From Cyanophora paradoxa CCMP329 (lineage: Eukaryota > Plantae > Glaucophyta): DNA of 64,000 bases. The notes beneath the pieces were generated by a model, which worked only from the letters and a program-made list of their open reading frames with translations, was not told the origin of the DNA and did not search any database. The position numbers and the translations under genes were made by a program. The stretch spans positions 1 to 64,000 of the forward strand of contig QPMI01000578.1 of the NCBI GenBank assembly GCA_004431415.1, given 5' to 3'. Shown one piece after another: positions 1 through 64,000 of this stretch (positions within the stretch are counted from its first letter, which is position 1; each line of letters starts with the position of its first letter).

Positions 1-150
1 ATAGGTGGCTATGTTTACCATAGTGGTGAACATGCAGAATTCATTCAGATAATGACAGAAACCTGGTGATAAGGGAACTCACAGTTGAGTTTAAAGATTA
101 CTTTGTGAACTGATTGATATGAATGGAATCGTAATTTTTTCAGTTGGAGT

Positions 151-1703
151 TTATCGAATAAAGGCACCTGTAAAGTCAACTCTCATTGTGGAGCATTCAC
201 ATACACAAGGGGATAAATGCGAATATATTTAATTCTGAGAGAAAACCTATGTAAAAAGCATCCTTGATGCTGAGAGGAAATCCACTCAATAGAGCCACAT
301 CACCTGAGTTTGTGAGCATTGTTAATGTTCTCACAGACATATATTTTGTTTTGCCCATCTGATCGAATAAAAGACCAGTTGATCCCATCAGTGGATGTTG
401 CCACATTGAAAGTCTTAATAAAGCATTGGTGTCCCCTGAACCATAGGCAATAACAGAGGAGAGTTCGAAAGTATATGGGAAAGCAACTTGAAGGTATTCA
501 GTGGGGGTTTTCCCATATCTGCTCAGGAGCATAGGCTCCAGCTTCCAGCCAAATGCTGAAGGTCTAGCCATGAAAGGCTCTTTACCAGTCACAGAGGATG
601 AGGCAGTGAAGCATCATCTGCAAGCTGATACCAATTAGCATCCAAAGGTGGTGATGTAGTGAGAGTGGATGAAATGTAAGCCTTTGAAGGGTTCTTTAGT
701 TCATAGTTTGCTACTAGTAGGCTGCAAAGCTTATTGATTCATATCATTGTTTGCTGCAATGTAGGTTTCTGTGAAAGAAAGCATATCTGGGATTTTAGAA
801 GTGTCATCAAGGGAGCTAACTATATGGTTTGGAAGAGGGACCGATAGCCTATAGTATCTACCATAATCTTGATCATAGTTGTAGGTAACAACTCCTCCAT
901 CTTATCAAGGGCAGAAAGCTCACTTGCAGCCATGAGCATGTTAATCAATGGGCTTCCATCTGTTGAGGCAATCCATGAGAGAATTCCCCAGCTGTTCACA
1001 GTCTCATAAGCATAACCCACATAATCAGACTCTAAATGTGGGTCCACCTCACCACAAGAGATACTTATTACTATTATATCATCATCATCACTGTAAATCT
1101 TCTTTGCATGGCTGTAACCACACACACTGGGATTATTGTTTCCCGAAATGGCACCATCAATGAGACAGACAAATACTCCCCGATTGAAATCAACAATGCT
1201 TACAGGAGAGAAATATGTAGGAGCAGCAGAAGTAGCCCTAGCAGCAATCTTACAAGGCATAAAGTTGTAGTTGTTGTCATTTGTGATAAATATTGGTTTC
1301 ATATTCTGAGTATCAAAGGATGTAATCACAATGTCCTTTAGGGAATCCTGTATTAGTGATTCACCAGTAACTGAATTAATTGCAGTCTCCAAGGGTCCCA
1401 CATCATATTTTGTATTAAAAAGGGCATTTTCGATGATATTTCGAGGATTGCGAAAATCAAGGGCAGTTGAGTTAGGTAAATATTGTGTAAATCGTTTGCT
1501 GTCAGTTTAGGTTCACCTGGTTTATCAGGATGCCTGATATTCAAACCTATTGCAATGATCCCACCAGTGGAAGTTCCACTTACAAGATCCACAAGATCGA
1601 TTACTCTTCTGCCAGTTCGATTTTCGATTTCTTTTAGCAGCCTGGTTATGATAATGCCCCTTGCACCCCCGCCAGAAAGACTTAAAACGACCTTGAGAGG
1701 CAT
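151..1703 (-). pseudogene. Patatin-like phospholipase fused to C-terminal F5/8 type C (discoidin) domain; several frameshifts
   Basis: ORF 1353-1703 has LSLSGGGARG and GTSTG; ORF 820-1401 has ATSAAPTYF, DGA and VISISCG. A shifted frame gives SSLDDTS. Further down: EYLQVAF...SSVIAYG, IKTFNVATSTDGINWSF, KYIRIYP and MRVDFTG before TAA at 151-153, which are discoidin-domain hallmarks. Breaks may be assembly indels. Confidence 0.8.
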
Positions 1704-1746
1704 CTTTTACTTATCAAGAATTTTATAAATCCATATAGTAAAAGCC
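1704..1746. promoter_or_regulatory. 43-bp divergent intergenic region with inverted GTAAAAG motifs (candidate bidirectional viral promoter)
   Basis: CTTTTAC at 1704-1710 directly precedes the patatin ATG (minus strand) and GTAAAAG at 1738-1744 precedes the fibre ATG. The same motif recurs before the ATGs at 8329 and 9198. Confidence 0.5.
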
Positions 1747-4700
1747 ATGAGCTTCAATTACCCACCCAATCTAGAAACCATTCAAGATGATAATGCAAGC
1801 AGCACCAAGCATGTGAACTTTGATAATATTAAAGTAAAGGGTTCAGTTTCGATTGACCACAGCTCTGATAATTCATCAAAGACTCAATCAAGGGAGCATG
1901 CTTTATCTGTGAATCAAACCGATCCAGATAAAGAGGAGGTCAGTGTTGCTTTTAGTTTGGGTAATGTGAAAGCAAACCAAGTGGCAGAGATCAAAGCAAC
2001 AAGAAGGAGACCTAGGAAACTAAAAACCAGTGGCACTCACCCAGATATACCTTCCAGGTTCGATAGTGGTCGATTGATTTTCAATGTTCAAGATGAGCAG
2101 GCAAACAGAACACAGCTTTGCGAATTTACAATGAGGGCAGCACTGCAAAAGCTGAGGTCCCCCAAGTATTGCAAGTGGGTCCCATTGCCAACACAAATCA
2201 GGTCTCCTACACAAATGATGTCTACCCAAAGGATATTACATATGACTTTGCAAGGAATGAGCCTTTTGGGTCTTTACTCCAAAAGATGTCCATCAAAAAA
2301 AGCCATCAATTACAATCAACAGTAGCCCCAGTCAACCAGTAGCAATCCATTTACATCCTGATTTAGTCGAAATGGATAGGCACCTTTTGCCTTTGTATAG
2401 CAATGTGAAAGACCTTGGAATTCGAACCAGGCAATGGCGAAATATCCATGGCAGTAATGTGTATGCAAATGGTGAGAAGCTTGTAAGTGAGAAGACCATA
2501 AGAGAGATCTTTGAGTATTATGGACCTGTCCCAGTTCCCTTCCCTCTTCCATGGGATCCACCGGATTTAACACCAAAGAAGCAGCCTGGAAGAGAATACA
2601 CAGCAACTGAAGATGTAGCCTTTGGGCAGCATATTGTTAGTTGGGAGCAAGTTCGCAATAAACGATAATTGAACCCAGAAAGCAAATAGATGAGCAGTAT
2701 TTACCTCCTGAAGTCGATATTTTAGAGCTTGATGAATATCAATTCGTTCCAGATGAGGAGGAGTATTTACCAGATGGTTTTGACCCACAAGAATATGAAT
2801 ATGATCAGTATGACCCAATGAGGAGGAGATACTACCAGATGGCTTAGATCCTCAAGAGTATGAGTATGAGCAGAACTATGAACCTGATGAGGAGTATTTA
2901 CCAGATGGTCATGATCCACCAGTTGTTGACTATGAGCAACCTTATGAACCCCATGAGGAATTATTACCAGATGGATTTCGACCTGAGATCTGGGAGTTCT
3001 TTCCTGATTATGAACAAATTAATAATAAACCTGCAAAGTATCCCCCAGAGGATCACAATCATGATTGGGATGAGATCTTAGGCAAACCTCAAAAGTATCC
3101 ACCAGAGGATCACAGGCATGATTGGGGTGAAATTGATGGGATACCTACTGAGTTCCCACCAAGCAAACATGAACATATTTGGGATGAGATCAATGACCAA
3201 CCAGAATTTGCAAAGGTAGAGCCTCTTGATAACTTGGGGGTTTCTCTTTACCAGACTTGCAATGTCCCTGAAAGAATCTTTTTGAATGAACACTATGTAC
3301 ATGTGAATGGGACACTTGCGAATTCAGCTATGAGAGGACCACTTCATATTAGGACATTACCAGGCTCTTTTGAAACCCCACCACCACCAGGAGCAACCAT
3401 ACCAAATATCTTTGTGTCAAGCTACATGGAGGCTGACATTCCCACAGATACATTCAGAGTCCCAACAGACCCAGCAACCTACCAAAATTACAACTCTGCT
3501 ATACAGGTTCATGTAGCAGATGTAAGCAGCTTAGATGGCTCAAGACCAATGATAGTATTCAGTCGAGATAAATATTCCTACATTCCCATAGTGGGAACTG
3601 CAAATGATAACTATGGGAGGGCAGAGCTTGCATGGATTAAAACAGATTATGGTGGGGTTCTGGAAGCTAATCAGAGGATGGCTGCAAAAAACATACACAA
3701 TGAGAACATTTCGAGAGTGGTCACAGAGGATTACCTTACTGCAGTAATCCTTGTTAATTTTGTAACCCTTGCTATGCTTGATCAATTTATTACAGAAGCT
3801 GAACTTGCAGCAGAACTATCCAAATATCTCCCTCTTGTGGGTGGGACAATCACAGGAAACCTCACAGTTAATAGTAATATTTACAGCAGCAATATAGTGA
3901 CCAGCAACCTAAAAGTAAATGGAATCCTCACAATTGGCTCTTGCAATTTCAATACCATGAATCAGGTTTACGAAGAATGGTATGATGTCCCGCCAAGCTT
4001 TGATCCAGCATCAAATATCTCGAACTGCATTTTTGCTTGGAAGGCATCAGGAGTACCAGGTCAATCAGCAATGTATACAACTATAGTAAGCAGAGTCCCG
4101 AATTCAGTTGTTCCAGACTTGTTTATCTACGGAGCCAGTTCCTATTACACCAATCCCGAAATCAACAACCAAGTTAGTGTTTCAAGCCCAACAGGCACTT
4201 TTTATGCATATACCTCTGCTACAAGAACTATTGATTTCTCAAATGGGCTTACATTTTTCTTTGTGGGAAAATATCATCCAACTGCCTCTTCTATGCAAGT
4301 TCATTTGAGACTTTACAGAAGCACCTTTCCATCACGATATTGTTATTATGGGGCAACATCTTCTACTGCTATTGGAATGAACCAGTTTACTATTAATGGA
4401 GTATCCCAAAACCGCCCAGTTATTACGGTTCCTTCTTTAATAAATACATGGTATTACACTGACCAAACAATTACTTCCAGCAGCTACACAGTCGGGTTAA
4501 ATGGAGTAGATATTCAAACACTTGTAGGAACAAATTATCTACCAGATAATACTGTCAATCATTTCGGATTTGGTAATATTGTGAATGGTGGTATTTCCGA
4601 GTTGATTGTTTTCAATAGGGCTTTGACAACTTCTGAAAAGAATGCTGTGAGGTATTACATTCAACAAAAATATGGATTCACTCATACCCAGACTCTGAAT

Positions 4701-7700
4701 ATTTACAGAGGATTAAAAATAACCTCACCTGATACTGTAATAGATTACCTTACAGTTACAAGCAATGCAAATTTACCACATCATCCAACCTCTAATGTGG
4801 TTCAAGGTTGGATTCAAAATCACACTCACACAAAAGCCCAGATTACAGATTTTGCCCATACTCACACAAAAGATCAGATCACAGATTTCGCCCACACTCA
4901 TTTATGGGCAGACCTCACAGACAAACCGCTGACTTTTGCTCCTTCTGCGCATACTCACACAAAGTCAGAGATAACAGACTTTGCACACACTCATTTATGG
5001 GCAGACCTCACCGATAAACCATTAACGTTTGCTCCTTCTGCGCACACTCACACAAAGTCTCAAATTACAGATTTCGCCCATTCTCATACGAAGTCAGAGA
5101 TAACAGATTTCGCCCACACTCATTTATGGGCAGACCTCACTGATAAACCGCTCACGTTTACTCCTTCTGCGCACACTCACACAAAGTCTCAAATAACAGA
5201 TTTCGCCCATACTCATTTATGGGCAGACCTCACTGATAAACCGCTCACGTTTACTCCTTCTGCGCACACTCACACGAAGTCTCAAATTACAGATTTCGCC
5301 CATTCTCACACAAAGTCAGAGATAACAGATTTTGCACACACCCATTTATGGGCAGATCTCACAGACAAACCGCTCACGTTTACTCCTTCTGCGCACACTC
5401 ACACAAAGTCTCAAATTACAGATTTCGCCCATTCTCACACAAAGTCAGAGATTACAGATTTTGCACACACCCATTTATGGGCAGATCTCACAGACAAACC
5501 GCTCACGTTTACTCCTTCTGCGCACACTCACACAAAGTCTCAAATTACAGATTTCGCCCATTCTCATACAAAGTCAGAGATAACAGACTTTGCCCACACT
5601 CATTTATGGAATGACATCACAGACAAACCATCAACGTTTGCCCCTTCTGCGCACACTCATGATTACTTGCCTCTCACAGGAGGAACAATTTCCTCAAATC
5701 TTACGATTTCATCCAACTTGAATGTTATAGGAAAAATTCAAATTGGAGACAAAAATACAAACATTGATGTATACTATGACGCACCCTATTATCCTGTTAC
5801 TTCTAATACAGACCCCGCTTTTGCCATACCAGATTGCCTCTTAACAATAAGATTAGATGTTGTCCCTGTCGGCATAAACATCAGTCACGCCTTTATTGCA
5901 AATAGAGCAACTACGGCAATTCCCTTTATTTCCGGGGTAACCTTCCCATGGTCAGGATACAACACAATAACTCAATTGAGATCTGATTACAATAACCGAA
6001 ACATTGCCCAACAACCTACTTATTCATATACAAGCCGGGAATTTGGAATGCCGTATCCCGTAACTGTGGATTGGTCAAAAGGTATCACCATCTTCTTTGC
6101 AGGTTCTTATAGATTTTGGGGACCGTGGGTAGATCTCTTAAATTTTAGTTCACCAGATGGAACTAATAAAGTATCCTTTGGGACAACAGGTAGCAGTATG
6201 GGTATACATTCTTATACAAGCAATGGTGTGACTTACCCAGCAGCACACTTAAATTATCCCACATCGTATTCTGAGTTGTCGCCGAATCATTGGGACTTTA
6301 CAGTTTCTTCAAATGTCTGCACTTTCGGATTTAACGGACAAGATTTAGGCACAGTCATTACAGAAGTGGATTATCTTCCACCTTCCACTTTTAGTAGGAT
6401 GGGTGTTGCCTATTTCATTACGGCAGTAGGGGAATATATTATATTCAACAGAGCATTGACATTTGATGAAAGGCAAAAAGTGAGATATTATATGCAAGAT
6501 TATTTTGGCTTTCCAAAAAAGCAAACAATCGTTATTCCTGATAATCTACGCATTTCTGCTGAAAATGTTCATATTAGAAATTTAATCGTTTCTTCAAATG
6601 CAAGCATTCCAAACTATACCACATCAAATGTGGTTCAAGGTTGGATACAGAACCACACACCTGCGTGGTCAAATATCACAGACAAACCGTTAACGTTTGC
6701 TCCTGATGTTCATACTCACACAAAAGACCAAATATCAGACTTTTCCCATTCTCATTTATGGAATGACATCACAGACAAACCGTTAACCTTTGCTCCTGCT
6801 GCTCACTCTCATTTATGGGCGGACATCACAGACAAACCATTAACATTTGCACCTGCTGCTCACTCTCATTTATGGGCGGACATCACAGACAAACCATTAA
6901 CATTTGCACCTGCTGCTCATACTCATGATTGGATAGGTATTACAAATAAACCTTTGCTGTTTCCGCCCGATGCTCATACACACCCTTGGAGTAGTATAAC
7001 AGAAAAACCATTAACATTTCCGGCAACAGCTCACACTCATTTATGGAATGATATTACAGACAAACCAACATTTGCAACTGTTGCGACAACCGGAAATTAT
7101 GATGATTTAATTAACAAGCCAACATACACAGCGCCCACAAATTTTGACGCTACAAGTATTATTTCCACAGATCGCACAGGTGATTGGAGAAATTACAACG
7201 GAGGAATATTGACAGGGGACACAAATACTTGGGCGAACACATGGGCTGCTTCTGATGAAGATTGTAGTAGCTGTAAAATGTATTGGAATGTCCCAACAGG
7301 AATGAAATCTTGTTATATCTATTATGCTTGTCATTACAATTGTAGATACTTTGATGTGGTGGGAATTTATCCTCCAACAACTGTGTATACATATTTACGA
7401 GTAAATGCCTATTCTACTGCAATCGACCCATCAAAGGAATTCAAACAGTATGTTGGAATAAATTGTGAAGGACTAACCAAAGTTGGTGTTCATGGACAGA
7501 AAGGAAGAATTTATTTACCCGGTCCAATTGCTGTTGGATGGAGCAAAAACCCTGCTGTAACTTCACACAGTGGTTACTGTCATTGGGATAATATCTTCGG
7601 AAAACCAACAGCTTCAACATCTGTCGGTCCTCACTCACACAGCAAAGCAGATATCACAGATTTTGCACATACTCACACAAAGGCAAATATTACAGATTTT

Positions 7701-8279
7701 GCCCATACTCACACTAAATCAGAAATCTCAGATTTGCCTTCTTTTGATCCATTCACAGCCAATACGATCACAGCAAATAATACTATGTATGTAGGATCGG
7801 GTTCAATAGTAACTCCTGCATCACCCACAAACCAAGAAACATGGTTCTTCCACAATTCCGCAAACTTTTATGATAAAACACTGCTCTGTCGTGGAAATGC
7901 TTATGCAAGAGCATTTTATGCGATGAATGCAGGAACCACAAACACAATCAGCCAAGTTCCATCTTGGTATGATATAGAAAGACGTTTCAAATCAGGAAAA
8001 TATCAAGCCACAAGTGGTGTTATAAGCGCGGGTCAAACAACACAGCATGCATATGTTTTATATTGGGACCCACCTTTTTACACTCAGACACCTGTTGTAA
8101 ATGCCACACTTCAAGGAACTCCTGCAACAAACCCAGGGGATGTAGATTTTAGAATTGGAATCTCAAACTCCACAGCTAACTACACAACAATCTATGTGAC
8201 ATTCATAGCATCCCCTACTCTATCTGAAAGTCGAAGTATTACTTGCACAATCCATTGGACAGCATATGGAATCCCATAA
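1747..8279 (+). CDS. Giant fibre / receptor-binding-like virion protein (HxH tail-fibre repeats, two LamG/ConA-like domains, C-terminal H-type-lectin-like domain); 5' part frameshifted
   Basis: The frame of ORF 3234-8279 stays open upstream to ~2820 (EEILPDGLDPQEYE...KYPPEDHNHDWDEI). Fragments 1747-2325, 2118-2342 and 2372-2668 join by single-base shifts. Motifs: LLPLYSNVKDLGIRTRQWRNIH, YLPLxGGTI, HTHTKSQITDFA / HTHLWADLTDKPLTFAPSA repeats, two ExIxFNRALTxxExxxVRYY modules, terminal TPVVNAT...IHWTAYG. Confidence 0.8.
4820..5660 (+). repeat. Coding tandem array of 36-bp (12 aa) and 57-bp (19 aa) His-rich units within the fibre gene
   Basis: Near-identical units CACACTCACACAAAGTCTCAAATTACAGATTTCGCC and CATTTATGGGCAGACCTCAC...AAACCGCTCACGTTTACTCCTTCTGCG. 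A second, more diverged array lies at ~6650-7070 and a short third at ~7630-7730. Confidence 0.9.
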
Positions 8280-8328
8280 TAAATGCATATTTCGCATTAT
8301 TTTTCTTTCCTTCTTAGTAAAAGAAGCA

Positions 8329-9174
8329 ATGGGTGAATATAATCGAGTTCAACTGCCTATATATTCCCTTGGATCCCCTGCAATGCATTTTCGCCAGCAT
8401 GAAGTAAATGATGAGGTTCGTGGTTTAGAATCCACAGAGAGACCCAATTCCAATGGTAACTCCTTTGATAAAAATTCGATTATTCGAGTAAAAGAGCTGA
8501 GAGCTGATAAGAATTCTGGTGTGGTTAAAACAACTCGACTTCTTGTCACCAATGCTAACTTCTTCCAGCCTACAAATGGAGGTCCTGATGCTTACAGTGT
8601 TGCCCTGAAAGCCCTAGATTTCGACAAGAATACTGCTGCTGTTACTGTGAGATCAGGAGGAGCATTTATTGGGGGTGGCTGTCGAATTTCAGGTCAGCTT
8701 TCATCCTCAATTTCGTATAATGATGTCCCAGATACTCTAGAGCAAAATGTAGAAGACCCCCAACGAATTCGATTATATACTCCTGTTGCACAGCAGCCAT
8801 TAATTCAATTTTACATTGGATATACTGTTACTCTTGAAAACTCGGAATTAATTGAAGGAACCAAAAGAGTACTGAGAGGTCTTGCGATTCCATCTGCAAT
8901 GCTTTCCCTTTGTAGAGCCAACAACAATCAAGTAGGTCATAAATACTATTTCAATGTTCAGGGATATAATCATTTCGGTTATGGCTACTGTGTTTATAAT
9001 AATAATTTCACCTTTGACTTGTTTGTTACAGATATTGGGTTATATACTATAACTCTTATCGGTTTGAGAACAGATATAGCCGCTGTATCAGCTCTTAGAG
9101 GTGTAACTCCTGATACTCTTTCAGTTACAGGGTTTTACATGGAGCCAGATGTAATTGATGACCCAACCCCATAA
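8329..9174 (+). CDS. Hypothetical viral protein, fibre-accessory/structural-like (paralogue 1)
   Basis: Intact ORF; ATG 8329 preferred because it does not overlap the fibre gene and follows GTAAAAG. Shares ELRxDKNxGxVKTTxLLVTNANF and SGGAxIGxGxR with the next gene. Confidence 0.7.
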   Translation: MGEYNRVQLPIYSLGSPAMHFRQHEVNDEVRGLESTERPNSNGNSFDKNSIIRVKELRADKNSGVVKTTRLLVTNANFFQPTNGGPDAYSVALKALDFDKNTAAVTVRSGGAFIGGGCRISGQLSSSISYNDVPDTLEQNVEDPQRIRLYTPVAQQPLIQFYIGYTVTLENSELIEGTKRVLRGLAIPSAMLSLCRANNNQVGHKYYFNVQGYNHFGYGYCVYNNNFTFDLFVTDIGLYTITLIGLRTDIAAVSALRGVTPDTLSVTGFYMEPDVIDDPTP

Positions 9175-9197
9175 AAGATATATCCCTTTAATGTAAA

Positions 9198-10030
9198 ATG
9201 GCTGAGCAACCCCCACTTGAACGAATTATTACACCTCAACTATCATTAGCTGCCCCAGCAAACCATGTTTTACAGCATGCTACCTTTGATGATGTAGAGG
9301 GTCTCCAATCCACAGAGGTCCAACCTACAATGAACACCTTTGGTTCCACCACAAACTGAGATTACAGGAACTCAGATGTGATAAAAATAATGGAATAGTT
9401 AAGACAACTAAGCTACTTGTCACAAATGCAAACTTTTCTGCTCATTATGGAGACCCAGATAGCTATGGAGATCCTCTGTCTACTTATTCTTTTGAATCTA
9501 GGTCGGGAGCTATTAACTGCAAATCGGGGGGAGCATATATTGGGGATGGTCTTAGGGTTGGTGGGGCTGTTGGAGCGCCTTTATTTGTGAATGATCAACC
9601 CAATCCTATTGATCCCAATACAAGAATTCGAACCTATGTCCCCAGCATGAATGCCCCATACATTATAAAGATATTCCCCATTGTTGTAAATGAACAAACA
9701 GCAGTAGTAGACTCTCTTGTTGAAATTGGTGACCACTACAAGGTAGTTGTGGATATCCCACCAGATGTATATGCTGTATGTCAAGTAGAGGGTGGAACTC
9801 CTAATTTTGCAGTTGTGATCACCCCATATGATAATTTTGGTATTGCTTATCATGGAGTCAATTTCGGTTTGGAAGACTATCAGTTTCTGGTGAGAGCCAC
9901 CAAGTTTGGTATCTACAAGTGTGTATTATATGCTGAGAGAACCGATTTTATTGCAAGGCAGAATACCTATGCTGAGTATTATGGCACAAATCGATATTTC
10001 CCCATTTTTGGACAGGATACTGCTCCATAA
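9198..10030 (+). CDS. Hypothetical viral protein (paralogue 2), frameshifted near 9350-9390
   Basis: MAEQPPLERIITPQL...VEGLQSTE...LQELRCDK...VKTTKLLVTNANF...KSGGAYIGDGLRVGG runs into ORF 9587-10030 (ends YAERTD...) and aligns by eye with 8329-9174. Confidence 0.68.
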
Positions 10031-10052
10031 GAATATTGGTTATATATAGAGT

Positions 10053-10325
10053 ATGGATAGTAAAACAAAAAAGTTTATTGATGCTGCTATGACAGTTCAT
10101 GGTAAAGATAAATTCGATTACAGTGAGACACATTACATCAAAGCTCAAGAGAAAGTATCTGTGAGATGTTTGCAGTGTAATAAGGTGATCCTTACCTATC
10201 CCTTTAATCATGTGAAGGGATCAGGTTGCAGGGACTGTAACAAAAGAAAGAGTCAAGCACACAGGAAAAGAGCTACTTCATCAATCAGAGTAGAGTATAG
10301 GGATATTTGCATTAGGTTTGACTAG
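10053..10325 (+). CDS. DUF723-like Zn-ribbon protein (type associated with homing endonucleases of large DNA viruses and phages)
   Basis: KFIDAAMTVHGKDKFDYSETHY...KVSVRCLQC...PFNHVKGSGCRDC pattern, basic C-terminus, no nuclease domain. Confidence 0.7.
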   Translation: MDSKTKKFIDAAMTVHGKDKFDYSETHYIKAQEKVSVRCLQCNKVILTYPFNHVKGSGCRDCNKRKSQAHRKRATSSIRVEYRDICIRFD

Positions 10326-10348
10326 TTAATTTTTCTAAGGTATTCTTA

Positions 10349-10747
10349 ATGGAGACTAAATACAGAGGCTTTCATGTTATGCTTGATTACAAGGCTAAAT
10401 CAGCTATAGCAACAGGTTATGAGCATGTTAGCTTCCTAGGTAATTGGATTATGGGAACCCTTGAACAAGCTATACTGAGACAAGGTATTAGGATTGTTCA
10501 TAAACACTGTGAGATATTTGATGGCAAAGTATCACCTCCTGGGTTTGCATTAGTTCTGCTCTTAGATGAAAGCCATTGCACAGCTCATTGTTATTCCAAT
10601 GAAGGCATGTTAGCAATTGATATATTCAGTTGTGGTAAAGAAGCTCAGCATAAAACACAATCTGTTGCAGATGAGATCGATAAAACAATGAATTTCCTCA
10701 CATTTGAGAAGACTGAGAGACATAAACATGATAGATTCCCGTTTTGA
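10349..10747 (+). CDS. speD: Prokaryote-type pyruvoyl-dependent S-adenosylmethionine decarboxylase proenzyme (SpeD/SpeH family)
   Basis: GFHVMLD, F...PPGFALVLLLDESHCTAHCY..EGMLAIDIFSCG: ESH self-cleavage site and DxFxCG motif; 132 aa. Confidence 0.88.
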   Translation: METKYRGFHVMLDYKAKSAIATGYEHVSFLGNWIMGTLEQAILRQGIRIVHKHCEIFDGKVSPPGFALVLLLDESHCTAHCYSNEGMLAIDIFSCGKEAQHKTQSVADEIDKTMNFLTFEKTERHKHDRFPF

Positions 10748-11179
10748 TGGGTTTCTATAATGAATTTCTAAAGGATTCCTTTGTTTTCTAACAATAACAT
10801 TGATAAGCTACTGTAACAAAAAGATATAATATATCCTTTCACTACAGTAGCTTTATACAATGATTATTTTCCGGATTCCGGACATTTTTTACGATAGAAT
10901 TCTATTTTAAGTAATTGGAATAATGTTCGATTTCATTACAGTAAAATTCAACATTCCCCTAGATTCCCCCTATTACCCTATTATTTAAGTGGACTCAAGG
11001 TTGACTCATATTAATCGTAAAAGTAGTAAAAGTATATGGATTTTGTTACGAATTCAATGCAAGGGTTGACTAAGTGGGTTGAGTTGACTCAAATTTCACA
11101 GGAAATAACAATGAATCAGAGTATAAATGCATTTTTTGAATCAACTACACCAACTAACACTGAGATTTTAACAATATAT

Positions 11180-11477
11180 GAGATCCTTACTGAATATGGT
11201 AAGTGTCACAGGTGTCACAGGTCTATCCCAAAGTTTCTCCTATAAAGAGTAAATTTTCAAAAGTTTGGGATGGACCTGTGACACCTGTGACACTCGATTA
11301 TTTAATTTGTTTATTCAATTAGAAATACATAGATAAGATTATTACTGAGTTTTCATTATAAAAGAGATCCTTACTGAATATGGTATGTGTCACAGGTGTC
11401 ACAGGTCTATCCCAAAGTTTCTCCTATAAAGAGTGAATTTCCAAAAGTTTGGGATGGACCTGTGACACCTGTGACAC
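11180..11477. repeat. Two direct copies (11180-11293, 11364-11477; period 184 bp) of a palindromic origin-like unit
   Basis: Each copy has GTGTCACAGGTGTCACAGGTCTATCCCAAA, an AT-rich spacer, then TTTGGGATGGACCTGTGACACCTGTGACAC: a 30-bp stem with one mismatch. Confidence 0.92.
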
Positions 11478-11730
11478 CCAATTATTCATTAAATTCTTAA
11501 GGGACCCCCTTAGACTCAATAAAACATGATAAAAACATATCAATTTCATGTATAATTACGATTGGATTCAATAAGAGATCTATTTGTTTAATTAAACAAA
11601 TGAATCTCATATAGATATTAATCGAGTTAAGCGATATGTTTCCGATTAAATGAATTAAATTTAATTAAATTTAATCGAGAAAGTACATGAATATAATATC
11701 GATTAAATCAATTAACTTTTAGACCAATCA

Positions 11731-12011
11731 CACATAGTAAAATGCGGAGTTTTAACCAGAGGCAAGATCTAATTGAGATTCAGTTATATTATTCGGAAAT
11801 ATATAGAGATTATCGATAGACTCAGTAAGACTAATCGGAAAATAAGAGAAATTTACGATAAAATATCGAAAAGAATACAAAATAATCGAAATAATTGAAT
11901 ATTCGATAAGATATACACAGATTATCGATTGATTGAAATAGAATATACGAGATATATCAACAAAATCAATTAAGATAAGCCGAGGGTTAAAACTCCGCAT
12001 TTTACTATGTG
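11731..12011. repeat. Terminal foldback: perfect 27-bp inverted repeat enclosing an A-rich imperfect palindrome
   Basis: CACATAGTAAAATGCGGAGTTTTAACC (11731-11757) and GGTTAAAACTCCGCATTTTACTATGTG (11985-12011). Inner arms keep register with matches GGC, TAATTGA, TCG, ATCGATA, GTA and ATCG. Confidence 0.92.
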
Positions 12012-13544
12012 TTACGGTGTGGCCCTACACCTTCATCTAACCCTGCGAGATTTAACAGGCCGTCCAGGCGGCCAGTCGGTCAAGAACGTGGATCAGCTCA
12101 AGTACCTGTTCCCCGACCAGGACAACGACCTGAACGGCGCCGAGAGCCCGATGCTCGAGTGGACTGACATGGATCTGAGCCTCTACGGCTTCAAGGACGC
12201 GATCATCTACTGGCCCAAGGTGTCCTACCACGGCGGGGCAGGCCAGAAAGCTGACAGTAAGCTTGAGGCCATCTCTTGATCGTGATTCTTTTCGGAAAAG
12301 GTCTAATGCGGCCCGCGCGCGCCTTGCAGAGTACAACATCACCCTCTTCCGTTACATTCGCGGCGCGAACGGCTACGCCCCCGACAAGTACCAGAACTTC
12401 TACGTACGTTCTGATTCGGTGTAGCTCCGTCGCTGCCTGCGATCAAGTTCTCACAAGTTCCGTTAGGTGGCCGGCACCGTCGACGGCGACGTGAACTTTG
12501 CGTACGCGACCAACATCCAGCCCTCGCACTGCGTACGTATACGCCCCATGCCTAGGCCTTTCCATACTATAGGCTATAGATATATATTGCTAGTGGCGCC
12601 CGAACCCTCGGCGATAAACTTATATGAGTCGTATTAGTACTAGTGATGCCCTATCCCTCCCTGACTTTCCTTGCCAGTACGGGATGGGGCTCAAGCTCTG
12701 CAACTCGGTCGGCTGCTGCTCCCCCAGCAGCAATCCGCTCGAGAGCAGCGTCCCCTTCACCACGGAAGACGGCAAAGTCCTGGCCCCCATCGGTGACTCC
12801 ACCTGGTTCCAGCCGTGTACGCCCGGCCCATCCTCCCGCGCTCCTTGCTCTCCCGCTTAAGCTTGGCACTGACGCCTCCACGTCGACCGCAGCCCAGAAC
12901 TACGCGAACAAGAACTCGCGGGAGCCGACCGACCGCGGGTACTGCGTGGCCATCAAGCCCATCGGCGTCGTCACCAAGTCGCTCGTCGGCGCCGTCGACT
13001 TCAGCGGTGTCCCGGCCGAGGCCGCCACCACTACCGGTACCGCCGGCTCGGCCGCCCGCTCCGCCTCGACCGCCTCGTCCTCGGGCACCTCCAACACACT
13101 CCTCGCCGTCGCCATCGGTTCGCGCCGGCCTCTCAGATATCGTTTAACACTGCATTAGTAATCCGTGCCCGTTTCTTACCGCCCCGTCTCCTCGCAGCCG
13201 TCCCCGTCGGCATTGCGGGCCTCGCCATCGGCGCCGTGCTCGCCGCGATGGTCATCACCCGCAACCAGGTCCGCGCCGCGACCATGGCCGCCGTTAGCGC
13301 CGGCAGCCGCGGCCAGACCCTGGTGCGCGATTTCGATCCGTGCACGTGTTAACGTTTCTCCTCGTTCTTTTCTGAACGCCCCCCGCAGAACATCCAACCG
13401 GCCTCGAACGCCTCGTTCGACCCGCACCCGCGCCCGGCCTCAAATGTCATGCTCATGGGCTCCGAGGAGTCGGCCCACACGCATGGGCACGAGTCCGCCA
13501 ACATGCGGCACCGCGAGGCGGCCGCCCCCGAGTTCGACGTGTAA
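12012..13544 (+). pseudogene. 3' half of a host FN3-family type I membrane protein gene interrupted by the viral element
   Basis: Exon-by-exon paralogue of ~25051-26403 (GGQSVKxVDQLK, YGFKDAxxYWPK, YNITLFRYIRGANGYAPDKYQ, TM AVPVGIAGLAIGAVLAAMVIT, end PEFDV*). Begins 5 nt before a GT donor. Confidence 0.88.
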
Positions 13545-14049
13545 ACCGCGCGCGCCCGCAATTCTTGAAGCAAGTAGCCTTTGACAGTTGACCTATAGCT
13601 ATTAGAACGATCGCGTAGCGATCAAATTTTAGGCCGCGCGCGTAGTTCTGCGTTAGTTTTCTAGATCGCGATCGGCACGCCCAGCTGCCGGCAGGCAGCT
13701 CACGTCCTGTCACGGTCCTGATCAGGCCGCTCATGATCGATATCAGCACTGCACTCTCTGTCAACAATCGATCTAATCATAACAATCATGTGTCTGCAGT
13801 TTATAATCAGAAGCTCTACATGTAGCAGAGTATATGTCCATTGCTCGCAGCCCTAGTTGCAATCTCTTAATTATAAAACGGGGCCCTACCCCGCCTACGG
13901 TACCGGTACTAGTGCTCGGATTGAATACAACATGAACAGTGGGACGTCGACTTGCCTGGGCATCTCCCAGGCCTAGGTCTATCATAGTATCGTTGCTGGC
14001 ATGGTAGGGCCGGGACCTACTCTAATAAATGCTTACTAACTATAGCCGG

Positions 14050-14299
14050 CCGGGTCCGGGGATTCCGTGGGGGGGAGGGGGTCGGGTGGGGTGGATTATA
14101 ATTAAAGGGGCGGGGGGGTCCGGTGGGGAGGGGGGGGGGGGGGGGGGGCGGGGCGGGAGGGGGCGAGGGGGGCCGGGGTTGGCTTAAGCTTGGACAGGTC
14201 CAGGCGCCGGCCTAGGGTGAGGGGGGTCATGGGCACGGCCTGGAGGGGGGTCGTGTGGGGGCATGCGCATGCACGGACAGCGGGCGTGGAGGGGGGGGG

Positions 14300-14330
<31 letters not shown>

Positions 14331-14520
14331 GGGGCGGGTTTGCATGGGGGTGGCCATGGGGCCGGGGAGACTGGGGAGACTTAGGGGGGGGGGGGGGGGG
14401 GGGGGGGCATCACGCAGGGTGGGGAGGGGTGGGGAGGGAAAGAGAGGGAAGGTGCGCGGGCGGGCCAAGTCTTAGGGTCAAAGAAAAAAAAGGGGTGGGG
14501 CCCCAGGGACCCCGGCCCGC
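14050..14520. repeat. G-rich low-complexity tract (poly-G runs, GA microsatellite)
   Basis: Multiple G runs longer than 10 nt and (GA)n at ~14300-14320. Confidence 0.8.
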
Positions 14521-14825
14521 CGGGCCCGGGGTCCCTGGGGCCTCGTAGGCCTGGGCCGACCGGAGGGGGAGTCGAGACGGGCTTTCAAGTTTGGGCGGGT
14601 CATTGTACTGCAGAAATATATCGATATATATCAAGCATCTGGGGGTTCGAATGACAAGAGCTCATGGAGAATGAACCCAGGCCAGGTGGACAATCTGGGG
14701 GTCCATGTGTAGCACAGCAGGGCCGGCCAGCGGCGCCGGCTCTCCGGGATCCAGAGCCTGAAATGACGTTCTCAACATCATCTGAAGGTTTTTATCTGAG
14801 TTACTAGGTCTTCGACTTGCGGATA

Positions 14826-14946
14826 AATGAATTCGCACACACCGAGACAAGTGGCTAGAGATATAACTGAGGTGTCCATCTGTGTCAAGTCGAGAGATGA
14901 GCCTACGGGACTAAGCCTTTCGGACATCGGACCGGGTGGAGCTCGG
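14826..14946. repeat. Dispersed repeat, copy 1 (probable transposable element fragment)
   Basis: AATGAATTCGCACACACCGAGACAA...GGAGCTCGG is near-identical to 58568-58688. Confidence 0.85.
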
Positions 14947-15654
14947 ATGTGGAAATAACTGGAGAAGCTACCCCGGGGATTAATTCTAGAGCTGCAGTAC
15001 AAGAAAGATCCTACGCGGGGAGGGGAGTGACTACCCAAGGACGAGGATAGAGATCAGGGGTGGACAGCGAAGTGAGCTGCAGCTGTAGCTATGCCTAGTA
15101 AGCTAGGGCCTCCGGGAAGGCGCACTATAATCTAAACCACTCTGTACACGCTAGAGTACGGCCCGCCGTGTCGCCGGCACGGCGGGCACGGGCTCAGCGG
15201 CTGGGGGCTCGCTCGTCCAGGAGCGGGCCTGATGGAGCCGCCGGGCTCAGAGTATCGGGAAAGGTGTGGTCGGGGAAGAGGGGGACGGGGGGTACGGAGT
15301 GGAAGGGCGTGGGGCGGTGGGGAGTGGCGGGAAGGGACCGGGTCGGGAGGCCGCGGTCGGGAGGAGGGAGGTTCCAGTGGCGCGTTCCGCCGGGCTTCCA
15401 GCCGCCCGCCGGCCGCCTCCCCCCCGCCGCGGGCAATGACGAGCCCCCCTCCGCGGCGGTCTGACCGCCCCGGCCTGGCTCGTGGCCGGGGCGGGTGCAG
15501 GTGGGTTCAGCGGCCGACAGACGACCTTCCGTCCGGCAGCCCGCACCACCGTCCCCTCCCTGGTGTAGCGGGGGATCAGCACAATGGGCAGAGGCGGAAG
15601 GGGTGAAGGGTGGGGTCGTGATTAGACCCCTCCTTGCACATCCTGAGACGAGCA

Positions 15655-17070
15655 GCGCGGCGCGCCTCCGGGATCCGCCCCGCCCGGCGAGCCGCGCCGC
15701 CGCCCGCGGCGCCTCCGCCCGCCCGGCGAGCCGCGCCGCCGCCCCCGCGCCTCCGCCCCGCCCTGCGAGCCGCGCCTCCGCCCCGCCCGGCGAGCCGCGC
15801 CACCGCCCGCCGCGCCTCCGCCCCGTCCCGCGAGCCGCGCCTCCGCCCGCCGCACGCCTCCGCCCCGCCCGGCGAGCCGCGCCGCCGCCCGCCGCGCCTC
15901 CGCCCCGCCCGGCGAGCCGCGCCGCCGCCCGCCGCGCCTCCGCCCCGCCCCGCGAGCCGCGCCGCCGCCCGCCGCGCCTCCGCCCCGCCCGGCGAGCCGC
16001 GCCGCCGCCCGCCGCGCCTCCGCCCCGCCCGGCGAGCCGCGCCGCCGCCCGCCGCGCCTCCGCCCCGCCCGGCGAGCCGCGCCGCCGCCTGCCGCGCCTC
16101 CGCCCCGCCCGGCGAGCCGCGCCGCCGCCCGCGGCGCCTCCGCCCCGCCCGGCGAGCCGCGCCGCCGCCCGCGGCGCCTCCGCCCCGCCCGGCAAGCCGC
16201 GCCGCCGCCCGCCGCGCCTCCGCCCCGCCCGGCGAGCCGCGCCTCCGCCCCGCCCGGCGAACCGCGCCGCCGCCCGCCGCGCCTCCGCCCCGTCCCGCGA
16301 GCCGCGCCGCCGCCCGCCGCGCGCCTCCGCCCCGCCCGGCGAACCGCGCCGCCGCCCGCCGCGCCTCCGCCCCGTCCCGCGAGCCGCGCCTCCGCCCGCC
16401 GCGCCTCCGCCCCGCCCGGCGAACCGCGCCGCCGCCCGCCGCGCGCCTCCGCCCCGCCCGGCGAGCCGCGCCGCCGCCCGCCGCGCGCCTCCGCCCCGCC
16501 CGGCGAGCCGCGCCGCCGCCCGCCGCGCGCCTCCGCCCCGCCCGGCGAGCCGCGCCGCCGCCTGCCGCGCCTCCGCCCCGCCCGGCGAGCCGCGCCTCCG
16601 CCCCGCCCGGCGAGCCGCGCCACCGCCCGCCGCGCCTCCGCCCCGTCCCGCGAGTCCCGCCGCCGCCCGCCGCGCGCCTCCGCCCTGCCCGGCGAGCCGC
16701 GCCGCCGCCTGCCGCGCCTCCGCCCCGCCCGGCGAGCCGCGCCGCCGCCCGCGGCACCTCCGCCCCGCCCGGCGAGCCGCGCCGCCGCCCGCCGCGCCTC
16801 CGCCCCGCCCGGCGAGCCGCGCCTCCGCCCCGCCCGGCGAGCCGCGCCACCGCCCGCCGCACCCTCGCCCCGCCCGGCGAGCTGCGCGCCGCCCGCCGCG
16901 CCTCCGCCCCGCCCGGCGAGCCGCGCCTCCGCCCCGCCCGGCGAGCCGCGCCACCGCCCGCCGCACCCTCGCCCCGCCCGGCGAGCTGCGCGCCGCCCGC
17001 CGCACCCTCGCCCCGCCCGGCGAGCTGCGCGCCGCTCGCCGCACCCTCGCCCCGCCCGGCGAGCCGCGCC
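15655..17070. repeat. GC-rich minisatellite, 40-bp core unit
   Basis: CGCCCCGCCCGGCGAGCCGCGCCGCCGCCCGCCGCGCCTC tandemly repeated with shortened and +2 variants. Confidence 0.93.
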
Positions 17071-18185
17071 ACAGCCTATCGCGCCCGCCCTGCCCAGCGA
17101 GTCATGTGGCCGCACGCCGCGCCGACAAGCCAAGCCGCCCTCCAAGCCAAGCCAAGCCAAGCTGCCCGCTGCGCGCCCCCGTCAAACGAGCCGCGCGCAA
17201 CCACCCCCTATGTTTTCCCGTTTGACCAACCAAACAACCGAGTCGCACCGATGCTCGCCGCGCTCCGCCCGGCCCGCCGAGGTGCGCAGACGTCGACGCG
17301 CCCCGCCGTTGCCGCAGAGCCGCGCGGCCGCGCGCGCCGCCGCGGCGCCCCAGTCCGCGCCGTTTGCCCGGCCCGTTTTGTTGTTGCATTTCAAAAGTTT
17401 GCCCCTCGCCATGGCCACCCTGTGCGCCGTACGTATACGTGGCGCACTGCGCGCGGCAGCGTGGCCCATGCTACCGGCCCGGGTAGCCGCGGCCGCGGCC
17501 GGCACCCGCCGCGGCGCCGCTCCGATCCACGGGCCGCGATAGCAAGGCCTAGTAGCTATAGGACTCCGAAGGCAAGGATCCTCACGCGGGATACAGCAAA
17601 AAGAGACGACGGCGGGGTATAATATAACGATGCCAGCCAACGGAAACAGACCGATTTGCAATTGCGAACTGGCCACTGTGGCCAGTGGCCACTGGCCAGT
17701 GGCCAGCTCGAGTGCAAATTGCCGGCTCGATCGAGCCGGGCTCGAGCCGGCACCCCTGGAGTCGCGACTCGCGAGCCGGCTCGAGCCGGCTCGCGAGCAG
17801 GCTCGATGTAATATTTGATACTGGAGAACGAGTCACTGAGTTATAATTTAGTATACGTACAGGAAAATAAGTATAGTACTTCACCAAATTAAAATGCCAC
17901 TAGCTACCTTTAATTAGCAGCTGGTAATTATAAGTCTTGCAATTGACATGTACATATGTACATGTACGTATACAGGGCTTTTGTTATGGCGGAAAGTCTA
18001 CTACCCGGACTAATATTAATAGGCTTTAGCAGGCGGGAAATATTTAGTAGATCGCCCAAGTATACGAACGTTCAATTGCAACGGTTAGATCGCCCAAGTA
18101 TACTAGTACGTACAAGCAGGGGGGGCTCCGCCCCCCCCGCACCCCCCCCGCTTGCTAGCTGGGTACAACCGTACAGGCGGTACAG

Positions 18186-18437
18186 CACAGCTCGTTTTTT
18201 TCCCCAATCGACTCGACATGCCCGTTGTATGGGCAAGGGCAGCGCTAGCCGGTGATCACGATAACTTTTCACCCGCTTTGAGCCGGCTAGTGCGCCAACG
18301 TCAGCGTGCACGTAGCCGGCAAGCTACCGGGTAGATTAGTGCTAGCCCGGTCCCAGCTAGCCGAAGAGCGATTTCATTTTAACCGGTTTTCAGCCTGTTG
18401 GGTGAACTTGGGTCGACCGGTAAAAAAACGAGCTGTG
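18186..18437. mobile_element. MITE with CACAG termini and 2-bp TSD (CACTA/CMC-like)
   Basis: TIR CACAGCTCGTTTTTTT / AAAAAAACGAGCTGTG; AG on both flanks. Confidence 0.72.
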
Positions 18438-18460
18438 AGCTATATATATATAAGTCCATG

Positions 18461-18633
18461 GATTTAAATTGACCAATCACGAAATCGCTCGAGTTTCCGA
18501 CTGGGGCTTTTTGACTCGACTCGCCGTAGTAAGCAGTTTTAACGTACCCGGCCTTATTGATTCAAATTGTCCAATCACCAAATCGCCCGAGTTCCAGACT
18601 GAAGCTTTTTGACTCGACTCGCTGTAGTAAACG
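18461..18633. repeat. Diverged direct repeat, 2 copies, period ~98 bp
   Basis: GATT(T/C)AAATTG(A/T)CCAATCAC..AAATCGC.CGAGTT..GACTG..GCTTTTTGACTCGACTCGC.GTAGTAA occurs twice. Confidence 0.7.
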
Positions 18634-19000
18634 ATTGGTGTTTTCCGCCAGCGAAAGGGTCCCCTGGGTACACGAAACCACAGTACTATGCGGGCTGGAA
18701 CCGCTTGTTTTTTTACTACTCAACAAATGAATTGTACAAATACACCATTGGGCAAGGTTTCCAGTGGCATTTTTTTGCTTCTCCAAGCTCAGACCAGCCG
18801 TAGTTCGCAGGTCCCAAATGTCAAATTTGGCAGCAAAAGGTAAGCGGCGTTTGCCGAGTTGCAATTTCCCAGCCTGGCCTGGTACTGTGGTGAAAAGGTA
18901 CTACAGTTCATTGTACTACTGTTACGTACGCCGGATTAGGCAAGGAATCACCCCTGCCGTAACATCCGGGCCAGCACATATGAGGCGTCCTCGCCGAATC

Positions 19001-19448
19001 CACAGCGGAACGGCGTTGTATGGCGCCCTATACGCTGAAGGAAAAAAGTCTTCTATGTAAATCGTTAACTTAAATCGTGTGTTCGCGTTACTGCAAAACT
19101 GGGCGAACTCGACTTGAACTTTGACGTACCCCCCTTTTGGACTTGGTCGCGGCGCCGCGCGGCGCAACGAGCTCGCTGAGCATGCATCAACCAGTGCCAC
19201 CATGCATAGAAGTTGAAGATCAATCATTGAACGCATCATAGACGCGTTGGCCGGCGGCTCCGATCCTACGTTTGGACGTTCTGTCTAACAGAAGTTCGAA
19301 CTACTTTTTTTCCAACGGCTTCCGACTTCTTCCCCCCCGTTAATTTTCCAAGTTGAATATGTTTCAAATATATATTAAGCTCTAATAGACTTGACTTGAA
19401 AAATTAAACTTGAGCGTATAGGGCGCCATACAACGCCGTTCCGCTGTG
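19001..19448. mobile_element. MITE with 36-bp perfect TIRs, CACAG termini, 3-bp TSD (CACTA/CMC-like)
   Basis: CACAGCGGAACGGCGTTGTATGGCGCCCTATACGCT (19001-19036) and its exact reverse complement (19413-19448); ATC on both flanks. Confidence 0.88.
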
Positions 19449-21093
19449 ATCGTGCTTCGGACGAAGTCCGGAATTCTCCCACGCGGGTTCGAAGCCATGT
19501 CCGTTCGCACTACCCGGGCCCTGCCGGGAGTCGAACCATGGCCCACGTGCGTTCAACGGTTTAACGGAATCCGGATTCGGAATCCGGATCCCCGGCGATT
19601 CGAATTCCCCGCGCGCTCTGCATGAGACTCGAGCTCCTCTGACAGCATCTGACTCAGGCTCTGAGTCTCTGACTCAGTGAGAATCGAACCCCGGATCCCG
19701 GATGAATTCGAATTCGAACCCCATATAAGGCTGGCCGGCTGGCCAGCCTGGCCGACCAAGCCCCGGAGTCCTAGCGCTAGCATGCGCAAGACTTGAAGAG
19801 GCTGGCCGCCAGCTGGCCGGCCAAGTTTTGGCTGGAGGCTGGCGGCCAGCCCCGGGCCATGGCCAGCAGCGGCCGAACTTTGGCGGCTTGGGCTAGCGCG
19901 ACCCCCCCGGGCCCCGGCCAGTGCCCCCGGTGCCCCGCCGGCCGAGCTCGTACAAAAAGACGGTATATATATGATCATGCCATATGCATGATGATCACTG
20001 TAGTATGATCATGATCATGATGGCCCGCAGCGCGAGCGCGAACCGCTAACGCGAACCGCCAACTTGCGGCCAACCACGTCACAGACTCATGACTCAGTGA
20101 TCACCGTGCGCGCATGCCCGGCCCTCACGGAGTCACCGTGGCACGGGACTCTAGATCTGTGACGGGACTCGGGAGTCACGTGGCCCCTCAGTGGCCTCAC
20201 CGTGACATACTATACTGTAGGAACGCTTAAATTGCCGTGGTGAAAATACAGCCGGTAGATTGCCGTAGGAACGCTTAAATGCGGCACCAAATTAATGCGT
20301 TTTGAAGTCTTTTGGCTGCATGTGGGGGGTACAAACTGCAGTTTATTAGCGTTTCAATATTAATGCGCCCCCAAATTAATGCGTTTTGACGGCAGAAAAC
20401 GTGTGAAGCGAATTCGGCAATTTAAGTCCTCGGCAATTTATAATTTAAAGACCATTCGCGATCGACAGCGCCGCGGCGATCGCGATTCGACGCGTCCCCG
20501 GATTTCGCTGAAAAATCGCGTCCCTTCGATCGATCGAAGGATAAATTTTCAAAGTTTAAAGAGGCGAGCTCGCGAAGTCGATCAATCGAATTCTCATAAT
20601 CATCATATATACACAAATTAATATTTCATATATATAATCATCCGGCCGTGTGAATTCGAACAGTTTAGCTATATATAGTTAACGTGCATGGAAATTAATC
20701 TTTGGTTTCCTTAATTTGGAAATTGGAATTTCAGCTCGAGAGTCGAGACTTTGCGAGTCCGACCGTCCGCAGCCGGGGCAAGCATATCATACAGAGGGTT
20801 TATATGGGGGACCATATGCATTGGGGGTCTAATAATATTAATTGGGCGGATCCGGAATCACGCCGCGGCGCGCCGCCGTCGACGCGCCGCCGTCGATCGA
20901 CGTCGACGCGCCGCCGGGCGCCGTCCGACGGTCGCCGGCGCCCGCCGTCGATTCGCGAGTCGGCGCCGACCGTGGGACCGTCGCCGAGTCGACCCGACGG
21001 TCCGACGGTCGAACCGTCCCGTGCCGACTCCCGGAGTCCCGGTCCTCCCGGACTCGAGCTCCCGGCCGGCCCGGCGGAGTCCCGGGTCCCGAC

Positions 21094-21599
21094 CAGTGTT
21101 GCTGAAATTTTATTATCCCAAAACGCCCTGTAAATTTTCAGTAAACTTTCGAAAACTTTCAGCAAATATTTTCACCCATACAAAGTTTACTTGCACAGCG
21201 AAAGTGACACGTTTCTCTGCAGAGAAGCCTCTAGACACGAGCGATATGTGTTAGGATGTCATCGACAACCTTTGTATTACAAGTGCACGATGTGCAGATG
21301 TATCTTTGCCGTTCTTTTCACGTTGAGGAGGGGGGTACGGTTCCTGAGAGATGCATACTCTGGTCTCTTGACACCAGCAGAGACCGCCAGAATGTGTCCA
21401 GGCCTCCATAGTCTCGTATTTCGACGGATTTGACCCTCGTTTATGGCGTGAAACGCCCCCAGAATGGCATCTTCAAGGGTACCCCCCTTGCAAATTTATT
21501 GAAAGTTTTCATTGCTCATTTTGGAGGTGAAAATTTACTGAAAATTTACATGAAAATTTTCAAGTTGAAAGTTTGGAAAGTGAAAGTTTAGCATCACTG
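21094..21599. mobile_element. Non-autonomous hAT-like element
   Basis: TIR CAGTGTTGCTGAA / TTTAGCATCACTG, subterminal TGAAAATTT repeats, exact 8-bp TSD GTCCCGAC. Confidence 0.88.
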
Positions 21600-21628
21600 G
21601 TCCCGACTCCCGACTCCCGACTCCCGAG

Positions 21629-22164
21629 TAGGGCTGGGTCCAGTGAAACCAGTGGAGGGTCGAGGGTCCCACTGCACTGACTCAGTGGAGATTTTGGCTC
21701 ACTCGCACAAAGAAAATTGTATGGGACCAGTGAGCCGGACCTCAGCCAGCGCTGCCGCAGTGCGTGGGGCCGGGCCGGGGGGTATCCGGCGCCAAAAATT
21801 AGGACCCATCCGCCACCTAGCAATTTAGGTGGAACATCGTGGGGGTACTTAACGTCGGAGTGCCGCAGGCCGCGGCGCGAAGGGTGTACATGTGCACGTG
21901 CAGCGTCGAGAAGCACTGCATGCGCATTTCTGACAATGCCTGCGTTGCAAATGACCTCTAAACATATCGAAAGCGCTAGCCCGTGGAAACAGTTCAGGCA
22001 CGTAGTGCCTTGAAGCTCAGCGAGATTTAGGTCCGACGGTCGTTTTTGGTCGTTTTTCGTGTAAAAGAACACGTACCCCCCACTCACTGGTAGTCACTGA
22101 GTGAGTTTGACGCAAAAAGCCCACTGACTGAGTGGACCCGTGGGCTCCACTGAACCCAGCCCTA
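21629..22164. mobile_element. Non-autonomous hAT-like element (second family)
   Basis: TIR TAGGGCTGGGTCCAGTG / CACTGAACCCAGCCCTA; exact 8-bp TSD CTCCCGAG. Confidence 0.88.
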
Positions 22165-22369
22165 CTCCCGAGTCCCGACTCCCGAGTCCGACCGTCCGAC
22201 CGTCGGACGGTCGGACCGTCGGACGGTCCTGCGGACCTTAAAGCCCACGCCGTGTGACGGTCTGCCCACTGCCCAGTGCCCAGTGCCCAGTGCCCACCCC
22301 TACTAGTACTTGGAGTCCCCGGACTCGCGATCGGCGGCCTCGCGATCGGAGGCTCGGACGGTCGGACTA

Positions 22370-22659
22370 CCGTCGGGCACCGCGGCACTAAATTACCGCG
22401 CGCGGCATGAATTACCGCGTTAGAAACTCCGGCACGAGGCCTAGGGTGGCCAAAATACCGCGGTACCAAATTACCGCGTTTTAAAAATCTTGAGGCTTGT
22501 TTGGGGCAGTAATTGTGGGGGGTACTGTATGGAGCAACTTGTCTGCAGCTTGTTACCGCGGTACCAAATTACCGCGTTTTAAGTTAACTTAACAAATTCT
22601 CGACGCGGTAATTTGGTACCGCGGTAATTAAGTGGGTGCGGTATTTATGTGTTCTACGG
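22370..22659. mobile_element. Probable Tc1/mariner-type MITE with AAATTACCGCG internal repeats
   Basis: TA|CCGT...ACGG|TA ends; repeated CGCGGTACCAAATTACCGCG in both orientations; related diverged sequence at ~20213-20395. Confidence 0.5.
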
Positions 22660-23011
22660 TAGTCTTGAAGGCCCAGGTGAGCCGCTGAGCACATGTACAG
22701 TGAGCAGCCGCTGAGCTCAGCCTTAGCATAGTAGTACAGTTAGCGGCGAAGGCGAAGGCGTGCGCGGCAGTTCTCGCGCCTCAGAAGCCCTCGTTCATCA
22801 GCCGAGGACTTCAGGCTTCTCGCGATCGGTGCGCCTCGAGCTCGCTATCGCTTGACCAGACCTAGGCGACCTCGTTTCCCCGGCCCGGCTTTCCCCGGTC
22901 GCGCTCGGCGGTTTTTCTGGCCTTGCCGAGTACGGATCGCTTGTTGGCTGCCCAGATCTCGGCTAACCGCCCTCGCCCTCGTCCTCGCCCGCAGATTTCA
23001 CGCGTATACCG

Positions 23012-26000
23012 ATGAAGAACGCCCGTGCGGCTCTTCTCGTCGCCCTCGGGCTCCTGGCCCTGGCGACTGGCGCCGTCGCAACTTGCGTGGCTCCCCCGCC
23101 ATTCGAGAACACCGGCCGGAACGCCGCGCAGAACTGTTACAGGTTCAATCTGGTTCAATTACGTGAGCCTCCAGGCCTTTGACTCTGTTTGCGTTCAGGT
23201 CTACTTGCGATGACACGAACTGCTACATCATTTGCAGCGCATCTCTGTCCAAGGACACAGGCGGGAGCAAATACGAGGCTGTGTGCGTACTCGTCAATGC
23301 TGTGCTGTCGAATCGTGTGGGTGAACGGCTCCTGACGTCCGGGCGCACAGCAAGCCCGACTTGTTGAGGGTGTGGGTGACCAAACCCGGCGTCGGCAACA
23401 CTCTCGGAACCACCGCAGACCCAGACGTCCTGGTGTACGGACAAATTCGTACGAATATCCTCAATGAGGAGCAGCTCGCGGAGGGCGGAAAGGTCACAAT
23501 CACGACACTTACGCACACCACGGTTGCCGCCGATAAAACGTACTACCTCCTTACCTACAAGATCTCCTTCTCGAAGAACAGCGAGGTTGCGCGCTGCTCC
23601 TCCAAAGTCAAGAACTTTATTCTCGTGCGTTCAGGGCGCTGCTTTGCTGTTCCATCTCGCTAACGCGTATCAGGGCGGCACCGATTGCGCTAACACGGAT
23701 GTCGAAGCGTGGGCAGTGGAGAACAGCGGACAGCTCGCGACCGAGTTTCTGCAGCCCACTGGTGGCCTTGATGGCACCGTGAACGTTAATTGCATGCCCG
23801 AGCCTACGCCGACCCCCAGTCCGTCGGCGCTGCCGCCGCCGCCGGGCCCTGACTCCACTCCGGAGCCGCCGCCGCCGAAGGTTCTGTACCCGCCGGAGGA
23901 TGTGAAGATCAACCCCCTGGCCTTCAGCTACGATACCGGCTACCCGGCGACCGTCTCCTGGACGCCTTCCACGCAGACGAACGCAAAGACCGAGGGCGTT
24001 TACGTGCGCCCTCAGTTTGAAACATAATTATTGATTGAAATTGTGCTGACCAGGCTTTGCGCATGCGCAGTACAAGATCGATATCCTCCCTCGTGCGCTC
24101 GCCTCTGTGCGCTTCTCCGTCTTGCGCATGCGTTGACCCCGCATTCGCTTGCAGCCTCGAAGCCTGATGATATTATGGTCTGCCCTTACGCGTCTAGCCA
24201 TCCGGCTCACAACCAGAACCTCACGGAGACCGGCACTGCTGATATTGATCCAGCGGTTAGCCCGCAGAGCGTCAACTACCTCTGCCCCGGTTAGTAGTTT
24301 TCGGATATTCCATTCGTGTTCCGTGTCAAGTCTCACATTCGTTTAGGCTACACCTACACGGTTATTGTCGCTGCCTGCACCGACAGTCCTGTCGAGTGCA
24401 AGTCGGCTACGGTCACCCGCACTATGTCGGGTTCGCACGTGCTTTAGTGCACTCCACCCTAGGTTCCAGCGTGCATTGAGATCTTTGGCAGCCGTGGCAC
24501 CGACGATTCCGAAGTGGAACAACGCCCCCATCGAGCCGACCGCCGCTGACTTCACCTTCCCGGCTGGCACGGCAATCACCGCCTCCCACAATGCCAGCTA
24601 CGACGGCGGCAAGCCCCTGACTAGCTACACCGTTACGCTGACCCCCGTCGGCACCGAGGCGGGTTGCCCCGGCACCACCCACGACAAGTCCCCGTTCGAG
24701 GCCGTGGATGGCGTCTTGACCACTAACACTCTGAACACTGGCCTGTCCGTCAGCACCTACCTTTGCCCTGGTATGCGATTTTTGATCGACTTTCGATCTA
24801 CACTGTCTTGCTTACTCGCTTCTGCAGGCAACAGCTACACCCTGGCCGTGAAGGCTTGCAACGCCGAGTACTGCAGCGATGCTGCTGCATTCCCCGGTGC
24901 CGGTGGCATCGACATGACCACCGTCACTGCTCCTGGTGCGCCGTCTTTTTGACGCGTGCTTCCCAGTTTTGACGAGCCGCTTCCCGCAGCTGTGGCCCCT
25001 GTCTGCGGCGTGCCCCTTCCGGCTACGGTGCCCAGCTACATTTCCGGGCCTTATGGTTCGTCGTCGACATAATGTATGCCACGATATTTTTGGTTGTTGA
25101 CATGGGCTCAGGTGGCCAGTCGGTCAAGAGCGTAGACCAGCTCAAGGCGCTGTTCCCGGATATCGAAGGCGAAAGCCCGCTGCTCGAGTGGAGCGACATT
25201 GATCAGACCCTCTACGGCTTTAAGGACGCCGTCGTCTACTGGCCGAAGATGGCTTACCAGGGCGGTGCCGGCCAATCTGCGTCAAGTGCGAACTCTATGC
25301 TGGTGCTGCCGAACCGCTAAGTTCTAGCTCTAATGAAAAACTGCTGTTGCACAGAGTACAACATCACCCTCTTCCGTTACATCCGCGGCGCGAACGGCTA
25401 CGCCCCCGACAAGTACCAGACTTTCTACGTGCGCCCACGCTGCTCGAACCTCGCGCCCATGATCCCATCGGCCGGGCGATGACCGGGTGACCGCGTAGGT
25501 GGCCGGGACTCTTGTCGACGACGCCGTCAACTTTGCGTACGCGACCAACATCCAGCCCACGCACTGCGTACGCTCCACCTCCCCCCGGGATCCTCTTCCC
25601 CGGTGAGCTTATCCCTTGCGTCCTCAGTACGGGATTTCCGTCAAGATCTGCAACGCTGTGGGCTGCTGCACCCCCAGCTCCAACCCGCCCACTAGCACGG
25701 CCGACACCACGGCGCCGAATGCGTGGTTCCAGCCTTGTGCGCTCCTCTGGTTGTGATTTGACTCTCGCATCTGTGTCGCTTACTCCTCCACTTCGACTGC
25801 AGCCCAGAACTTCGCGAACAAGAACTCGCGCGAGCCGACCGACCGCACTTTCTGCGTCGCCATCAAGCCCCTCCGGACCACGTTGTCCACCACCATCAAG
25901 TCCATCGGCATTGACTTCGGCTCGTCGGGCGCTGGCGTCGCCGACGCGAGCTCGGCCGCCGCCGCTCGCTCCGCCTCGACCGCCTCGACCTCGGGCACCT

Positions 26001-26403
26001 CCAACACACTCCTCGCCGTCGCCATCGGTGCGCGCCGGCCTCTTCATCGCAATCCGTGTCCGGTTCTTACTGTCTCCTCGCAGCCGTCCCCGTGGGCGTT
26101 GCGGGCCTCGCCATCGGCGCCGTGCTCGCCGCGATGGTCATCACGCGCAACCAGGTCCGCGCCGCGACTATGGCCGCCGTCGGCGCCGGCAGCCGCGGCC
26201 AGACCCTGGTGCGCGATTTCGAGCCGCGTTTCTCCTCGAGCTCGTTCTTTTCTGAACGCCCCCCGCAGAACATCCAGCCGGCCTCGTTCGACTCGCGCCC
26301 GCGCTCGGCCTCGACGGTCATGCTCATGGGCCCCGAGGAGGAGGCCCAGGAGGCCGCCAACATGCGCCACCGCGAGCCGGCCACCCCCGAGTTCGACGTG
26401 TAA
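23012..26403 (+). CDS. Type I membrane protein with signal peptide, Pro-rich linker and fibronectin type III-like domains (multi-exon)
   Basis: MKNARAALLVALGLLALATGAVA signal; PEPTPTPSPSALPPPP; VSWTP, YTVIVAAC, YTVTLTP, YTLAVKACNAEYCS; TM AVPVGVAGLAIGAVLAAMVIT; stop at 26403; many short introns. Confidence 0.78.
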
Positions 26404-27494
26404 ACCGCGTCTGCTCCCAGCTTTATCTTCTCTTCTTAATTCGGCCCGACACTGTGACATGCGCGTAGTGATCAACAGTTAGGCCGCGCGTAGCTTTGCG
26501 CTTAGTTTTCTAGAACGGCTTGTACAGTGCAGAGCCGATCGCGACGTCATTTTATAAGTGGCAATCGGCTCAAGCACAGGATTCCCATGTTTGCCTGCTC
26601 GATTTGTAGTAAGTGTGCTTCGTTAAACGTTTCAACGCGCGTAGTGCTTGCAATCGCCATTCAGAACTCTTCCGCGGAGCTCTCCATCATAATTTCTTCA
26701 GCCAGCAGCTGTGTACATGTGTCAGTGGGAACCTGTCCTAGCATGTAAATGCTTTGGCTTTTCCCAGAGTCTGTGTGCCCTAGGCTTGTTGTGCAGTAGC
26801 TCAGCGGCTTAGCCTGCAGCGTTCACCCCGATTCAGCCCTAGCCTGTTACTTCGAATTTCTGAGAAAAATGCAAAAACACAATCATTCCGATGATTCCAG
26901 TGGCCTGAAAGCTCGTTCTCGACCGGTACCGTTCCACAGCTCATGATCATGATCACCTGCCACATGTACGTGTACATCGATATCATATGATCAACCAATT
27001 CGTCTACCTCGGGCGCCCCCCGAGCTCGAGCTAGCGTTCGAGGTCCGACGGTCGCGACGAGGCGCCGGCGTTTTATACGATAGGCGCCGGCCGCGGCACC
27101 CTGTCGCTCTAGATCTAGATCTCTAGATCGATCATCGGATATACTAGACTGATATATCTCACGCGTACGAGTGTAGTCAAGCTGCAGCTGCGCTAGCTAT
27201 AGCGCTAGGTATACGTAGCGCTGTATACGTAGCTAGCCGCGCGCTTACTAAGTTAACTAGCTTGCGAACTTTTCAAGTTTCGGATCCGGAACGCTGCGGC
27301 CGGCGGCGGCGCCGGCCGCGCGCGGATCGATATCCGCCGGGCCGGACATGTCGCCAGCTGCAGCGCCGCAGCGGCAGTTGCACTTGCGCGTCTCTTCGCG
27401 CTCTGCGCGGGCGGCGATAACTTAGGTTGCAGAGAGCGAGAACTTCGCCGAGAAGAGGGGGGGGCCGGGGGGGGGGGGGGGTAGAGGCCAACCC

Positions 27495-30400
27495 ATGCCG
27501 CGGCCGCGCGAGGCGGGGGCGCTGGCCAAGCTCCTCTGGCTGGGCGCGCTTCACCTGGCTGGCCTGCTGCTCTTCACGCGCGGCTTCTTCCTTGTCCGGT
27601 TTGAGGTCCCGCTCTCCAGCAGCTGCAGCTCGAGCCCGTCGCCGTTGCTGGTCGCGCACGGCGGCGACGCGGCGTCCGGGAAGCTAGCCGGCTTCAATGA
27701 GACGGTTTCCGGCTCCGCCCGGTCCGGCGATGCGGGGGCAGCGTCGGCGAAGGCCGGGTGTTGGCTCCCGCGTTCCTTCCGGCGCGTCGTCGTCCTCATC
27801 GTCGACGCGCTGCGGTACGACATGCTGGAGCCCGACGACGGCGCCGGCGAGTCGCACTTCCGCAACGGGTTCGGCGTCGTGCGCGAGTACCTCGAGCGGC
27901 ACCCGGGCCGCACGAAGCTGCTGCGGGGCGTCGCCGACGCCCCCACGATGACGATGCAGCGCATCAAGGGCCTCACGACGGGCGGCGTGCCGACCTTCGC
28001 AGACGTCCGCTCGTCGTTCGGCAGCGAGGCGATCGTGGAGGACAATTTGATCGCACAGCTGGCGCGGGCCGGCCGCGGGGCCGTCTTCATGGGAGACGAC
28101 ACGTGGGAGAGCCTCTTCCCCGACTCGCTGCGGCCGCCGCCGTTCGTGCGGCGCTACCCGTATCCCTCGCTGGACGTGCACGACCTGCACACGGTCGACC
28201 GCGGCGTTCTCGCGCATCTCTACGACGAGCTCGCGAGGGGCGACTGGGACCTGCTCGTCGCTCACTTCCTGGGCGTCGACCACGTCGGGCACCGCGCGGG
28301 GCTCGACCACCCGCTCATGCGCGAGAAGGTCGCCGAGCTCGACGCCGCCGTCCGCCGCGCGCTCGAGGCGGTCGACTCCGCCGCGCGGCGCGAGGCGCCC
28401 GGAGACGGGACTCTCTTCGTTCTCATGGGCGACCACGGAATGGTCCGGCCGCGAATTCGAATCCGAAAACTCGAATTTGATCCGAATTTGATCGCGGCGC
28501 GCGCAGACGGCGACGGGCGACCACGGGGGCGAGACGCCCGAGGAGACGGAGGCGGGATTGTTCCTGTACTCCCCCGGCTCCGACTGGCCCGAGCTCGAGC
28601 CGTCCTCCCCCTGGCACCTGCCCCGCGGCGCCCGCGTGCCCCAGGCGAGCCGCCCTCGCCGCCCCGGCCCCCGTACCCCCCTTCCCGACCGCCCCGGCAG
28701 GTCGACCTGACTCCGGCCCTGTCGCTCTCCCTTGGCCTCCCCATTCCCTTCGCCAGCGTCGGCCGCGCCCCGCCCGGCCTCCTCCCGTACGCCTCCCGCC
28801 CCCGCGGCGTCTCTGGGGCCCTCTCTCGGGCCCTGGGAGCCCTCTGGGGGGTACCGGACTCGGGAGCCGCCCACGCCGCCCACGCCGCACGGGCTCTCCA
28901 CCTCAACGCCTGGCAGGCGCGTACCCGCCCGCTTTCCGGTACCCCCGGCCGCCGCCACTCACTGCCCGCGCAGCTGAGGCGGTTCGTGGGAGAGTACAGC
29001 CGGACCGCCCCGGGTCAGCTTGACCCCGATCGCCTCGCCCACATCTCCGTACCCTCTCTCTTCCCCCGCTCGCCCGTTCCCCTCCGCCTCGCCGACCCTG
29101 CGCCGCCCGCAGCGCCTGTTCGACTCCGCTGAGGACCGATTCCGCGCCCTGCTCAACGGAACTTCCTCCCCCGACCGCGCGGCGTACGATGAGGCGAGCG
29201 TACCCCCCTCTCCGAAATCACGTACCCGCGACACGTAACCTTCGCAGGCCGCGGCGGGGTACGACGCGTTCCTCCGCGAGGCGGCTGCGCTCTGCCGCCG
29301 CAGCTGGGGTGCGTTCGCCTCCGTCCCCCCTTCGGGGTCACGGCGAGACCGCCCGTTGACGCTGCGGGGGGTACAGGCACGCTGGACCGCCCCACGATGG
29401 CTTGGGGCGCGGCGGTCCTCCTCGCGTCCCTCCTCTGCGCCCTCTGCATGGCGAGCGTCCCGTACCCACCCCTTTGAACCCGTACCCCCCTCTTACGAGC
29501 TCGGTGTACCCCCCTTCAGGTCCTGGACCCTTCGGACCCTGCGGCCCGCTGGGCCCCCGCCGCCCTCCGCCCCGCCGCCGGCGCCGCCCTCGGCGCCGCC
29601 CTCTTCTCCGCGATCTGCCGCCTCGCCCCGCCCGCCCCCGGCCCCGCCCTCTTCGACCTCGTACCCCCCTCGGGCCTCGTCCCCCTCGCCTCGGCGGCGG
29701 GGTACCTCGCCGCGCGGGGCCGCGGCGGGGCACGGCGCCTGGCGCGGGCCCTGCGCCCGCCCCGCTCGGGCGCGGACGCGGCAGCATGGGCGGGCGCCCT
29801 CCTGACCGCCGCCCACGCCCTGGGGCTCCTGTCCGTCCATTTCGTGGAGACGGAGCACGCTGCGGCCCCGTCCCTCGCCGCCCTTCTCCTCGCCCTCGCC
29901 GCCGCCCGGCCCCTCTGGCCCGGCCCCCGCCCCGGCCCCGCCTCGCCCCCCGCCTCGCCCTCCCCGTCCGCCTCGCCCCCGCCGCACTCCTCCTCCGGAT
30001 CGCTCGGCTCGCTCTCCAGCCCGAGCCTCCGGCGGCTCGGCTTGGCGGCTCGGCGGGGCAGCCTGCGCAGCAGCAGCGCCGGCAGCGTTGCCGGGGACGA
30101 CGACGCGGGGTCCGAGCCCGGCGCCCCGCGGCGGGCCCGGCGCCCCGCCCCTCCTCCTCGCCCTCTGCCTCCGCCGGGCGCGCCCTCCTCGCAGCGGCTC
30201 TGGTCCGCCTCGCGGCCGAGGCGTCGGTGGTGGGCGGCAAGCCGGCCCCGGGGGCCGGTCCCCTCGAGGGCGCCGCCCGCGCCTACGCGCCCCTCGCCCT
30301 CCTCTGGGGTACCCTCCTCGCCTCGCCCCCCGCCGGGGTACGCCGCCGCTTCCTCGGGGCGGGCGCCCTCGGGGCGGTCCTCACGGCGGGGTACTGGCTC

Positions 30401-31189
30401 CTGGGGGACGCGGGCCGGTTGGACGACGCACCCCTCGCCCGCCTCGGCCTGCCCCGAACCGTGTACGCCCTCTCGCTGGCGTCGGCGGCGCTGGCGGCGC
30501 GGGGCGGGCCGCCCGGCGCCCGCGCCGCCGCCCGCGAGCTGTCCCTCTCCCTCCTGCCCGCCCTCCTCCTCCTCGCGGGCCCCACCGCGCCCCTCCCCTT
30601 CGCCCTCGTCGCCGCCGCCCTCCGCCTCGCCTCGGGCTCCGGGTGGGGCGTACCCCCCGGGGATGCCTCCTCCCCCCGCCCCGCGGAAACGGCGTACCGG
30701 TCCCTGGCCCTGGCGGCCCTCGGGCAGGCCCTCTTCTTCTCCACGGGCCACCGGATGGGCTTCGCGTCCCTTCACTACCACAGCGCATTCTTCGGCTTCG
30801 ACAAGTTCGAGTACGCCCTCTCCGGTACCCTCCTCGCCCTCAACACCTTCGGGCCCCTCCTCCTCGCCGCCCTCGCCCTCCCCGCCCTCCTCCCCCGGGG
30901 CGCCCTCCCCAGCGCGCCGTACCCCCCCGCCACGACGTCCTCCCAGGAGCGCGCCCGGGCGGCGCTGCTCTTCCCCCTGTACCACTCGCTGCAGGCATTC
31001 GCCTGCGTGGCCTTCATCGCCGCCGAGCCCCGGCACCTTCTCATGTGGTCCCTCTTCGCCCCCCGCTTCGTCTTCGCCGCCGCGCACGCCGCCGCGGCCT
31101 TCGCCGCCTCCGCGGCGGCCGCCGCGCTGCCCCTCCTCCGCGCCCGGCCGGCGCCCTCGAGCTCGGAGGGCAAGGCACATCCGGAGTAG
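27495..31189 (+). CDS. PIGO: GPI ethanolamine phosphate transferase 3 (PIG-O/Gpi13), multi-exon
   Basis: FTRGFFLVR, IVDALRYD, DAPTMTMQRIKGLTTG, EDN, FMGDDTW, AHFLGVDHVGH, GDHGM|TATGDHGG, VPQ|VDLTP, FFSTGH, LNTFG, RHLLMWSLFAPRFVF. Confidence 0.93.
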
Positions 31190-31326
31190 GCGCCTGGCTG
31201 GCCGGCGCGCCTTCGAGCTCCGCCCCCCACAATGTAACAGTACTAGTCAGTAGTTCAAGTATTATGAAGTATCATGAGTGCAGCTCATGAGCAGCACTAG
31301 GAGGGGACCCGGGAAGGGATCCGGCC

Positions 31327-32788
31327 CTAGAGCTGCCGCCGCCTGCGCAGCGCGGGCCGCAGCGGCTCCAGCGGCCGCGCCCGCATCAGCACCGCCGCCG
31401 CCTCCACTTCATCGTCCCCCTCCTCCTCCTCTTCTTCTTCCTCCTCCTGCTCCTCCTCCTCGTCCTCGTCGTCCAGCGGGGCGCCGGCCATGCCGCCCCT
31501 CAGGCTGCCGCCCTGCGCCGCCGCCGCCGCCACGCGCTCCGCGAAAGACCGGCCCCGCGGCGGCGGCGGCGGCGGAGCGGCCGAGAGAGCCGCCGCCATG
31601 AGCCGCTCGTACTGTTTGGGGGGTACAGACACGCCGGCCGCCTCCCCCGCCGCCCCGCACTCGCCGTACAGCGCACCGGCCTCCCCCAGGGCCTCCGCCG
31701 CGCCCCTCAGAATCGGCGTATCCCCCTCCTCCAGCCCCCCGTCCTCGGCCCGATCCCTGGCCAGGACGGCCAGGGCCCGCAGGAGGTGCCCGGCGGAGCG
31801 CAGTACCCCCGCGTGGGCGTCGTGCGGCCGCGCCAGGCCCTCGATCCCTCTCCACAGCGCCTTCAGCTCTGCGGGCGGCCGCGGCTCGGGATCGGCGGCT
31901 CGGGGGCGGCCGCGGGAGGAGGGGGGGTGGGGGGCAGAGAGGCGGCGTACCCGTCCGGACCCGCTCGTCCCTCTTCATGCGGTACCCCATGTAGATCACG
32001 ACCGCGAGGAGGCTGCGAGGGCTTCAGTGGGCCCTCGGAAATCTGGCAGATTCCCAGGCGGGTCTACGCATCTACATGGCTCACCCGAGGCTCCCGAGGA
32101 TGGCAATCGTCAGCGGGAGAACGTAGAGGAGCGTGGCGCTGAGGGAGGCGGCGGCGAGGCCCAGGGGTCCGCCCGGCGGCAGCGGCGGCCCCGTCCTCGG
32201 GGCGTGCTCGCGGAAGCCGCGGCGGAGGATCTGATCCACGATGCGCGAGGTGCGCTGCTCCTTGAACTTCAGCTGCTGCGCGTCCTCGAAGCGAGCGAGC
32301 GCGACGTCCCGCAGCCGCTCCAGCGCCGCTACTTCGTCGTCCTTCTCGTCCTCGTGCTCGACCTCGTCGCCGGACTCGGGGCGGCAAAGCTCGCAGCGGT
32401 CCTCGCAGTCCTCGAGGCATCGCAGCACGCGGTGCCGCACGCAGAGGGCCGCGCGGCCGCAGAACTTGACCGAGTGGAGGCTGCTGCTGACCAGTCCGCG
32501 CAGCGCGTCGAGCTGCGCCTCGGCCAGCTGCTGCTTGAAGGCGTGGCCGAACGCGTCGACGACGCGGCGGGTGCTGACGTGCATGTCTATGACGCCGTCG
32601 CTCCTCGCTTCGCGCAGAGCTTTCCGCAGGGCGCGCGTGGCGTCCCCGAGCTCTGGGTAGGCTGGGGCGGGGCTGTCCTCGGGCAAGGGTTCAAGGCCCG
32701 CCCGCGCGCTCGCCGCTGCATCGCTGCCGCGCGCGCCAGAAGCGACCAAGCTCGGCTGCCGATCGTGTCCCGGGCCTCGCCGTTGCAT
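31327..32788 (-). CDS. Hypothetical membrane protein with acidic C-terminal tract (probably 3 exons)
   Basis: ORF 32081-32788 splices to LLAVVIYMGYRMKRDE, completing a TM helix, then to ELKALWRGIEG...EDEEEE...RRRRQL*. Codon usage is host-like. Confidence 0.55.
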
Positions 32789-32994
32789 GGCCGCCGGCCT
32801 CGAGCAGTCGCCGAGATATCGCGTACCCCAGTTCGTGCGAGGCTCGTAATTCGGCAGCGAAAGCTTGCGGTCGTGTTTGTTTCGGCTAGGAGCTGCTAAC
32901 AGCGACCTCTCTGTAGCCCCGAGGCACCCCGAGGTAGCTTCACATCCAGCTGTCGGACGGGCCTAGCCCCGTATGCCTTTCAGGGTCTACCGCT

Positions 32995-35343
32995 ATGGCT
33001 GCTAGCAGCCTTCATGTGACGACGGGGTTCCTGTCGGCGGCCGGAGCGGCCGGCGCGCAACTCGTGCGCCGGCCGCCCGCGCGCGCAGCCGAGGTTTGCA
33101 GCCTCGACGACGCGGGCGCCGAGGAGATTTCCTTCGAGCCAGCAAAGGATCGTGTTGCTGTCGGTAACGTGTCGGCGGAGTTGCGCGCTTCCCTCAGCGA
33201 CGCACAAATCGTGAAGATCCCGACGTGGGAAGTTTCTCGATTCTTCGCGAAGCCGACGCTCCTGGACAACTGCCGCTTCATCAGCGTTCCGCATGCCTTC
33301 AGCGTTGGCACCATCGGCATCAGCGAAGCGGAGGCGCTGCAGGCCTGGCAGATCGTGTGTAAGCTCGGCGGTTCGCCCGCGGCTGGCCCCAACCCCGGCC
33401 CCAACTGGCGCGGCATCATGGGCTTCAGCATGGGCCCCAACAACATTACCCGGTTCATCAACCGGCTCATCCACCGGCTCGGCGGTGCCCGGAGCGGTGG
33501 TTCGCCGGATCTTGACGACAGCGTCGGATATGATCTCACGGCTGTCAAGCGGAAGATCCACGTCGCCTGGCTCGGCAAGAAGTCGCCTTTCTGCGGCAAC
33601 GTGACCTACGGCAACGAAGTCACCGGCCACCTCAAGAAGCGCGGCTACCGGGTCAGCATGTACCACTTCTCCCAGGAGGCGAAGAACGGGCAGGAGGGCG
33701 ACAACATCAACATCACCGATCGCCTCCGCCGCGCCGCCGCCGGCCAGCTTCCGGGCCTGAAGCAGAACGCTTTCGTGGCCGCGAAGAAGGACGGTGTCTT
33801 CGAGGTCAGCCTCCCCTGCGTCTACAAGGGCCAGGTTCGCCCCTCTATCCCTCTTTCCTTCTTTCTTTTCTCTCTCCTGAAGCCGCCGGCAGGTGTACAC
33901 GATCCCCACGCCGAGCTCGACTACGGTCTTCAGCAACTCGCTCCAGAGCCTGAAGCCCGACATCGTGCACGCCTCTCTCACGCTCTCCCCGCTCGACTTC
34001 TTCCTCCCCGAAATCTGCGCCGAGCTCGGCGTTCCCTTGGTCGGTCCCTGCCCATCATTCGCTCCTCGTTCATGTGAGGCGCCCGTCCGCTCACGCCCCG
34101 CGCGCACCGCAGGTCGCGACCTTCCATCCGCCCTTCAGCGCGAAGAGGAAGAGCATCACGCAGAACGCCCAGCACCTCGTGTACAAGGCGCGCCCGGCCG
34201 ACGCTTCCCGCGCCCAGCCCCCGCTTACCGGCCGCCGCCGCAGCTGTACGCTCCCTTCTTGGCGAACTACGACCGCGTGATCATCTTCTCGGAGATGCAG
34301 GTGCCCCGCACGCGCCACGCGCCACGCGCCGCCACACGCGCCAGCGCGCCTCACGCCGCACCCCGCCCGCAGCGCGACGTCCTCGCTCAGCTCGGCGTGC
34401 CCGTCCGCAAGATCGCCGTGATCCCCAACGGCGTGGACCCGGACAAGTACTGTCCCGGTGCGCGCGCGCGAGCTCGAACGTTAGGATTTCGAGCCCCGCT
34501 GAAGAAGCGACGCGCGCGCGCGCAGGCAAGTCGAACCTGCGGCGGGAGCTCGGCAACCCGGAGTCGATCTACGTCTACATGGGCCGCATCGCGCCCGAGA
34601 AGAACGTCGAGGCGATGCTCCAGGGCTGGGTCGCGGTGCGCGCTGCCGAAATTGATCGGACCGGGCCCGGCTGACGCCCCTTGCCGCCTCACAGGCGAAC
34701 ATGGGCCCGAAGGCCAAGCTCGTCGTCGTCGGGGCGGGCCCGCTCATGCAGGGACTCCAGCAGACCTACGGCGAGAAGCAGGGGGTCGTCTGGAAGGGTG
34801 CGCCCCTCGGATCAAATTCGTGCAGAATTGATTGCTCTGTAACCGTTCCTCGCTTTCCCCGCAGGCTTCATCTCGGACGAGGCGACGCGCATCGAGATCC
34901 TGCGGGGCGCCGACGTCTTCATCCTGCCGTCCCTCGTCGAGGGCCTCTCCCTCTCGCTCCTCGAGGCGATGGCCACCGGCTGCGCCTGCGTCGCGACCGA
35001 CGCGGGGGCGGACGGCGAGGTCATCGCCGGGGGCGCCGGCATCGTCATGGACACGATGAAGGACGTGGCGCAGCAGCTCGAGGTGATTCTGCCCGTGCTG
35101 CGCGACCAGCCGGAGCTGCGGCGGGCCATGGGCCAGAAGGCCCGGCAGCGCGTCCTCGAGAAGTACACCCTCCGCGACAACATCGACCGCGTGGAGGCGC
35201 TCTATGCGACCGTGCTGAAGGAGCGCGCGGCGCAGGCCGACGCCGGCACGACCGCGCTCCGCCGGACGGGCCCGCTGCCGTGGTTCAGCCGCCTCTTGGC
35301 GCCCTCGAAGGAGCCGGCGCTCGCGGCCCGCGCCGGCGTGTGA
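32995..35343 (+). CDS. dgdA: Cyanobacterial-type digalactosyldiacylglycerol synthase (GT4), plastid-targeted, 7 introns
   Basis: HVAWLGKKSPFCGNVTYG, LPCVYKGQ|VYTIP, PDIVHASLTLSPLDFFLPEIC, ATFHPPF, VIPNGVD, YMGRIAPEKNV, FILPSLVEGLSLSLLEAMATG..VATDAGADGEVI; Ala/Ser-rich N-terminal presequence. Confidence 0.88.
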
Positions 35344-35831
35344 TCTTCGAGGTCAGGCCCCGCCCGGCGGCAGCGGCGGGCCGGATCACAGCAGCCGCGC
35401 CTTTCTTCTTCGCCTTCTTCTTCTTCCTTTGCGTTCCTGTTTGCTTCTTTTCGATGGAATGGCCCTCGCCATTCGCGCCCTTTTGATGCGGCTCCCGCCA
35501 TGAGATGCGAGCGGGCAGCTTTGTATGGCCTGTAGATAGCAATGCAGAGTCAGGAGCGCAGATCCTGCTTGTAGGGGGAATGCCGCGCGGGACCCCCCTC
35601 TTTCCGTTGTGCAGAGTGCAGATTTGAAATGTGATTTGATCGTACTTCCAATCGATACCGATGCCGTGCGCGTGGCAGTGGGGAGTGAGCACGGGTCGAG
35701 CCCGATTTGCGGCAACTGGCCTAGGCTAGGGGTGGCATGCTTGGCTGCTGCGAGGGCGGCACCGAGGGCCAGAACAACCGAGCGGACTGTATTGCACATG
35801 GTTACGGGGGGGCCGGCAGGGCCCCCGGGCC

Positions 35832-37145
35832 TCACCGGGACTTGCCGGAGGAGGAGGAGGAGGTGACGGAGGCGGAGCGGGAGGAGCGGGAGCGGGAGGA
35901 GGCCGACGAGGAAGAGCGGCTGCGGCGCTGGCGCTTGGGCGGCGAGCGGCTCCGCGAGCGCGACGGCGAGCGCCCGCGGCGCGCCGGCGGCGAGCGGCTC
36001 CGGCGGCGCGGCGGGGACGGGCGGCGGCCCCGCGCGGCGGCGAGCGGCTGCGACGGGGCGAGGAGCGGCGTGGGGAGGAGCGGCGAGGGGGGAGCGGCGG
36101 GCGGGGGAGCGGCGTGGGGGAGAGCGGCGGGCCGGACCCCTCCGAGGCGAGGGCTGCGGCGGCGCGGCGGCGGCGGGGAGCGACCCCGGCCCGGGGCGGG
36201 GAACGCCTGCGGGGGGAGGGAGCCCGACCGGCGAACGGCGCCGCGGGACCGGGGGGCCGCCGCGCCCGCCGCGGGGCGACGGGGAGCGCCGGCGGGCCGG
36301 AGGCGGCGACCGGGCGCCTCCGCCGCGCCGGGGCGCGAGAAGGCACTGCACGGTCACGACGTTGCCGTCGATCTGGCCCTGTGGCGCCGAAATGAGCGGA
36401 CGGCGGCGGTGCAAAAGGAGCGGCGGAAGAAGCTGAGCGAACCCCGTCCATCGACAGGCGCGCTGTCTCCGCATCGGCCTCCGCCTCGAACTCAACGTAC
36501 GCGTAGCCCTTGGGCAGGCCGACCTGCACACGCGGCGGGCTCGGCGCCCGGCGAAGGAACAGCGAAGCGGGCGGCGGACCCTTGGATCGACCGCCAGCTC
36601 GACTTTCTTCAGCTTGCCGAAGTGCCCGAAGATCTCCTCGAGGTGCGCTTGGTTGACATTGCGGGTCAGGCTGGCGACGTGCAGAGTGGTCTTCTCCCCG
36701 GCCTTCTTGTCCTTGCTGCTCGCGGTCGAAAACGCGAACGTGAGCGTCCGCCCCCACGAATGGCCGGCAGCGGGGCCCACCTCGGCGAGCCACTCCGCGA
36801 GCGAGATTGCCGCTCTTGCGACGCGCGCTTCTTGTCATCCGCGGCGGGAGACCTGAGACAGACGAGACGCGTGAGTAAACCGAGGCGTCGCGATACGCGG
36901 GCGGGGGCGGTCGGGGCCGAGCGAAGGCTCCAGATGCGGGCATCGAGCGGGTTCCGGGACAGCGGGCTCACTTTTTGCCTGCGGGGCTCCTGCTCCGCGA
37001 GCGGGAGGAAGACGAGGACCGCGAGGACCGAGAAGAGGAGCTCGATCGGGACCGAGACCTCGACCTGCGCCCGACCGCATTGCAGGGTCACGCCGATGCG
37101 CGAATGATCGCCGGAGAGAGGGAGAAACCCCCCGCACCGCGGCAT
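35832..37145 (-). CDS. RNPS1: RNA-binding protein with serine-rich domain (RNPS1/SR45 family), multi-exon
   Basis: RS-rich N-terminus; RRM LHVASLTRNVNQAHLEEIFGHFG...|LPKGYAYVEF...MDG|GQIDGNVV; RRSP-rich C-terminus ending SSSGKSR*. Confidence 0.88.
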
Positions 37146-37345
37146 CTCGTCCGGTTGCTCCGAAGCGTCCTGTACCCGGGCTTCAACCAAGTCGGAGGCG
37201 AAAGCAGCAGCGGCGCCTCTTCAGCTGCAGAGATAGCGATGGGGGGCTGAAATCGTCGTCGTCCGGCCGGCTAGATCAGGCGTTCCTGCACGGAGGGATC
37301 GGCGACTCGGAGCTAGGACTCGGGAGCGCTTGCGCCGGCCGGGCC

Positions 37346-40300
37346 ATGGCCCGCGCCAGCGCAGCGGCCGTCCTTGTGCTGCTCGTCATCCAACTAGGTG
37401 CCGCTGCCCCCCACGCCCAGCACTTGCCGATTCGAGTGCAATTTATATATATAATTAACGCCCGCGGCCGCGGCCTACGTATATACCACGTCAGCTGCTG
37501 CTCAGCCAGTGAGCTGGACTTGCGCTGGTTCGCGCTATCGCGACTCCGTCTGCGGTACGCACGGACCTGCCGCCGACTGCAACCCGCCTCGCCGAACTCT
37601 GGCCATGGCCATGCATGGGCGCAGACTGCAACTGCGGGGCCCCGGACCCAGGCGCGCCCCCTCCCCGAGCCGCGCATGCCGCCGCGTCTCTCACCGCTCG
37701 TAGACTGCGGCGCGGTGGCGGCTGGCTCTCACCCGTTCTGCGGCGCCGGAGCGCCCGCCGACGCCGGTCCGACCTCCGCGTTCGTCGCCGGGTGGGGCAG
37801 CGACGCCGGGGGCGCTTTGGGCGACGGCAGCCGTCCTTTTGCGACGATGCAGGCAAGCGCCCTGCGGGCAGCGCTCGCGCTGCGCTGGCTAAGCGAGCTT
37901 CGTTCGCGCAGAGGGCTCTGAACCTCTCCCGTGACGTCATCATCCTTCCAGGGCCCGCCCGGATTCGATGCGGCGCCCCCGTACCCCCGCTAACCCACTC
38001 CCCCCCCCCCACAGGCGCCTGGAGGGGACCGGGAACTGCGGGCTGCAGGTGACGGGGTACGGCGCGCCGCTGGTCGTGAGGGGCCACCCGGGGTACACCG
38101 CGGCCTCCGTCGACTGCGGGGCGGCGCGGGATCGGTTCCTGAGCGTTCCGAACGGGCCCAACGTGTTCCTCTCGGGGCTGACGGTCCTAAATGGGTACCG
38201 ATCCAGCGGATCCACGACTTTCGGGCCGGTGCGTTTGAATTAATTACTCCCTTCGAATCCACCGCTTGGTTCAAGGTTCTTGGCAGGGCCAGTCCGCCGC
38301 GGGGAGCGGCGGCGCTCTCAGCTTCGGGACGTCGAACGCGACTCTAAGCGTCGCTTCCTGCCGCTTCCTCAACAACTCCGCGGGTTCGAATCCGCCGGGG
38401 CCCACTTCTATCCTCGGGAGTTATTCGAATCCCCTGGCCCGCCTCGCAGAGGCGGGCGGCGCCATTTACGTATCCGCCTCCTCCGACGTCACCATTCGTG
38501 ACTCAGAGTTCGTCGGAAACACAGCCGGTACCCTCCCCCCCCCCACACCGCCGTAGATTCCGCGTACCCCGGCTTACGAGCCCGGGACCACAGGCGCGAC
38601 CGGGGGTAGCAGCACGCCGCAGGGGGGCGCTGTCCTTCTCTCCTCCGCTACGGCGGTGGGCGGACCCCACCCGCTGCTTCATGTACCCCTTTCTCACCCT
38701 GTTCTCCCGGGCCCCAGATATCCATCCGGAACTGCTCGTTTTCCTCGAACCGCGCGGTCGGCAACTCGACGGGGTGGGCGGGGGTCGGGGGGGCCCTGGC
38801 CGTCACGGTGCGAGCTTTGTACCCCCCTCCCCCCCTCGCCCGCCTCCCCTCTCAAAGCCCCTCCTCCAGACCGGCGGCGGCGGCGGCGGCGGCGGCCGTG
38901 GGTTCGCATCCTCCAGCACCTCCGTCGCCATCGAGGGCTGCGCCTTCGAGTCGAACGTCGCGGGTTCGGCTCCCCGCAACGCCCGTTTTCATTCCTGCGC
39001 CCGACGCGGGCCCGCAGAGGCGGCGGGCTCGGGCACGCCCGCGGGCCTCGGCGGCGCCGTCGCCTGGTACCCCTCCCGGAAGCTCGGGGCGCCCCTTTTC
39101 TTCTGAATGCTGTACCCCAGGCTCGGCAGCGCGGCCCCCGGATCCTCTGCGGGGGGGGAGGGCGCCCTGTCGATCGCCCGCTGTCGCTTCGTCGCCAACA
39201 CGGCCGGTATCCCCCCACCGCGCTTCCTTCCCGCTCTCGTACCCCTCTCAGGCCCGTCCGTCAGTGGGGTACACGGTGGACAGCACTGGTCACGGGGGGG
39301 CCATCTTGGTCTCGGCCGCCCGCACGGTACTCCGTTCTCGCTGAAAATGTACCCCGCCCCCCAACGTCGTACCCCAGGTCGCGATCGTGGATTCGTCCTT
39401 CGTCTCGAACGTGGCGGGTGCGGGCGGGACGAAATGATGCGTACCCCTCCCCCGCCCCTTCCGACTCCCTTTCGCCGCAGTCGGGGGGTACTCGTCGTCG
39501 ACGGGCCTAGGGGCGGCGGCGGTGATTGACGTAGTCGCTTCGCTCTCCGTTGCGCGGTGCTCCTTCCTCTCCAACTCCGTCCGTGCGCGCACCCCCCTCC
39601 CCTACCCCCAAACTCCACTCTATTCGCTTCCCATCTCACGATCGCTCAAGAGGACAAGGGTACCGACGCGATTCACGGGCCCGATGGTACCCTCTACGTA
39701 TCCGCCGGATCGGGGGGTACACTCGATGCCCTCAACTTCACCCGAAACAGCGGTGCATTTCATTTTTCTCTTTCGTCTTTGCGCCGAACCCCGCGACTGA
39801 CACCTCCCACCCCCTCGCGCGCCTGCAGTTCCCGGCGATTGCTCCGCGCTCGCGTTCTATGTGCGCGTGTACCCTCCTCGCCCTTCTGACATGGCTTCGT
39901 ACCCGCCCCTGATCGGCGTTAGGCGACGCTGGGTCCCTTCCTGATCACGCGGCTTTCCCTGGAGGGAAACGCGGCCGGGGGGGTAGGGGGCTTCTGCGCA
40001 TTCTCCTCCGGAGCCGCCGCCGCCCGCGTCACCCTCGAGGCGCGTACCCCTCCTTTTCCCGCGCTCGAGCACTTCCCCATTCTAAATCGTGTACCGCTGC
40101 AGGATGCGTACTTCGCGGACAACACGGCCGGCGTCTACGCAGCGGCGATATACTCGGTAACCCCCAACCAAGAGGCTTTGCTTCGGCGCGCGCGACTCGA
40201 GCGTTTTCGGCGCAGGCGTCGTTCCCCGTCGTCTGCCGCCGCTGCCGCGTCTATCGCAACTACGCAGCGAGTGCGTGCAGAGGGGGGTACTGCTTCATCT

Positions 40301-43300
40301 TGAGGGAAGTTACAAATTAAACCCGCGGGCCGCAGGCGGGGGGGCGATATCGACGCAGGGCACTATGCCCCTCGACATCGTCGATTCCGACATGCGCGAC
40401 GCGCGTACCCCCTTTCTCCAGGTGGTCCTGTACCCCCCTTACGTCTGTTTTCCTCCGGATCCCGCAGAACGTCGCGAAGACGTCGGGGGGTATTGCGTTC
40501 ATCTCCAGTGGTGATCCCCGCCTCCTCTCGAAAAGCCTCCCGGCCGGATTCGAACCCGCGCGCTTCCGTTTTTCCCCCAGGCGTCCTTCGGTTCACGAAC
40601 TGCACGATGCGGGGCTCGCGCTCGGAGCAGGGCGGCGTCGGTACCCCCCTCGGCCCCTCTTTCCTCTGCTTCGAACCCCGCTCGATCCTGAATTCACGTA
40701 CCCCTCAGTTTTCCTGTACTTCGGGACCGTCTCGATCGACCGCTCCCGCCTGGAGGACAACTTCGCCTCGGCCATCGGGGGCACGTACCCCATTTCATTG
40801 TCCATCCCTTCGCTTGGTTCTTCTTACCGGTACCCCTGCCTTCGTGTAGGTGCGGTGTACCTGATCAACGGCGAGATGGCGGGTGCGCCGCTGGCCTCGC
40901 GCCCTTCGCCTTTTTGCTTGCCTGCCCTCCTGAGCGGCCGGCCACAGTGTCCGACTCGGCTCTGACTGGGAACGGCGCGCGGGTGCGGCATCGCTGCCCT
41001 CGCCCCACGCCGACTGTACCCCGCGGGGCCGATCACTGTACCCTTCTCCATCCTCTTGGCGCAGGGATCCGGCGGCGCGATCCACCTCACGAATCCCCTG
41101 TCCAAGCTCGCCATCACGCGCTGGTATGTATCCACTTAAGCCATCCGGACTCTCCCCCCTCCCCCCTCGACCTTTTCGCCCGCAGCCGCTTCGAGCGCAA
41201 CTCGGCCGGCATCTTTAACGGCCACGGGGGTACAGCAAAGTTCCCTCCATCGATCCCGTACCCCCGATGACCCTGAACCCCCCAGGGGCCCTCATGTTCG
41301 ACTCGCCGTCGATCGAGCCGCCTCTAATCTCCGACACGTCCTTCGTCGGTGATTGGCGTACCCCTCCTGTGCATCCCGTACCCCTCAACTTCTCTTCTCT
41401 CCCCCACCTGTCAGGAAACTCGGCTATCGAGCGCGGCGGAGCCATCTATGTCGGTCGGCCTACCCCCTTTCCGCCATCGGGCACCCCCCTCAAAGCCCTT
41501 CTGTACCCCCCGCAGGAAACACGGCCGTCGTTCGCTTCGAGCGATGCCTCTTCTCGTCGAACACGGCCCACGCGGGGGTACCCCCGGCCCCTATTAAACC
41601 CTCCCCCCCCCCCCCCGCCCCGCCCCCCTTCTCAAACGTGCCCCAGGGGGCCCTTACAGTTGACGCTCTCGGGACGGCGCGCGTATCCGAGTCTTCCTTC
41701 GAATCCAACCGGTGCCTCTCACCGCGCGTCCTGTACCCCCACCTCCTATCTAAAAATAGCGCAGGGCGGACGAGTTCGGGGGTGCACTCCTCGTCGCCGG
41801 CCTCTCGTCCCTCGTCATCTCGGCGCGTACCCCGGGGAACTCTCCGCTTCATTGCCCCGCCCCCCCCCCCCCCCCCCCACCCCACCCTCCCTCCTTTCTC
41901 TGAGGCTCTTTTCGGCAGGGGGGAACGATTGCAGGGAACCGGGCCCAATCCGGCGGGGGTATGGCCGTCATCGTTTCGGGGTCCGCCGAGGCGCGCCGTT
42001 TTCCGTACCCCTCCCGAGGCCCCCTCTGGCCCCCTCGAATTCGATGCAGGTGACGGGTACCGCGATCCGCGCCAACGAGGCGACTGGCTCGGGCGGGGGA
42101 CTCCACGCCGCTGAGAAGGTGTACCCCCCTCACTGCTTCCCCCGCCCGTACCCCCTTCGAGCCGCCCGGCAGGCCACCGCCACCTTCTCGTCGGTCGTCT
42201 TCGAGTCCAACGTCGCCGCCGGTGCCCTGTACCCCCCTTCGCTCTCCCTCGTACCCCTCTCTTCTCAGTTCTTCTCGCTTCGAATTCGCGCAGGGGACGG
42301 GGGCGGCGCGCTGCTGGCGGCGGGGCGGCGGGTCGCCCTCGGGGGCGCCCGCTTCGTTCGCAACTCGGCCGCCGTCCGCCCCGTCCCGCCCCGCCCCGCC
42401 TCCGTCCGCCCCCCGCTGCTGCCTCAAAGACCTGCCGCATCGCCTATCCCTCCCCACCCGCCGGCCTCACGCCCTCACGCCTCGCTGCTGTCTTTGAAGA
42501 CTCGCGCCTCGCCTCGCCCCTCACGCCCCGCCGGCCTCCTCCCCGCGCAGAACGGGGGAGGCTTCGCCTACCACTCGGGGCCCGTCCTGGTGCGAGGCTC
42601 CGCGACCCTTCCCCCCCCCCCCCCCCCCCCCCTCCTTCCCCCCGTCCCGGGCCCGGTCCGGACGGCGTCGAGAGGAGCCGCCAGACAAGGTCTCCTATAG
42701 GGCGGGAAGGGGAAGGAGACGAGGGGTGCAGATCCAGGGGGACGCCGCCGCTTCTCGAACGGAGGCACGCCTAGCGCCTCCGCCTAGTGTCTCAGTGCCG
42801 GCCCGGCCTGGGGCGCCTCGTCCCGCCCCGTCTGGGCGCTTTAGGCCCGAAGCCGGCCCCCGCGAACGAAGAACGAAGCGCCGTCTGACCATCTCCGCCC
42901 TCCGCTAACCGCGGCCGCAGGCGGGGAACGGGAGCGCCTTCGAGGGGAACCGCGCGGCCTCCGCGGGGGGCGCCCTCCACGTCCGCAGGCAGGTGCGCCG
43001 TGGCCGCCCCCTCCCCCGGCCCCTTCTGCTTTCTCCTCCGAATCTAAGGCTACTATTCCGCTCGCCCGCCCCGCCCCCTCCTCCTCTCCTACTGCACTCC
43101 TTCCTGCTCTTCAGCTCCCTCTCCTTTCTTTCTATAGCCACTCTTCATCTATCTCCTTTTCTTTCTCCTTTTCTTTCTCTCTATAGCTCTTTAGCTACCT
43201 CCCTCACGCCCCGGCCGCAGGCGGGGAACGCCTCCTTCTGCGACGAGCTCCGCGTCGACGGCGCCGCCTTCGTGCGCCCCCCTCTCATCTGATCCGACCC

Positions 43301-46300
43301 GATCCGATCCGACCCGACCCGCCCTCCCGCGCGCGCGCAGGCGGGGAACGCGGCGGGGGCCTCCGGGGGCGCGCTGTACGTCGAGGCCCCCGGCAACTGC
43401 ACGGGCCGGGCCTGCCCGGGCTGCGCCTTCGAGGCGAACGCGGCGCCCCACGGGCCCGACATCGCCTCCGCCCCGGTGCGCCTCGGGCGGGCGGGCGGGC
43501 TGGGGCCCCGCCCTCCGCAGGGACCGATGGGTCGGGCCTCCGCTTCGGGCCGTGCCCGGGTCCCTTGCGGGGGCCCCATACACAGGCTCTCGATGCGGGC
43601 CCCGCCCTCCTAGGGTGCTCGAGAACGCTCGCGTGCCTAGGATCGGGCATCGGCTTTCGCCGGTGCATTCTGGTGGCCGGGCCTGGCCCGGGTCCCCTGC
43701 GGGGGCCCCGTACATAGCTGTCGGGATCGAATCTCACTTGGGACCGGCCCCCTGCTGACCCGGCCCGCCCACTGCTGACCCGCCCGCCCCCGCCCCGCCG
43801 CGCAGGTGGCGCTGGTGCCCGCGGCGGGGGAGCTCGCGGGGGCCTCCGGGGAGGTCCTGCCCCCCCTCCGCGTCGCCCTCCTCGACGCCTTCGGCCAGGC
43901 ACGCGTACCCCCGCCCTGAGGGGGGTAGAGGATAGGCTAGAGCCCGCTTAGAACGAGGGCGATTCTGCTAAGGACTGGGCGCCCCCTCTGACGGCGGGGC
44001 GGGGCGGCAGGTGGCGGCGGCGGACAACGCCTCGTACGCCACTGTCATGACCTTCGACCCCGGCGTCCAGCTCAAGGGCCCGCCCTTCTCCCGCCACCTA
44101 AGGGTCCATCCGGGCTGGACGGATAGCCTTAGCCTTAGGTGGATAGCCTCGGCTTAGATGGATAGCCTCTACTCGAAGGCTATGCTCAAGGGCCCGCCCT
44201 TCTCCCCGCTCCCGGCCCGCGCCCTCCCCCTCCTCGCTCTCTCTCCAAGGGCACCGACCCTCCCCCCACCCCCCTCCTCGCCCCGCCCCGCCCCCTGCAC
44301 CCGTCCCTCTGAGGGGCGGGCGGGCGGGCAGGGACGGCGCTGCTGCAGCTGCAGGGCGGGGCGGCCGCCTTCTCCGACCTCGTCCTCAATGCTCAGGTGG
44401 GGGCGGCGGGGCCGGGATCAGATGGAGGAAGGCGGAAGGACGCTCTAGATCTCGAACGAACGAGGCGCCGGCGCCCCCCGGGCCCCCTCCGCTCGCTAAC
44501 CAACGGGACGGGCAGCCGAACGGGAGCTAGACGGTGTGGGCCTTCAGCGGGACGGGGCCCGACGCCTTCCGCGCCACCGTCCCCGCCCTCCTCCGCCCCT
44601 GCAGGCCCGCCCTAGGCCTTCCTATCTTCCTTCTCCTCTCTTTCTCTTTCTCTTCTCTCTCTTAAGCTTTCTTATCTCTTTCTCTGTGCAGGAGGGGCGA
44701 GGTGCAGCTCCCGGGGACGTCCGTCTGCACCCTCTGCCCCCCTGTCCGCCCCGTACCCGGGCCTTCTTCCCCCCCCCCTCCCCCCCTCTTCTTTACATAA
44801 GTTTACCCTTTTCCAGGGGTCCTACAGCCTCGCGACCGCCACGCGTGACCTCACGTGCCTCCCCTGCCCCGAGGGCTCCACCTGCCATGCGCGTACCCCC
44901 CTCCAGGCTTCTTCCCCCTCCACACCTCCCCCTAAGGGGACTTAGCGCAGGGGGACAGCCTGGCCTCCCTGCGGGGGTACTGGCAGGCGCCCTGGAACGT
45001 CACGCGCTTCATCCCCTGCGTGAATGACGCGTGCCTTCCCAACTCCACCTGCGCCCCGGGGTACGGGATTGGAACTTTCTGGTTCTTGTACCCTGATCGG
45101 CCCACCCTTCAGGTACGGCGGGAATCTCTGTACCGTTTGCCAGGCCGGGTACGGCCGAGCCAACCGCTTCGACTGCCGCCGTATCCGTCTTTGCGTTGCT
45201 CTCCCCCGCTTCTTCCTCTGACTGGCTGGGATCTCAGAGTGCCCCCCCGGGGCCCAGAACGCGGTGCTATCCCTCGCCGCCGCCCTTCTCCTCGTCCTCC
45301 TCGCAGCCCTCATGGCACGTACCCCCCCCCCCCCCCCCCCCCCCCCTTCTCGTTCTCTGATGACGCCCCCTCTTTTGCAGGTCCGCTCCACGATGAAGAA
45401 CGGTGCACGCGTACCTGTACCCCTTTATTGGTCCTCGCACCCCGTACCCCTGACGTCTCCGCCCGAACAGCGCTGGACGAGAGGAGTACAGCGTCCATCC
45501 TTATCAAGATTTTCCTCAACTACGTCCAGGCTCGCGTACCCCCTCACTTCCCCCCCCCTCATCGCCCCCTGACCTTCCCATACCCCCTCCCCTCCCCGCA
45601 GATCATGACCTTCTCCCAGGCCTTCGACCTCCCCTGGGTCCCCTCGCGCCGTACCCCCCGGACTAACCGGCCGCCGCTGAAGGGGGTACACCCGCAGCCC
45701 AACTCGCTGAAGGACATCTTCCGGATACAGGAATACTCCACCGCGCCCCTCTCCTCCATCATATCCATCGTACCCCCCTCCCCCCCTCCCGCCTCCCCCC
45801 TCCCCCCTCCCCCCCCCCGCCCCCGCCTTCCGCCGCCTTCAGCTCTTTCTCTTTCCTTACAACTTTTCGATTCAGGACTGCATGCTCCGCCCCTCCGGAA
45901 GCAGCGTCTTCTTCACGCGCATCCTCCTCTACGTGAGTCCGTACCCCCCTTCGTGCGATCCGGTACCCCCCACGACGCCCGCGCCCCCCGCAGGCGATCA
46001 TCCCCCCCATCGCCGTCGCCCTCTGCGGGGCCTTCTGGACCCTCCGGGTACGCTGCCGCGCCCCTTTCCTTCCCTCAAGGGGTACAGCCACCCTGAACAT
46101 CGCTCGCTCAGAGCTCCATCACGCTGTACTGGAAGCGCCTCCGGCGGGCCCTGCTGCGGCCCTTCCGCATCCTCCTTCGGCGGCGCGGGGGTACGGGGGG
46201 TACGAGGAGGCGCACCTCCTCGTACCCGGGCTCGGTCGACGAGGGGGGGCCCGGGGCGGCGCCGGACCCTCTCGCCCCGGAGGCCGCGGCCCCCCAGGCC

Positions 46301-49300
46301 GCCGCCTTCCCCCCCCTGAAGAAGGTCCGCCCCTCTGTACCCTGTACCCCTCCCCATCCCACGCCTTCCTTCTAAGCGAACGGACGAGCCGCAGGGCGAT
46401 GCGGCCGATGCGGACGAGGGGGGGAGAGAGGGGGCGACCTCGCCCTCGGCTTCGCCGGAGGAGCGGGCGCGGGCGCGCCGCGAGGCGCTGTCGGGCCTGT
46501 GGGAGAACTTCGTCACCTCGGTCCGCTGGCTTCTCGCTTCTCGCTTTAGAGCTTTCCTTGTCAGTGCTTGTTATATCCTTATTATTAGGTTCGCCTTGAT
46601 TCCGCCTGGGGCCTTTCCTCATGAAGATCTGTCTAGACCCTGTTTTTAGACTCTATCTTCGTCACGCCGGTCCCCGCCGGCCGCTCATAATATCTCTAGG
46701 CCTAGACCTGTCTCGATCTGTACCCGTCCCGCGCGGCGTCCCTCGCCCACTAAAGGCTCCGGCTCCCGACACGCCCCGCTCCCTGACGCCACCCCGCCCG
46801 CCCGCCCGCCCGCCCGCCCGCCAGGTCGTGATTGCGATCTTCCTTATCCGTGCGCCGGTCCCTCCTCCCCCCCCCCCTCCCCCCCCTTCTTTGCCGACGC
46901 CCGGGGCAGACCCGACGGTCTCGCGCGAGCTCCTCGGCCTCTTCGACTGCAAGGTGCCCGGTGCAGGAACTAGGACCTTTCATAGGACCCCGAGTCTTGG
47001 AGACCTTTCAATCTCGTTCTATCTATCTATCTATCTCTTCTTCTATCTTTCGAAATGTTATTGAAGCTACTCCAATGCGATTCAAGCTCCTATTTAAGCT
47101 GCTATTTATCTTTGTTTCTGCTCGTCCTCTTCGACTGCAAGGCGACCCGAATTCGTCCCCGATCTCTTCTCCGCGTGGCTGCTCTGCGCTTCTTGCCCGC
47201 CCCCCCCCCCCCCGCACCTCTATCCATCTCTATTCCTGCCCGCCCGCCCGTCCGTGTATCTATCTATCCATCTCATCCGCCTGGCCTGGCGGGCAGGACC
47301 TGGCCGGCCGCTCCTTCCTCAAGCAGGACATGCGCGCCCCCTCCCGGCCCCTCCCGGCCCCCCCGGCCCCGCCCCTGATCTATCTCCCCTTCTTACTTTT
47401 ACCCCCGTCGCCGCCCGTGCAGGAACATCGAGTGCTACACGACGGTGAGTGCTTAGACGGCGACAAGCGGCGATCCATAACTCGTAGTACTCATAACTCG
47501 AACGAGCCCGGTGGCCTTCCAGCGCCCCTCACAACGCCGCCGCAGGAGCACCTGGCGTGGGCGGTGGCGCTCGGCTTCCCCTCCGTCTCCGCCGTCTGCC
47601 TCGGCGTCCCCGTCGCCGGCCTCCTCGTGCGCCCCAAGCTAGACGCTCAGAGAAGACGCTTGAATGCTTAGAGCAGAACAGCCTTAGAGCCCACCCAATT
47701 CGTGGTCTGATCGCGACCGCGAGGGGGCAGGTGCTGGTGCAGAACCGGGGGCGGCTGGCGGACCCGCGCTTCCGCGCCATGTTCGGCTTCCTCTACCGGT
47801 ACCCCCGCTTGTTTAGGGGGGGGATTAGCAATAGGGGGGGGGGGGGGGGGGTAGCGCCTCTCGGTTTTAGGCATTGTTCTCGCCCGGGGGCGCTAGGAAG
47901 AGGGGGGATAGCCCCGGAGGACGGAAGAAGAAGAGGGGGAGGAAGAAGCTTGAGCGGAGCTAGATAGAAAGGACCCGCGAAGCCCTCCCCGTTCCGCTCT
48001 CACGGTCCCCCTGAGTCTCCCCCCCCTCTCCAGGGGGTAGGGGGGCCACGCGAAGCGCTCCCGACTCCGCTCTCGCGCCCCCCTCAGTCTCTCTCTCTCC
48101 CCCCCCCTTTTCCAGGGGGTACACGCGCCGGTTCTTCTTCTGGGAGGCGATCGTCATCTTCCGCAAGCTCCTCGTTGTCTTCGTCTCCGTCTACTTCAGG
48201 CTTGCCCGTACCCCCCACCCACCCTCCAACCACGTACCCCCTGTGCTCCTCCTGTAACCCGGCTCGCTCGCGCAGCGGGCGCTCGATGACGCAGGCACTG
48301 TTGGGCCTCCTCGTCCTCCTCGTCGTCGCGCTGTCCGAAGCCCTCGCGATGCCGGTCCGGCCTCCCCCCCACCCCCACCTTACCCCCTTCCCTACGCGTC
48401 AGATCCGACCCCTGAACCTGTACATGTACGTGTACCCCCCTCCGTTCGCAGTTCGAGCGCGCCTTCCTGAACTACGTCGACGTGGCCGCCGTCTCCACCG
48501 CCGCCTTCACGGTCTACGCGTGCGCCGAAAAAACACGCTAATTTTGGAGCTCTGGGAGACCTGCGGTCTGACACCCCCCCCCCCCCCTGTCCCCTTCGTT
48601 CGCAGAGGACTCTTCTTCTACAGCACCGAGGCGCGCCGCACTTTTCTGAGCCCCTCTGGACGTCCGAGCCGGCTCTAAGCGCCGTACCCCCTCTCCCCTC
48701 CTCCCCCCCCCGCCCCCCTCGCAGGTGACGGACGGGGACAAACAGAGCCTCTCGATCTGCCTCGTCGTCCTCAACTGCGCTTTCATGTACCCCCAAAAAT
48801 ACCCCCCCTCTACCCCCCCCCCCCCCCGAACGGCCCCGAACTTCGTTCGCTCGCAGGGCGGCCTTCTTCGCTGTGTTCGCGTGGGAGGCGCTGGGGGCGG
48901 CCTCGCGGCTGCTGCCGAGGACCGCCGCGGGGGCCGCCGTCCGCTCCTGGTCCATCGTGCGCCCTGTACCCCCCCCCTTCCCCCCCCACCCCCACCCCCC
49001 GCCTGGCGACCGCAGGCCTCGTACGGCGGCTTCGGGGGCGGCGGTCCGCGTGGCCGGTTTCCTCCCCCGGCCCCTCTCCATCGCCTCGTACCCGGTGCAC
49101 ATGCCCCCCCCCTCCCCCCCCACCCCAACCCACCCTCGCCTTTCAGGCTCGCTTCCGCTTACAGGGCGCGCGTTGGCGCAGGGTATGATGCGAGTGGCGC
49201 CGGCACCACTGGCGGCGCCACCGGCGCCCCCTCCGCCGCCGCTGCTCCCTTCGGCCCCTCCGCCGCCGCGTCGGGTCGGGACGGCCCGGGCTTTCCGGCG

Positions 49301-49487
49301 GCTTCCCCGTACCCGGGACCGGAAGCCGAGCCCCTCGCCCCGCGGGCCGGCGCCGCGCCTTGGGCCCTGCCGCCCTTGCGGGCCCCGGGGCGGCCCCCGT
49401 ACCCCCGAGGACGCGGAGCTGCTGAGCGTTCCCCGACGGCGCGGCCCGTTCCTCCGCCGCCCCCGCCGCCTCCCGAAGGGTTCCTGA
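37346..49487 (+). CDS. Large receptor-like protein: signal peptide, PMP-like right-handed beta-helix repeats, Cys-rich region, multi-pass TM domain (dozens of short exons; ends approximate)
   Basis: Repeated GGAI/GGAL and FxxNxA motifs at ~38290-43450; CLPCPEGSTC, GYWQ, CAPG|YGGNLCTVCQAGY; KIFLNYVQ|IMTF, LFDC, FLKQDM, FGFLYR|GY..FFFWEAIVIFRKL, PF...LNY. Confidence 0.75.
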
Positions 49488-50916
49488 CCGTGCCGCCCCT
49501 CACGCCGGCCCCGCCGGCCCCGCCCTGCACGTCCTCGCGTGGGCCGCCGCCTCGGCCGCCGCCGGGCGCCTGCCCGTGGGGCACGGGCGGGACCCGGACG
49601 GGCCGCCCCGTACCCCCCCGGGGGACCCCGACCCAGGGGGGGAGCGACGGCCGGGGGGGGAGGAGGGGGGGGTTGCTTGGGCCCGGCTGGCCCCGCGGGG
49701 GGAGGCGTAGCTCTAGATCTAGCAGCCGAGATCACCATGCAGCTGATGCGCAATTGCAAGAATCGAACCGAATTCGATCGCGAATTTCGAATTTCGAATT
49801 GAGAATTGATTAATAACGCGAGGCGCAGCACGAGTCAGTGCCCGCTGCCCCGCTGGGAGCTTGGGGTCCCATGCCAGCGGGGGGACCCCATACGACTACT
49901 CTAGATTTCCGTACAATTTACACACACGTGCACGTGCACTAAAGTGCACGCACACTCATTTACATGACTGGCTACGGGAAGCTGCATCTTCAGATCTTAA
50001 CGAGACGGATTATGCATGCGCACACACACCAATAACTGCAAAGCACGCCACCACGAATAACTCAATGCGAAAATCAAGCTCGAGCCCCGCGGCCGGCCGC
50101 AGGCCTCCCTACATTGCGACCCTACACTTTCTTCCGAGGCTCGAGAAAATGCGAATCCAAATTCGAACCTACACTGTGACACGACTCGGAAAACGCGGCG
50201 CGGCCGCAGGCCTAGGGCCTCCAAGATCCAGCCGCCGCGGTCCCTGGTCCTATCGATCGTTGTCCAAGCTTATGTGCAAGGTCCGAGCGCATAGCCGCCC
50301 TAGTGCGAAAAACACGACTCCAAAGAAACGTAAAGAAAAACATACTAGCTGTGAATATCTGAATACGAGATGAGATGGAGACATGTACGAAGACCGATCC
50401 ATTATAATTAGCCAAACTCTCTAAATGATAAGTTACAAGGCTTTGAAGCTTAAGCCTCCGATCCGGGAGAGGCTCAGTCGCTGGTCGTAAACGGCCCAGC
50501 TTCATTATCGCCTCTAACTCTAAGCTATAATGAATCCGAACAGCGAGCAAAATTCTACAAGGACAGATTACTGCGAATGCAGTCCTGGATGAGAAATAGG
50601 AGAAAAATGGAGCCGACGAACCGGCTGACAGACGCCGACCGGTACCGGGGCGACTCCGGGATTGAGCAATGTACATGAATTTGCAAGGCGTGGGAGGAGG
50701 AAATTTCTAATGTACGAGAGTTCTACACACTTTAAAGAAGAAGAAGAAGATAAAGGAGTTGATCGATTGTACAAAATGCAAAATACTATGTGTGGTGGGA
50801 AAGGTCGAACGCCCGGCCTTGGTCATGAGCTTAGGCCTTGGCCCGGCCGCGGCCCGGCGGCGGCCGCGGCCTCCAATTTGCCGTGGCGCGCGCTGTGACT
50901 TGGTGACAGCCCGGTC

Positions 50917-53900
50917 CTACATGAAGCTCGTGATGTCGACGTCGCTGTCGTCGACGTGGACGGGCGAGGAGCGTCCGCAGACGCCGACGCCGAAGAGCGA
51001 GGGGGTACCCAGGGCCAGGGCGGGCGCGTCCAGGCCGACGTGCTCGTGCCCGTGGTCGGGCGGCGCGAGGAGGCTCTGCGCGCGCGCGCGCGCCGCGGTC
51101 CCCGTCAGATCGAATCGCATCGCGAGGGCAAGCTTACGCCGTCCGGATCGAATTCGAGGGCGAATTCGATCCGGAAGCCATCCAGATCAAATTCGCGCAC
51201 CGAGAGGAGGAGGCTCTCGGAAGAGGCGTGGTGGGAGTGGGCGGCGGCGGCGGGCGGGAGGGCCGAGGTCAGGCCGTGGGCCCAGGGCGCGCCCGGCTGC
51301 GGGGCCGCGCCGTGGGCGCCGGCGTCGAGGAACTGGGAGAGCTCCCGCGTCACGGCGTCGCGGATCAAATCTCGGAGCAGGTCGGACTGCAGGTTCGAGG
51401 CGGGGCCGGCGCCCACGCCCGGCGCCGCGTAGCCGAGCGGCGGGGCGGGGCCGGCGCCGCGGCCGGCCGGCGGGTCCTCCGCCGCCCGCTTGCGGACGGC
51501 CTGCACGGCAGCGATGACGGGGTGCGGGGCCGGCGCCGGCGCCGGCGCGGGCGGGTTGGCACTGGATGCGGAGGAGACGGGCGGGAGGCGGCACGCGGCC
51601 GGCTCGCGGTCGAGCGGCTCGGGCTCGGGCCCGCTGGCGGGCGAGGGCGTCGAGCGGCTGCGCGGGCTGCCGCTCGCGCTGCTGCAGACGCCGCGGGGCG
51701 GGCGCGGGGCGGCGGCGGCCGGCGGCGGGCTCGTCGTGTGCGGGTTCGCGAGGCTGAAGCGGTACCCGATGACGTTATCCTGCGAGCGGTGGGAAAAGGA
51801 GCGTCGGCGGACAGAAATCGACAGATCAGAAGACTCCACGTGTGGATCGAATTTAAAAATGATTCGGGCTCCGAGGCTCGGGGGGCTTAGCCTATATTTA
51901 GTTAACGTTGACGTGGGGGCACCTGAAGGGCGGCCATGTGGGACTCGAACCACGCGAAGCGCCCCGCGATCTGCAAGCGCGCGCTGTTAGCGCGGCAGCT
52001 CGAGCGGGAAGACTGTTCTGGGACGAGCTAGAGGGGGGAGCTGCAGCCCAAGGAGGGCGGCCCCCCGGGCCCTGATTACAAATAGTTATGATTATGATTA
52101 CAATCTTCTAATAAGCAGTCGACGGCTTATAATTATTCATAAGCTTCCATAAAAGCTCGGAGCTTCCACAAATTAAGTTCGAAGAGTGTGCGCGCCTGCT
52201 CGGGGCGGAGGTTGGAGAGGGTGTGGCGCTCGACGACGGCGCGGAACCAGCGGTCGTCCTCCTCCACCTCCTTCGCCAGGCACGCCGCCTCCTCCAGCAG
52301 CACTGCGGCCAGCGCGGGGGAGGGGGAGGGGGAGCGGCCCATGGCCATGATCAGGGGGAAATTGAAGTGGAGATAACTCGCGATACGTCTGGATCAAAAT
52401 CTGAATTTAGAGCATAGGCGGGGAAATTTAAATGTCGTTTAGATGTCGTTCGTAGGCTGAGTTCCTAGCCTTTAAATTCCCGTAGGCTCAGCGGCTTATA
52501 TATACATCTAGGGTTCTTAAAAGCTTGAGATCTAAATGCGGGTTGGCGCACGGCGGAGGCGCCGCTTGTTGTCGAGGGCGCGCAGGTACCGCTCCTCGTT
52601 CCCCTCGTACCACTCCAGGGTCGCCTGCGCCGAAAATTTTAAAGGGCGACGTCAGCGGGATGAATGAGTGGGCTTCAAGCTGCCAATTTATAACGTTAAC
52701 GCCAAGCAGTCGATTTCATGGAAGCTTAGCTTGTAACTAATCATTCAAAATTGCGACATGTGCGCGGACCTGGACCTGCTCCTTGGTGACGGGGCAGGGG
52801 CGGAAGCGCTTCCCCTTGTATAGGCGGAAAATGTCCCGCATGATACCCTCCTTCGGCTCTGCGCGCGGCGCCGGCGCCGCTTTCTCAGTCAGCTGCAGCC
52901 CCGACCCTCGCGAAACGAGAAGAGCCTCGGAGGCGACGCGGGCGAACCGACGCCCTCGCGCATTAGCTCCATCCAGTTGCTCATGACCCACATATGTATC
53001 TGGCGTGCCCGTGTAAGCTCCATGATATTTTCGCGGCTTTTCCTTCATAGATAGCGCCAGCGTACCTCGCCGTAGGCGATGGGGGGTATGACGTGGGGCA
53101 AATCCTTGATGAGCTGCGGGCGCGCGTCATAATTTCCCTACAGCGCGCGTGCACGTTGGGCCGCTGGCGTACCTGGGTCACGGTAGTGTACGCTTGGGCC
53201 TTAGCTGCGGGACGGGCGCGCGCGCGCGAGCGGCGCCGGCGCCAGCGTCAGCGACGCGTGCGACGGCCCGGCGGAGTCGACTGCGACGTCTGATGGGCGT
53301 GGACGGACCGTTGAGGGCGCGCTCGATGTTGGGGGCGAGGGCGTCCGGCAGGCCCCTCACCAGGTGCTCCACGGCCGTCTTCTGCGCGGCGGGCGGGCGG
53401 GTGGGCGGGCGGGCGGGCGGGCGCGTGTCAAGGCTGGCCATGGCCATGGGGGTCCTCAGAGCTCGAGCCTTTGGCGGGGCGTGGCCCGGGGCGCTCGAAC
53501 CAGGGCGGAGTGCATGTCGCTGATCGACTCGGTGACGTCGAAATGGGTGCTCGCCAATTTCTTCCGCAAAACGTCCATTTCCTGCCGGCGTCGGCGTCGA
53601 CGTCCCGTGTCAGGAGGGCGGCGCGGGCCAGACCGGGCTCACGGCTCACGTCTTTGAGCAGCGCATTCTCCTCCGCCAGGGCCCTCTCACACGCCTGCCG
53701 GGGGAGTCCGCGGCCGGGTTAACGATTCGGCGAGTCCCAGTGACCAATTCGAGGGACGTCGACGGCTCCAGAATAGTTAAACGCGATATATATATATTTA
53801 TACTGCGGCCGTATACGTTTACAGCCCTACGTTTACGCAAGCACCTTCTTCTTTTCTCTGAAGCGCCTGGATGCCTCGCGGTTCCGCACTTTCTTGTCGT

Positions 53901-53961
53901 CGGCGCGCCCGCTGTTGGCGCTCTCGTAACCATCCATGTCCATTTCGTATCCGGGCGCCAT
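50917..53961 (-). CDS. bZIP-domain protein, paralogue A (multi-exon)
   Basis: KKVRNREASRRFREKK|ACERALAEENALLK basic/zipper region. Downstream blocks (AVEHL..LPDALAPNIERAL, LIKD..H..P.IAY, EVEEDDRW, LRPEQ, D.VIGYRF, DLLRDLIRDAVTRE) are shared with paralogue B. Confidence 0.7.
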
Positions 53962-54898
53962 GTCGCCGTCCACCGCAAAAACCCGCCTACAAATTTGTTG
54001 GCTCTCTCTCTGCACTTCAAGGCCCAGGCTTAGGGCGTTTTATACGTGGACGGTGGACTTCAAAATCGCCCAGCGCCGCGGGCAGTACGCCGCAGGGCCT
54101 TTGTCCCGTTTGAGCTTTGAAAGCGCACTGCCGGGCGCGGGCGGCTGGCCTGGCTGCAGCTGCCGAAGTACGGCTGCAGTTAAACTCCGGATCGGATCGG
54201 CGGGGACAGCTCGCCTACGCCGTGACGGGCTGCTGGGCGCGCGCGCGCGTACGGCAGCGAGGGTAGTACTTCTCGGCGAACACCGCGCGTGAGGCGCGCG
54301 GGAGGGCGAAGCTAGTGCTGCGGCGACGGGTGCGCTGAGCTCGAAATCGGAAGCTGCGGCCGGCTGCGGCGACGGGCGCGCTGAGCTACCGTAGTACAGT
54401 CGGCGTGTCAGTCGCACATGAGCGAACTGTCTCAGTGTGCATGGTCACCATGGTGGCCGGCGCGCCGACTCGCCGCCGAGTCGCCGCCGACTCGGCGACT
54501 CGGAGGCGGCACGCCGCCGTGACACGACAGCTGCAGCCGCGCGCTCAGGAGCCTCAGGCCCCGGAGCGCGATGGGATTGAAATATATATTGTGGGCTCGA
54601 ATCCGTCGGAGTCCAATATATGATATCTCCAGCCAGCCGTTAGCTAAATATTAATATTAATAGGCCGTTGACTCACGCGAGCTCGACAATGGAGGATTTC
54701 AACTGGCCGCGAATTCACGATCACGTGCATGGTCGGATGATCATGATGGACCGGAGTCACCGCCGACGTCGACTCACCGGACCATTGTAAGTTACTAAGT
54801 TACTAAGCTTAAGTTACGTACTAGTACAGTAGTAGTACTACGGTTACTTAGTACGGTATACTGTAAACTTTGAAACTTGGTCATGAAACGTACGTATA

Positions 54899-55137
54899 CG
54901 AATATCCGCCCGCGTTTAAATTTGACTATATTCGACAGACCCTCGCGCTGGCGAATATTTGATGCTGGCGAATTGAGCCTTTGTATGGAAAAAGGGGTAC
55001 GGGTGGCTGACCCGTCTATGGCGAGGGTCGCGGGGTGGCGAAATCAAGACGCTGGCGGACTCCGGGACTACTCGTAACTTGGTAACTTCTGACAGGATTT
55101 TCGGGTTTTGGCGAAATAAAGTGCTGGCGGATATTCG
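54899..55137. mobile_element. Probable Tc1/mariner-type MITE
   Basis: TA|CGAATATCCGCC ... GGCGGATATTCG|TA inverted termini. Confidence 0.55.
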
Positions 55138-56449
55138 TACTCCGATTCGCGATCGCGAGTCGCGAGTCTCGCGACTACTAGTACTGTAATTTCCGAGCAT
55201 GCGCAGAATTTGCGTTTCGCCGCTTTAATTAAATTTCGCGCGCGGCGCTATAGCTAGCAACTGCAACTGTTATACTATGATAATTACTTGATCATCGGAT
55301 CATGATTGTCCGACGGTCAGTGTCGATTAAATGAAAACAGCAGGTTATTTGTCTTCTAGATCTTCTTCTTCAAATTTAAAGCTTCAAGGCTTCGAATTCC
55401 GAGGCTTCCGACTCTTAAGAGCCTCGGAGTCTAAGTTCCGAGGACCGTCGGACCGAAGTTCGTGCTCTTCAAGGCTTGTCTTCACTGAGTCAATTCGTTG
55501 GACCGCACGGTGACCGTCGGACACCCGGGCAGCGGCGGGCACCCTGCAGGCTGCAGCGGCAGTGCAGCCTGCAGGCTGCAGCCTGCAGCCTGCAGCCTGC
55601 AGGGTGCCCGCCGCAGCGGCGCCGCTGCCCGGCCCGGCCCGGCGGCCCGGCCGGCGGCCAGACTCTGAGAGTCTGCCAGGCCCAGAGACTGTGGCCGCAC
55701 TGGCCGGTAACTCACAAAAAAAACACTTGATGGCAAATATGAATTGATAAGAACCTCCGCGGCGAGTCCGGACTCCGGATCCGTGCCACGGTGCGAGGCT
55801 CTGCGGAGTTCCGAGCGTTAACTGACGTTTCGAAGTCAGACTCAGTGCGTCAAGGTAAGTTCGAGTTACGATGCCGTTTGAGCGCCGGTTCGCGACCAAG
55901 AGTCCCAAAAAAGCTCGTACGTATACCCGGGCCCCCCTACGTATACTACCCCCATACAAACGTTAACTTACTACCCCCATACAAACGTTAACTTAGCTAT
56001 AGCTACCGGAGGATCGGATCGATATCCCGGCCCCCGGCCCGGAGCCTCGGGGTCCGGCCGCGGGGAGGACCACGCTCCAGTTGATCATGAGGCCCCTGCA
56101 TGCATATATATGTGAGGCTGCATGATCATGATAAGTGAGCTCGAGCTCCATCACCGGTACCGCGGCGCTAGGCCTATTCTTAGACTAGCAGACCGCGCCC
56201 GGCCCAGTGCAAGAGCAGCAAGTGCGGGCCGCGCGCGGAGGTGCAAGGGGGGGTACTTCTACACATTCCAGGGTACGGGGGGGGGGGGCAGAGAGCAAGG
56301 CAGGCGGGAGGGAGAGGCGGGCGGGGTGGCGAGGCGGGCGGGGGGGGTGGCCCAGTGGCGGGGCGGACGGATGGGGTGGCGAGGTGGGCGGCGGCAGCAG
56401 GCTGGCGGGCAGGCGAGGGCGGCGGCGGGCAGGAGAGCGGGAGGAAAGA

Positions 56450-56970
56450 CAGGTGGGACCTGACCCTGCGCATAGCCTGCACATACGCAGAGCCGAGGCG
56501 TCAGCTCGCCCCAGACAGCGGCCGTGCGGGGGCGGGGCCCAGCGGCGGCGGCCGCGCGGCCGGGCCAGGTGCGGTAGCAGCGGCGGGGCGAACCCGGAGT
56601 CGACGAAGCTGAGGCAGCGGGGGGGGGGGGGGGGGGGGGGGGGGCGGGGGGGCGGCGGGCGAGGAAGCGGGCGGAGCGGCAGGTGGCGCCGGGCCCTGCG
56701 CATAGCCTGCGCAGAGCCCGGCGCGAGGCGTCAGCTCGCCCCGGAGAGCCTCGGCGCGGAGGCGAGGCCCAGCGGGGACGGCCGGGTAAGGTGCGCAGCA
56801 GCAGCGGCGGGGCGAACCTGGAGTCGACGAAGCTGAGGCAGCGGGCGGGGCGGAGGACGAGGAAGCGGGCGGAGCGGCAGGTGGCGCCGGGCCCTGCGCA
56901 TAGCCTGCGAAGCTTAAGAGCCGAGGCGTCAGCTCGCCCCGGACAGCCGCGGCGCGGGGGCGGGGCCTAG
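56450..56970. repeat. Diverged tandem repeat, ~200-230 bp unit, about 2.5 copies
   Basis: CCCTGCGCATAGCCTGC...CGAGGCGTCAGCTCGCCCC at 56464, 56694 and 56892; GGAGTCGACGAAGCTGAGGCAGCGGG occurs twice. Confidence 0.75.
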
Positions 56971-58567
56971 CCCGGCGCTGCGTACTAGGAGCAGCTGCGA
57001 ATACTGCGACGCCGCCACCCTCTGCTACGGGGCCAACGCGTACGGCGTGGCCCGAGCTCGAGGCCGCAGCCGGAGAAGTGGGCGCGCGAGGCTGAAAAGA
57101 AGATGCGCAAGAGGAGCTGTTCGACATGGCTTCTGTGCGCGCTCTGCTCGGGATTGCCGGGCGGCATGCGAGCTCACCTTTCGTCCGAGCCGAGCTTGAT
57201 TGCAGCCGGGCGGCGGGCGCGGGGCAGTCATGATCATCACTCGGCCAAGCGACGCGCACCGGAAAGCGGCGTCGCGGGCGCCTTCTTCCTTCCTGCCGAG
57301 TGAAGTGCTTCCCGCAAGCGAGTGCATTTGCCGCCCGGATGGCAGCCGCGTGGGTCGGAGCAAGGTCGCGAGCTAGAGCAGAGCTGAACTTCGCTTGCTG
57401 CTAGGTTCAGAGGCAGCAGGGCTCCGCCGGACGGCGTCATGCGTGCTACGTTGTGGTACCCAAGACACGCGCCATTCCCCCCTGCAGCTGCTCGAGTCTC
57501 GATGCGCCTCCAACTCTCAGGAGCGCTTTTTTCCGGCGCCCGGTACAACAGGTACTCGAGGCGGCCTAGCGCGCCGCGCGCCGCTCCCCGAGCCCGGGCA
57601 TGTATGACAGAAGTCGGCCTTGGGGAAAGGAGAGGCCCTTAGGTCTGTGCGTATCTTGTGGCAAACTTCAAATTGATTTTATAGACAAAATTTTTGGACC
57701 TAGGTACCCATTTTCGACCCTAGGGAGCACGATGGCGGCGCTACTTTTCAAATGTGACACCTCTAACAAGCACTAACAGCACGTACGAACGAAATTGTTC
57801 GCGTGAAGCCCGATCGCCATTGGCCGAAAAGCTCAATCGCCCCATTCACGGACAAGCGCAAATGTCATTGGCTTCCAGCTTGCTTCCCCTTCGCCGATGG
57901 AAATTGCAAAAAGCCTCTGTACCCGGCTGGTAGGCTGGAGTCACCGCGGCCTTGCACGTGACTGAGCCGCGCGCGTCACGCGTCGCTTCGCTCAGCTGAG
58001 AGTCACTGCGCATGCAGCTGATATCGATATACGCGTACGTATACGAGACCGCCACGCGCGCGGCGCGCGCGGCGTGGCGCACCGTGGCGCCGGCACGAAT
58101 CGCTGGCGCTAGCTAGACCAAGCTAGCTATAGAAGCTACGTATACTAGGGGGCGTAGTCCTCTCCGGGCTCAACAGCTGCAGCAGTATATATATATAATA
58201 ACCGCGCGCGGTTGCGGGCCCCCGCGGCCGTACGCGTTTTAAAAACAAAGAGCGGCCACCCTCACGCCTTGAGTCCCCAAGACCCAAGGCCACTCCTGCT
58301 CCGCAGGGACTCGCTTGTTGTAGAGCGCATCGAGAGCATTCAGGAGCACGTGGTCCGGCGCATATAGCGATAGCAGGTGAGGAGCGAGCTCGACATGTTT
58401 GCGCAGCCCCGCCCCTGCATTTTTTTCCGCCGCTCGCAGCGGCTACGATGCGATCACACCTATACGAGAGCGCATGCAAAGAATCTCATCTTACAAAAAT
58501 TGCTAACACAGAAAGTACGCCGCACCAACTCACCAGGGGAGCAAGGGAGGGGGTACCCCCCCCTTGC

Positions 58568-58688
58568 AATGAATTCGCACACACCGAGACAAATGGCTAG
58601 AGATATAACTGAGGTGTCCATCTGTGTCAAGTCGAGAGATGAACCTACGGGACTAAGCCTTTCGGACATCGGACCGGGCGGAGCTCGG
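58568..58688. repeat. Dispersed repeat, copy 2
   Basis: Near-identical to 14826-14946, same orientation. Confidence 0.85.
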
Positions 58689-58942
58689 TGGCGCTAGGCC
58701 TATAGCTAGGCCTAGGGGAACCTCGAACGCGAAATTAAAGGAAACGTCGACGTCAACGTTAACGTACGCGTAAGAACAATTCGTATTCTTCAAAAAAGGC
58801 TTCGCTTTTGCAAGCTTCAGGGGGATACTGCTACATGCATATGAACATCGCGATCGAATCGTTGTGAGCTAGAAGAGTATGCATACGTACATGTACCTAG
58901 CCTGTACATGTCGTGCAAATATTCTAGTGATCATGATCGATA

Positions 58943-61501
58943 TCAGCCCCACTGCCGCTCGGGGTACGGGGGTCCCATGGCCAATGTGGAAAGCTGAGAG
59001 TCGGGGTACAACCCAAAGGCTTGGCCGTGCGGGGGCGAGAGCGGCGGCACGAAAGAGGGGGAGAAAAGCAGGGCCTCGTCCAGGGTAGGGATAGCCGGGG
59101 GGTGCGGGGGTAGGGGATCTTGGGAGGGGAGCTCGAGGGGGCCGCCAGGCGCCGCGGCCGGCTGCATCCCCAGAGGCGCGCCCGGGGGGGCGAAAGCACT
59201 GTCCGGAGCAGACGTGGGCCACGGCTGGCCATGGCTCGGATGGAGTGTACCCCCGAGCGGCTCCGGGGGCGGAATGGGAGCGTCCGCGCTCGCCCCGACG
59301 GGGGGGTACAGCCTGTACATCCCCGGGGGGGGAGCGGCGGCGCCCGGGCCCGGGCCGACCACGTCGAGAGAGTGCATCCCCTGCAGCGGCGACTGGAAGA
59401 AGTGCGAAAGCTGCGGGGTACGGCGTCAGCCAGAAAAAAAGCGTAAGAGGGGCGGGGTTACGGCGCGCCTCGCGCGTGACAGCCTCGCGGATCAAATCGC
59501 GGAGCACATCGGGGGGTACGCCGGCCCCGGGGGGCGCCGGGGCGGGGGCGGGAGCGGCGGCGGGGCCGCGGGGCTGGGCGGGGGCGGGCACGGACGGGCC
59601 CGGACCCTCCGCCGTCCTCTTGCGCGGGGCGGGAGCCGCGGGCGGGGCAGAGCCCCGTGGGCGGGCGGAAGGGGGCGGAGGGGAGGGCGCCGCGGTCGAC
59701 GGGGTTGGCGATTGCACCGGAGGCGGCGCCGGGATTGGGGCAGATGGCTCCGGGCTATGGGTGGGGTTTGCGGGCGGAGGGGAGCTGTTCTTAGGGGAGC
59801 CCACGGCCAGGGGGGGACGGCGCGTCCATGACGTCGAATCGGTACCCCACTACGCGGTCCTGCGATCGGCGGGCGCATCAGCGTACCCCGGATGCCGGAG
59901 GAAGGGGGTAAGGGCGCGCACCTGGAGCTCGGGGAGGAATTTGTCTATCCAGGCGACCCGGCCCGCGACCTGTACCCCGGCGCAGTGGCCGGCCGCGTCG
60001 GGCGGGCGGCGCGTCTTCAACACGATGCTCGGCGGGGGCCGCAGGCGGACACCTGTTCAGGCCGCAGGGTCCGCAGTGAGAATGGCTCGAAAGTGTGGGT
60101 GAACCTGCGCCGGTTCGATTCGGCACGGGGTACGGGGTACGGTTCGCGGGGTACGGGGTACGGGGGGTACCACGCGTCGTCCGCCTCCACCTCTGCCGCT
60201 ATGACCTGCCCCCAGGGGGGTGAGATGCAGGGATGGGGAGAAGAGAAACGGGGGGAAAGGAAGAGAAACGGGGGGGGAGGGGGGGGGGGGGAAGGGGGGG
60301 AGGGGAAGGGCGCACCGCCGCCTCCTGGAGGAGAACTGAGGGGGGTACGGTTAATAGAGAACGTGCGCGGCTTTCGGGGAACGGGCGCCGCACGGCGCAG
60401 CCTCCGTCGCCGGTCGATCAGCTGCGCCGCCGTTGGGGGCGGCGGGCGCGACGAGACGGTGCGCGTGGGGGTGGGGAGTACTCGCACCTGCTTGTAGCGC
60501 TCCCGGTGGGTACTGAAGAAGTTTCTCAGCTCCGCTATTTGCTCGGGCGTCGCCCTATTCTGTCCGGGGGTCGTCGCCGTGCTGGGGGGCGGGGGGAGGG
60601 GCGGGGGGTACGCCGCGCCTTATCGCCCGGCTTGCCCCATATGTGGTAGATCTCTTTCAGAAGGGGGTCCTCGGGTTCAGCTGCGGCCGGGGATCGAGCC
60701 TGGGTACTGGGTTTTTAGCGATCGGGGCGGCGCACGGAGACCCGGGGCTGTTATGTCGAGCCACGTGAGCATACCCTGGCTTAGAGTTAGGGGGGCGTGG
60801 CGGAGGGGGGGTACGGGCGGCGCGCACCCAGACGCGTATCTCTGAGTAGGCTAGCGCGGGGCACGTGTGCTTGATGTCCTTGATCAGCTCTGCGCTCGCT
60901 CGGCCTCGCCGCGTCAGCGCCGCGACGCGCCAGGTAGACGGGTACACGCACGCGTCGCCATTGCAGCCGCGTACTTGGGCACTGCCCGCGGTCGTTCAGC
61001 GGCGGCGCCGGCGCCGGCGCCGGCGGGGCGCCAGCCCCGCGACGCACTGGAGAGGGCGCGCTGGAGGTTGGGCAGGAGCGCGCCAGGGACGCTCTGCTTG
61101 AGGTTCTCCACGGCCGCTTTCTGCGGGGCGACCGTCAGACTTCTCGTTAAGCGTTCGGGCCGAGCGCGGCGCAGCGCGCGGCGCGCGGCGCTGGCACCGC
61201 GGCAGCGTTGACGTCGCTCATCACCGCCGGGACGTTGATGCTCGTGCTAGCGAGTCTCTTCCTCAGAGTCTCCATTTCCTAAGCCCGGGCGGGGCTCTGT
61301 GGTGCGATCCTGGGGAGCGCGGCGACGGGCGGGCGAGCGCACCTCCTTCAGCTTGGTGTTCTCCACCGCCAGCGCCCGCTCTTGCTCCTTCTTGCGCTCT
61401 CGGAAGCGACGTGACGCTTCCCGGTTGCGCTCCCGATGCTGCGGCCGCGCTTCATCATCTGGCTGGCCATTGCCCGTATCCGAATCCGTCGTGTCGCGCA
61501 T
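58943..61501 (-). CDS. bZIP-domain protein, paralogue B (multi-exon)
   Basis: RERNREASRRFRERKKEQERALAVENTKLKE|EMETLRKRL; AVENL..VPGALLPNLQRAL, LIKDIKHTCPALAY, EVEADDAW, LRPEQ, DRVVGYRF, DVLRDLIREAVTRE|LSHFF; Pro-rich tail. Confidence 0.72.
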
Positions 61502-62179
61502 GGCTGCAGCCCCCTGGACCGGAGGCGGTAGGATCGAGGATCAGATCGGCGACTCGGGCCACTCGGCGACCCGCCGCTGCGCCGCCTGAAATCGGATAAG
61601 ATCGGCGACTCGCCGCGGCCGATTGTGGGCGCGGGCCGGGGCGATCGCCGCCGTCCAGCGCGGATTCTGTAGCTACAGCTGCCTGCTCGGGCCGCTAAGC
61701 GCGCCCTTGGTTGCTTCGCAAAAGCACGAACAACGTCCGTATACCCCCTCACGCGGGAGGGGGGGGGGGGTGCGGAATCGAAGGGTCGCCGCGCCGCCGC
61801 CGCTGCCAGCGCGTCGGCGGCGTAGCGCGTACACTCATACGTACGTACGAATAGCGCATCGCCTGCCCAGTGGCGAGCTGCTCCGCGGCAGCGCTACTCA
61901 CTAGTACTGATCATGAGTACTAGCATGCGCGCAGCTGCATGCCGCAGTGCAGCTAGCCTGCGGGCAGGCGTCGCGGCCGGCCCTGCGGCGCACGCCGCCG
62001 GTCCCCGAGCTCGAGGCAGAGGCCCGGATTCGTATACGCTGCAGCTGCAGGCCGCCGGCCGCCGGCCGCTGTAGCTCTCGATTAATTACGAATACGACGT
62101 CGACAACGTGCACTTCAGACGGGCGCAAGTATACTCCAAGCATGATATTAAGTTTATATTAATGAAAGTACTATCATGA

Positions 62180-64000
62180 TCAGTTGCAAGCGCCGGCCGC
62201 GGGGGCGCCGGCCGCGGGGCGCCGGCCGCGGGGGCGCCGGCGGCAGCCGCAGCGGGCGTGCTCCCCGCAGCTGCGGCGGGGCTCCCCTCTTTCGGGGCAG
62301 CGGAGAGGGGAAGCAACTCGCGCAGCTCCGTGTTCTGGATCGGGTCTGCCCGCGTCCCTTTTATGCCCGGCAGGGTGGCGCGGGGGGGGGGGGTACGGCA
62401 GTGCGCACCGTAGACGGAGTGCTGGACGCAGGCGGGTACGACGCGCCCGGCGCGGGGCTGGCCCGCCCCGCGGGGTCAGGGTACGGTGCGAGGAGGCGGA
62501 GGTGGAGGTGGAGGCGGAGGCGGAGGCGGAGGCGCGGGCCGGGGCGCTCTTTTCGGGTCTCCAGTCGGTCCCCAGGCTCTACATCTATCTCTCTTCGATG
62601 AAGTAAAAGAATTCGAGGCTCTGCTTTCATTCCAGTCGAACTTCGAGCTCGTGCTAGATGCTCGGAGAAGCTCTAGATGCATTTAAATTCTAGTCGGGTT
62701 CTTTAGTCTCGCCGCGAGTCGCCCGGGCCCTAGATCTGCTTCTCTTCGCGATCGAAGAAAAAGGAGCGGCTCCGAGCTCACCCGGGCCATTCCCGTAGGA
62801 GAGATAGCCTGAGGTGGCTTAGGTTTGGCGGAAGAGTTAAGTTCAGAGTTAAGAGTTAAGAGTTAGGAGTTAAGAAGTTAAGAAGAGTTAAGACTCTGCT
62901 TGCACTGGGTGTCCTCTATCAACTCTAACGCCACGCCCAAGCCACCTCAGGCTACTGCCCCGGGCTCACCTGAGCCATCCCGTAGGAGCAGGCCTCGAGC
63001 CGCTCCTGCACCTCCCGCGTCCTACCCCCGCCCCCGCCCCCGCCCGGGTCAGAGGCGTCGTGGAGGGAAGGAAGGCCCCCGCCCTCGGCCGGGCCGAGGG
63101 GCTTGGAGCGCTCAGATCTGATCTGATCCGAGTGCCGGGGGCCGGGGGCCTCGATCGAGTCTAAGGGGTCCGCCTCGAGCTCGGGCCCTCCTTCAGGGGC
63201 CCGCCAGCCGTCTCCCGGACTAAGCTGCAGGGGCCGGGCCGGGCGGACCGGGCGGATTCGGGGTCGGATCCCGCCGGGGCCGTTTCGCCCCGCTGGATGC
63301 GGGCCCACGCCCCCTGGACGTCACGCGCGTCCATGAACCTGGGTACCGGATCCGAGATTCGAACTCGAAAATTCGAATTTGAAATTGAAAATTGAATCAG
63401 GAATGGGGTACCGGTGCATGACTATGGTGAGGGGGCGGGCGCCGCGGAGGAGGGCGGTGGGGCCCCCCGCCCGCCGAAGGAAGCGTCCCACCTGGCGCCA
63501 CGCCTCGTACCCCGCCAAAAAAAGATAGACAGCCGAAGAGAATATCGCGTACCCAAGCGAGCCCTATCGGTATCGTCCGCGGATCCGCGAGCGCAGCCCG
63601 CGCGATCTGGTAGAAGCGGCGCGTCACGATTCGACCCAGAAAAAAGAGCGGGGTACCGACCTTGATGGCCAGCACCCATGCGGGGGCTACCACATTACCC
63701 ATCGCCGTGAAAAACGCGTCACGTGCCTGCGGGGGGTGCATGCAGGCTCGTTGCAATCCGGGGGGAGAAGAGGCAGGGGTACACACCTTGAGGTCTTCCT
63801 CGCACAGGTCGTCCATGAGGGGTACTGGCAGCGGGGCCCGAGGCTCGTTAGGGGCGGGCGGGCGGCGCGGCTCGGCAGGGCCGGCGAGACAGCTCGGGAC
63901 TAGAAGCGCTAGACGCGAGGGAGAGGTGTACAGGGGCGCGGCGGCCTGCGAACCGCGCGGGATCTAGTAGGGGCGGCAAGGGTCGGGGGCGACGAGGAAG
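62180..64000 (-). CDS. 3' exons of a bacterial-type radical-SAM-domain family protein (5' part outside window)
   Basis: Spliced motifs LTIVMHR|FMDARDVQGAW, EVQERLEACSYGMAQ|, GRVVPACVQHSVY|DPIQNTELRELLPL resemble the C-terminus of an uncharacterised bacterial radical SAM family. The CxxxCxxC motif is not in the window. Confidence 0.55.
62807..62952. mobile_element. Small intronic MITE-like insert containing (GAGTTAA)n
   Basis: TA|GCCTGAGGTGGCTT ... AAGCCACCTCAGGC|TA inverted ends. Confidence 0.5.

Follow-up and report, generated by a model that had tools for sequence, protein, structure and literature searches.

A multi-copy virus-like element, probably a Polinton-like virus of a glaucophyte family, inserted in a host exon with a terminal fold-back

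Introduction

The described systems closest to the element reported here are the endogenous Polinton-like viruses (PLVs) of Cyanophora paradoxa, which, like it, are low in GC, present in many copies and equipped with AdoMetDC, lipase or patatin, discoidin, PTR fibre and endonuclease-type cargo (PMC10120064 Tables S2 and S4; PMC12220804), a likeness at the level of gene families. They also share frameshifts, which are often assembly artefacts (PMC10120064). According to Table S6 of PMC12220804, 66 of 156 glaucophyte PLVs encode AdoMet_dc and 89 of 156 a lipase; rve is present in 85/156 and D5_N in 40/156, and a tyrosine recombinase in 0/156. Of 19 eukaryote rows listed in the same table, 15 lack AdoMet_dc, which besides glaucophytes is given for three cryptophytes only. 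Glaucophyte and rhizarian PLVs are reported to have discoidin, alone, paired with patatin or fused to it, and one glaucophyte PLV has PTR repeats (PMC12220804). One glaucophyte assembly yielded 366 capsid hits, about 7% of the assembly (PMC10120064 Table S4). In the parts of both papers drawn on here neither termini nor origins of these viruses are described (PMC10120064, PMC12220804), which sets them apart from the present element.

Ends comparable to those of the element come from other protists. Virophages (subtypes 1, 2, 5 and 6) and PLV subtype 4 of Halocafeteria seosinensis likewise carry a palindrome at the extreme end beside host DNA, for which a hairpin-priming model linked to rve and non-pPolB replicases has been put forward (bioRxiv 10.64898/2026.07.28.741278). 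The EMALEs/mavirus of Cafeteria burkhardae resemble the element as AT-rich DNA in a GC-rich host with rve integration and frequent exonic insertion (13 exonic sites among 22 classified for endogenous virophages) and have terminal inverted repeats (TIRs) of 0.2-2.3 kb, but they differ in their virophage capsid class, and terminal palindromes go unmentioned in the sections of that paper used here (PMC8547959). Entomopoxvirus-associated PLVs possess an 'end module' of inverted repeats proposed as a primase-helicase origin, in which they are similar, but use tyrosine recombinases, in which they are not (PMC11296320).

Results

The element ends within an exon of a host gene

The window, a stretch of 64,000 nucleotides, changes from 38.8% GC (positions 1-12011) to 66.1% (12012-64000), with the best change point at 12014. 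By GC step and read depth, the stretch 1..12012 (no strand assigned) is the right-hand 12 kb of an endogenous DNA virus with many copies, which is likely a PLV; its left end precedes base 1 and its final base is 12011 or 12012. The terminus reads ...CTATGTG, ending at 12011, and is followed on the host side by TTACG (12012-16), a 51-nt GT..CAG intron (12017-12067) and then GCGGCCAGTCGG; at the matching place in a paralogue, TTATG (25051-55) precedes a 56-nt intron (25056-25111) and GTGGCCAGTCGG. The 5-nt exon remnant is in frame with the downstream exons. The chance of a 4/5 match plus GT no more than ±10 nt from the predicted position is ~0.02, so that the 5-nt match is thin alone but consistent. 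An earlier sequence-only reading had placed a junction precise to the base in an exon at 12011; the GC step and the paralogue alignment confirm the exonic junction, but its position holds to within one base, since T12012 also lengthens the perfect arm of the fold-back described below. Its further statement that the terminus fits neither AG..CT nor TG..CA was borne out, as the end reads ...CTATGTG(T), i.e. the element ends as CAC..GTG or ACA..TGT. Polintons/Mavericks (Polintoviricetes), which it would resemble as integrating viruses with TIRs and an rve integrase, are defined by pPolB and rve and have AG..CT termini, which the element lacks; TG..CA ends are those left by retroviral-type integrases. 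In our literature search we found no paper that makes AG..CT or TG..CA ends a requirement for PLVs. The CACATAG terminus may bear some likeness to RSS/Transib ends.

The interrupted gene is represented by its 3' half (12012..13544, forward strand), comprising the exon remnant, seven GT..AG introns and ~326 open codons, whose product likely has a transmembrane segment. It is identical to the intact paralogue (23012..26403, forward strand), which serves as empty-site model with the junction equivalent at ~25051, in 225 of 327 aligned columns and contains no internal stops or frameshifts; the insertion likely knocked out this membrane-protein gene of the host recently. The name 'FN3 gene' given to it before found no confirmation, as the single paralogue exon scanned (24494-24772) had no Pfam match. 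Further along lies a host GT4 glycosyltransferase gene (32938..35486, forward strand; PF13439) of cyanobacterial affinity, whose best 80 prokaryotic loci carry cyanobacterial names in 78 cases and 'uncultured bacterium' in two. This gene indicates a primary-plastid alga as host. Its product may be DgdA, a protein for which NCBIfam returned no model here. As dgdA is encoded by a glaucophyte (PMC4742570), this putative label would point to a glaucophyte host lineage.

Read depth indicates many copies and a genuine junction

In three DNA runs, the depth of single contigs of the element was ~3.5-92x that of the host, which fits the 366 capsid hits and ~7% share of the glaucophyte assembly (PMC10120064 Table S4). 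The contrast in GC with the host and tens of divergent copies per genome, both features of the PLV group, were thus found. A contig covering 11986-12356 and hence the junction was present in 3/3 DNA runs, which may include the source sample or stem from one campaign, with a depth of 101 (X1), 99 (X3) and 42 (X5), neighbouring host contigs having 101-103, 82-96 and 29-32, respectively. It carries just 26 element letters, fewer than the 31 of our bridging rule, by which no contig bridges the junction. This, together with the many single-base indels of the element relative to run contigs, from which we conclude that assembly quality is poor in the element, would suit an assembly chimera or a contaminating AT-rich part; such an artefact is nevertheless extremely unlikely given that the same junction contig recurs in all three runs at host depth, that the break lies at the fold-back tip, in frame with the exon remnant, and that the terminal 21-mer is unmatched in prokaryote genomes and metagenomes. 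With host depth equal in the two runs, X1 covered the same element contigs 2-6x more deeply than X3, possibly by library GC bias. Run X16 contained low-depth element-like contigs and no host flank, and is uninformative on expression.

The genes point to glaucophyte PLVs

The reverse-strand region 183..1703, likely one fused gene that is fragmented in the window, encodes a patatin phospholipase and, after it, a discoidin (F5/8 type C) piece. Patatin PF01734 matched with E 5e-11 (1356-1703) and E 2.5e-4 (820-1302); piece 303-497 matched PF00754 with E 0.023 and neuropilin-1 and lactadherin with E ~0.001, and the top 22 of its 26 PDB matches were discoidin-domain proteins, piece 200-613 giving no meaningful match. 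The genes described next are on the forward strand. Frameshifted ORFs at 1747..3329, whose translations show acidic and H-x-H/W repeats (tandem repeats at 2753-3161), were unmatched in Pfam and likely form the N-terminal part of the fibre gene. The open fibre protein of 1649 aa (3330..8279) has phage-tail repeats (PTR PF12789, E 2e-9) and lectin-like segments, and matched tail and tail-fibre families in PHROGs. Its Laminin_G_3 match is sub-threshold (E 0.058), set against 0/156 glaucophyte PLVs with this domain (PMC12220804 Table S6).

Two spike- or fibre-like paralogues follow (8266..9174, ORF 8329, and 9198..10030, broken near 9350 in the window), with 32% identity (E 3e-30). The first had five matches among 1.84 billion representatives, two of which share its N-terminal half and terminate in a C1q head. 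From its models, whose confidence is low (pLDDT 33.5 from a single sequence, 43.5 from six sequences), ORF 8329 looks fibre-like rather than penton-like; Foldseek matches of the six-sequence model to tail proteins had TM <0.3 and were not used. Among viral contigs neither ORF 8329 nor its alignment nor the patatin had relatives, a word-based protein search gave none for ORF 8329, and Atlas matches were to unnamed clusters only. The last two genes encode a 90-aa zinc-finger domain of the HNH/endonuclease-protein type (10053..10325; PHROGs 681, 4605 and 559, E 3e-9 to 3e-8) and an S-adenosylmethionine decarboxylase (AdoMetDC) family protein (10349..10747; PF02675, E 5e-11) with 10 homologues of 42-61% identity. 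Several of the element's genes are frameshifted in the window. Decay of the element is not established, as its single-base indels are read differently by many run contigs and frameshifts of this kind frequently stem from assembly errors (PMC10120064).

AdoMetDC, patatin with discoidin and a PTR fibre, cargo typical of the group, thus all occur in the window, and the element very probably belongs to the glaucophyte PLV family. This membership rests on accessory genes, which are mobile between virus groups, because Pfam and PHROGs revealed no double-jelly-roll major capsid protein, A32-type packaging ATPase, penton, integrase or replicase in the 12 kb. PLVs of this group further have TIRs at both ends, a TSD (target site duplication) and a length of 14-40 kb. 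Patatin, AdoMetDC and fibres occur in large viruses too, so the stretch could be one margin of a giant-virus (Nucleocytoviricota) or mirusvirus insertion, which would exceed 100 kb and carry hairpin telomeres. Giant-virus insertions are reported from a glaucophyte (PMC12344493), and poxvirus-type telomeres are AT-rich, incompletely paired hairpins (PMC11296320). Such an insertion is very unlikely, however, as the tens of divergent copies per genome and the combination of cargo match the PLV set and the same searches found no NCLDV, mirusvirus or HK97 core genes in the 12 kb.

A long fold-back forms the terminus

The element ends in a fold-back of 283 bp (11730..12012), composed of perfect 28-bp arms (11730-11757 pairing with 11985-12012, 227 nt apart), an additional, imperfect stem and an A-rich interior with weak pairing. 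The fold of 11725-12016 has a z-score of -10.2, equalled by 0/200 shuffles; for the interior alone, the self-alignment score was reached in 0/300 and the fold energy in 6/100 shuffles. Viral, metagenome and prokaryote collections returned 0 matches to the terminal motifs, and the terminal 1.2 kb was unmatched among 50,697 phage records. An imperfect AT-rich subterminal hairpin (11559..11624) has 33-nt arms that are 76% complementary.

With CAC..GTG ends of a Transib/CACTA-like kind, the 281-283-bp unit might be a miniature DNA transposon in its own right that landed on the PLV tip, or its transposase might have made the junction. Its perfect 27-28-bp inverted ends, its non-coding interior, a 19-mer confined within the window to the two arms, and other inverted-repeat units in the nearby host spacer (e.g. 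19001-19448) speak for this. We consider it distinctly unlikely, since no target site duplication (TSD) of 2-10 nt surrounds the unit, its interior resembles 11500-11729 inside the element in being AT-rich and ATCGA-rich with short repeats in common, and read depth remains high across all 283 bp.

The fold-back could also be functionless, the product of a single template-switching event at the TIR end that sister copies then inherited. Its weakly paired interior agrees with such an origin, and accidental annealing is offered as an alternative for the Halocafeteria ends (bioRxiv 10.64898/2026.07.28.741278). This explanation is unlikely; the perfect outer 28 bp beside a diverged interior suggest arms kept by selection or copying, and comparable ends recur in other protists according to the same preprint.

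Twin palindromes form a candidate origin

Two direct repeats of 137 nt and 93% identity (11166..11486, no strand assigned) each contain one palindrome (11202-11294 and 11387-11477) with arms of 34-35 bp that are 94% complementary, making the region a candidate SF3 primase-helicase origin. The motif, TGTCACA-NN-TGTCACA followed by its inverted form, is similar to phage inverted-iteron origins beside D5/VapE (SF3) genes, with arms inverted around an AT-rich core, from which the element differs in that its unit is doubled and no helicase gene lies beside it. Of 17 viral loci with the same motif, six have a D5/VapE-type helicase gene no more than 100 nt away, and these six are partly related to each other and phage-like by their neighbours; in 10/17 the helicase queries tried matched nothing nearby, which counts against an SF3 origin. 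On an unrelated viral contig a D5 helicase adjoins AdoMetDC and fibre-like ORFs. The lone metagenome match to an origin arm was on an ordinary bacterial contig lacking the inverted partner and was dropped, and sub-threshold miRNA-type Rfam matches on the palindromes were judged hairpin artefacts.

Discussion

We interpret the element as many-copy virus-like DNA, likely a PLV of the reported glaucophyte family, that was recently inserted by its own rve integrase, with a probability of roughly three in four. Integration of the rve type is in itself probable. An integrating DNA virus of an alga with a clean exonic junction, a terminal fold-back and origin-like palindromes, as proposed before, is supported. 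Two other parts of that proposal found no support: the virus was called not assignable, but its cargo matches published glaucophyte PLVs (PMC12220804, PMC10120064), and it was called the best candidate for an undescribed system, but besides this cargo terminal palindromes beside a TSD are described for rve-type PLVs and virophages (bioRxiv 10.64898/2026.07.28.741278) and common exonic insertion for endogenous virophages (PMC8547959). With virus family, exonic insertion and terminal palindromes already in print, the surprise is small. In the literature searched we found neither a fold-back as long as 283 bp whose perfect arms measure 28 bp nor twin palindromes resembling motifs that adjoin SF3 helicases in some viral loci. 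The tight palindromes of Halocafeteria are ~52 nt long and were screened at a gap of ≤10 nt (bioRxiv 10.64898/2026.07.28.741278); the fold-back of the element spans 283 bp with a 227-nt gap and weak pairing in its interior, and the element, unlike that type, has a separate twin origin-like repeat ~250 bp further in.

In the mechanism that we propose, the fibre, the spikes and the patatin-discoidin protein would serve attachment and entry; capsid, packaging ATPase, integrase and replicase genes would lie upstream of the window, and the right TIR would extend from ~10.8 or 11.1 kb to 12012. The twin palindromes may load a D5/SF3 primase-helicase on a linear free genome, whose 3' end would fold back as a primer. 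Once opened and copied to completion, this end would be the substrate of the integrase, so that the junction would retain the palindrome in full. In the Halocafeteria study palindromes at the termini, beside TSDs, accompany rve integrases and non-pPolB replicases (bioRxiv 10.64898/2026.07.28.741278), and pPolB, which needs no hairpin, is present in 49/156 glaucophyte PLVs (PMC12220804 Table S6) and counts against the hairpin step. Hairpin priming with an SF3 origin is put forward tentatively, as somewhat short of probable. A more far-reaching version appears doubtful to us. In it, a PLV of a primary-plastid alga would still be active, replicate by rolling-hairpin synthesis that starts at a long telomere with incomplete pairing, have a doubled phage-type SF3 helicase origin inside the TIR and integrate the opened hairpin whole via an rve integrase, the CAC..GTG ends being non-canonical; its amplification would differ between cultures, as the depths in X1 and X3 might suggest. 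If the rolling-hairpin reading is true, flip and flop orientations of 11758-11984 are expected among copies. The copy described here supplies exact candidate sequences for the origin and the priming fold-back, and its family comprises hundreds of copies in a likely culturable alga, so that flip-flop, covariation and linkage to the replicase are testable from existing long reads. The element has a CpG ratio of 0.36 along with TpG and CpA ratios of 1.26 and 1.39, and the low CpG value fits both methylation and native composition.

Position of the element in a host exon

The GC content is 38.8% in bases 1-12,011 and 66.1% in the rest of the window, with the best change point at 12014. The element's terminal ...CTATGTG is followed by a five-base stretch, a GT..AG intron of 51 nt and then an exon, all of which align with positions 25051-25111 of the intact paralogue (23012-26403). 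The host half-gene downstream of the junction (12012-13544) contains seven canonical introns and ~326 open codons, is identical to the paralogue in 225 of 327 aligned columns, and starts with a five-base exon remnant that is in frame. As the flanking half-gene retains these features, the alignment indicates that the element is inserted in an exon and that the insertion is probably young. The clean exonic junction proposed in the sequence-only reading is thus borne out, but its placement to the base is not: the boundary is sharp and known to within one base, since T12012 also completes the perfect 28-bp arm pair of the terminal fold-back. According to excerpts of PMC8547959, it is nothing unusual for elements of this type to lie in exons.

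Fourteen listed sequencing runs contain at least half of the sampled words of 10500-13500, and contigs were compared in three of them (X1, X3 and X5) and in one small-share run. A contig covering 11986-12356 is present in each of X1, X3 and X5 at depths of 101, 99 and 42, in line with neighbouring host contigs; it includes no more than 26 element letters, too few for the bridging rule, and whether these runs are independent of the source is uncertain. The tip of the element is joined to the host exon, which does not thereby hold for all 12 kb. A chimeric junction is highly improbable, given this recurrence at host depth.

Depth relative to the host ranges from ~3.5-fold to 92-fold among the element contigs, which include many variants, and the plain reading of this depth, which is itself no copy number, is a many-copy family. 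The core of the fibre gene (3737-7939) is low-copy by run-contig depth, far below the high-copy genes on both sides, suggesting that copies of the element share flanking genes and swap fibre variants. Many frameshifts in the window coincide with sites of one-base differences in the run contigs, and single-base errors in high-copy viral insertions are described in the available text of PMC10120064, so that decay of the element is not established. The same element contigs (1-12000) have 2-6 times the depth in X1 that they have in X3, host contigs being equal in depth; the cultures may differ in copy number or in free virus, or the libraries in GC bias.

Gene content and family assignment

The element carries a patatin (E 5e-11) and, following it, a discoidin piece that matches neuropilin and lactadherin at E about 0.001. 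It also encodes a fibre protein of 1649 aa with phage-tail repeats, a zinc-finger domain, an AdoMet decarboxylase and two paralogous spike-like ORFs (8329-10030). The latter have few relatives (P0028-P0031); within this small family an N-terminal half, for which no Pfam family was found, is shared, and the C-terminal heads differ, being C1q in two relatives. Capsid, ATPase, polymerase and integrase genes were not found within the 12 kb of element in the window. A hairpin with 24-bp arms (10805-10853) directly follows the AdoMet decarboxylase gene and is possibly a transcription end signal. The CpG ratio is 0.36 in the element genes (1-10750), with an excess of TpG/CpA; it rises to 0.9 in the element's terminal region, and the host has a ratio of 1.1.

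The host gene at 32.9-35.5 kb (32938-35486), a GT4 glycosyltransferase of cyanobacterial type, has cyanobacterial names on 78 of its 80 best loci, and these matches indicate that the host is a primary-plastid alga. The gene is probably DgdA, a plastid-derived lipid enzyme. Our label, combined with excerpts of PMC4742570, would make the host a glaucophyte.

Table S6 of PMC12220804, in the part available, lists 156 glaucophyte Polinton-like viruses (PLVs) with AdoMet_dc in 66, lipases in 89, rve integrases in 85, A32 ATPase in 139, pPolB in 49, D5_N in 40 and tyrosine recombinase in none; the same source mentions patatin-fused discoidin among the PLVs of both rhizarians and glaucophytes, and a glaucophyte PLV with PTR repeats. 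A glaucophyte assembly is reported to yield 366 capsid hits in two clusters (PMC10120064, excerpts). Because the element is in keeping with the PLVs of these two sources in cargo, in GC contrast, in depth and in host type alike, we assign it, although it was previously regarded as not assignable, to the reported glaucophyte PLVs with a probability of roughly 85%, by match of gene content and not of sequence. The edge of a giant-virus insertion, of a kind reported in a glaucophyte (PMC12344493, in part), is a very unlikely alternative beside this fit. A 16-kb viral contig (L001:1195-12184) encodes AdoMetDC and a D5 primase-helicase along with fibre-like ORFs and one kinase-like ORF; by eye it is PLV-like, and it offers a separate example of a small virus with AdoMetDC.

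Terminal fold-back

The terminal unit (11730-12012, 283 bp) has perfect 28-bp arms, 11730-11757 pairing with 11985-12012. It folds far above chance (z -10.2, matched by 0 of 200 shuffles), mostly owing to the outer stem, as 6 of 100 shuffles fold as well as the 227-nt interior. A MITE at the tip is an alternative that we consider quite unlikely, as the unit has no target-site duplication (TSD). In the available text of bioRxiv 10.64898/2026.07.28.741278, four subtypes of virophage and one of PLV have palindromes in their terminal inverted repeats, adjoining TSDs and accompanying rve integrases and non-pPolB replicases; hairpin priming is the explanation put forward there, and accidental annealing the alternative. 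The fold-back here is alike in position, but longer and looser; that it has no function is unlikely. With the PLV family (PMC12220804) and terminal palindromes of such position already in print, the reading of the element as a candidate for an undescribed system is not supported. In the openly accessible papers searched, neither the termini of glaucophyte PLVs nor a doubled origin of the twin-palindrome type was described.

Twin palindromes and proposed mechanism

Two 137-nt direct repeats each contain one palindrome with 34-35-bp arms (11202-11294 and 11387-11477). A generalised pattern of the twin palindrome was present at 17 loci, spread over 15 viral contigs. Six of these loci have a D5- or VapE-type helicase gene no more than 100 nt away, in one an AAA_25 gene overlaps the pattern, and at ten the helicase queries tried gave no match, though four of the ten lie within 2.5 kb of a DNA polymerase A gene. 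The crude chance of helicase proximity is ~1% per locus, the positive loci being partly related. Inverted repeats have been proposed as origin for PLV primase-helicases (PMC11296320, excerpts). Two phage contigs (L087/L096 and L095/L100) each carry two copies of the same origin-like palindrome ~36 kb apart, only one of which adjoins the primase-helicase gene.

We propose that a PLV with a likely linear genome would enter by means of fibre and patatin-discoidin, that the doubled origin would be the loading site of an SF3 primase-helicase, that the end would be primed or completed by the terminal arm folding back, and that an rve integrase would link the opened end to the DNA of the host. Integration by an rve-type enzyme is likely; hairpin priming together with an SF3 origin is tentative, somewhat short of an even chance. 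DDE integrases are usually paired with pPolB, as far as the available part of bioRxiv 10.64898/2026.10.13.758929 goes, which counts somewhat against rve and SF3 occurring together.

Spacer between the paralogues

The gene-poor spacer between the two host paralogues (13600-23000) contains inverted-repeat units at 19001-19448, 22553-22627 and 17654-17719, a 75-nt direct repeat (18458/18556), a repeat array of 93% GC (~15.6-17.1 kb) and a segment (14826-14946) with a second copy at 58568-58688.

Follow-up and report, generated by a model that had tools for sequence, protein, structure and literature searches.

Cytosine methylation at CpG sites (5mC) marks and silences integrated viruses in several protists. 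In the portions of the reports cited here it is described for Cyanophora paradoxa and Acanthamoeba (PMC12344493), for Amoebidium (PMC11244446) and for a Chlamydomonas punuivirus (10.64898/2026.10.09.758095); as far as those portions go, they give levels of methylation rather than flank-graded CpG loss of the viral sequence. Amoebidium is an example of a protist whose methylome prefers certain trinucleotides (CGC/GCG in active genes), but its silenced inserts are described as methylated whatever the flank (PMC11244446), unlike the flank-graded loss discussed below. For C. paradoxa, genome-wide statements give DNMT1 and DNMT3, 32% mCG, methylated repeats and viral genes, and non-CpG methylation at background level (PMC12344493). 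CpG erosion is already known; the flank-selective form described below is a variant of it.

A many-copy element next to host DNA

The window, a stretch of 64,000 nucleotides of C. paradoxa CCMP329, begins with the right-hand part of an AT-rich element (Table 1). GC content is 0.30-0.41 across 1..12012, and 0.40 for the element vs. 0.66 for the host; endogenous Polinton-like viruses, PLVs, typically differ strongly from their host in GC (PMC12220804). Summed contig depth (run X1) reaches 13,000-30,000 in the core bins, whereas single-copy host contigs have about 78, and the depth of 16 core bins is, as a rough guide only, 123-435 times single copy. The many-copy insertion and GC contrast of a PLV are therefore both found. 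So is the gene set of glaucophyte PLVs: a lipase, an S-adenosylmethionine (AdoMet) decarboxylase and a phage-tail-repeat fibre (PF01734, PF02675, PF12789). Lipase is reported in 89 of 156 glaucophyte elements and AdoMet decarboxylase in 66 of 156, and among 19 host-group rows of Table S6 only the glaucophyte row has both in many elements (PMC12220804). Phage-tail-repeat fibres and patatin-discoidin fusions are known from these viruses as well (PMC12220804); here the discoidin match is weak. The main text of that study on glaucophyte PLVs contains no mention of CpG.

Table 1. Features of the element and the adjoining host gene (window coordinates).
Feature	Coordinates	Strand	Basis
Many-copy AT-rich element, right-hand part	1..12012	.	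GC step at ~12 kb, depth, gene content; left part beyond window
Core zone A, flank-selective CpG loss	1..3950	.	34 CG, 2 VCGB, 17 TCGA
Weak discoidin (F5/8) match after patatin	300-497		PF00754 E=0.023, under cut-off
Patatin-like phospholipase, frameshifted here	820..1703	-	PF01734 E=5.4e-11 and 2.5e-4
Fibre protein, phage-tail repeats, 1821 open codons	2814..8279	+	PF12789 E=2.2e-9; PHROG tail families
Fibre-gene stretch, lower depth, milder CpG loss without T/A sparing	3951..8230	+	90 CG: 51 VCGB, 2 TCGA
Core zone C, flank-selective CpG loss	8231..10800	.	29 CG, 3 VCGB, 12 TCGA
Two paralogous genes, second frameshifted	8329..10030	+	5 relatives at E<=0.001; second 63% identical to P0022
Short zinc-ribbon piece of homing-endonuclease-like protein	10050..10325	+	phrog_681 E=3.2e-9, phrog_559 E=2.4e-8
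S-adenosylmethionine decarboxylase	10349..10747	+	PF02675 E=5.1e-11; relatives 41-61% identical
Non-coding terminal region, nested inverted repeats	10801..12012	.	arms 11730-11776 and 11966-12012
Host gene, short introns	12013..13550	+	blastn of paralogues; paralogue 25109-26409

Pieces from 1747, upstream of the fibre frame, may be part of the same fibre gene, and the products of 8329..10030 are possibly virion or fibre-base proteins. The 8329-9171 protein could be assigned no fold (predicted structure with pLDDT 44.9, TM-scores <=0.26, nothing above 0.80 in the Atlas). Unlike full glaucophyte PLVs (PMC12220804), the 12 kb in the window carry no double-jelly-roll major capsid protein or A32-like packaging ATPase, and the scanned element proteins include no pPolB, primase-helicase, rve or tyrosine recombinase; the left part lies outside, where such genes would sit. 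Rfam gave 0 matches, and protein and pattern scans of viral contigs and scans of metagenome contigs gave no relatives with DNA context. With regard to terminal inverted repeats and target-site duplication, the end at about 12012 is sharp with local inverted arms, and the opposite end is beyond the window. Some 50 bp separate the sharp end from a host exon downstream of it, and the insertion site is likely within a host intron. Judged from gene content and copy number, the element is likely an endogenous PLV of a glaucophyte alga such as Cyanophora, which supports the viral origin assumed in the original prediction.

CpG loss graded by both flanks

A manual scan had suggested that 1-3900 holds about 34 CpGs, all but two of them TCG or CGA and about half TCGA, that a like pattern recurs at about 8280-10750, and that adjacent host DNA is CpG-rich. 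Exact counts agree on each point. In 1-3900 (CpG o/e 0.21) 32 of the 34 CG are TCG or CGA and 17 are TCGA, the exceptions being CCGC at 1670 and CCGG at 2562; 25 of the 28 CG in 8280-10750 are TCG or CGA, with 11 TCGA; and CpG o/e is 1.10 over host DNA at 12031-64000. Dinucleotide-preserving shuffles (1000 per region) averaged 15.7 VCGB vs. 2 observed and 3.5 TCGA vs. 17 in 1-3900, and 13.1 vs. 3 and 2.7 vs. 11 in 8280-10750; 0 of 1000 shuffles matched any of the four observed values. The terminal region has a normal number of CG (25 vs. 27.0 expected), with 4 VCGB vs. 11.4 and 10 TCGA vs. 3.3.

The bias persists after correction for composition and codon usage. Base composition or Arg/Ser codon preference has practically no probability left as the cause: CGA does make up 17 of the 21 CGN codons, but synonymous shuffles with codon usage fixed give 46.1 VCGB vs. 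5 observed (TCGA 21.4 vs. 24), Arg codon choice varies with the preceding base (CGN in 16/28 when T precedes, 4/47 when V precedes), and the fibre stretch has the GC content of the core yet is without the flank bias. The codon-corrected and shuffle tests already refute this explanation.

Among synonymous third positions followed by G, 5/210 still have C when A, C or G precedes and 14/100 when T precedes (p=1.6e-4); followed by A, C or T, the corresponding figures are 193/477 and 66/170. Sorted by context, retention is 12/51 in TCGA, 8/107 in TCGB, 8/103 in VCGA and 5/215 in VCGB, vs. 259/647 (about 40%) outside CpG; the odds of retention thus drop 2.2-fold in TCGA, about 8-fold in TCGB and VCGA, and 28-fold in VCGB. 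Both flanks are required (OR 3.6, p=7e-4; OR 4.5, p=1e-4), neither has an effect outside CpG, and a both-flank model fits better than one with the 5'-neighbour only (log-likelihood -106.6 vs. -113.9). A model in which C on each strand is shielded by a 5' T alone was dropped, as the flank and likelihood tests are against it. CpG loss is graded by flank, not all-or-none. The claim that VCGB is hit while TCG and CGA are spared therefore holds for VCGB, which has the lowest retention, but TCGA is reduced too and is not immune.

The pattern extends over the core zones and the non-coding end, but fails in the fibre gene at about 3951-8230, an exception previously unremarked. CpG o/e is about 0.53 there, the flank odds ratios are 0.89 and 0.62, both non-significant, and depth in six non-repeat bins is 11-49 times single copy. 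By a change-point fit, VCGB is densest at 4920-7200, a block whose counts are raised by tandem repeats; the non-repeat parts are also unbiased (15/98 vs. 8/38, p=0.45). The borders of the CpG pattern coincide with those of high depth, as would be expected if a repeat-triggered mutation similar to fungal RIP struck each copy after insertion, hitting high-copy parts and sparing low-copy ones. Such a process is very improbable: long frames are still open (1821 and 302 codons), 17 CGA codons are left among 1701 core codons, changes between copies are balanced and not one-way, and the fibre stretch, at the depth given above, is repeated too. Neither the one-way C>T excess per copy nor the broken frames of RIP are found. 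In basidiomycetes, RIP-like hypermutation targets TCG, giving a trinucleotide-specific CpG loss in repeats; that target is the context spared here, and the frames here are not full of stops.

Host CpG methylation as a candidate cause

The likeliest cause, and probably the correct one, is that the host methylates CpG in the integrated copies and that sites were lost, over the history of the family, to an extent set by their flanks. Host DNMT1 and DNMT3 would methylate CpG in PLV copies, and methylated CpG would decay to TG/CA, slowest with T before and A after. At synonymous sites CpG loss is accompanied by TG/CA gain, as erosion of 5mC predicts, and TG/CA are over-represented (1.29), by roughly as many as the CG that are missing. 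The host enzyme may work less well where T precedes or A follows, and 5mC in TCG may deaminate least. Unrepaired 5mC deamination in MBD4-knockout human cells follows the order ACG > CCG > GCG > TCG (PMC11564873), and o/e for ACG, CCG, GCG and TCG in the element is 0.06, 0.16, 0.13 and 0.55, with ACG rarest and TCG commonest. Mammalian DNMT1 disfavours A after CG at hemimethylated or hydroxymethylated sites (PMC10359454), and its flank range is almost 100-fold (PMC7381644). The SBS96/SBS1 deamination and DNMT1 flank effects would thus run in the same direction as the present pattern; these data are mammalian, however, and in the present element a 5'-neighbour-only model is inferior. A G in front of CG is likewise disfavoured by mammalian DNMT1, so that GCG should be spared, and in the present element it is not. 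TET of mammals prefers A before and T after (PMC8786823); this was rejected, as ACGT should then survive but does not occur in zones A and C. Of the specific host anti-viral methylation originally proposed, a host methylating CpG in viral genes stands as the best candidate (PMC12344493), but a dedicated anti-viral enzyme is conjectural, and an ordinary DNMT1-type preference with the known deamination order runs in the same direction (PMC10359454, PMC11564873).

The loss would have accrued along the replicating virus lineage under purifying selection, and not per copy after insertion; selection to escape silencing is possibly a helper. Changes relative to other copies are balanced (run X1; C>T plus G>A 315, T>C plus A>G 322), and none of the 24 core rows listed in that comparison adds a VCGB, as expected for a family-wide equilibrium. 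The fibre stretch may be a swapped-in module with a shorter time under CpG pressure, and a border within the fibre gene could serve to detect exchanged host-range modules and put them in order.

Some observations speak against host methylation. Host DNA in the window is without VCG loss, only two overlapping poly-G windows falling under a VCGB o/e of 0.55, even though genome-wide statements have the majority of C. paradoxa repeats methylated (PMC12344493); in 13 AT-richer 500-bp host windows, which control composition only, VCGB o/e is 1.10. TTG is enriched equally to VTG, so that the product side singles out no context. The flank effect is skewed towards the coding strand: OR is 7.3 for a sense T in front of CG and 2.2 for a sense A behind it (asymmetry p=0.026, and p=0.058 in a second calculation). 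A pure duplex model would predict no such skew. If host methylation is nevertheless causal, the flank preference of an algal DNMT is readable from viral sequence alone, and can be checked against the existing C. paradoxa EM-seq methylome (PMC12344493). PLVs would then have been methylated in the chromosome long enough for their codons to be altered, a point relevant to whether they live mainly in integrated form.

GTRC, GGCC and the sense strand

Avoidance of GTRC and of GGCC are extra signals beyond the CpG pattern of the original prediction. The sense strand of the element, fibre stretch included, avoids GTRC, the host splice-donor motif: among 12 inferred donors of the host gene at 12013..13550, 10 have GTRC and 11 have CG at +4/+5. 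Sense GTGC is avoided (2 vs. 13.9) and antisense GCAC is not (15 vs. 17.2; p=0.004). Reading GTAC and GTGC/GCAC as one GYRC restriction site was ruled out, as the sense strand shows no shortage of GCAC. Sense-strand loss of a host donor motif would indicate nuclear transcription of element genes within reach of the spliceosome.

GTRC avoidance is a signal separate from CpG loss. The two could be linked by selection on viral mRNA, with RNA surveillance or the spliceosome penalising V-CG for its resemblance to the tail of the host donor GT-R-CG-Y. The CG of host donors, the strand difference of GTGC and the sense-strand lean of the CpG flank effect are in keeping with such selection. V-CG is also lost without an upstream G[TC], however (10/327 kept; 0/17 with it), GTRC is avoided in the fibre stretch where VCG is kept, and the flank pattern is present in the non-coding end, which argues for action on DNA rather than on mRNA. 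We consider mRNA selection decidedly unlikely as the cause of the CpG pattern. A more speculative proposal, possible but on balance doubtful, is that two host filters are readable in one gene: a glaucophyte DNMT that hardly recognises TCGA, a weakness exploited by the PLV, whose terminal region is rich in TCGA, and a spliceosome of the GTRCG type that removes cryptic donors from the sense strand. Swapped fibre modules would pass the splice filter first and gain the CpG imprint later, the imprint dating a module's time in the host-methylated core.

GGCC is absent throughout 1-12012, with 0 vs. synonymous-shuffle means of 5.9 in the core and 4.2 in the fibre stretch; CpG methylation gives no account of this absence. 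The agent might instead be an enzyme encoded by the virus or by a helper giant virus, either a methyltransferase or a nuclease, that hits several short motifs (VCG, GGCC), which the PLV has then lost. Such an enzyme would suit the absence of GGCC in an alga with background non-CpG methylation, and a signature missing from host DNA; methyltransferases occur in most PLVs, some next to endonucleases (10.64898/2026.06.19.733378). It is unlikely all the same, and the viral methyltransferase offered earlier as an alternative loses ground: a C5 methyltransferase is found neither within the 12 kb of the element in the window nor in the glaucophyte elements (PF00145 in 0/156), where the adenine type occurs in 10 (PMC12220804 Table S6). 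The loss of GTAC is more simply explained by a strand-specific cause, and the fibre stretch is without GGCC yet has VCG, so that no one agent accounts for both. Half-sites, which avoidance of a single cut site would leave unaffected, show graded loss: half-protected CpG is intermediate, and only GGCC resembles a single avoided site.

The many-copy element

Bases 1-12012 are AT-rich and form the right-hand end of an element present in many copies: contig depth drops to the host level beyond ~12.1 kb, the arm of an inverted repeat ends at 12012, and a host exon, which has a paralogue at 25.1 kb, begins at 12065. Contigs from three DNA runs were compared with the window. In runs X1 and X3 summed contig depth, which indicates copy number only roughly, was 123-435 times single-copy on 16 bins of the core (1-3950 and 8231-10800). 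Six non-repeat bins of the fibre stretch (3951-8230) had 11-49 times single-copy depth; four bins at repeats or borders and four in host DNA were excluded. Many contigs are diverged: the 2473 of X1 range in identity from 99+% (828) through 95-99% (698) and 90-95% (584) to <90% (363).

No hallmark gene of Polinton-like viruses (PLVs) lies within the window; the gene set (see table) matches that of glaucophyte PLVs, which suggests that the element is one of them. According to the available text of PMC12220804, these carry lipase in 89/156 and AdoMetDC in 66/156 elements, as well as patatin-discoidin fusions and phage-tail repeats. One-base frameshifts in several element genes, missing from many aligned contigs (judged from the 12 rows listed out of 149), are either assembly errors or copy-specific damage. 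Contigs of run X15, whose RNA nature is a guess, have a depth of 33-153 on 1-686, 8860-10750 and 11450-12005 and none on the adjoining host gene; they hint that some copies may be expressed but do not count as evidence of it.

Genes and sequence features of the element and adjoining host DNA
Feature	Position	Remarks
Patatin lipase	in 1-12012	PF01734
Long fibre with phage-tail repeats	in 1-12012	PF12789
AdoMet decarboxylase (AdoMetDC)	in 1-12012	PF02675
Homing-endonuclease-like protein, piece	in 1-12012	
Discoidin	in 1-12012	weak match
Two paralogues	in 1-12012	function unassigned
Two 137-bp direct repeats	11166-11486	each with 34-35 bp inverted repeat, 23-bp spacer; possible origin or promoter hairpins
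TCGA cluster	11600-11930	8 sites in ~300 bp, around and between terminal inverted arms; may be a repeated binding site resisting methylation
Two paralogous host genes	12065-13550; 23000-26409	likely surface protein
121-bp repeat	14826-14946; 58568-58688	97.5% identity, VCG sites kept; likely a transposon piece
Tandem array	15675-17120	1.4 kb, 93% GC, ~40-bp units; several variants CG to TG or CA, too few for context ranking
GPI ethanolamine phosphate transferase (eukaryotic)	~28700-29000	apparent GC-AG introns with GCG starts, by eye

CpG loss graded by flanking bases

The original prediction was that CpG survives in the element almost only as TCG or CGA, next to CpG-rich host DNA. An exact recount bears this out: 32 of the 34 CG in 1-3900 are TCG or CGA (17 are TCGA), as are 25 of 28 in 8280-10750, and host DNA from 12031 on has a GC of 0.66 and a CpG o/e of 1.10. 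VCGB (V = A, C or G; B = C, G or T) has an o/e of 1.10 in host windows <55% GC (n=13). In 1-3900 VCGB occurs 2 times (mean 15.7 in dinucleotide-preserving shuffles) and TCGA 17 times (3.5); in 8280-10750 the counts are 3 (13.1) and 11 (2.7). In each case 0/1000 shuffles were as low for VCGB or as high for TCGA. Over the element, NCG o/e is 0.06 for ACG, 0.16 for CCG, 0.13 for GCG and 0.55 for TCG.

The bias survives correction for codon usage, with VCGB expected 46.1 times under synonymous-codon shuffles and seen 5 times, and TCGA expected 21.4 times and seen 24; Arg is encoded as CGN in 16/28 codons after T vs 4/47 after V. At 476 synonymous sites scored in the 1701 core codons (taken as 11 open segments, with frameshifted pieces treated separately), C retention at potential CpG was 12/51 for TCGA, 8/107 for TCGB, 8/103 for VCGA and 5/215 for VCGB; outside CpG it was 259/647, and the same flanks had no effect there. 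The rule requires both flanking bases (OR 3.6 and 4.5); a model restricted to the 5' neighbour of the C itself gave a poorer fit. The odds of retention drop 2.2-fold for TCGA, 8.2-fold for TCGB, 7.9-fold for VCGA and 28-fold for VCGB. Loss is thus flank-selective as predicted, but TCG and CGA are not simply spared: TCGA is slowed rather than exempt, since its odds also fall.

In the non-coding end (10801-12012) total CG is normal, with 4 VCGB against 11.4 expected and 10 TCGA against 3.3, counts in which sites are non-independent owing to repeats. On the coding strand the effect of T before CG (OR 7.3) exceeds that of A after it (OR 2.2; p=0.026-0.058), which counts against full strand symmetry of the rule.

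At ~3951-8230, inside the open fibre frame, CpG o/e is 0.53 and the flanks have no effect (OR 0.89 and 0.62), nor have they in the non-repeat parts. The borders of this stretch coincide with the depth drop, and the simplest reading is that it is a swapped fibre module that has spent less time in the core.

Origin of the loss

In X1 the differences between this copy and the others are balanced in direction, with 315 C>T or G>A changes and 322 T>C or A>G changes. Among the 40 listed of 1437 difference rows, none of the 24 in the core adds a VCGB; a CG of this copy is lost in 5 rows and a new one arises in 2. Long frames are still open and 17 CGA codons survive. Balanced changes, the lack of VCGB gain, open frames and surviving CGA codons argue for family-wide loss while the lineage replicated under purifying selection; balance, frames and codons disfavour copy-by-copy hypermutation.

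Of the two causes proposed originally, host anti-viral methylation or a viral methyltransferase, we somewhat favor putative host CpG methylation with flank-dependent loss. C. paradoxa has DNMT1 and DNMT3, 32% mCG and non-CpG methylation at background, and its repeats and viral genes are methylated (PMC12344493, available text); the words 'trinucleotide' and 'flanking' are absent from the accessible part of its supplement, and no 5mC flank data for the species were found in the available text of PMC12695648. Unrepaired 5mC deaminates in the order ACG > CCG > GCG > TCG (PMC11564873); in the element ACG is likewise rarest and TCG, which deaminates least, commonest. Mammalian DNMT1, with a flank range of almost 100-fold (PMC7381644), prefers T after CG and works poorly with A there (PMC10359454); CpG content may be shaped by flank preference, as proposed in PMC2936528. 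By analogy these effects would point the right way, although the mammalian enzyme also works poorly with G before CG, and the GCG pattern does not fit this. Viral or helper enzymes are an improbable source: methyltransferases are present in most PLVs (10.64898/2026.06.19.733378), but a C5 enzyme occurs in 0/156 glaucophyte elements (PMC12220804, Table S6, as available), and the main text of a giant-virus methylome survey, as far as accessible, has neither GGCC nor GTAC (PMC7253447). The main weakness of the host-methylation reading is the lack of such loss in the window's host DNA, scanned as a whole with repeated and single-copy stretches together; a virus-specific step may be needed in addition, perhaps deamination of DNA while it is displaced as single strands, or selection for silencing escape.

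The flank rule is real. That protist hosts methylate inserted viral DNA is already known (PMC11244446; 10.64898/2026.10.09.758095; available texts). The literature listings and abstract openings covered showed no paper describing, in PLVs, CpG loss graded by flank or avoidance of splice donors, and 'CpG' is absent from the available text of PMC10120064 and PMC12220804.

Apparent splice-donor avoidance and host DNA

Motifs were tested in core and non-repeat fibre coding sequence with 300 synonymous shuffles. GTAC occurs 3 times against 27.4 expected and sense GTGC 2 times against 13.9, whereas its antisense form GCAC is at its expected level (15 vs 17.2), a strand contrast with p=0.004. Twelve putative host donors, read from the paralogue alignment (six intron positions in two paralogues), are GTRC in 10/12 and have CG at +4/+5 in 11/12. 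Since sense GTRC is scarce, antisense GCAC normal and host donors mostly GTRC, it seems that the element, fibre stretch included, avoids the host's splice donor. This avoidance does not account for the CpG rule, as V-CG is lost also without G[TC] upstream (10/327 kept).

On the coding strands of 886-10744, CTAA (18 vs 31.3) and GGTA (21 vs 34.5) are both low, perhaps reflecting branch-point and donor avoidance. GGCC is absent from all of 1-12012 and first occurs at 12021, just outside; neither rule explains this. The fibre stretch has no CTAG, and there are only 3 occurrences of GACG/CGTC in 1-12012.

Introns of the paralogous host genes are 56-80 nt in 11/12 cases. This size and the GC of the host DNA agree with C. 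paradoxa as the likely host, whose genome has 67.6% GC and a mean intron of 86 bp (PMC6704402, available text). The host gene copy nearest the element may be disrupted, since the element end lies just upstream of its exon. Host DNA (12031-64000) is enriched in purine-pyrimidine palindromes, with GTAC at 303 vs 105 and TCGA at 320 vs 204, and TATA, ATAT, AATT and TGCA are also enriched; intron donors account for only part of this enrichment.

Follow-up and report, generated by a model that had tools for sequence, protein, structure and literature searches.

The 281-bp unit at positions 11731-12011 of the 64,000-nucleotide stretch of Cyanophora paradoxa DNA analyzed here (the window) is read as one end of an endogenous DNA virus present in many copies, likely polinton- or virophage-like, where the A-rich strand likely folds back into a self-priming hairpin, and we give this reading about an even chance of being correct. 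The fold-back sequence sits at the exact tip of an integrated virus-like element, and the 3' end of the top strand coincides with the base of a perfect stem, which is the geometry required for self-priming. The unit is present as a single copy within the window, and its parts and immediate surroundings are as follows.

1-12011, no strand assigned: visible right-hand part of a virus-like insertion, AT-rich (~40% GC) and densely packed with genes, that extends past the window start
11731-11757, plus strand: inner arm of the perfect closing stem of 27 bp, or 28 bp counting 11730
11758-11776, plus strand: imperfect stem extension that pairs with 11966-11984 through helices of 3, 3 and 7 bp separated by purine-rich loops
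11777-11965, plus strand: A-rich core with a CG dinucleotide every ~20 nt, a weak palindrome plus a diverged direct duplication with a lag of ~112
11985-12011, minus strand: outer arm of the closing stem and the element's last bases, the T at 12012 being either viral or host
12012-13668, plus strand: 3' portion of a host gene rich in introns, interrupted by the insertion near an exon end

The original prediction described a perfect 27-bp inverted repeat around an A-rich interior, in a unit of 281 bp lacking a TSD of its own, and all of this stands. The arms (11731-11757 and 11985-12011) are present exactly as claimed, and the closing stem reaches 28 bp once the A at 11730 pairs with the T at 12012. 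A 19-mer of the arm has two matches in the window, both of them the arms themselves, with a chance expectation of 0.01. The interior of 227 nt consists of 107 A, 60 T, 37 G and 23 C, and its GGC/GCC and TAATTGA/TCAATTA motifs pair in exact register. The arm pattern had 0 matches in viral contigs and 40 single matches in metagenomes, all of 25 nt or less and none with a second arm, which were taken as chance.

Folding of the single strand in comparison with shuffled controls, proposed as a check on the hairpin, gave -48.9 kcal/mol for the whole unit (z -10.5, matched by 0/200 shuffles); this signal comes mostly from the closing stem, the interior alone having a z of -1.77 (10/200 shuffles). The earlier statement that the two halves of the interior stay in register is borne out, with gaps allowed, for the outer ~60 nt, where 7/2000 shuffles did as well, and does not extend to the inner part (699/2000). 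Without gaps, the interior pairs at 34 of 113 positions, which is the chance level (770/2000 shuffles as good). When the interior was forced into a rod with gaps allowed, 65 extra pairs formed at -14.1 kcal/mol, versus -3.9 +/- 2.4 in shuffles (0/500), and the rod on the opposite strand came to -12.0, a value reached by 1/500 shuffles. The rod is better than 226/226 rotations, yet the best rotation comes to -13.7 versus -14.1. Purines account for 79 of the rod's 97 unpaired bases. That pairing continues past the perfect arms, and that the rod beats 500/500 shuffles, both argue for a fold-back.

In the ensemble of the folding model, the outer 40 pairs are reliable and the inner rod pairs have probabilities of at most 0.04. 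Within the stem extension at 11758-11776, pair probabilities are 0.87-1.0 in 12 of the 13 pairs and 0.48 in one, and for the core at 11777-11965 no one fold is favored; the branched minimum (-48.9) is more stable than the rod (-40.7). A Y-shaped 'rabbit-ear' fold was also considered (-37.7) and is not favored. The modeling thus predicts an outer stem of 40 pairs interrupted by purine-rich loops, with a core that is loosely folded. Variant positions within the unit are few in number and lie mostly in the loops.

The interior also contains a direct tandem duplication with a lag of ~112, absent from the original prediction, which scores 54 (9/2000 shuffles), compared to 36 for the inverted match (21/2000). 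Cross-pairing of the core halves, at -10.6, is no better than their self-pairing (-10.0 and -14.2). Since the direct duplication outscores the inverted match and cross-pairing has no advantage, the symmetry of the core may be a by-product of duplication. Four of the five CG dinucleotides in the left half have a mirror partner (18/10000 shuffles), a pattern that was spotted after the fact. A core that is a tandem duplication and folds weakly would be consistent with an accidental origin, in which a chance fold-back or duplication at one founder copy's end produced the inner arm and core, both without function; for the palindromes of Halocafeteria, accidental annealing is offered as an alternative in the available text of 10.64898/2026.07.28.741278. 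We consider such an accident highly improbable here, as the arms stay perfect and are common to a subfamily (described below) whose core has diverged beyond alignment.

The DNA to the left of the unit contains long intron-free frames, and GC content steps from 0.30-0.42 to 0.59 at ~12 kb. The following genes were annotated in the visible part of the element.

734-1703, minus strand: patatin-like phospholipase gene (PF01734), frame-broken in this assembly
1747-8279, plus strand: very long fibre-like gene with phage-tail repeats (PF12789, E 2e-9) and LamG-like domains
8266-10030, plus strand: two tandem ORFans (8266-9174 and 9198-10030, the latter frame-broken), paralogous by eye
10053-10325, plus strand: zinc-finger-like piece of the kind seen in HNH endonucleases (PHROG 559, 681 and 4605, E ~1e-8)
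10349-10747, plus strand: S-adenosylmethionine decarboxylase (AdoMetDC) gene (PF02675, E 5e-11), the last gene before the terminus

The patatin-like gene has 80 homologues at 25-42% identity and the AdoMetDC gene has 10 at 41-61%. The fibre-like gene, the 5' part of which is frame-broken in this assembly, matches tail and fibre PHROGs, and its residues 1-499 were assigned Laminin_G_3 in 6/10 sampled matches. For the first tandem ORFan (a 302-aa ORF), no homologues were found and the atlas leads were weak, at 0.80 or below; a 124-aa ORF yielded a predicted fold at pLDDT 33. Queries with AdoMetDC or patatin found no related loci, an alignment query for such loci retrieved one weak locus at 33% identity, and 10 window proteins searched against an exact-match collection gave 0 hits. 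Seven frame changes were inferred in the element's genes, all in the same direction, which fits consensus errors of a multi-copy repeat better than decay; such errors are known in multi-copy elements of this kind, per the accessible part of PMC10120064.

Genes for a capsid, replicase or integrase were not recognized among the ORFs of the visible 12 kb. At 1-229, a frame-broken gene end looks by eye like what we take to be the C-terminus motif of a polinton-like virus (PLV) or virophage penton, and pieces of it had no match in Pfam or PDB. The element has the accessory traits of PLVs and virophages, namely fibre, LamG and lipase genes and a GC content below that of the host, which are supportive and not exclusive to PLVs; fibres with phage-tail repeats, LamG domains and patatins occur in PLVs, according to the available portion of PMC12220804. 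We also observed that AdoMetDC is the terminal gene of this PLV-like element, and that the word 'decarboxylase' is absent from the main text of the survey of cryptophyte PLVs. The element looks more like a small high-copy polinton-like virus than a one-off captured giant-virus telomere.

Between the AdoMetDC gene and the unit lie several further palindromes.

11202-11294, no strand assigned: origin-like palindrome 1, with 35-nt arms and a 23-nt spacer
11387-11477, no strand assigned: origin-like palindrome 2, which repeats palindrome 1 in direct orientation at 184 nt
11559-11682, no strand assigned: two small imperfect AT-rich palindromes (11559-11624 and 11639-11682) in a CpG-enriched zone

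The twin palindromes are ~92 bp each and lie 250-530 bp inside the element end. The spacers of palindrome 2 appear to differ between genomic copies, as judged by variant letters and loose ends at 11413-11450. The arm pattern of the twin palindromes matched 21 loci in prokaryote genomes and a further 6 in viral contigs, and as a side observation this motif (loci L042-L068) recurs in phages and integrative elements of distant prokaryotes. The neighbors of these 27 loci were scanned for up to four open frames within 600 bp (L042 in part), and a primase/helicase-family gene was found at most 600 bp from the motif at 14/27, a raw count without a formal control that includes related genomes, two of the loci (L043 and L060) appearing to be the same element. 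The genes are of D5, VapE or DUF927 type at nine of the 14 loci and of AAA_25 type at five, all Amycolatopsis; the motif lies 3' of the gene in 13/14. The remaining 13 of the 27 loci have unrelated neighbors or no match. This sequence pattern suggests that the twin palindromes are primase-helicase origin sites, and no paper describing the motif was found in the published literature.

The sub-terminal zone with the two small palindromes at 11559-11682 has a CpG observed/expected ratio of 2.6, and across the terminal 470 bp (11540-12011) the ratio is 2.2-2.6, compared to 0.2-0.36 in the rest of the element and 1.1-1.2 in the host. This enrichment may mark a methylation-sensitive or methylation-protected binding zone.

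Copy number and orientation were assessed on short-read contigs. The stretch or part of it occurs in 20/21 runs, all from one organism, and four runs were compared, which are not independent of each other and may include the source of the window. Run X21, which has no words in common with the stretch, was left out and counts neither way. Inferences on orientation and ends assume 31-mer graph contigs, from which the assembler may prune branches, and rest on the contig pieces and loose ends among those listed. The junction contig (11986-12356) is present in 4/4 runs without differences and at single-copy depth, and the element-host junction is real. Single contigs from the terminal region reach 74, 125 and 169 times the depth of the junction contig, and 65-134 times that of the host paralogue (values that GC bias may inflate), from which we infer roughly 65-170 copies of this end per genome. 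The viral-side flank at 10900-11730 is also high-copy, so the unit is not a stand-alone MITE. In one run (X2), the main contig at 11729-11817 runs uninterrupted across the inner arm's edge, indicating that host DNA is not commonly joined there, which argues against both stand-alone copies and a reversed core. Stand-alone MITE copies with unrelated flanks, the case named beforehand as counting against a viral end, accordingly left no sign in the contigs among the pieces listed. At 10975-10986 the contigs vary and some diverge, which could mark where a ~1-kb TIR ends on its inner side.

A divergent subfamily occurs at 7-13 times single copy in all four runs, and its similar ratios across runs suggest integrated copies rather than fluctuating free virus. 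In run X2 its contig covers 11728-12012, oriented as in the window, with ~125 unalignable letters replacing 115 of the core. Judging by its contig ends, the subfamily retains the inner arm and a similar unit length though 115 nt of core fail to align, and this apparent conservation argues for the fold-back reading.

The conservation of length and stem over core sequence would also suit an opened telomere of a giant virus of the pox-, asfar- or chlorovirus type, with flip and flop isomers, since there too structure is kept over sequence per the available text of PMC8956199; such telomeres are AT-rich, incompletely paired hairpins, and that of Kaumoebavirus is 102 nt long and incompletely paired per the available text of PMC7909422. 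Nevertheless, no flop form was seen: contig break points, among the pieces listed, point to one orientation of the interior, the main contig being unbroken across 11729-11731 and the subfamily contig at 11728-12012 having a single orientation. Additionally, ~100 ends per genome fit a small virus better, and no NCLDV core gene was found among the ORFs of the visible 12 kb. We therefore regard a giant-virus telomere as very unlikely. The original proposal of an opened hairpin telomere was right in placing the unit at the end of a virus-like element, for which a fold-back is the best reading, and the flip/flop forms that it had put forward did not appear among the contig pieces listed.

On the host side, the interrupted gene (12012-13668) has 71-83% identity to an uninterrupted paralogue at ~25109-26517, contains a 51-nt GT-AG intron at 12017-12067, and aligns with the paralogue at the T of 12012 as well. 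When contigs were mapped on the paralogue toward the other junction and a TSD, the paralogue itself was the sole return. The regions at 12012-13668 and ~23500-26500 are tandem, intron-rich host paralogues of a probably membrane-anchored family with more members in the contigs. Elsewhere in the host DNA, a GC-only tandem array (>90% GC) with a 20/40-nt period lies at 15650-16960, and a host GPI ethanolamine phosphate transferase (PIG-O/PIG-G-like) and a glycosyltransferase lie at 27495-31189 and 34295-35343.

The T at 12012 bears on where the element ends. Subfamily contigs end at 12012, including the T, in all four runs, and subfamily copies would hence have that base in common. The start of the junction contig implies four letters in common with another junction, which is likelier with a fixed T (0.52-0.83) than without it (0.07-0.17), a weak indication. 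The element begins CAC if it ends at 12011 and ACAC if it ends at 12012, and a T common to a subfamily of ~10 copies weakens the idea of a CAC-ended transposon. That idea, the second explanation originally offered, holds that the virus is a composite transposon with a CMC/CACTA-type MITE at its tip, mobilized by a host transposase; Teratorn is a precedent for a fusion of a virus and a DNA transposon. Two host elements in the window (18186-18437 and 19001-19448) do begin CACAG and have 2-bp and 3-bp TSDs, as had been noticed in part, and the arm likewise begins CACA, while a random site of the same composition would begin CAC at a probability of ~0.005. These MITE-like elements have perfect TIRs of 16 bp and 36 bp, and the one at 18186-18437 has a second look-alike pair near 22186-22627. 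The support for the transposon is this CAC coincidence, against which stand the absence of a TSD from the unit, the absence of any sign of stand-alone copies among the contig pieces listed, the difference between the arm and the host MITE ends past CACA, and the 28th pair and the subfamily's T, which suggest an ACAC end. Transposase families matched 0/92 ATG ORFs of at least 100 aa in the window, a weak test given the introns of host genes and the possibility that the enzyme is encoded elsewhere. A composite transposon thus appears unlikely to us.

Under the preferred fold-back reading, the 3' end of the A-rich strand would pair with the inner 27-bp copy, and the resulting structure would prime or cap replication of the excised linear viral DNA. 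The twin palindromes would serve as primase-helicase origins, in which case a protein-primed polymerase would play no part and the virus would need another solution for its ends. One fixed orientation is not the outcome of simple hairpin resolution and counts against a fold-back; it could be kept by asymmetric resolution or by a circular intermediate. Some parvovirus left ends are resolved asymmetrically and have a single orientation.

The fixed orientation is accounted for more simply if the unit acts as a double-stranded module, in which the arms are sites for an integrase or tyrosine recombinase, the core is an unwinding or iteron zone beside the origin palindromes, and the virus excises as a circle, which keeps one orientation trivially. 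The T in common at +1 and the sign of four more letters would fit, weakly, a short att-type core, and the unit's own core is a direct duplication in which CG motifs recur at regular intervals. However, recombinase arm pairs usually flank a core of 6-8 bp, whereas here they enclose 227 bp, and binding sites need neither imperfect helices continuing the stem nor a purine-only loop bias. Precedents for such a module are the inverted repeats at phaeovirus att ends (PMC13236599) and those of PLVs (PMC11296320), as far as the accessible text of each describes them. We consider the double-stranded module, the main rival of the fold-back, possible and rather improbable.

Returning to the self-priming fold-back, its boldest form would be a small integrating eukaryotic DNA virus with giant-virus-like, mismatched hairpin ends of 281 nt, held in one orientation and integrated in opened form at dozens of sites, with phage-type primase-helicase origin palindromes. 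We advance this form tentatively and are inclined to doubt it as a whole. If true, the 281-nt hairpin end would represent a design between parvovirus, poxvirus and polinton termini, and screens for palindromes that admit only short gaps would not see such ends.

A literature search with thin coverage of subscription papers and bioRxiv supplements turned up no description of a long, imperfect hairpin at the end of an integrated PLV or virophage. No comparable end in PLVs appeared in the available portions of PMC12747079, 10.1101/2025.10.09.676808, 10.64898/2026.10.09.758095, 10.1101/2022.07.28.501842, 10.64898/2026.10.13.758929 and PMC3431310, and the supplements of PMC12220804 contain neither the end motif nor the words hairpin or palindrome. 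The comparisons below rest on the accessible parts of the papers cited.

With the telomeres of vaccinia virus, ASFV, PBCV-1 and Kaumoebavirus LCC10, the unit as modeled has in common an AT-rich fold-back, extrahelical loops and a perfect closing stem (PMC7909422, PMC8956199). In free genomes, NCLDV hairpin telomeres occur in both flip and flop forms (PMC7909422, PMC8956199, PMC11814242), and unlike them (102 nt in Kaumoebavirus) the Cyanophora unit is 281 nt long and appears in many integrated copies, seen in a single orientation. The unit is also like the PLV 'end module' and phaeovirus att ends in having inverted repeats at an integration boundary (PMC11296320, PMC13236599); the inverted repeats of the end module were proposed as both a recombinase substrate and a primase-helicase origin (PMC11296320), and phaeovirus att ends carry such repeats (PMC13236599). 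In contrast to the end module, the Cyanophora end has no tyrosine recombinase or primase-helicase gene, and its repeat is a long nested fold-back. The host CMC/CACTA-type MITEs at 18186-18437 and 19001-19448 resemble the unit in their CACA start, similar length (252-448 bp) and terminal inverted repeats, but they have TSDs and stand alone, whereas the unit lacks a TSD and is joined to a viral body.

A further comparison is with Halocafeteria seosinensis, in which terminal palindromes were described in endogenous virophages (subtypes 1, 2, 5 and 6) and PLV subtype 4, at the tips of their TIRs, with a proposed role in hairpin priming that was linked to non-pPolB replicases (10.64898/2026.07.28.741278). 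As in those tips, the Cyanophora fold-back forms the very end of a small, AT-rich DNA virus integrated in its host. In the visible part of the Cyanophora element, no TIR, whole-element TSD, capsid or integrase was seen. The case illustrated for Halocafeteria is a 52-nt palindrome, from a screen with a gap limit of 10 nt, whereas 227 nt of mismatched, A-rich interior separate the Cyanophora arms, and that screen would consequently miss the unit, which is not a short near-perfect palindrome with a gap of at most 10 nt. On our best reading, the unit works like a Halocafeteria-type tip without being classed as one, and it is neither a flip/flop telomere nor a MITE. It suggests that such ends are under-counted by short-gap screens, and with a long mismatched fold-back, origin-like palindromes and ~100 ends in one organism, it makes the hairpin-priming model testable by long reads.
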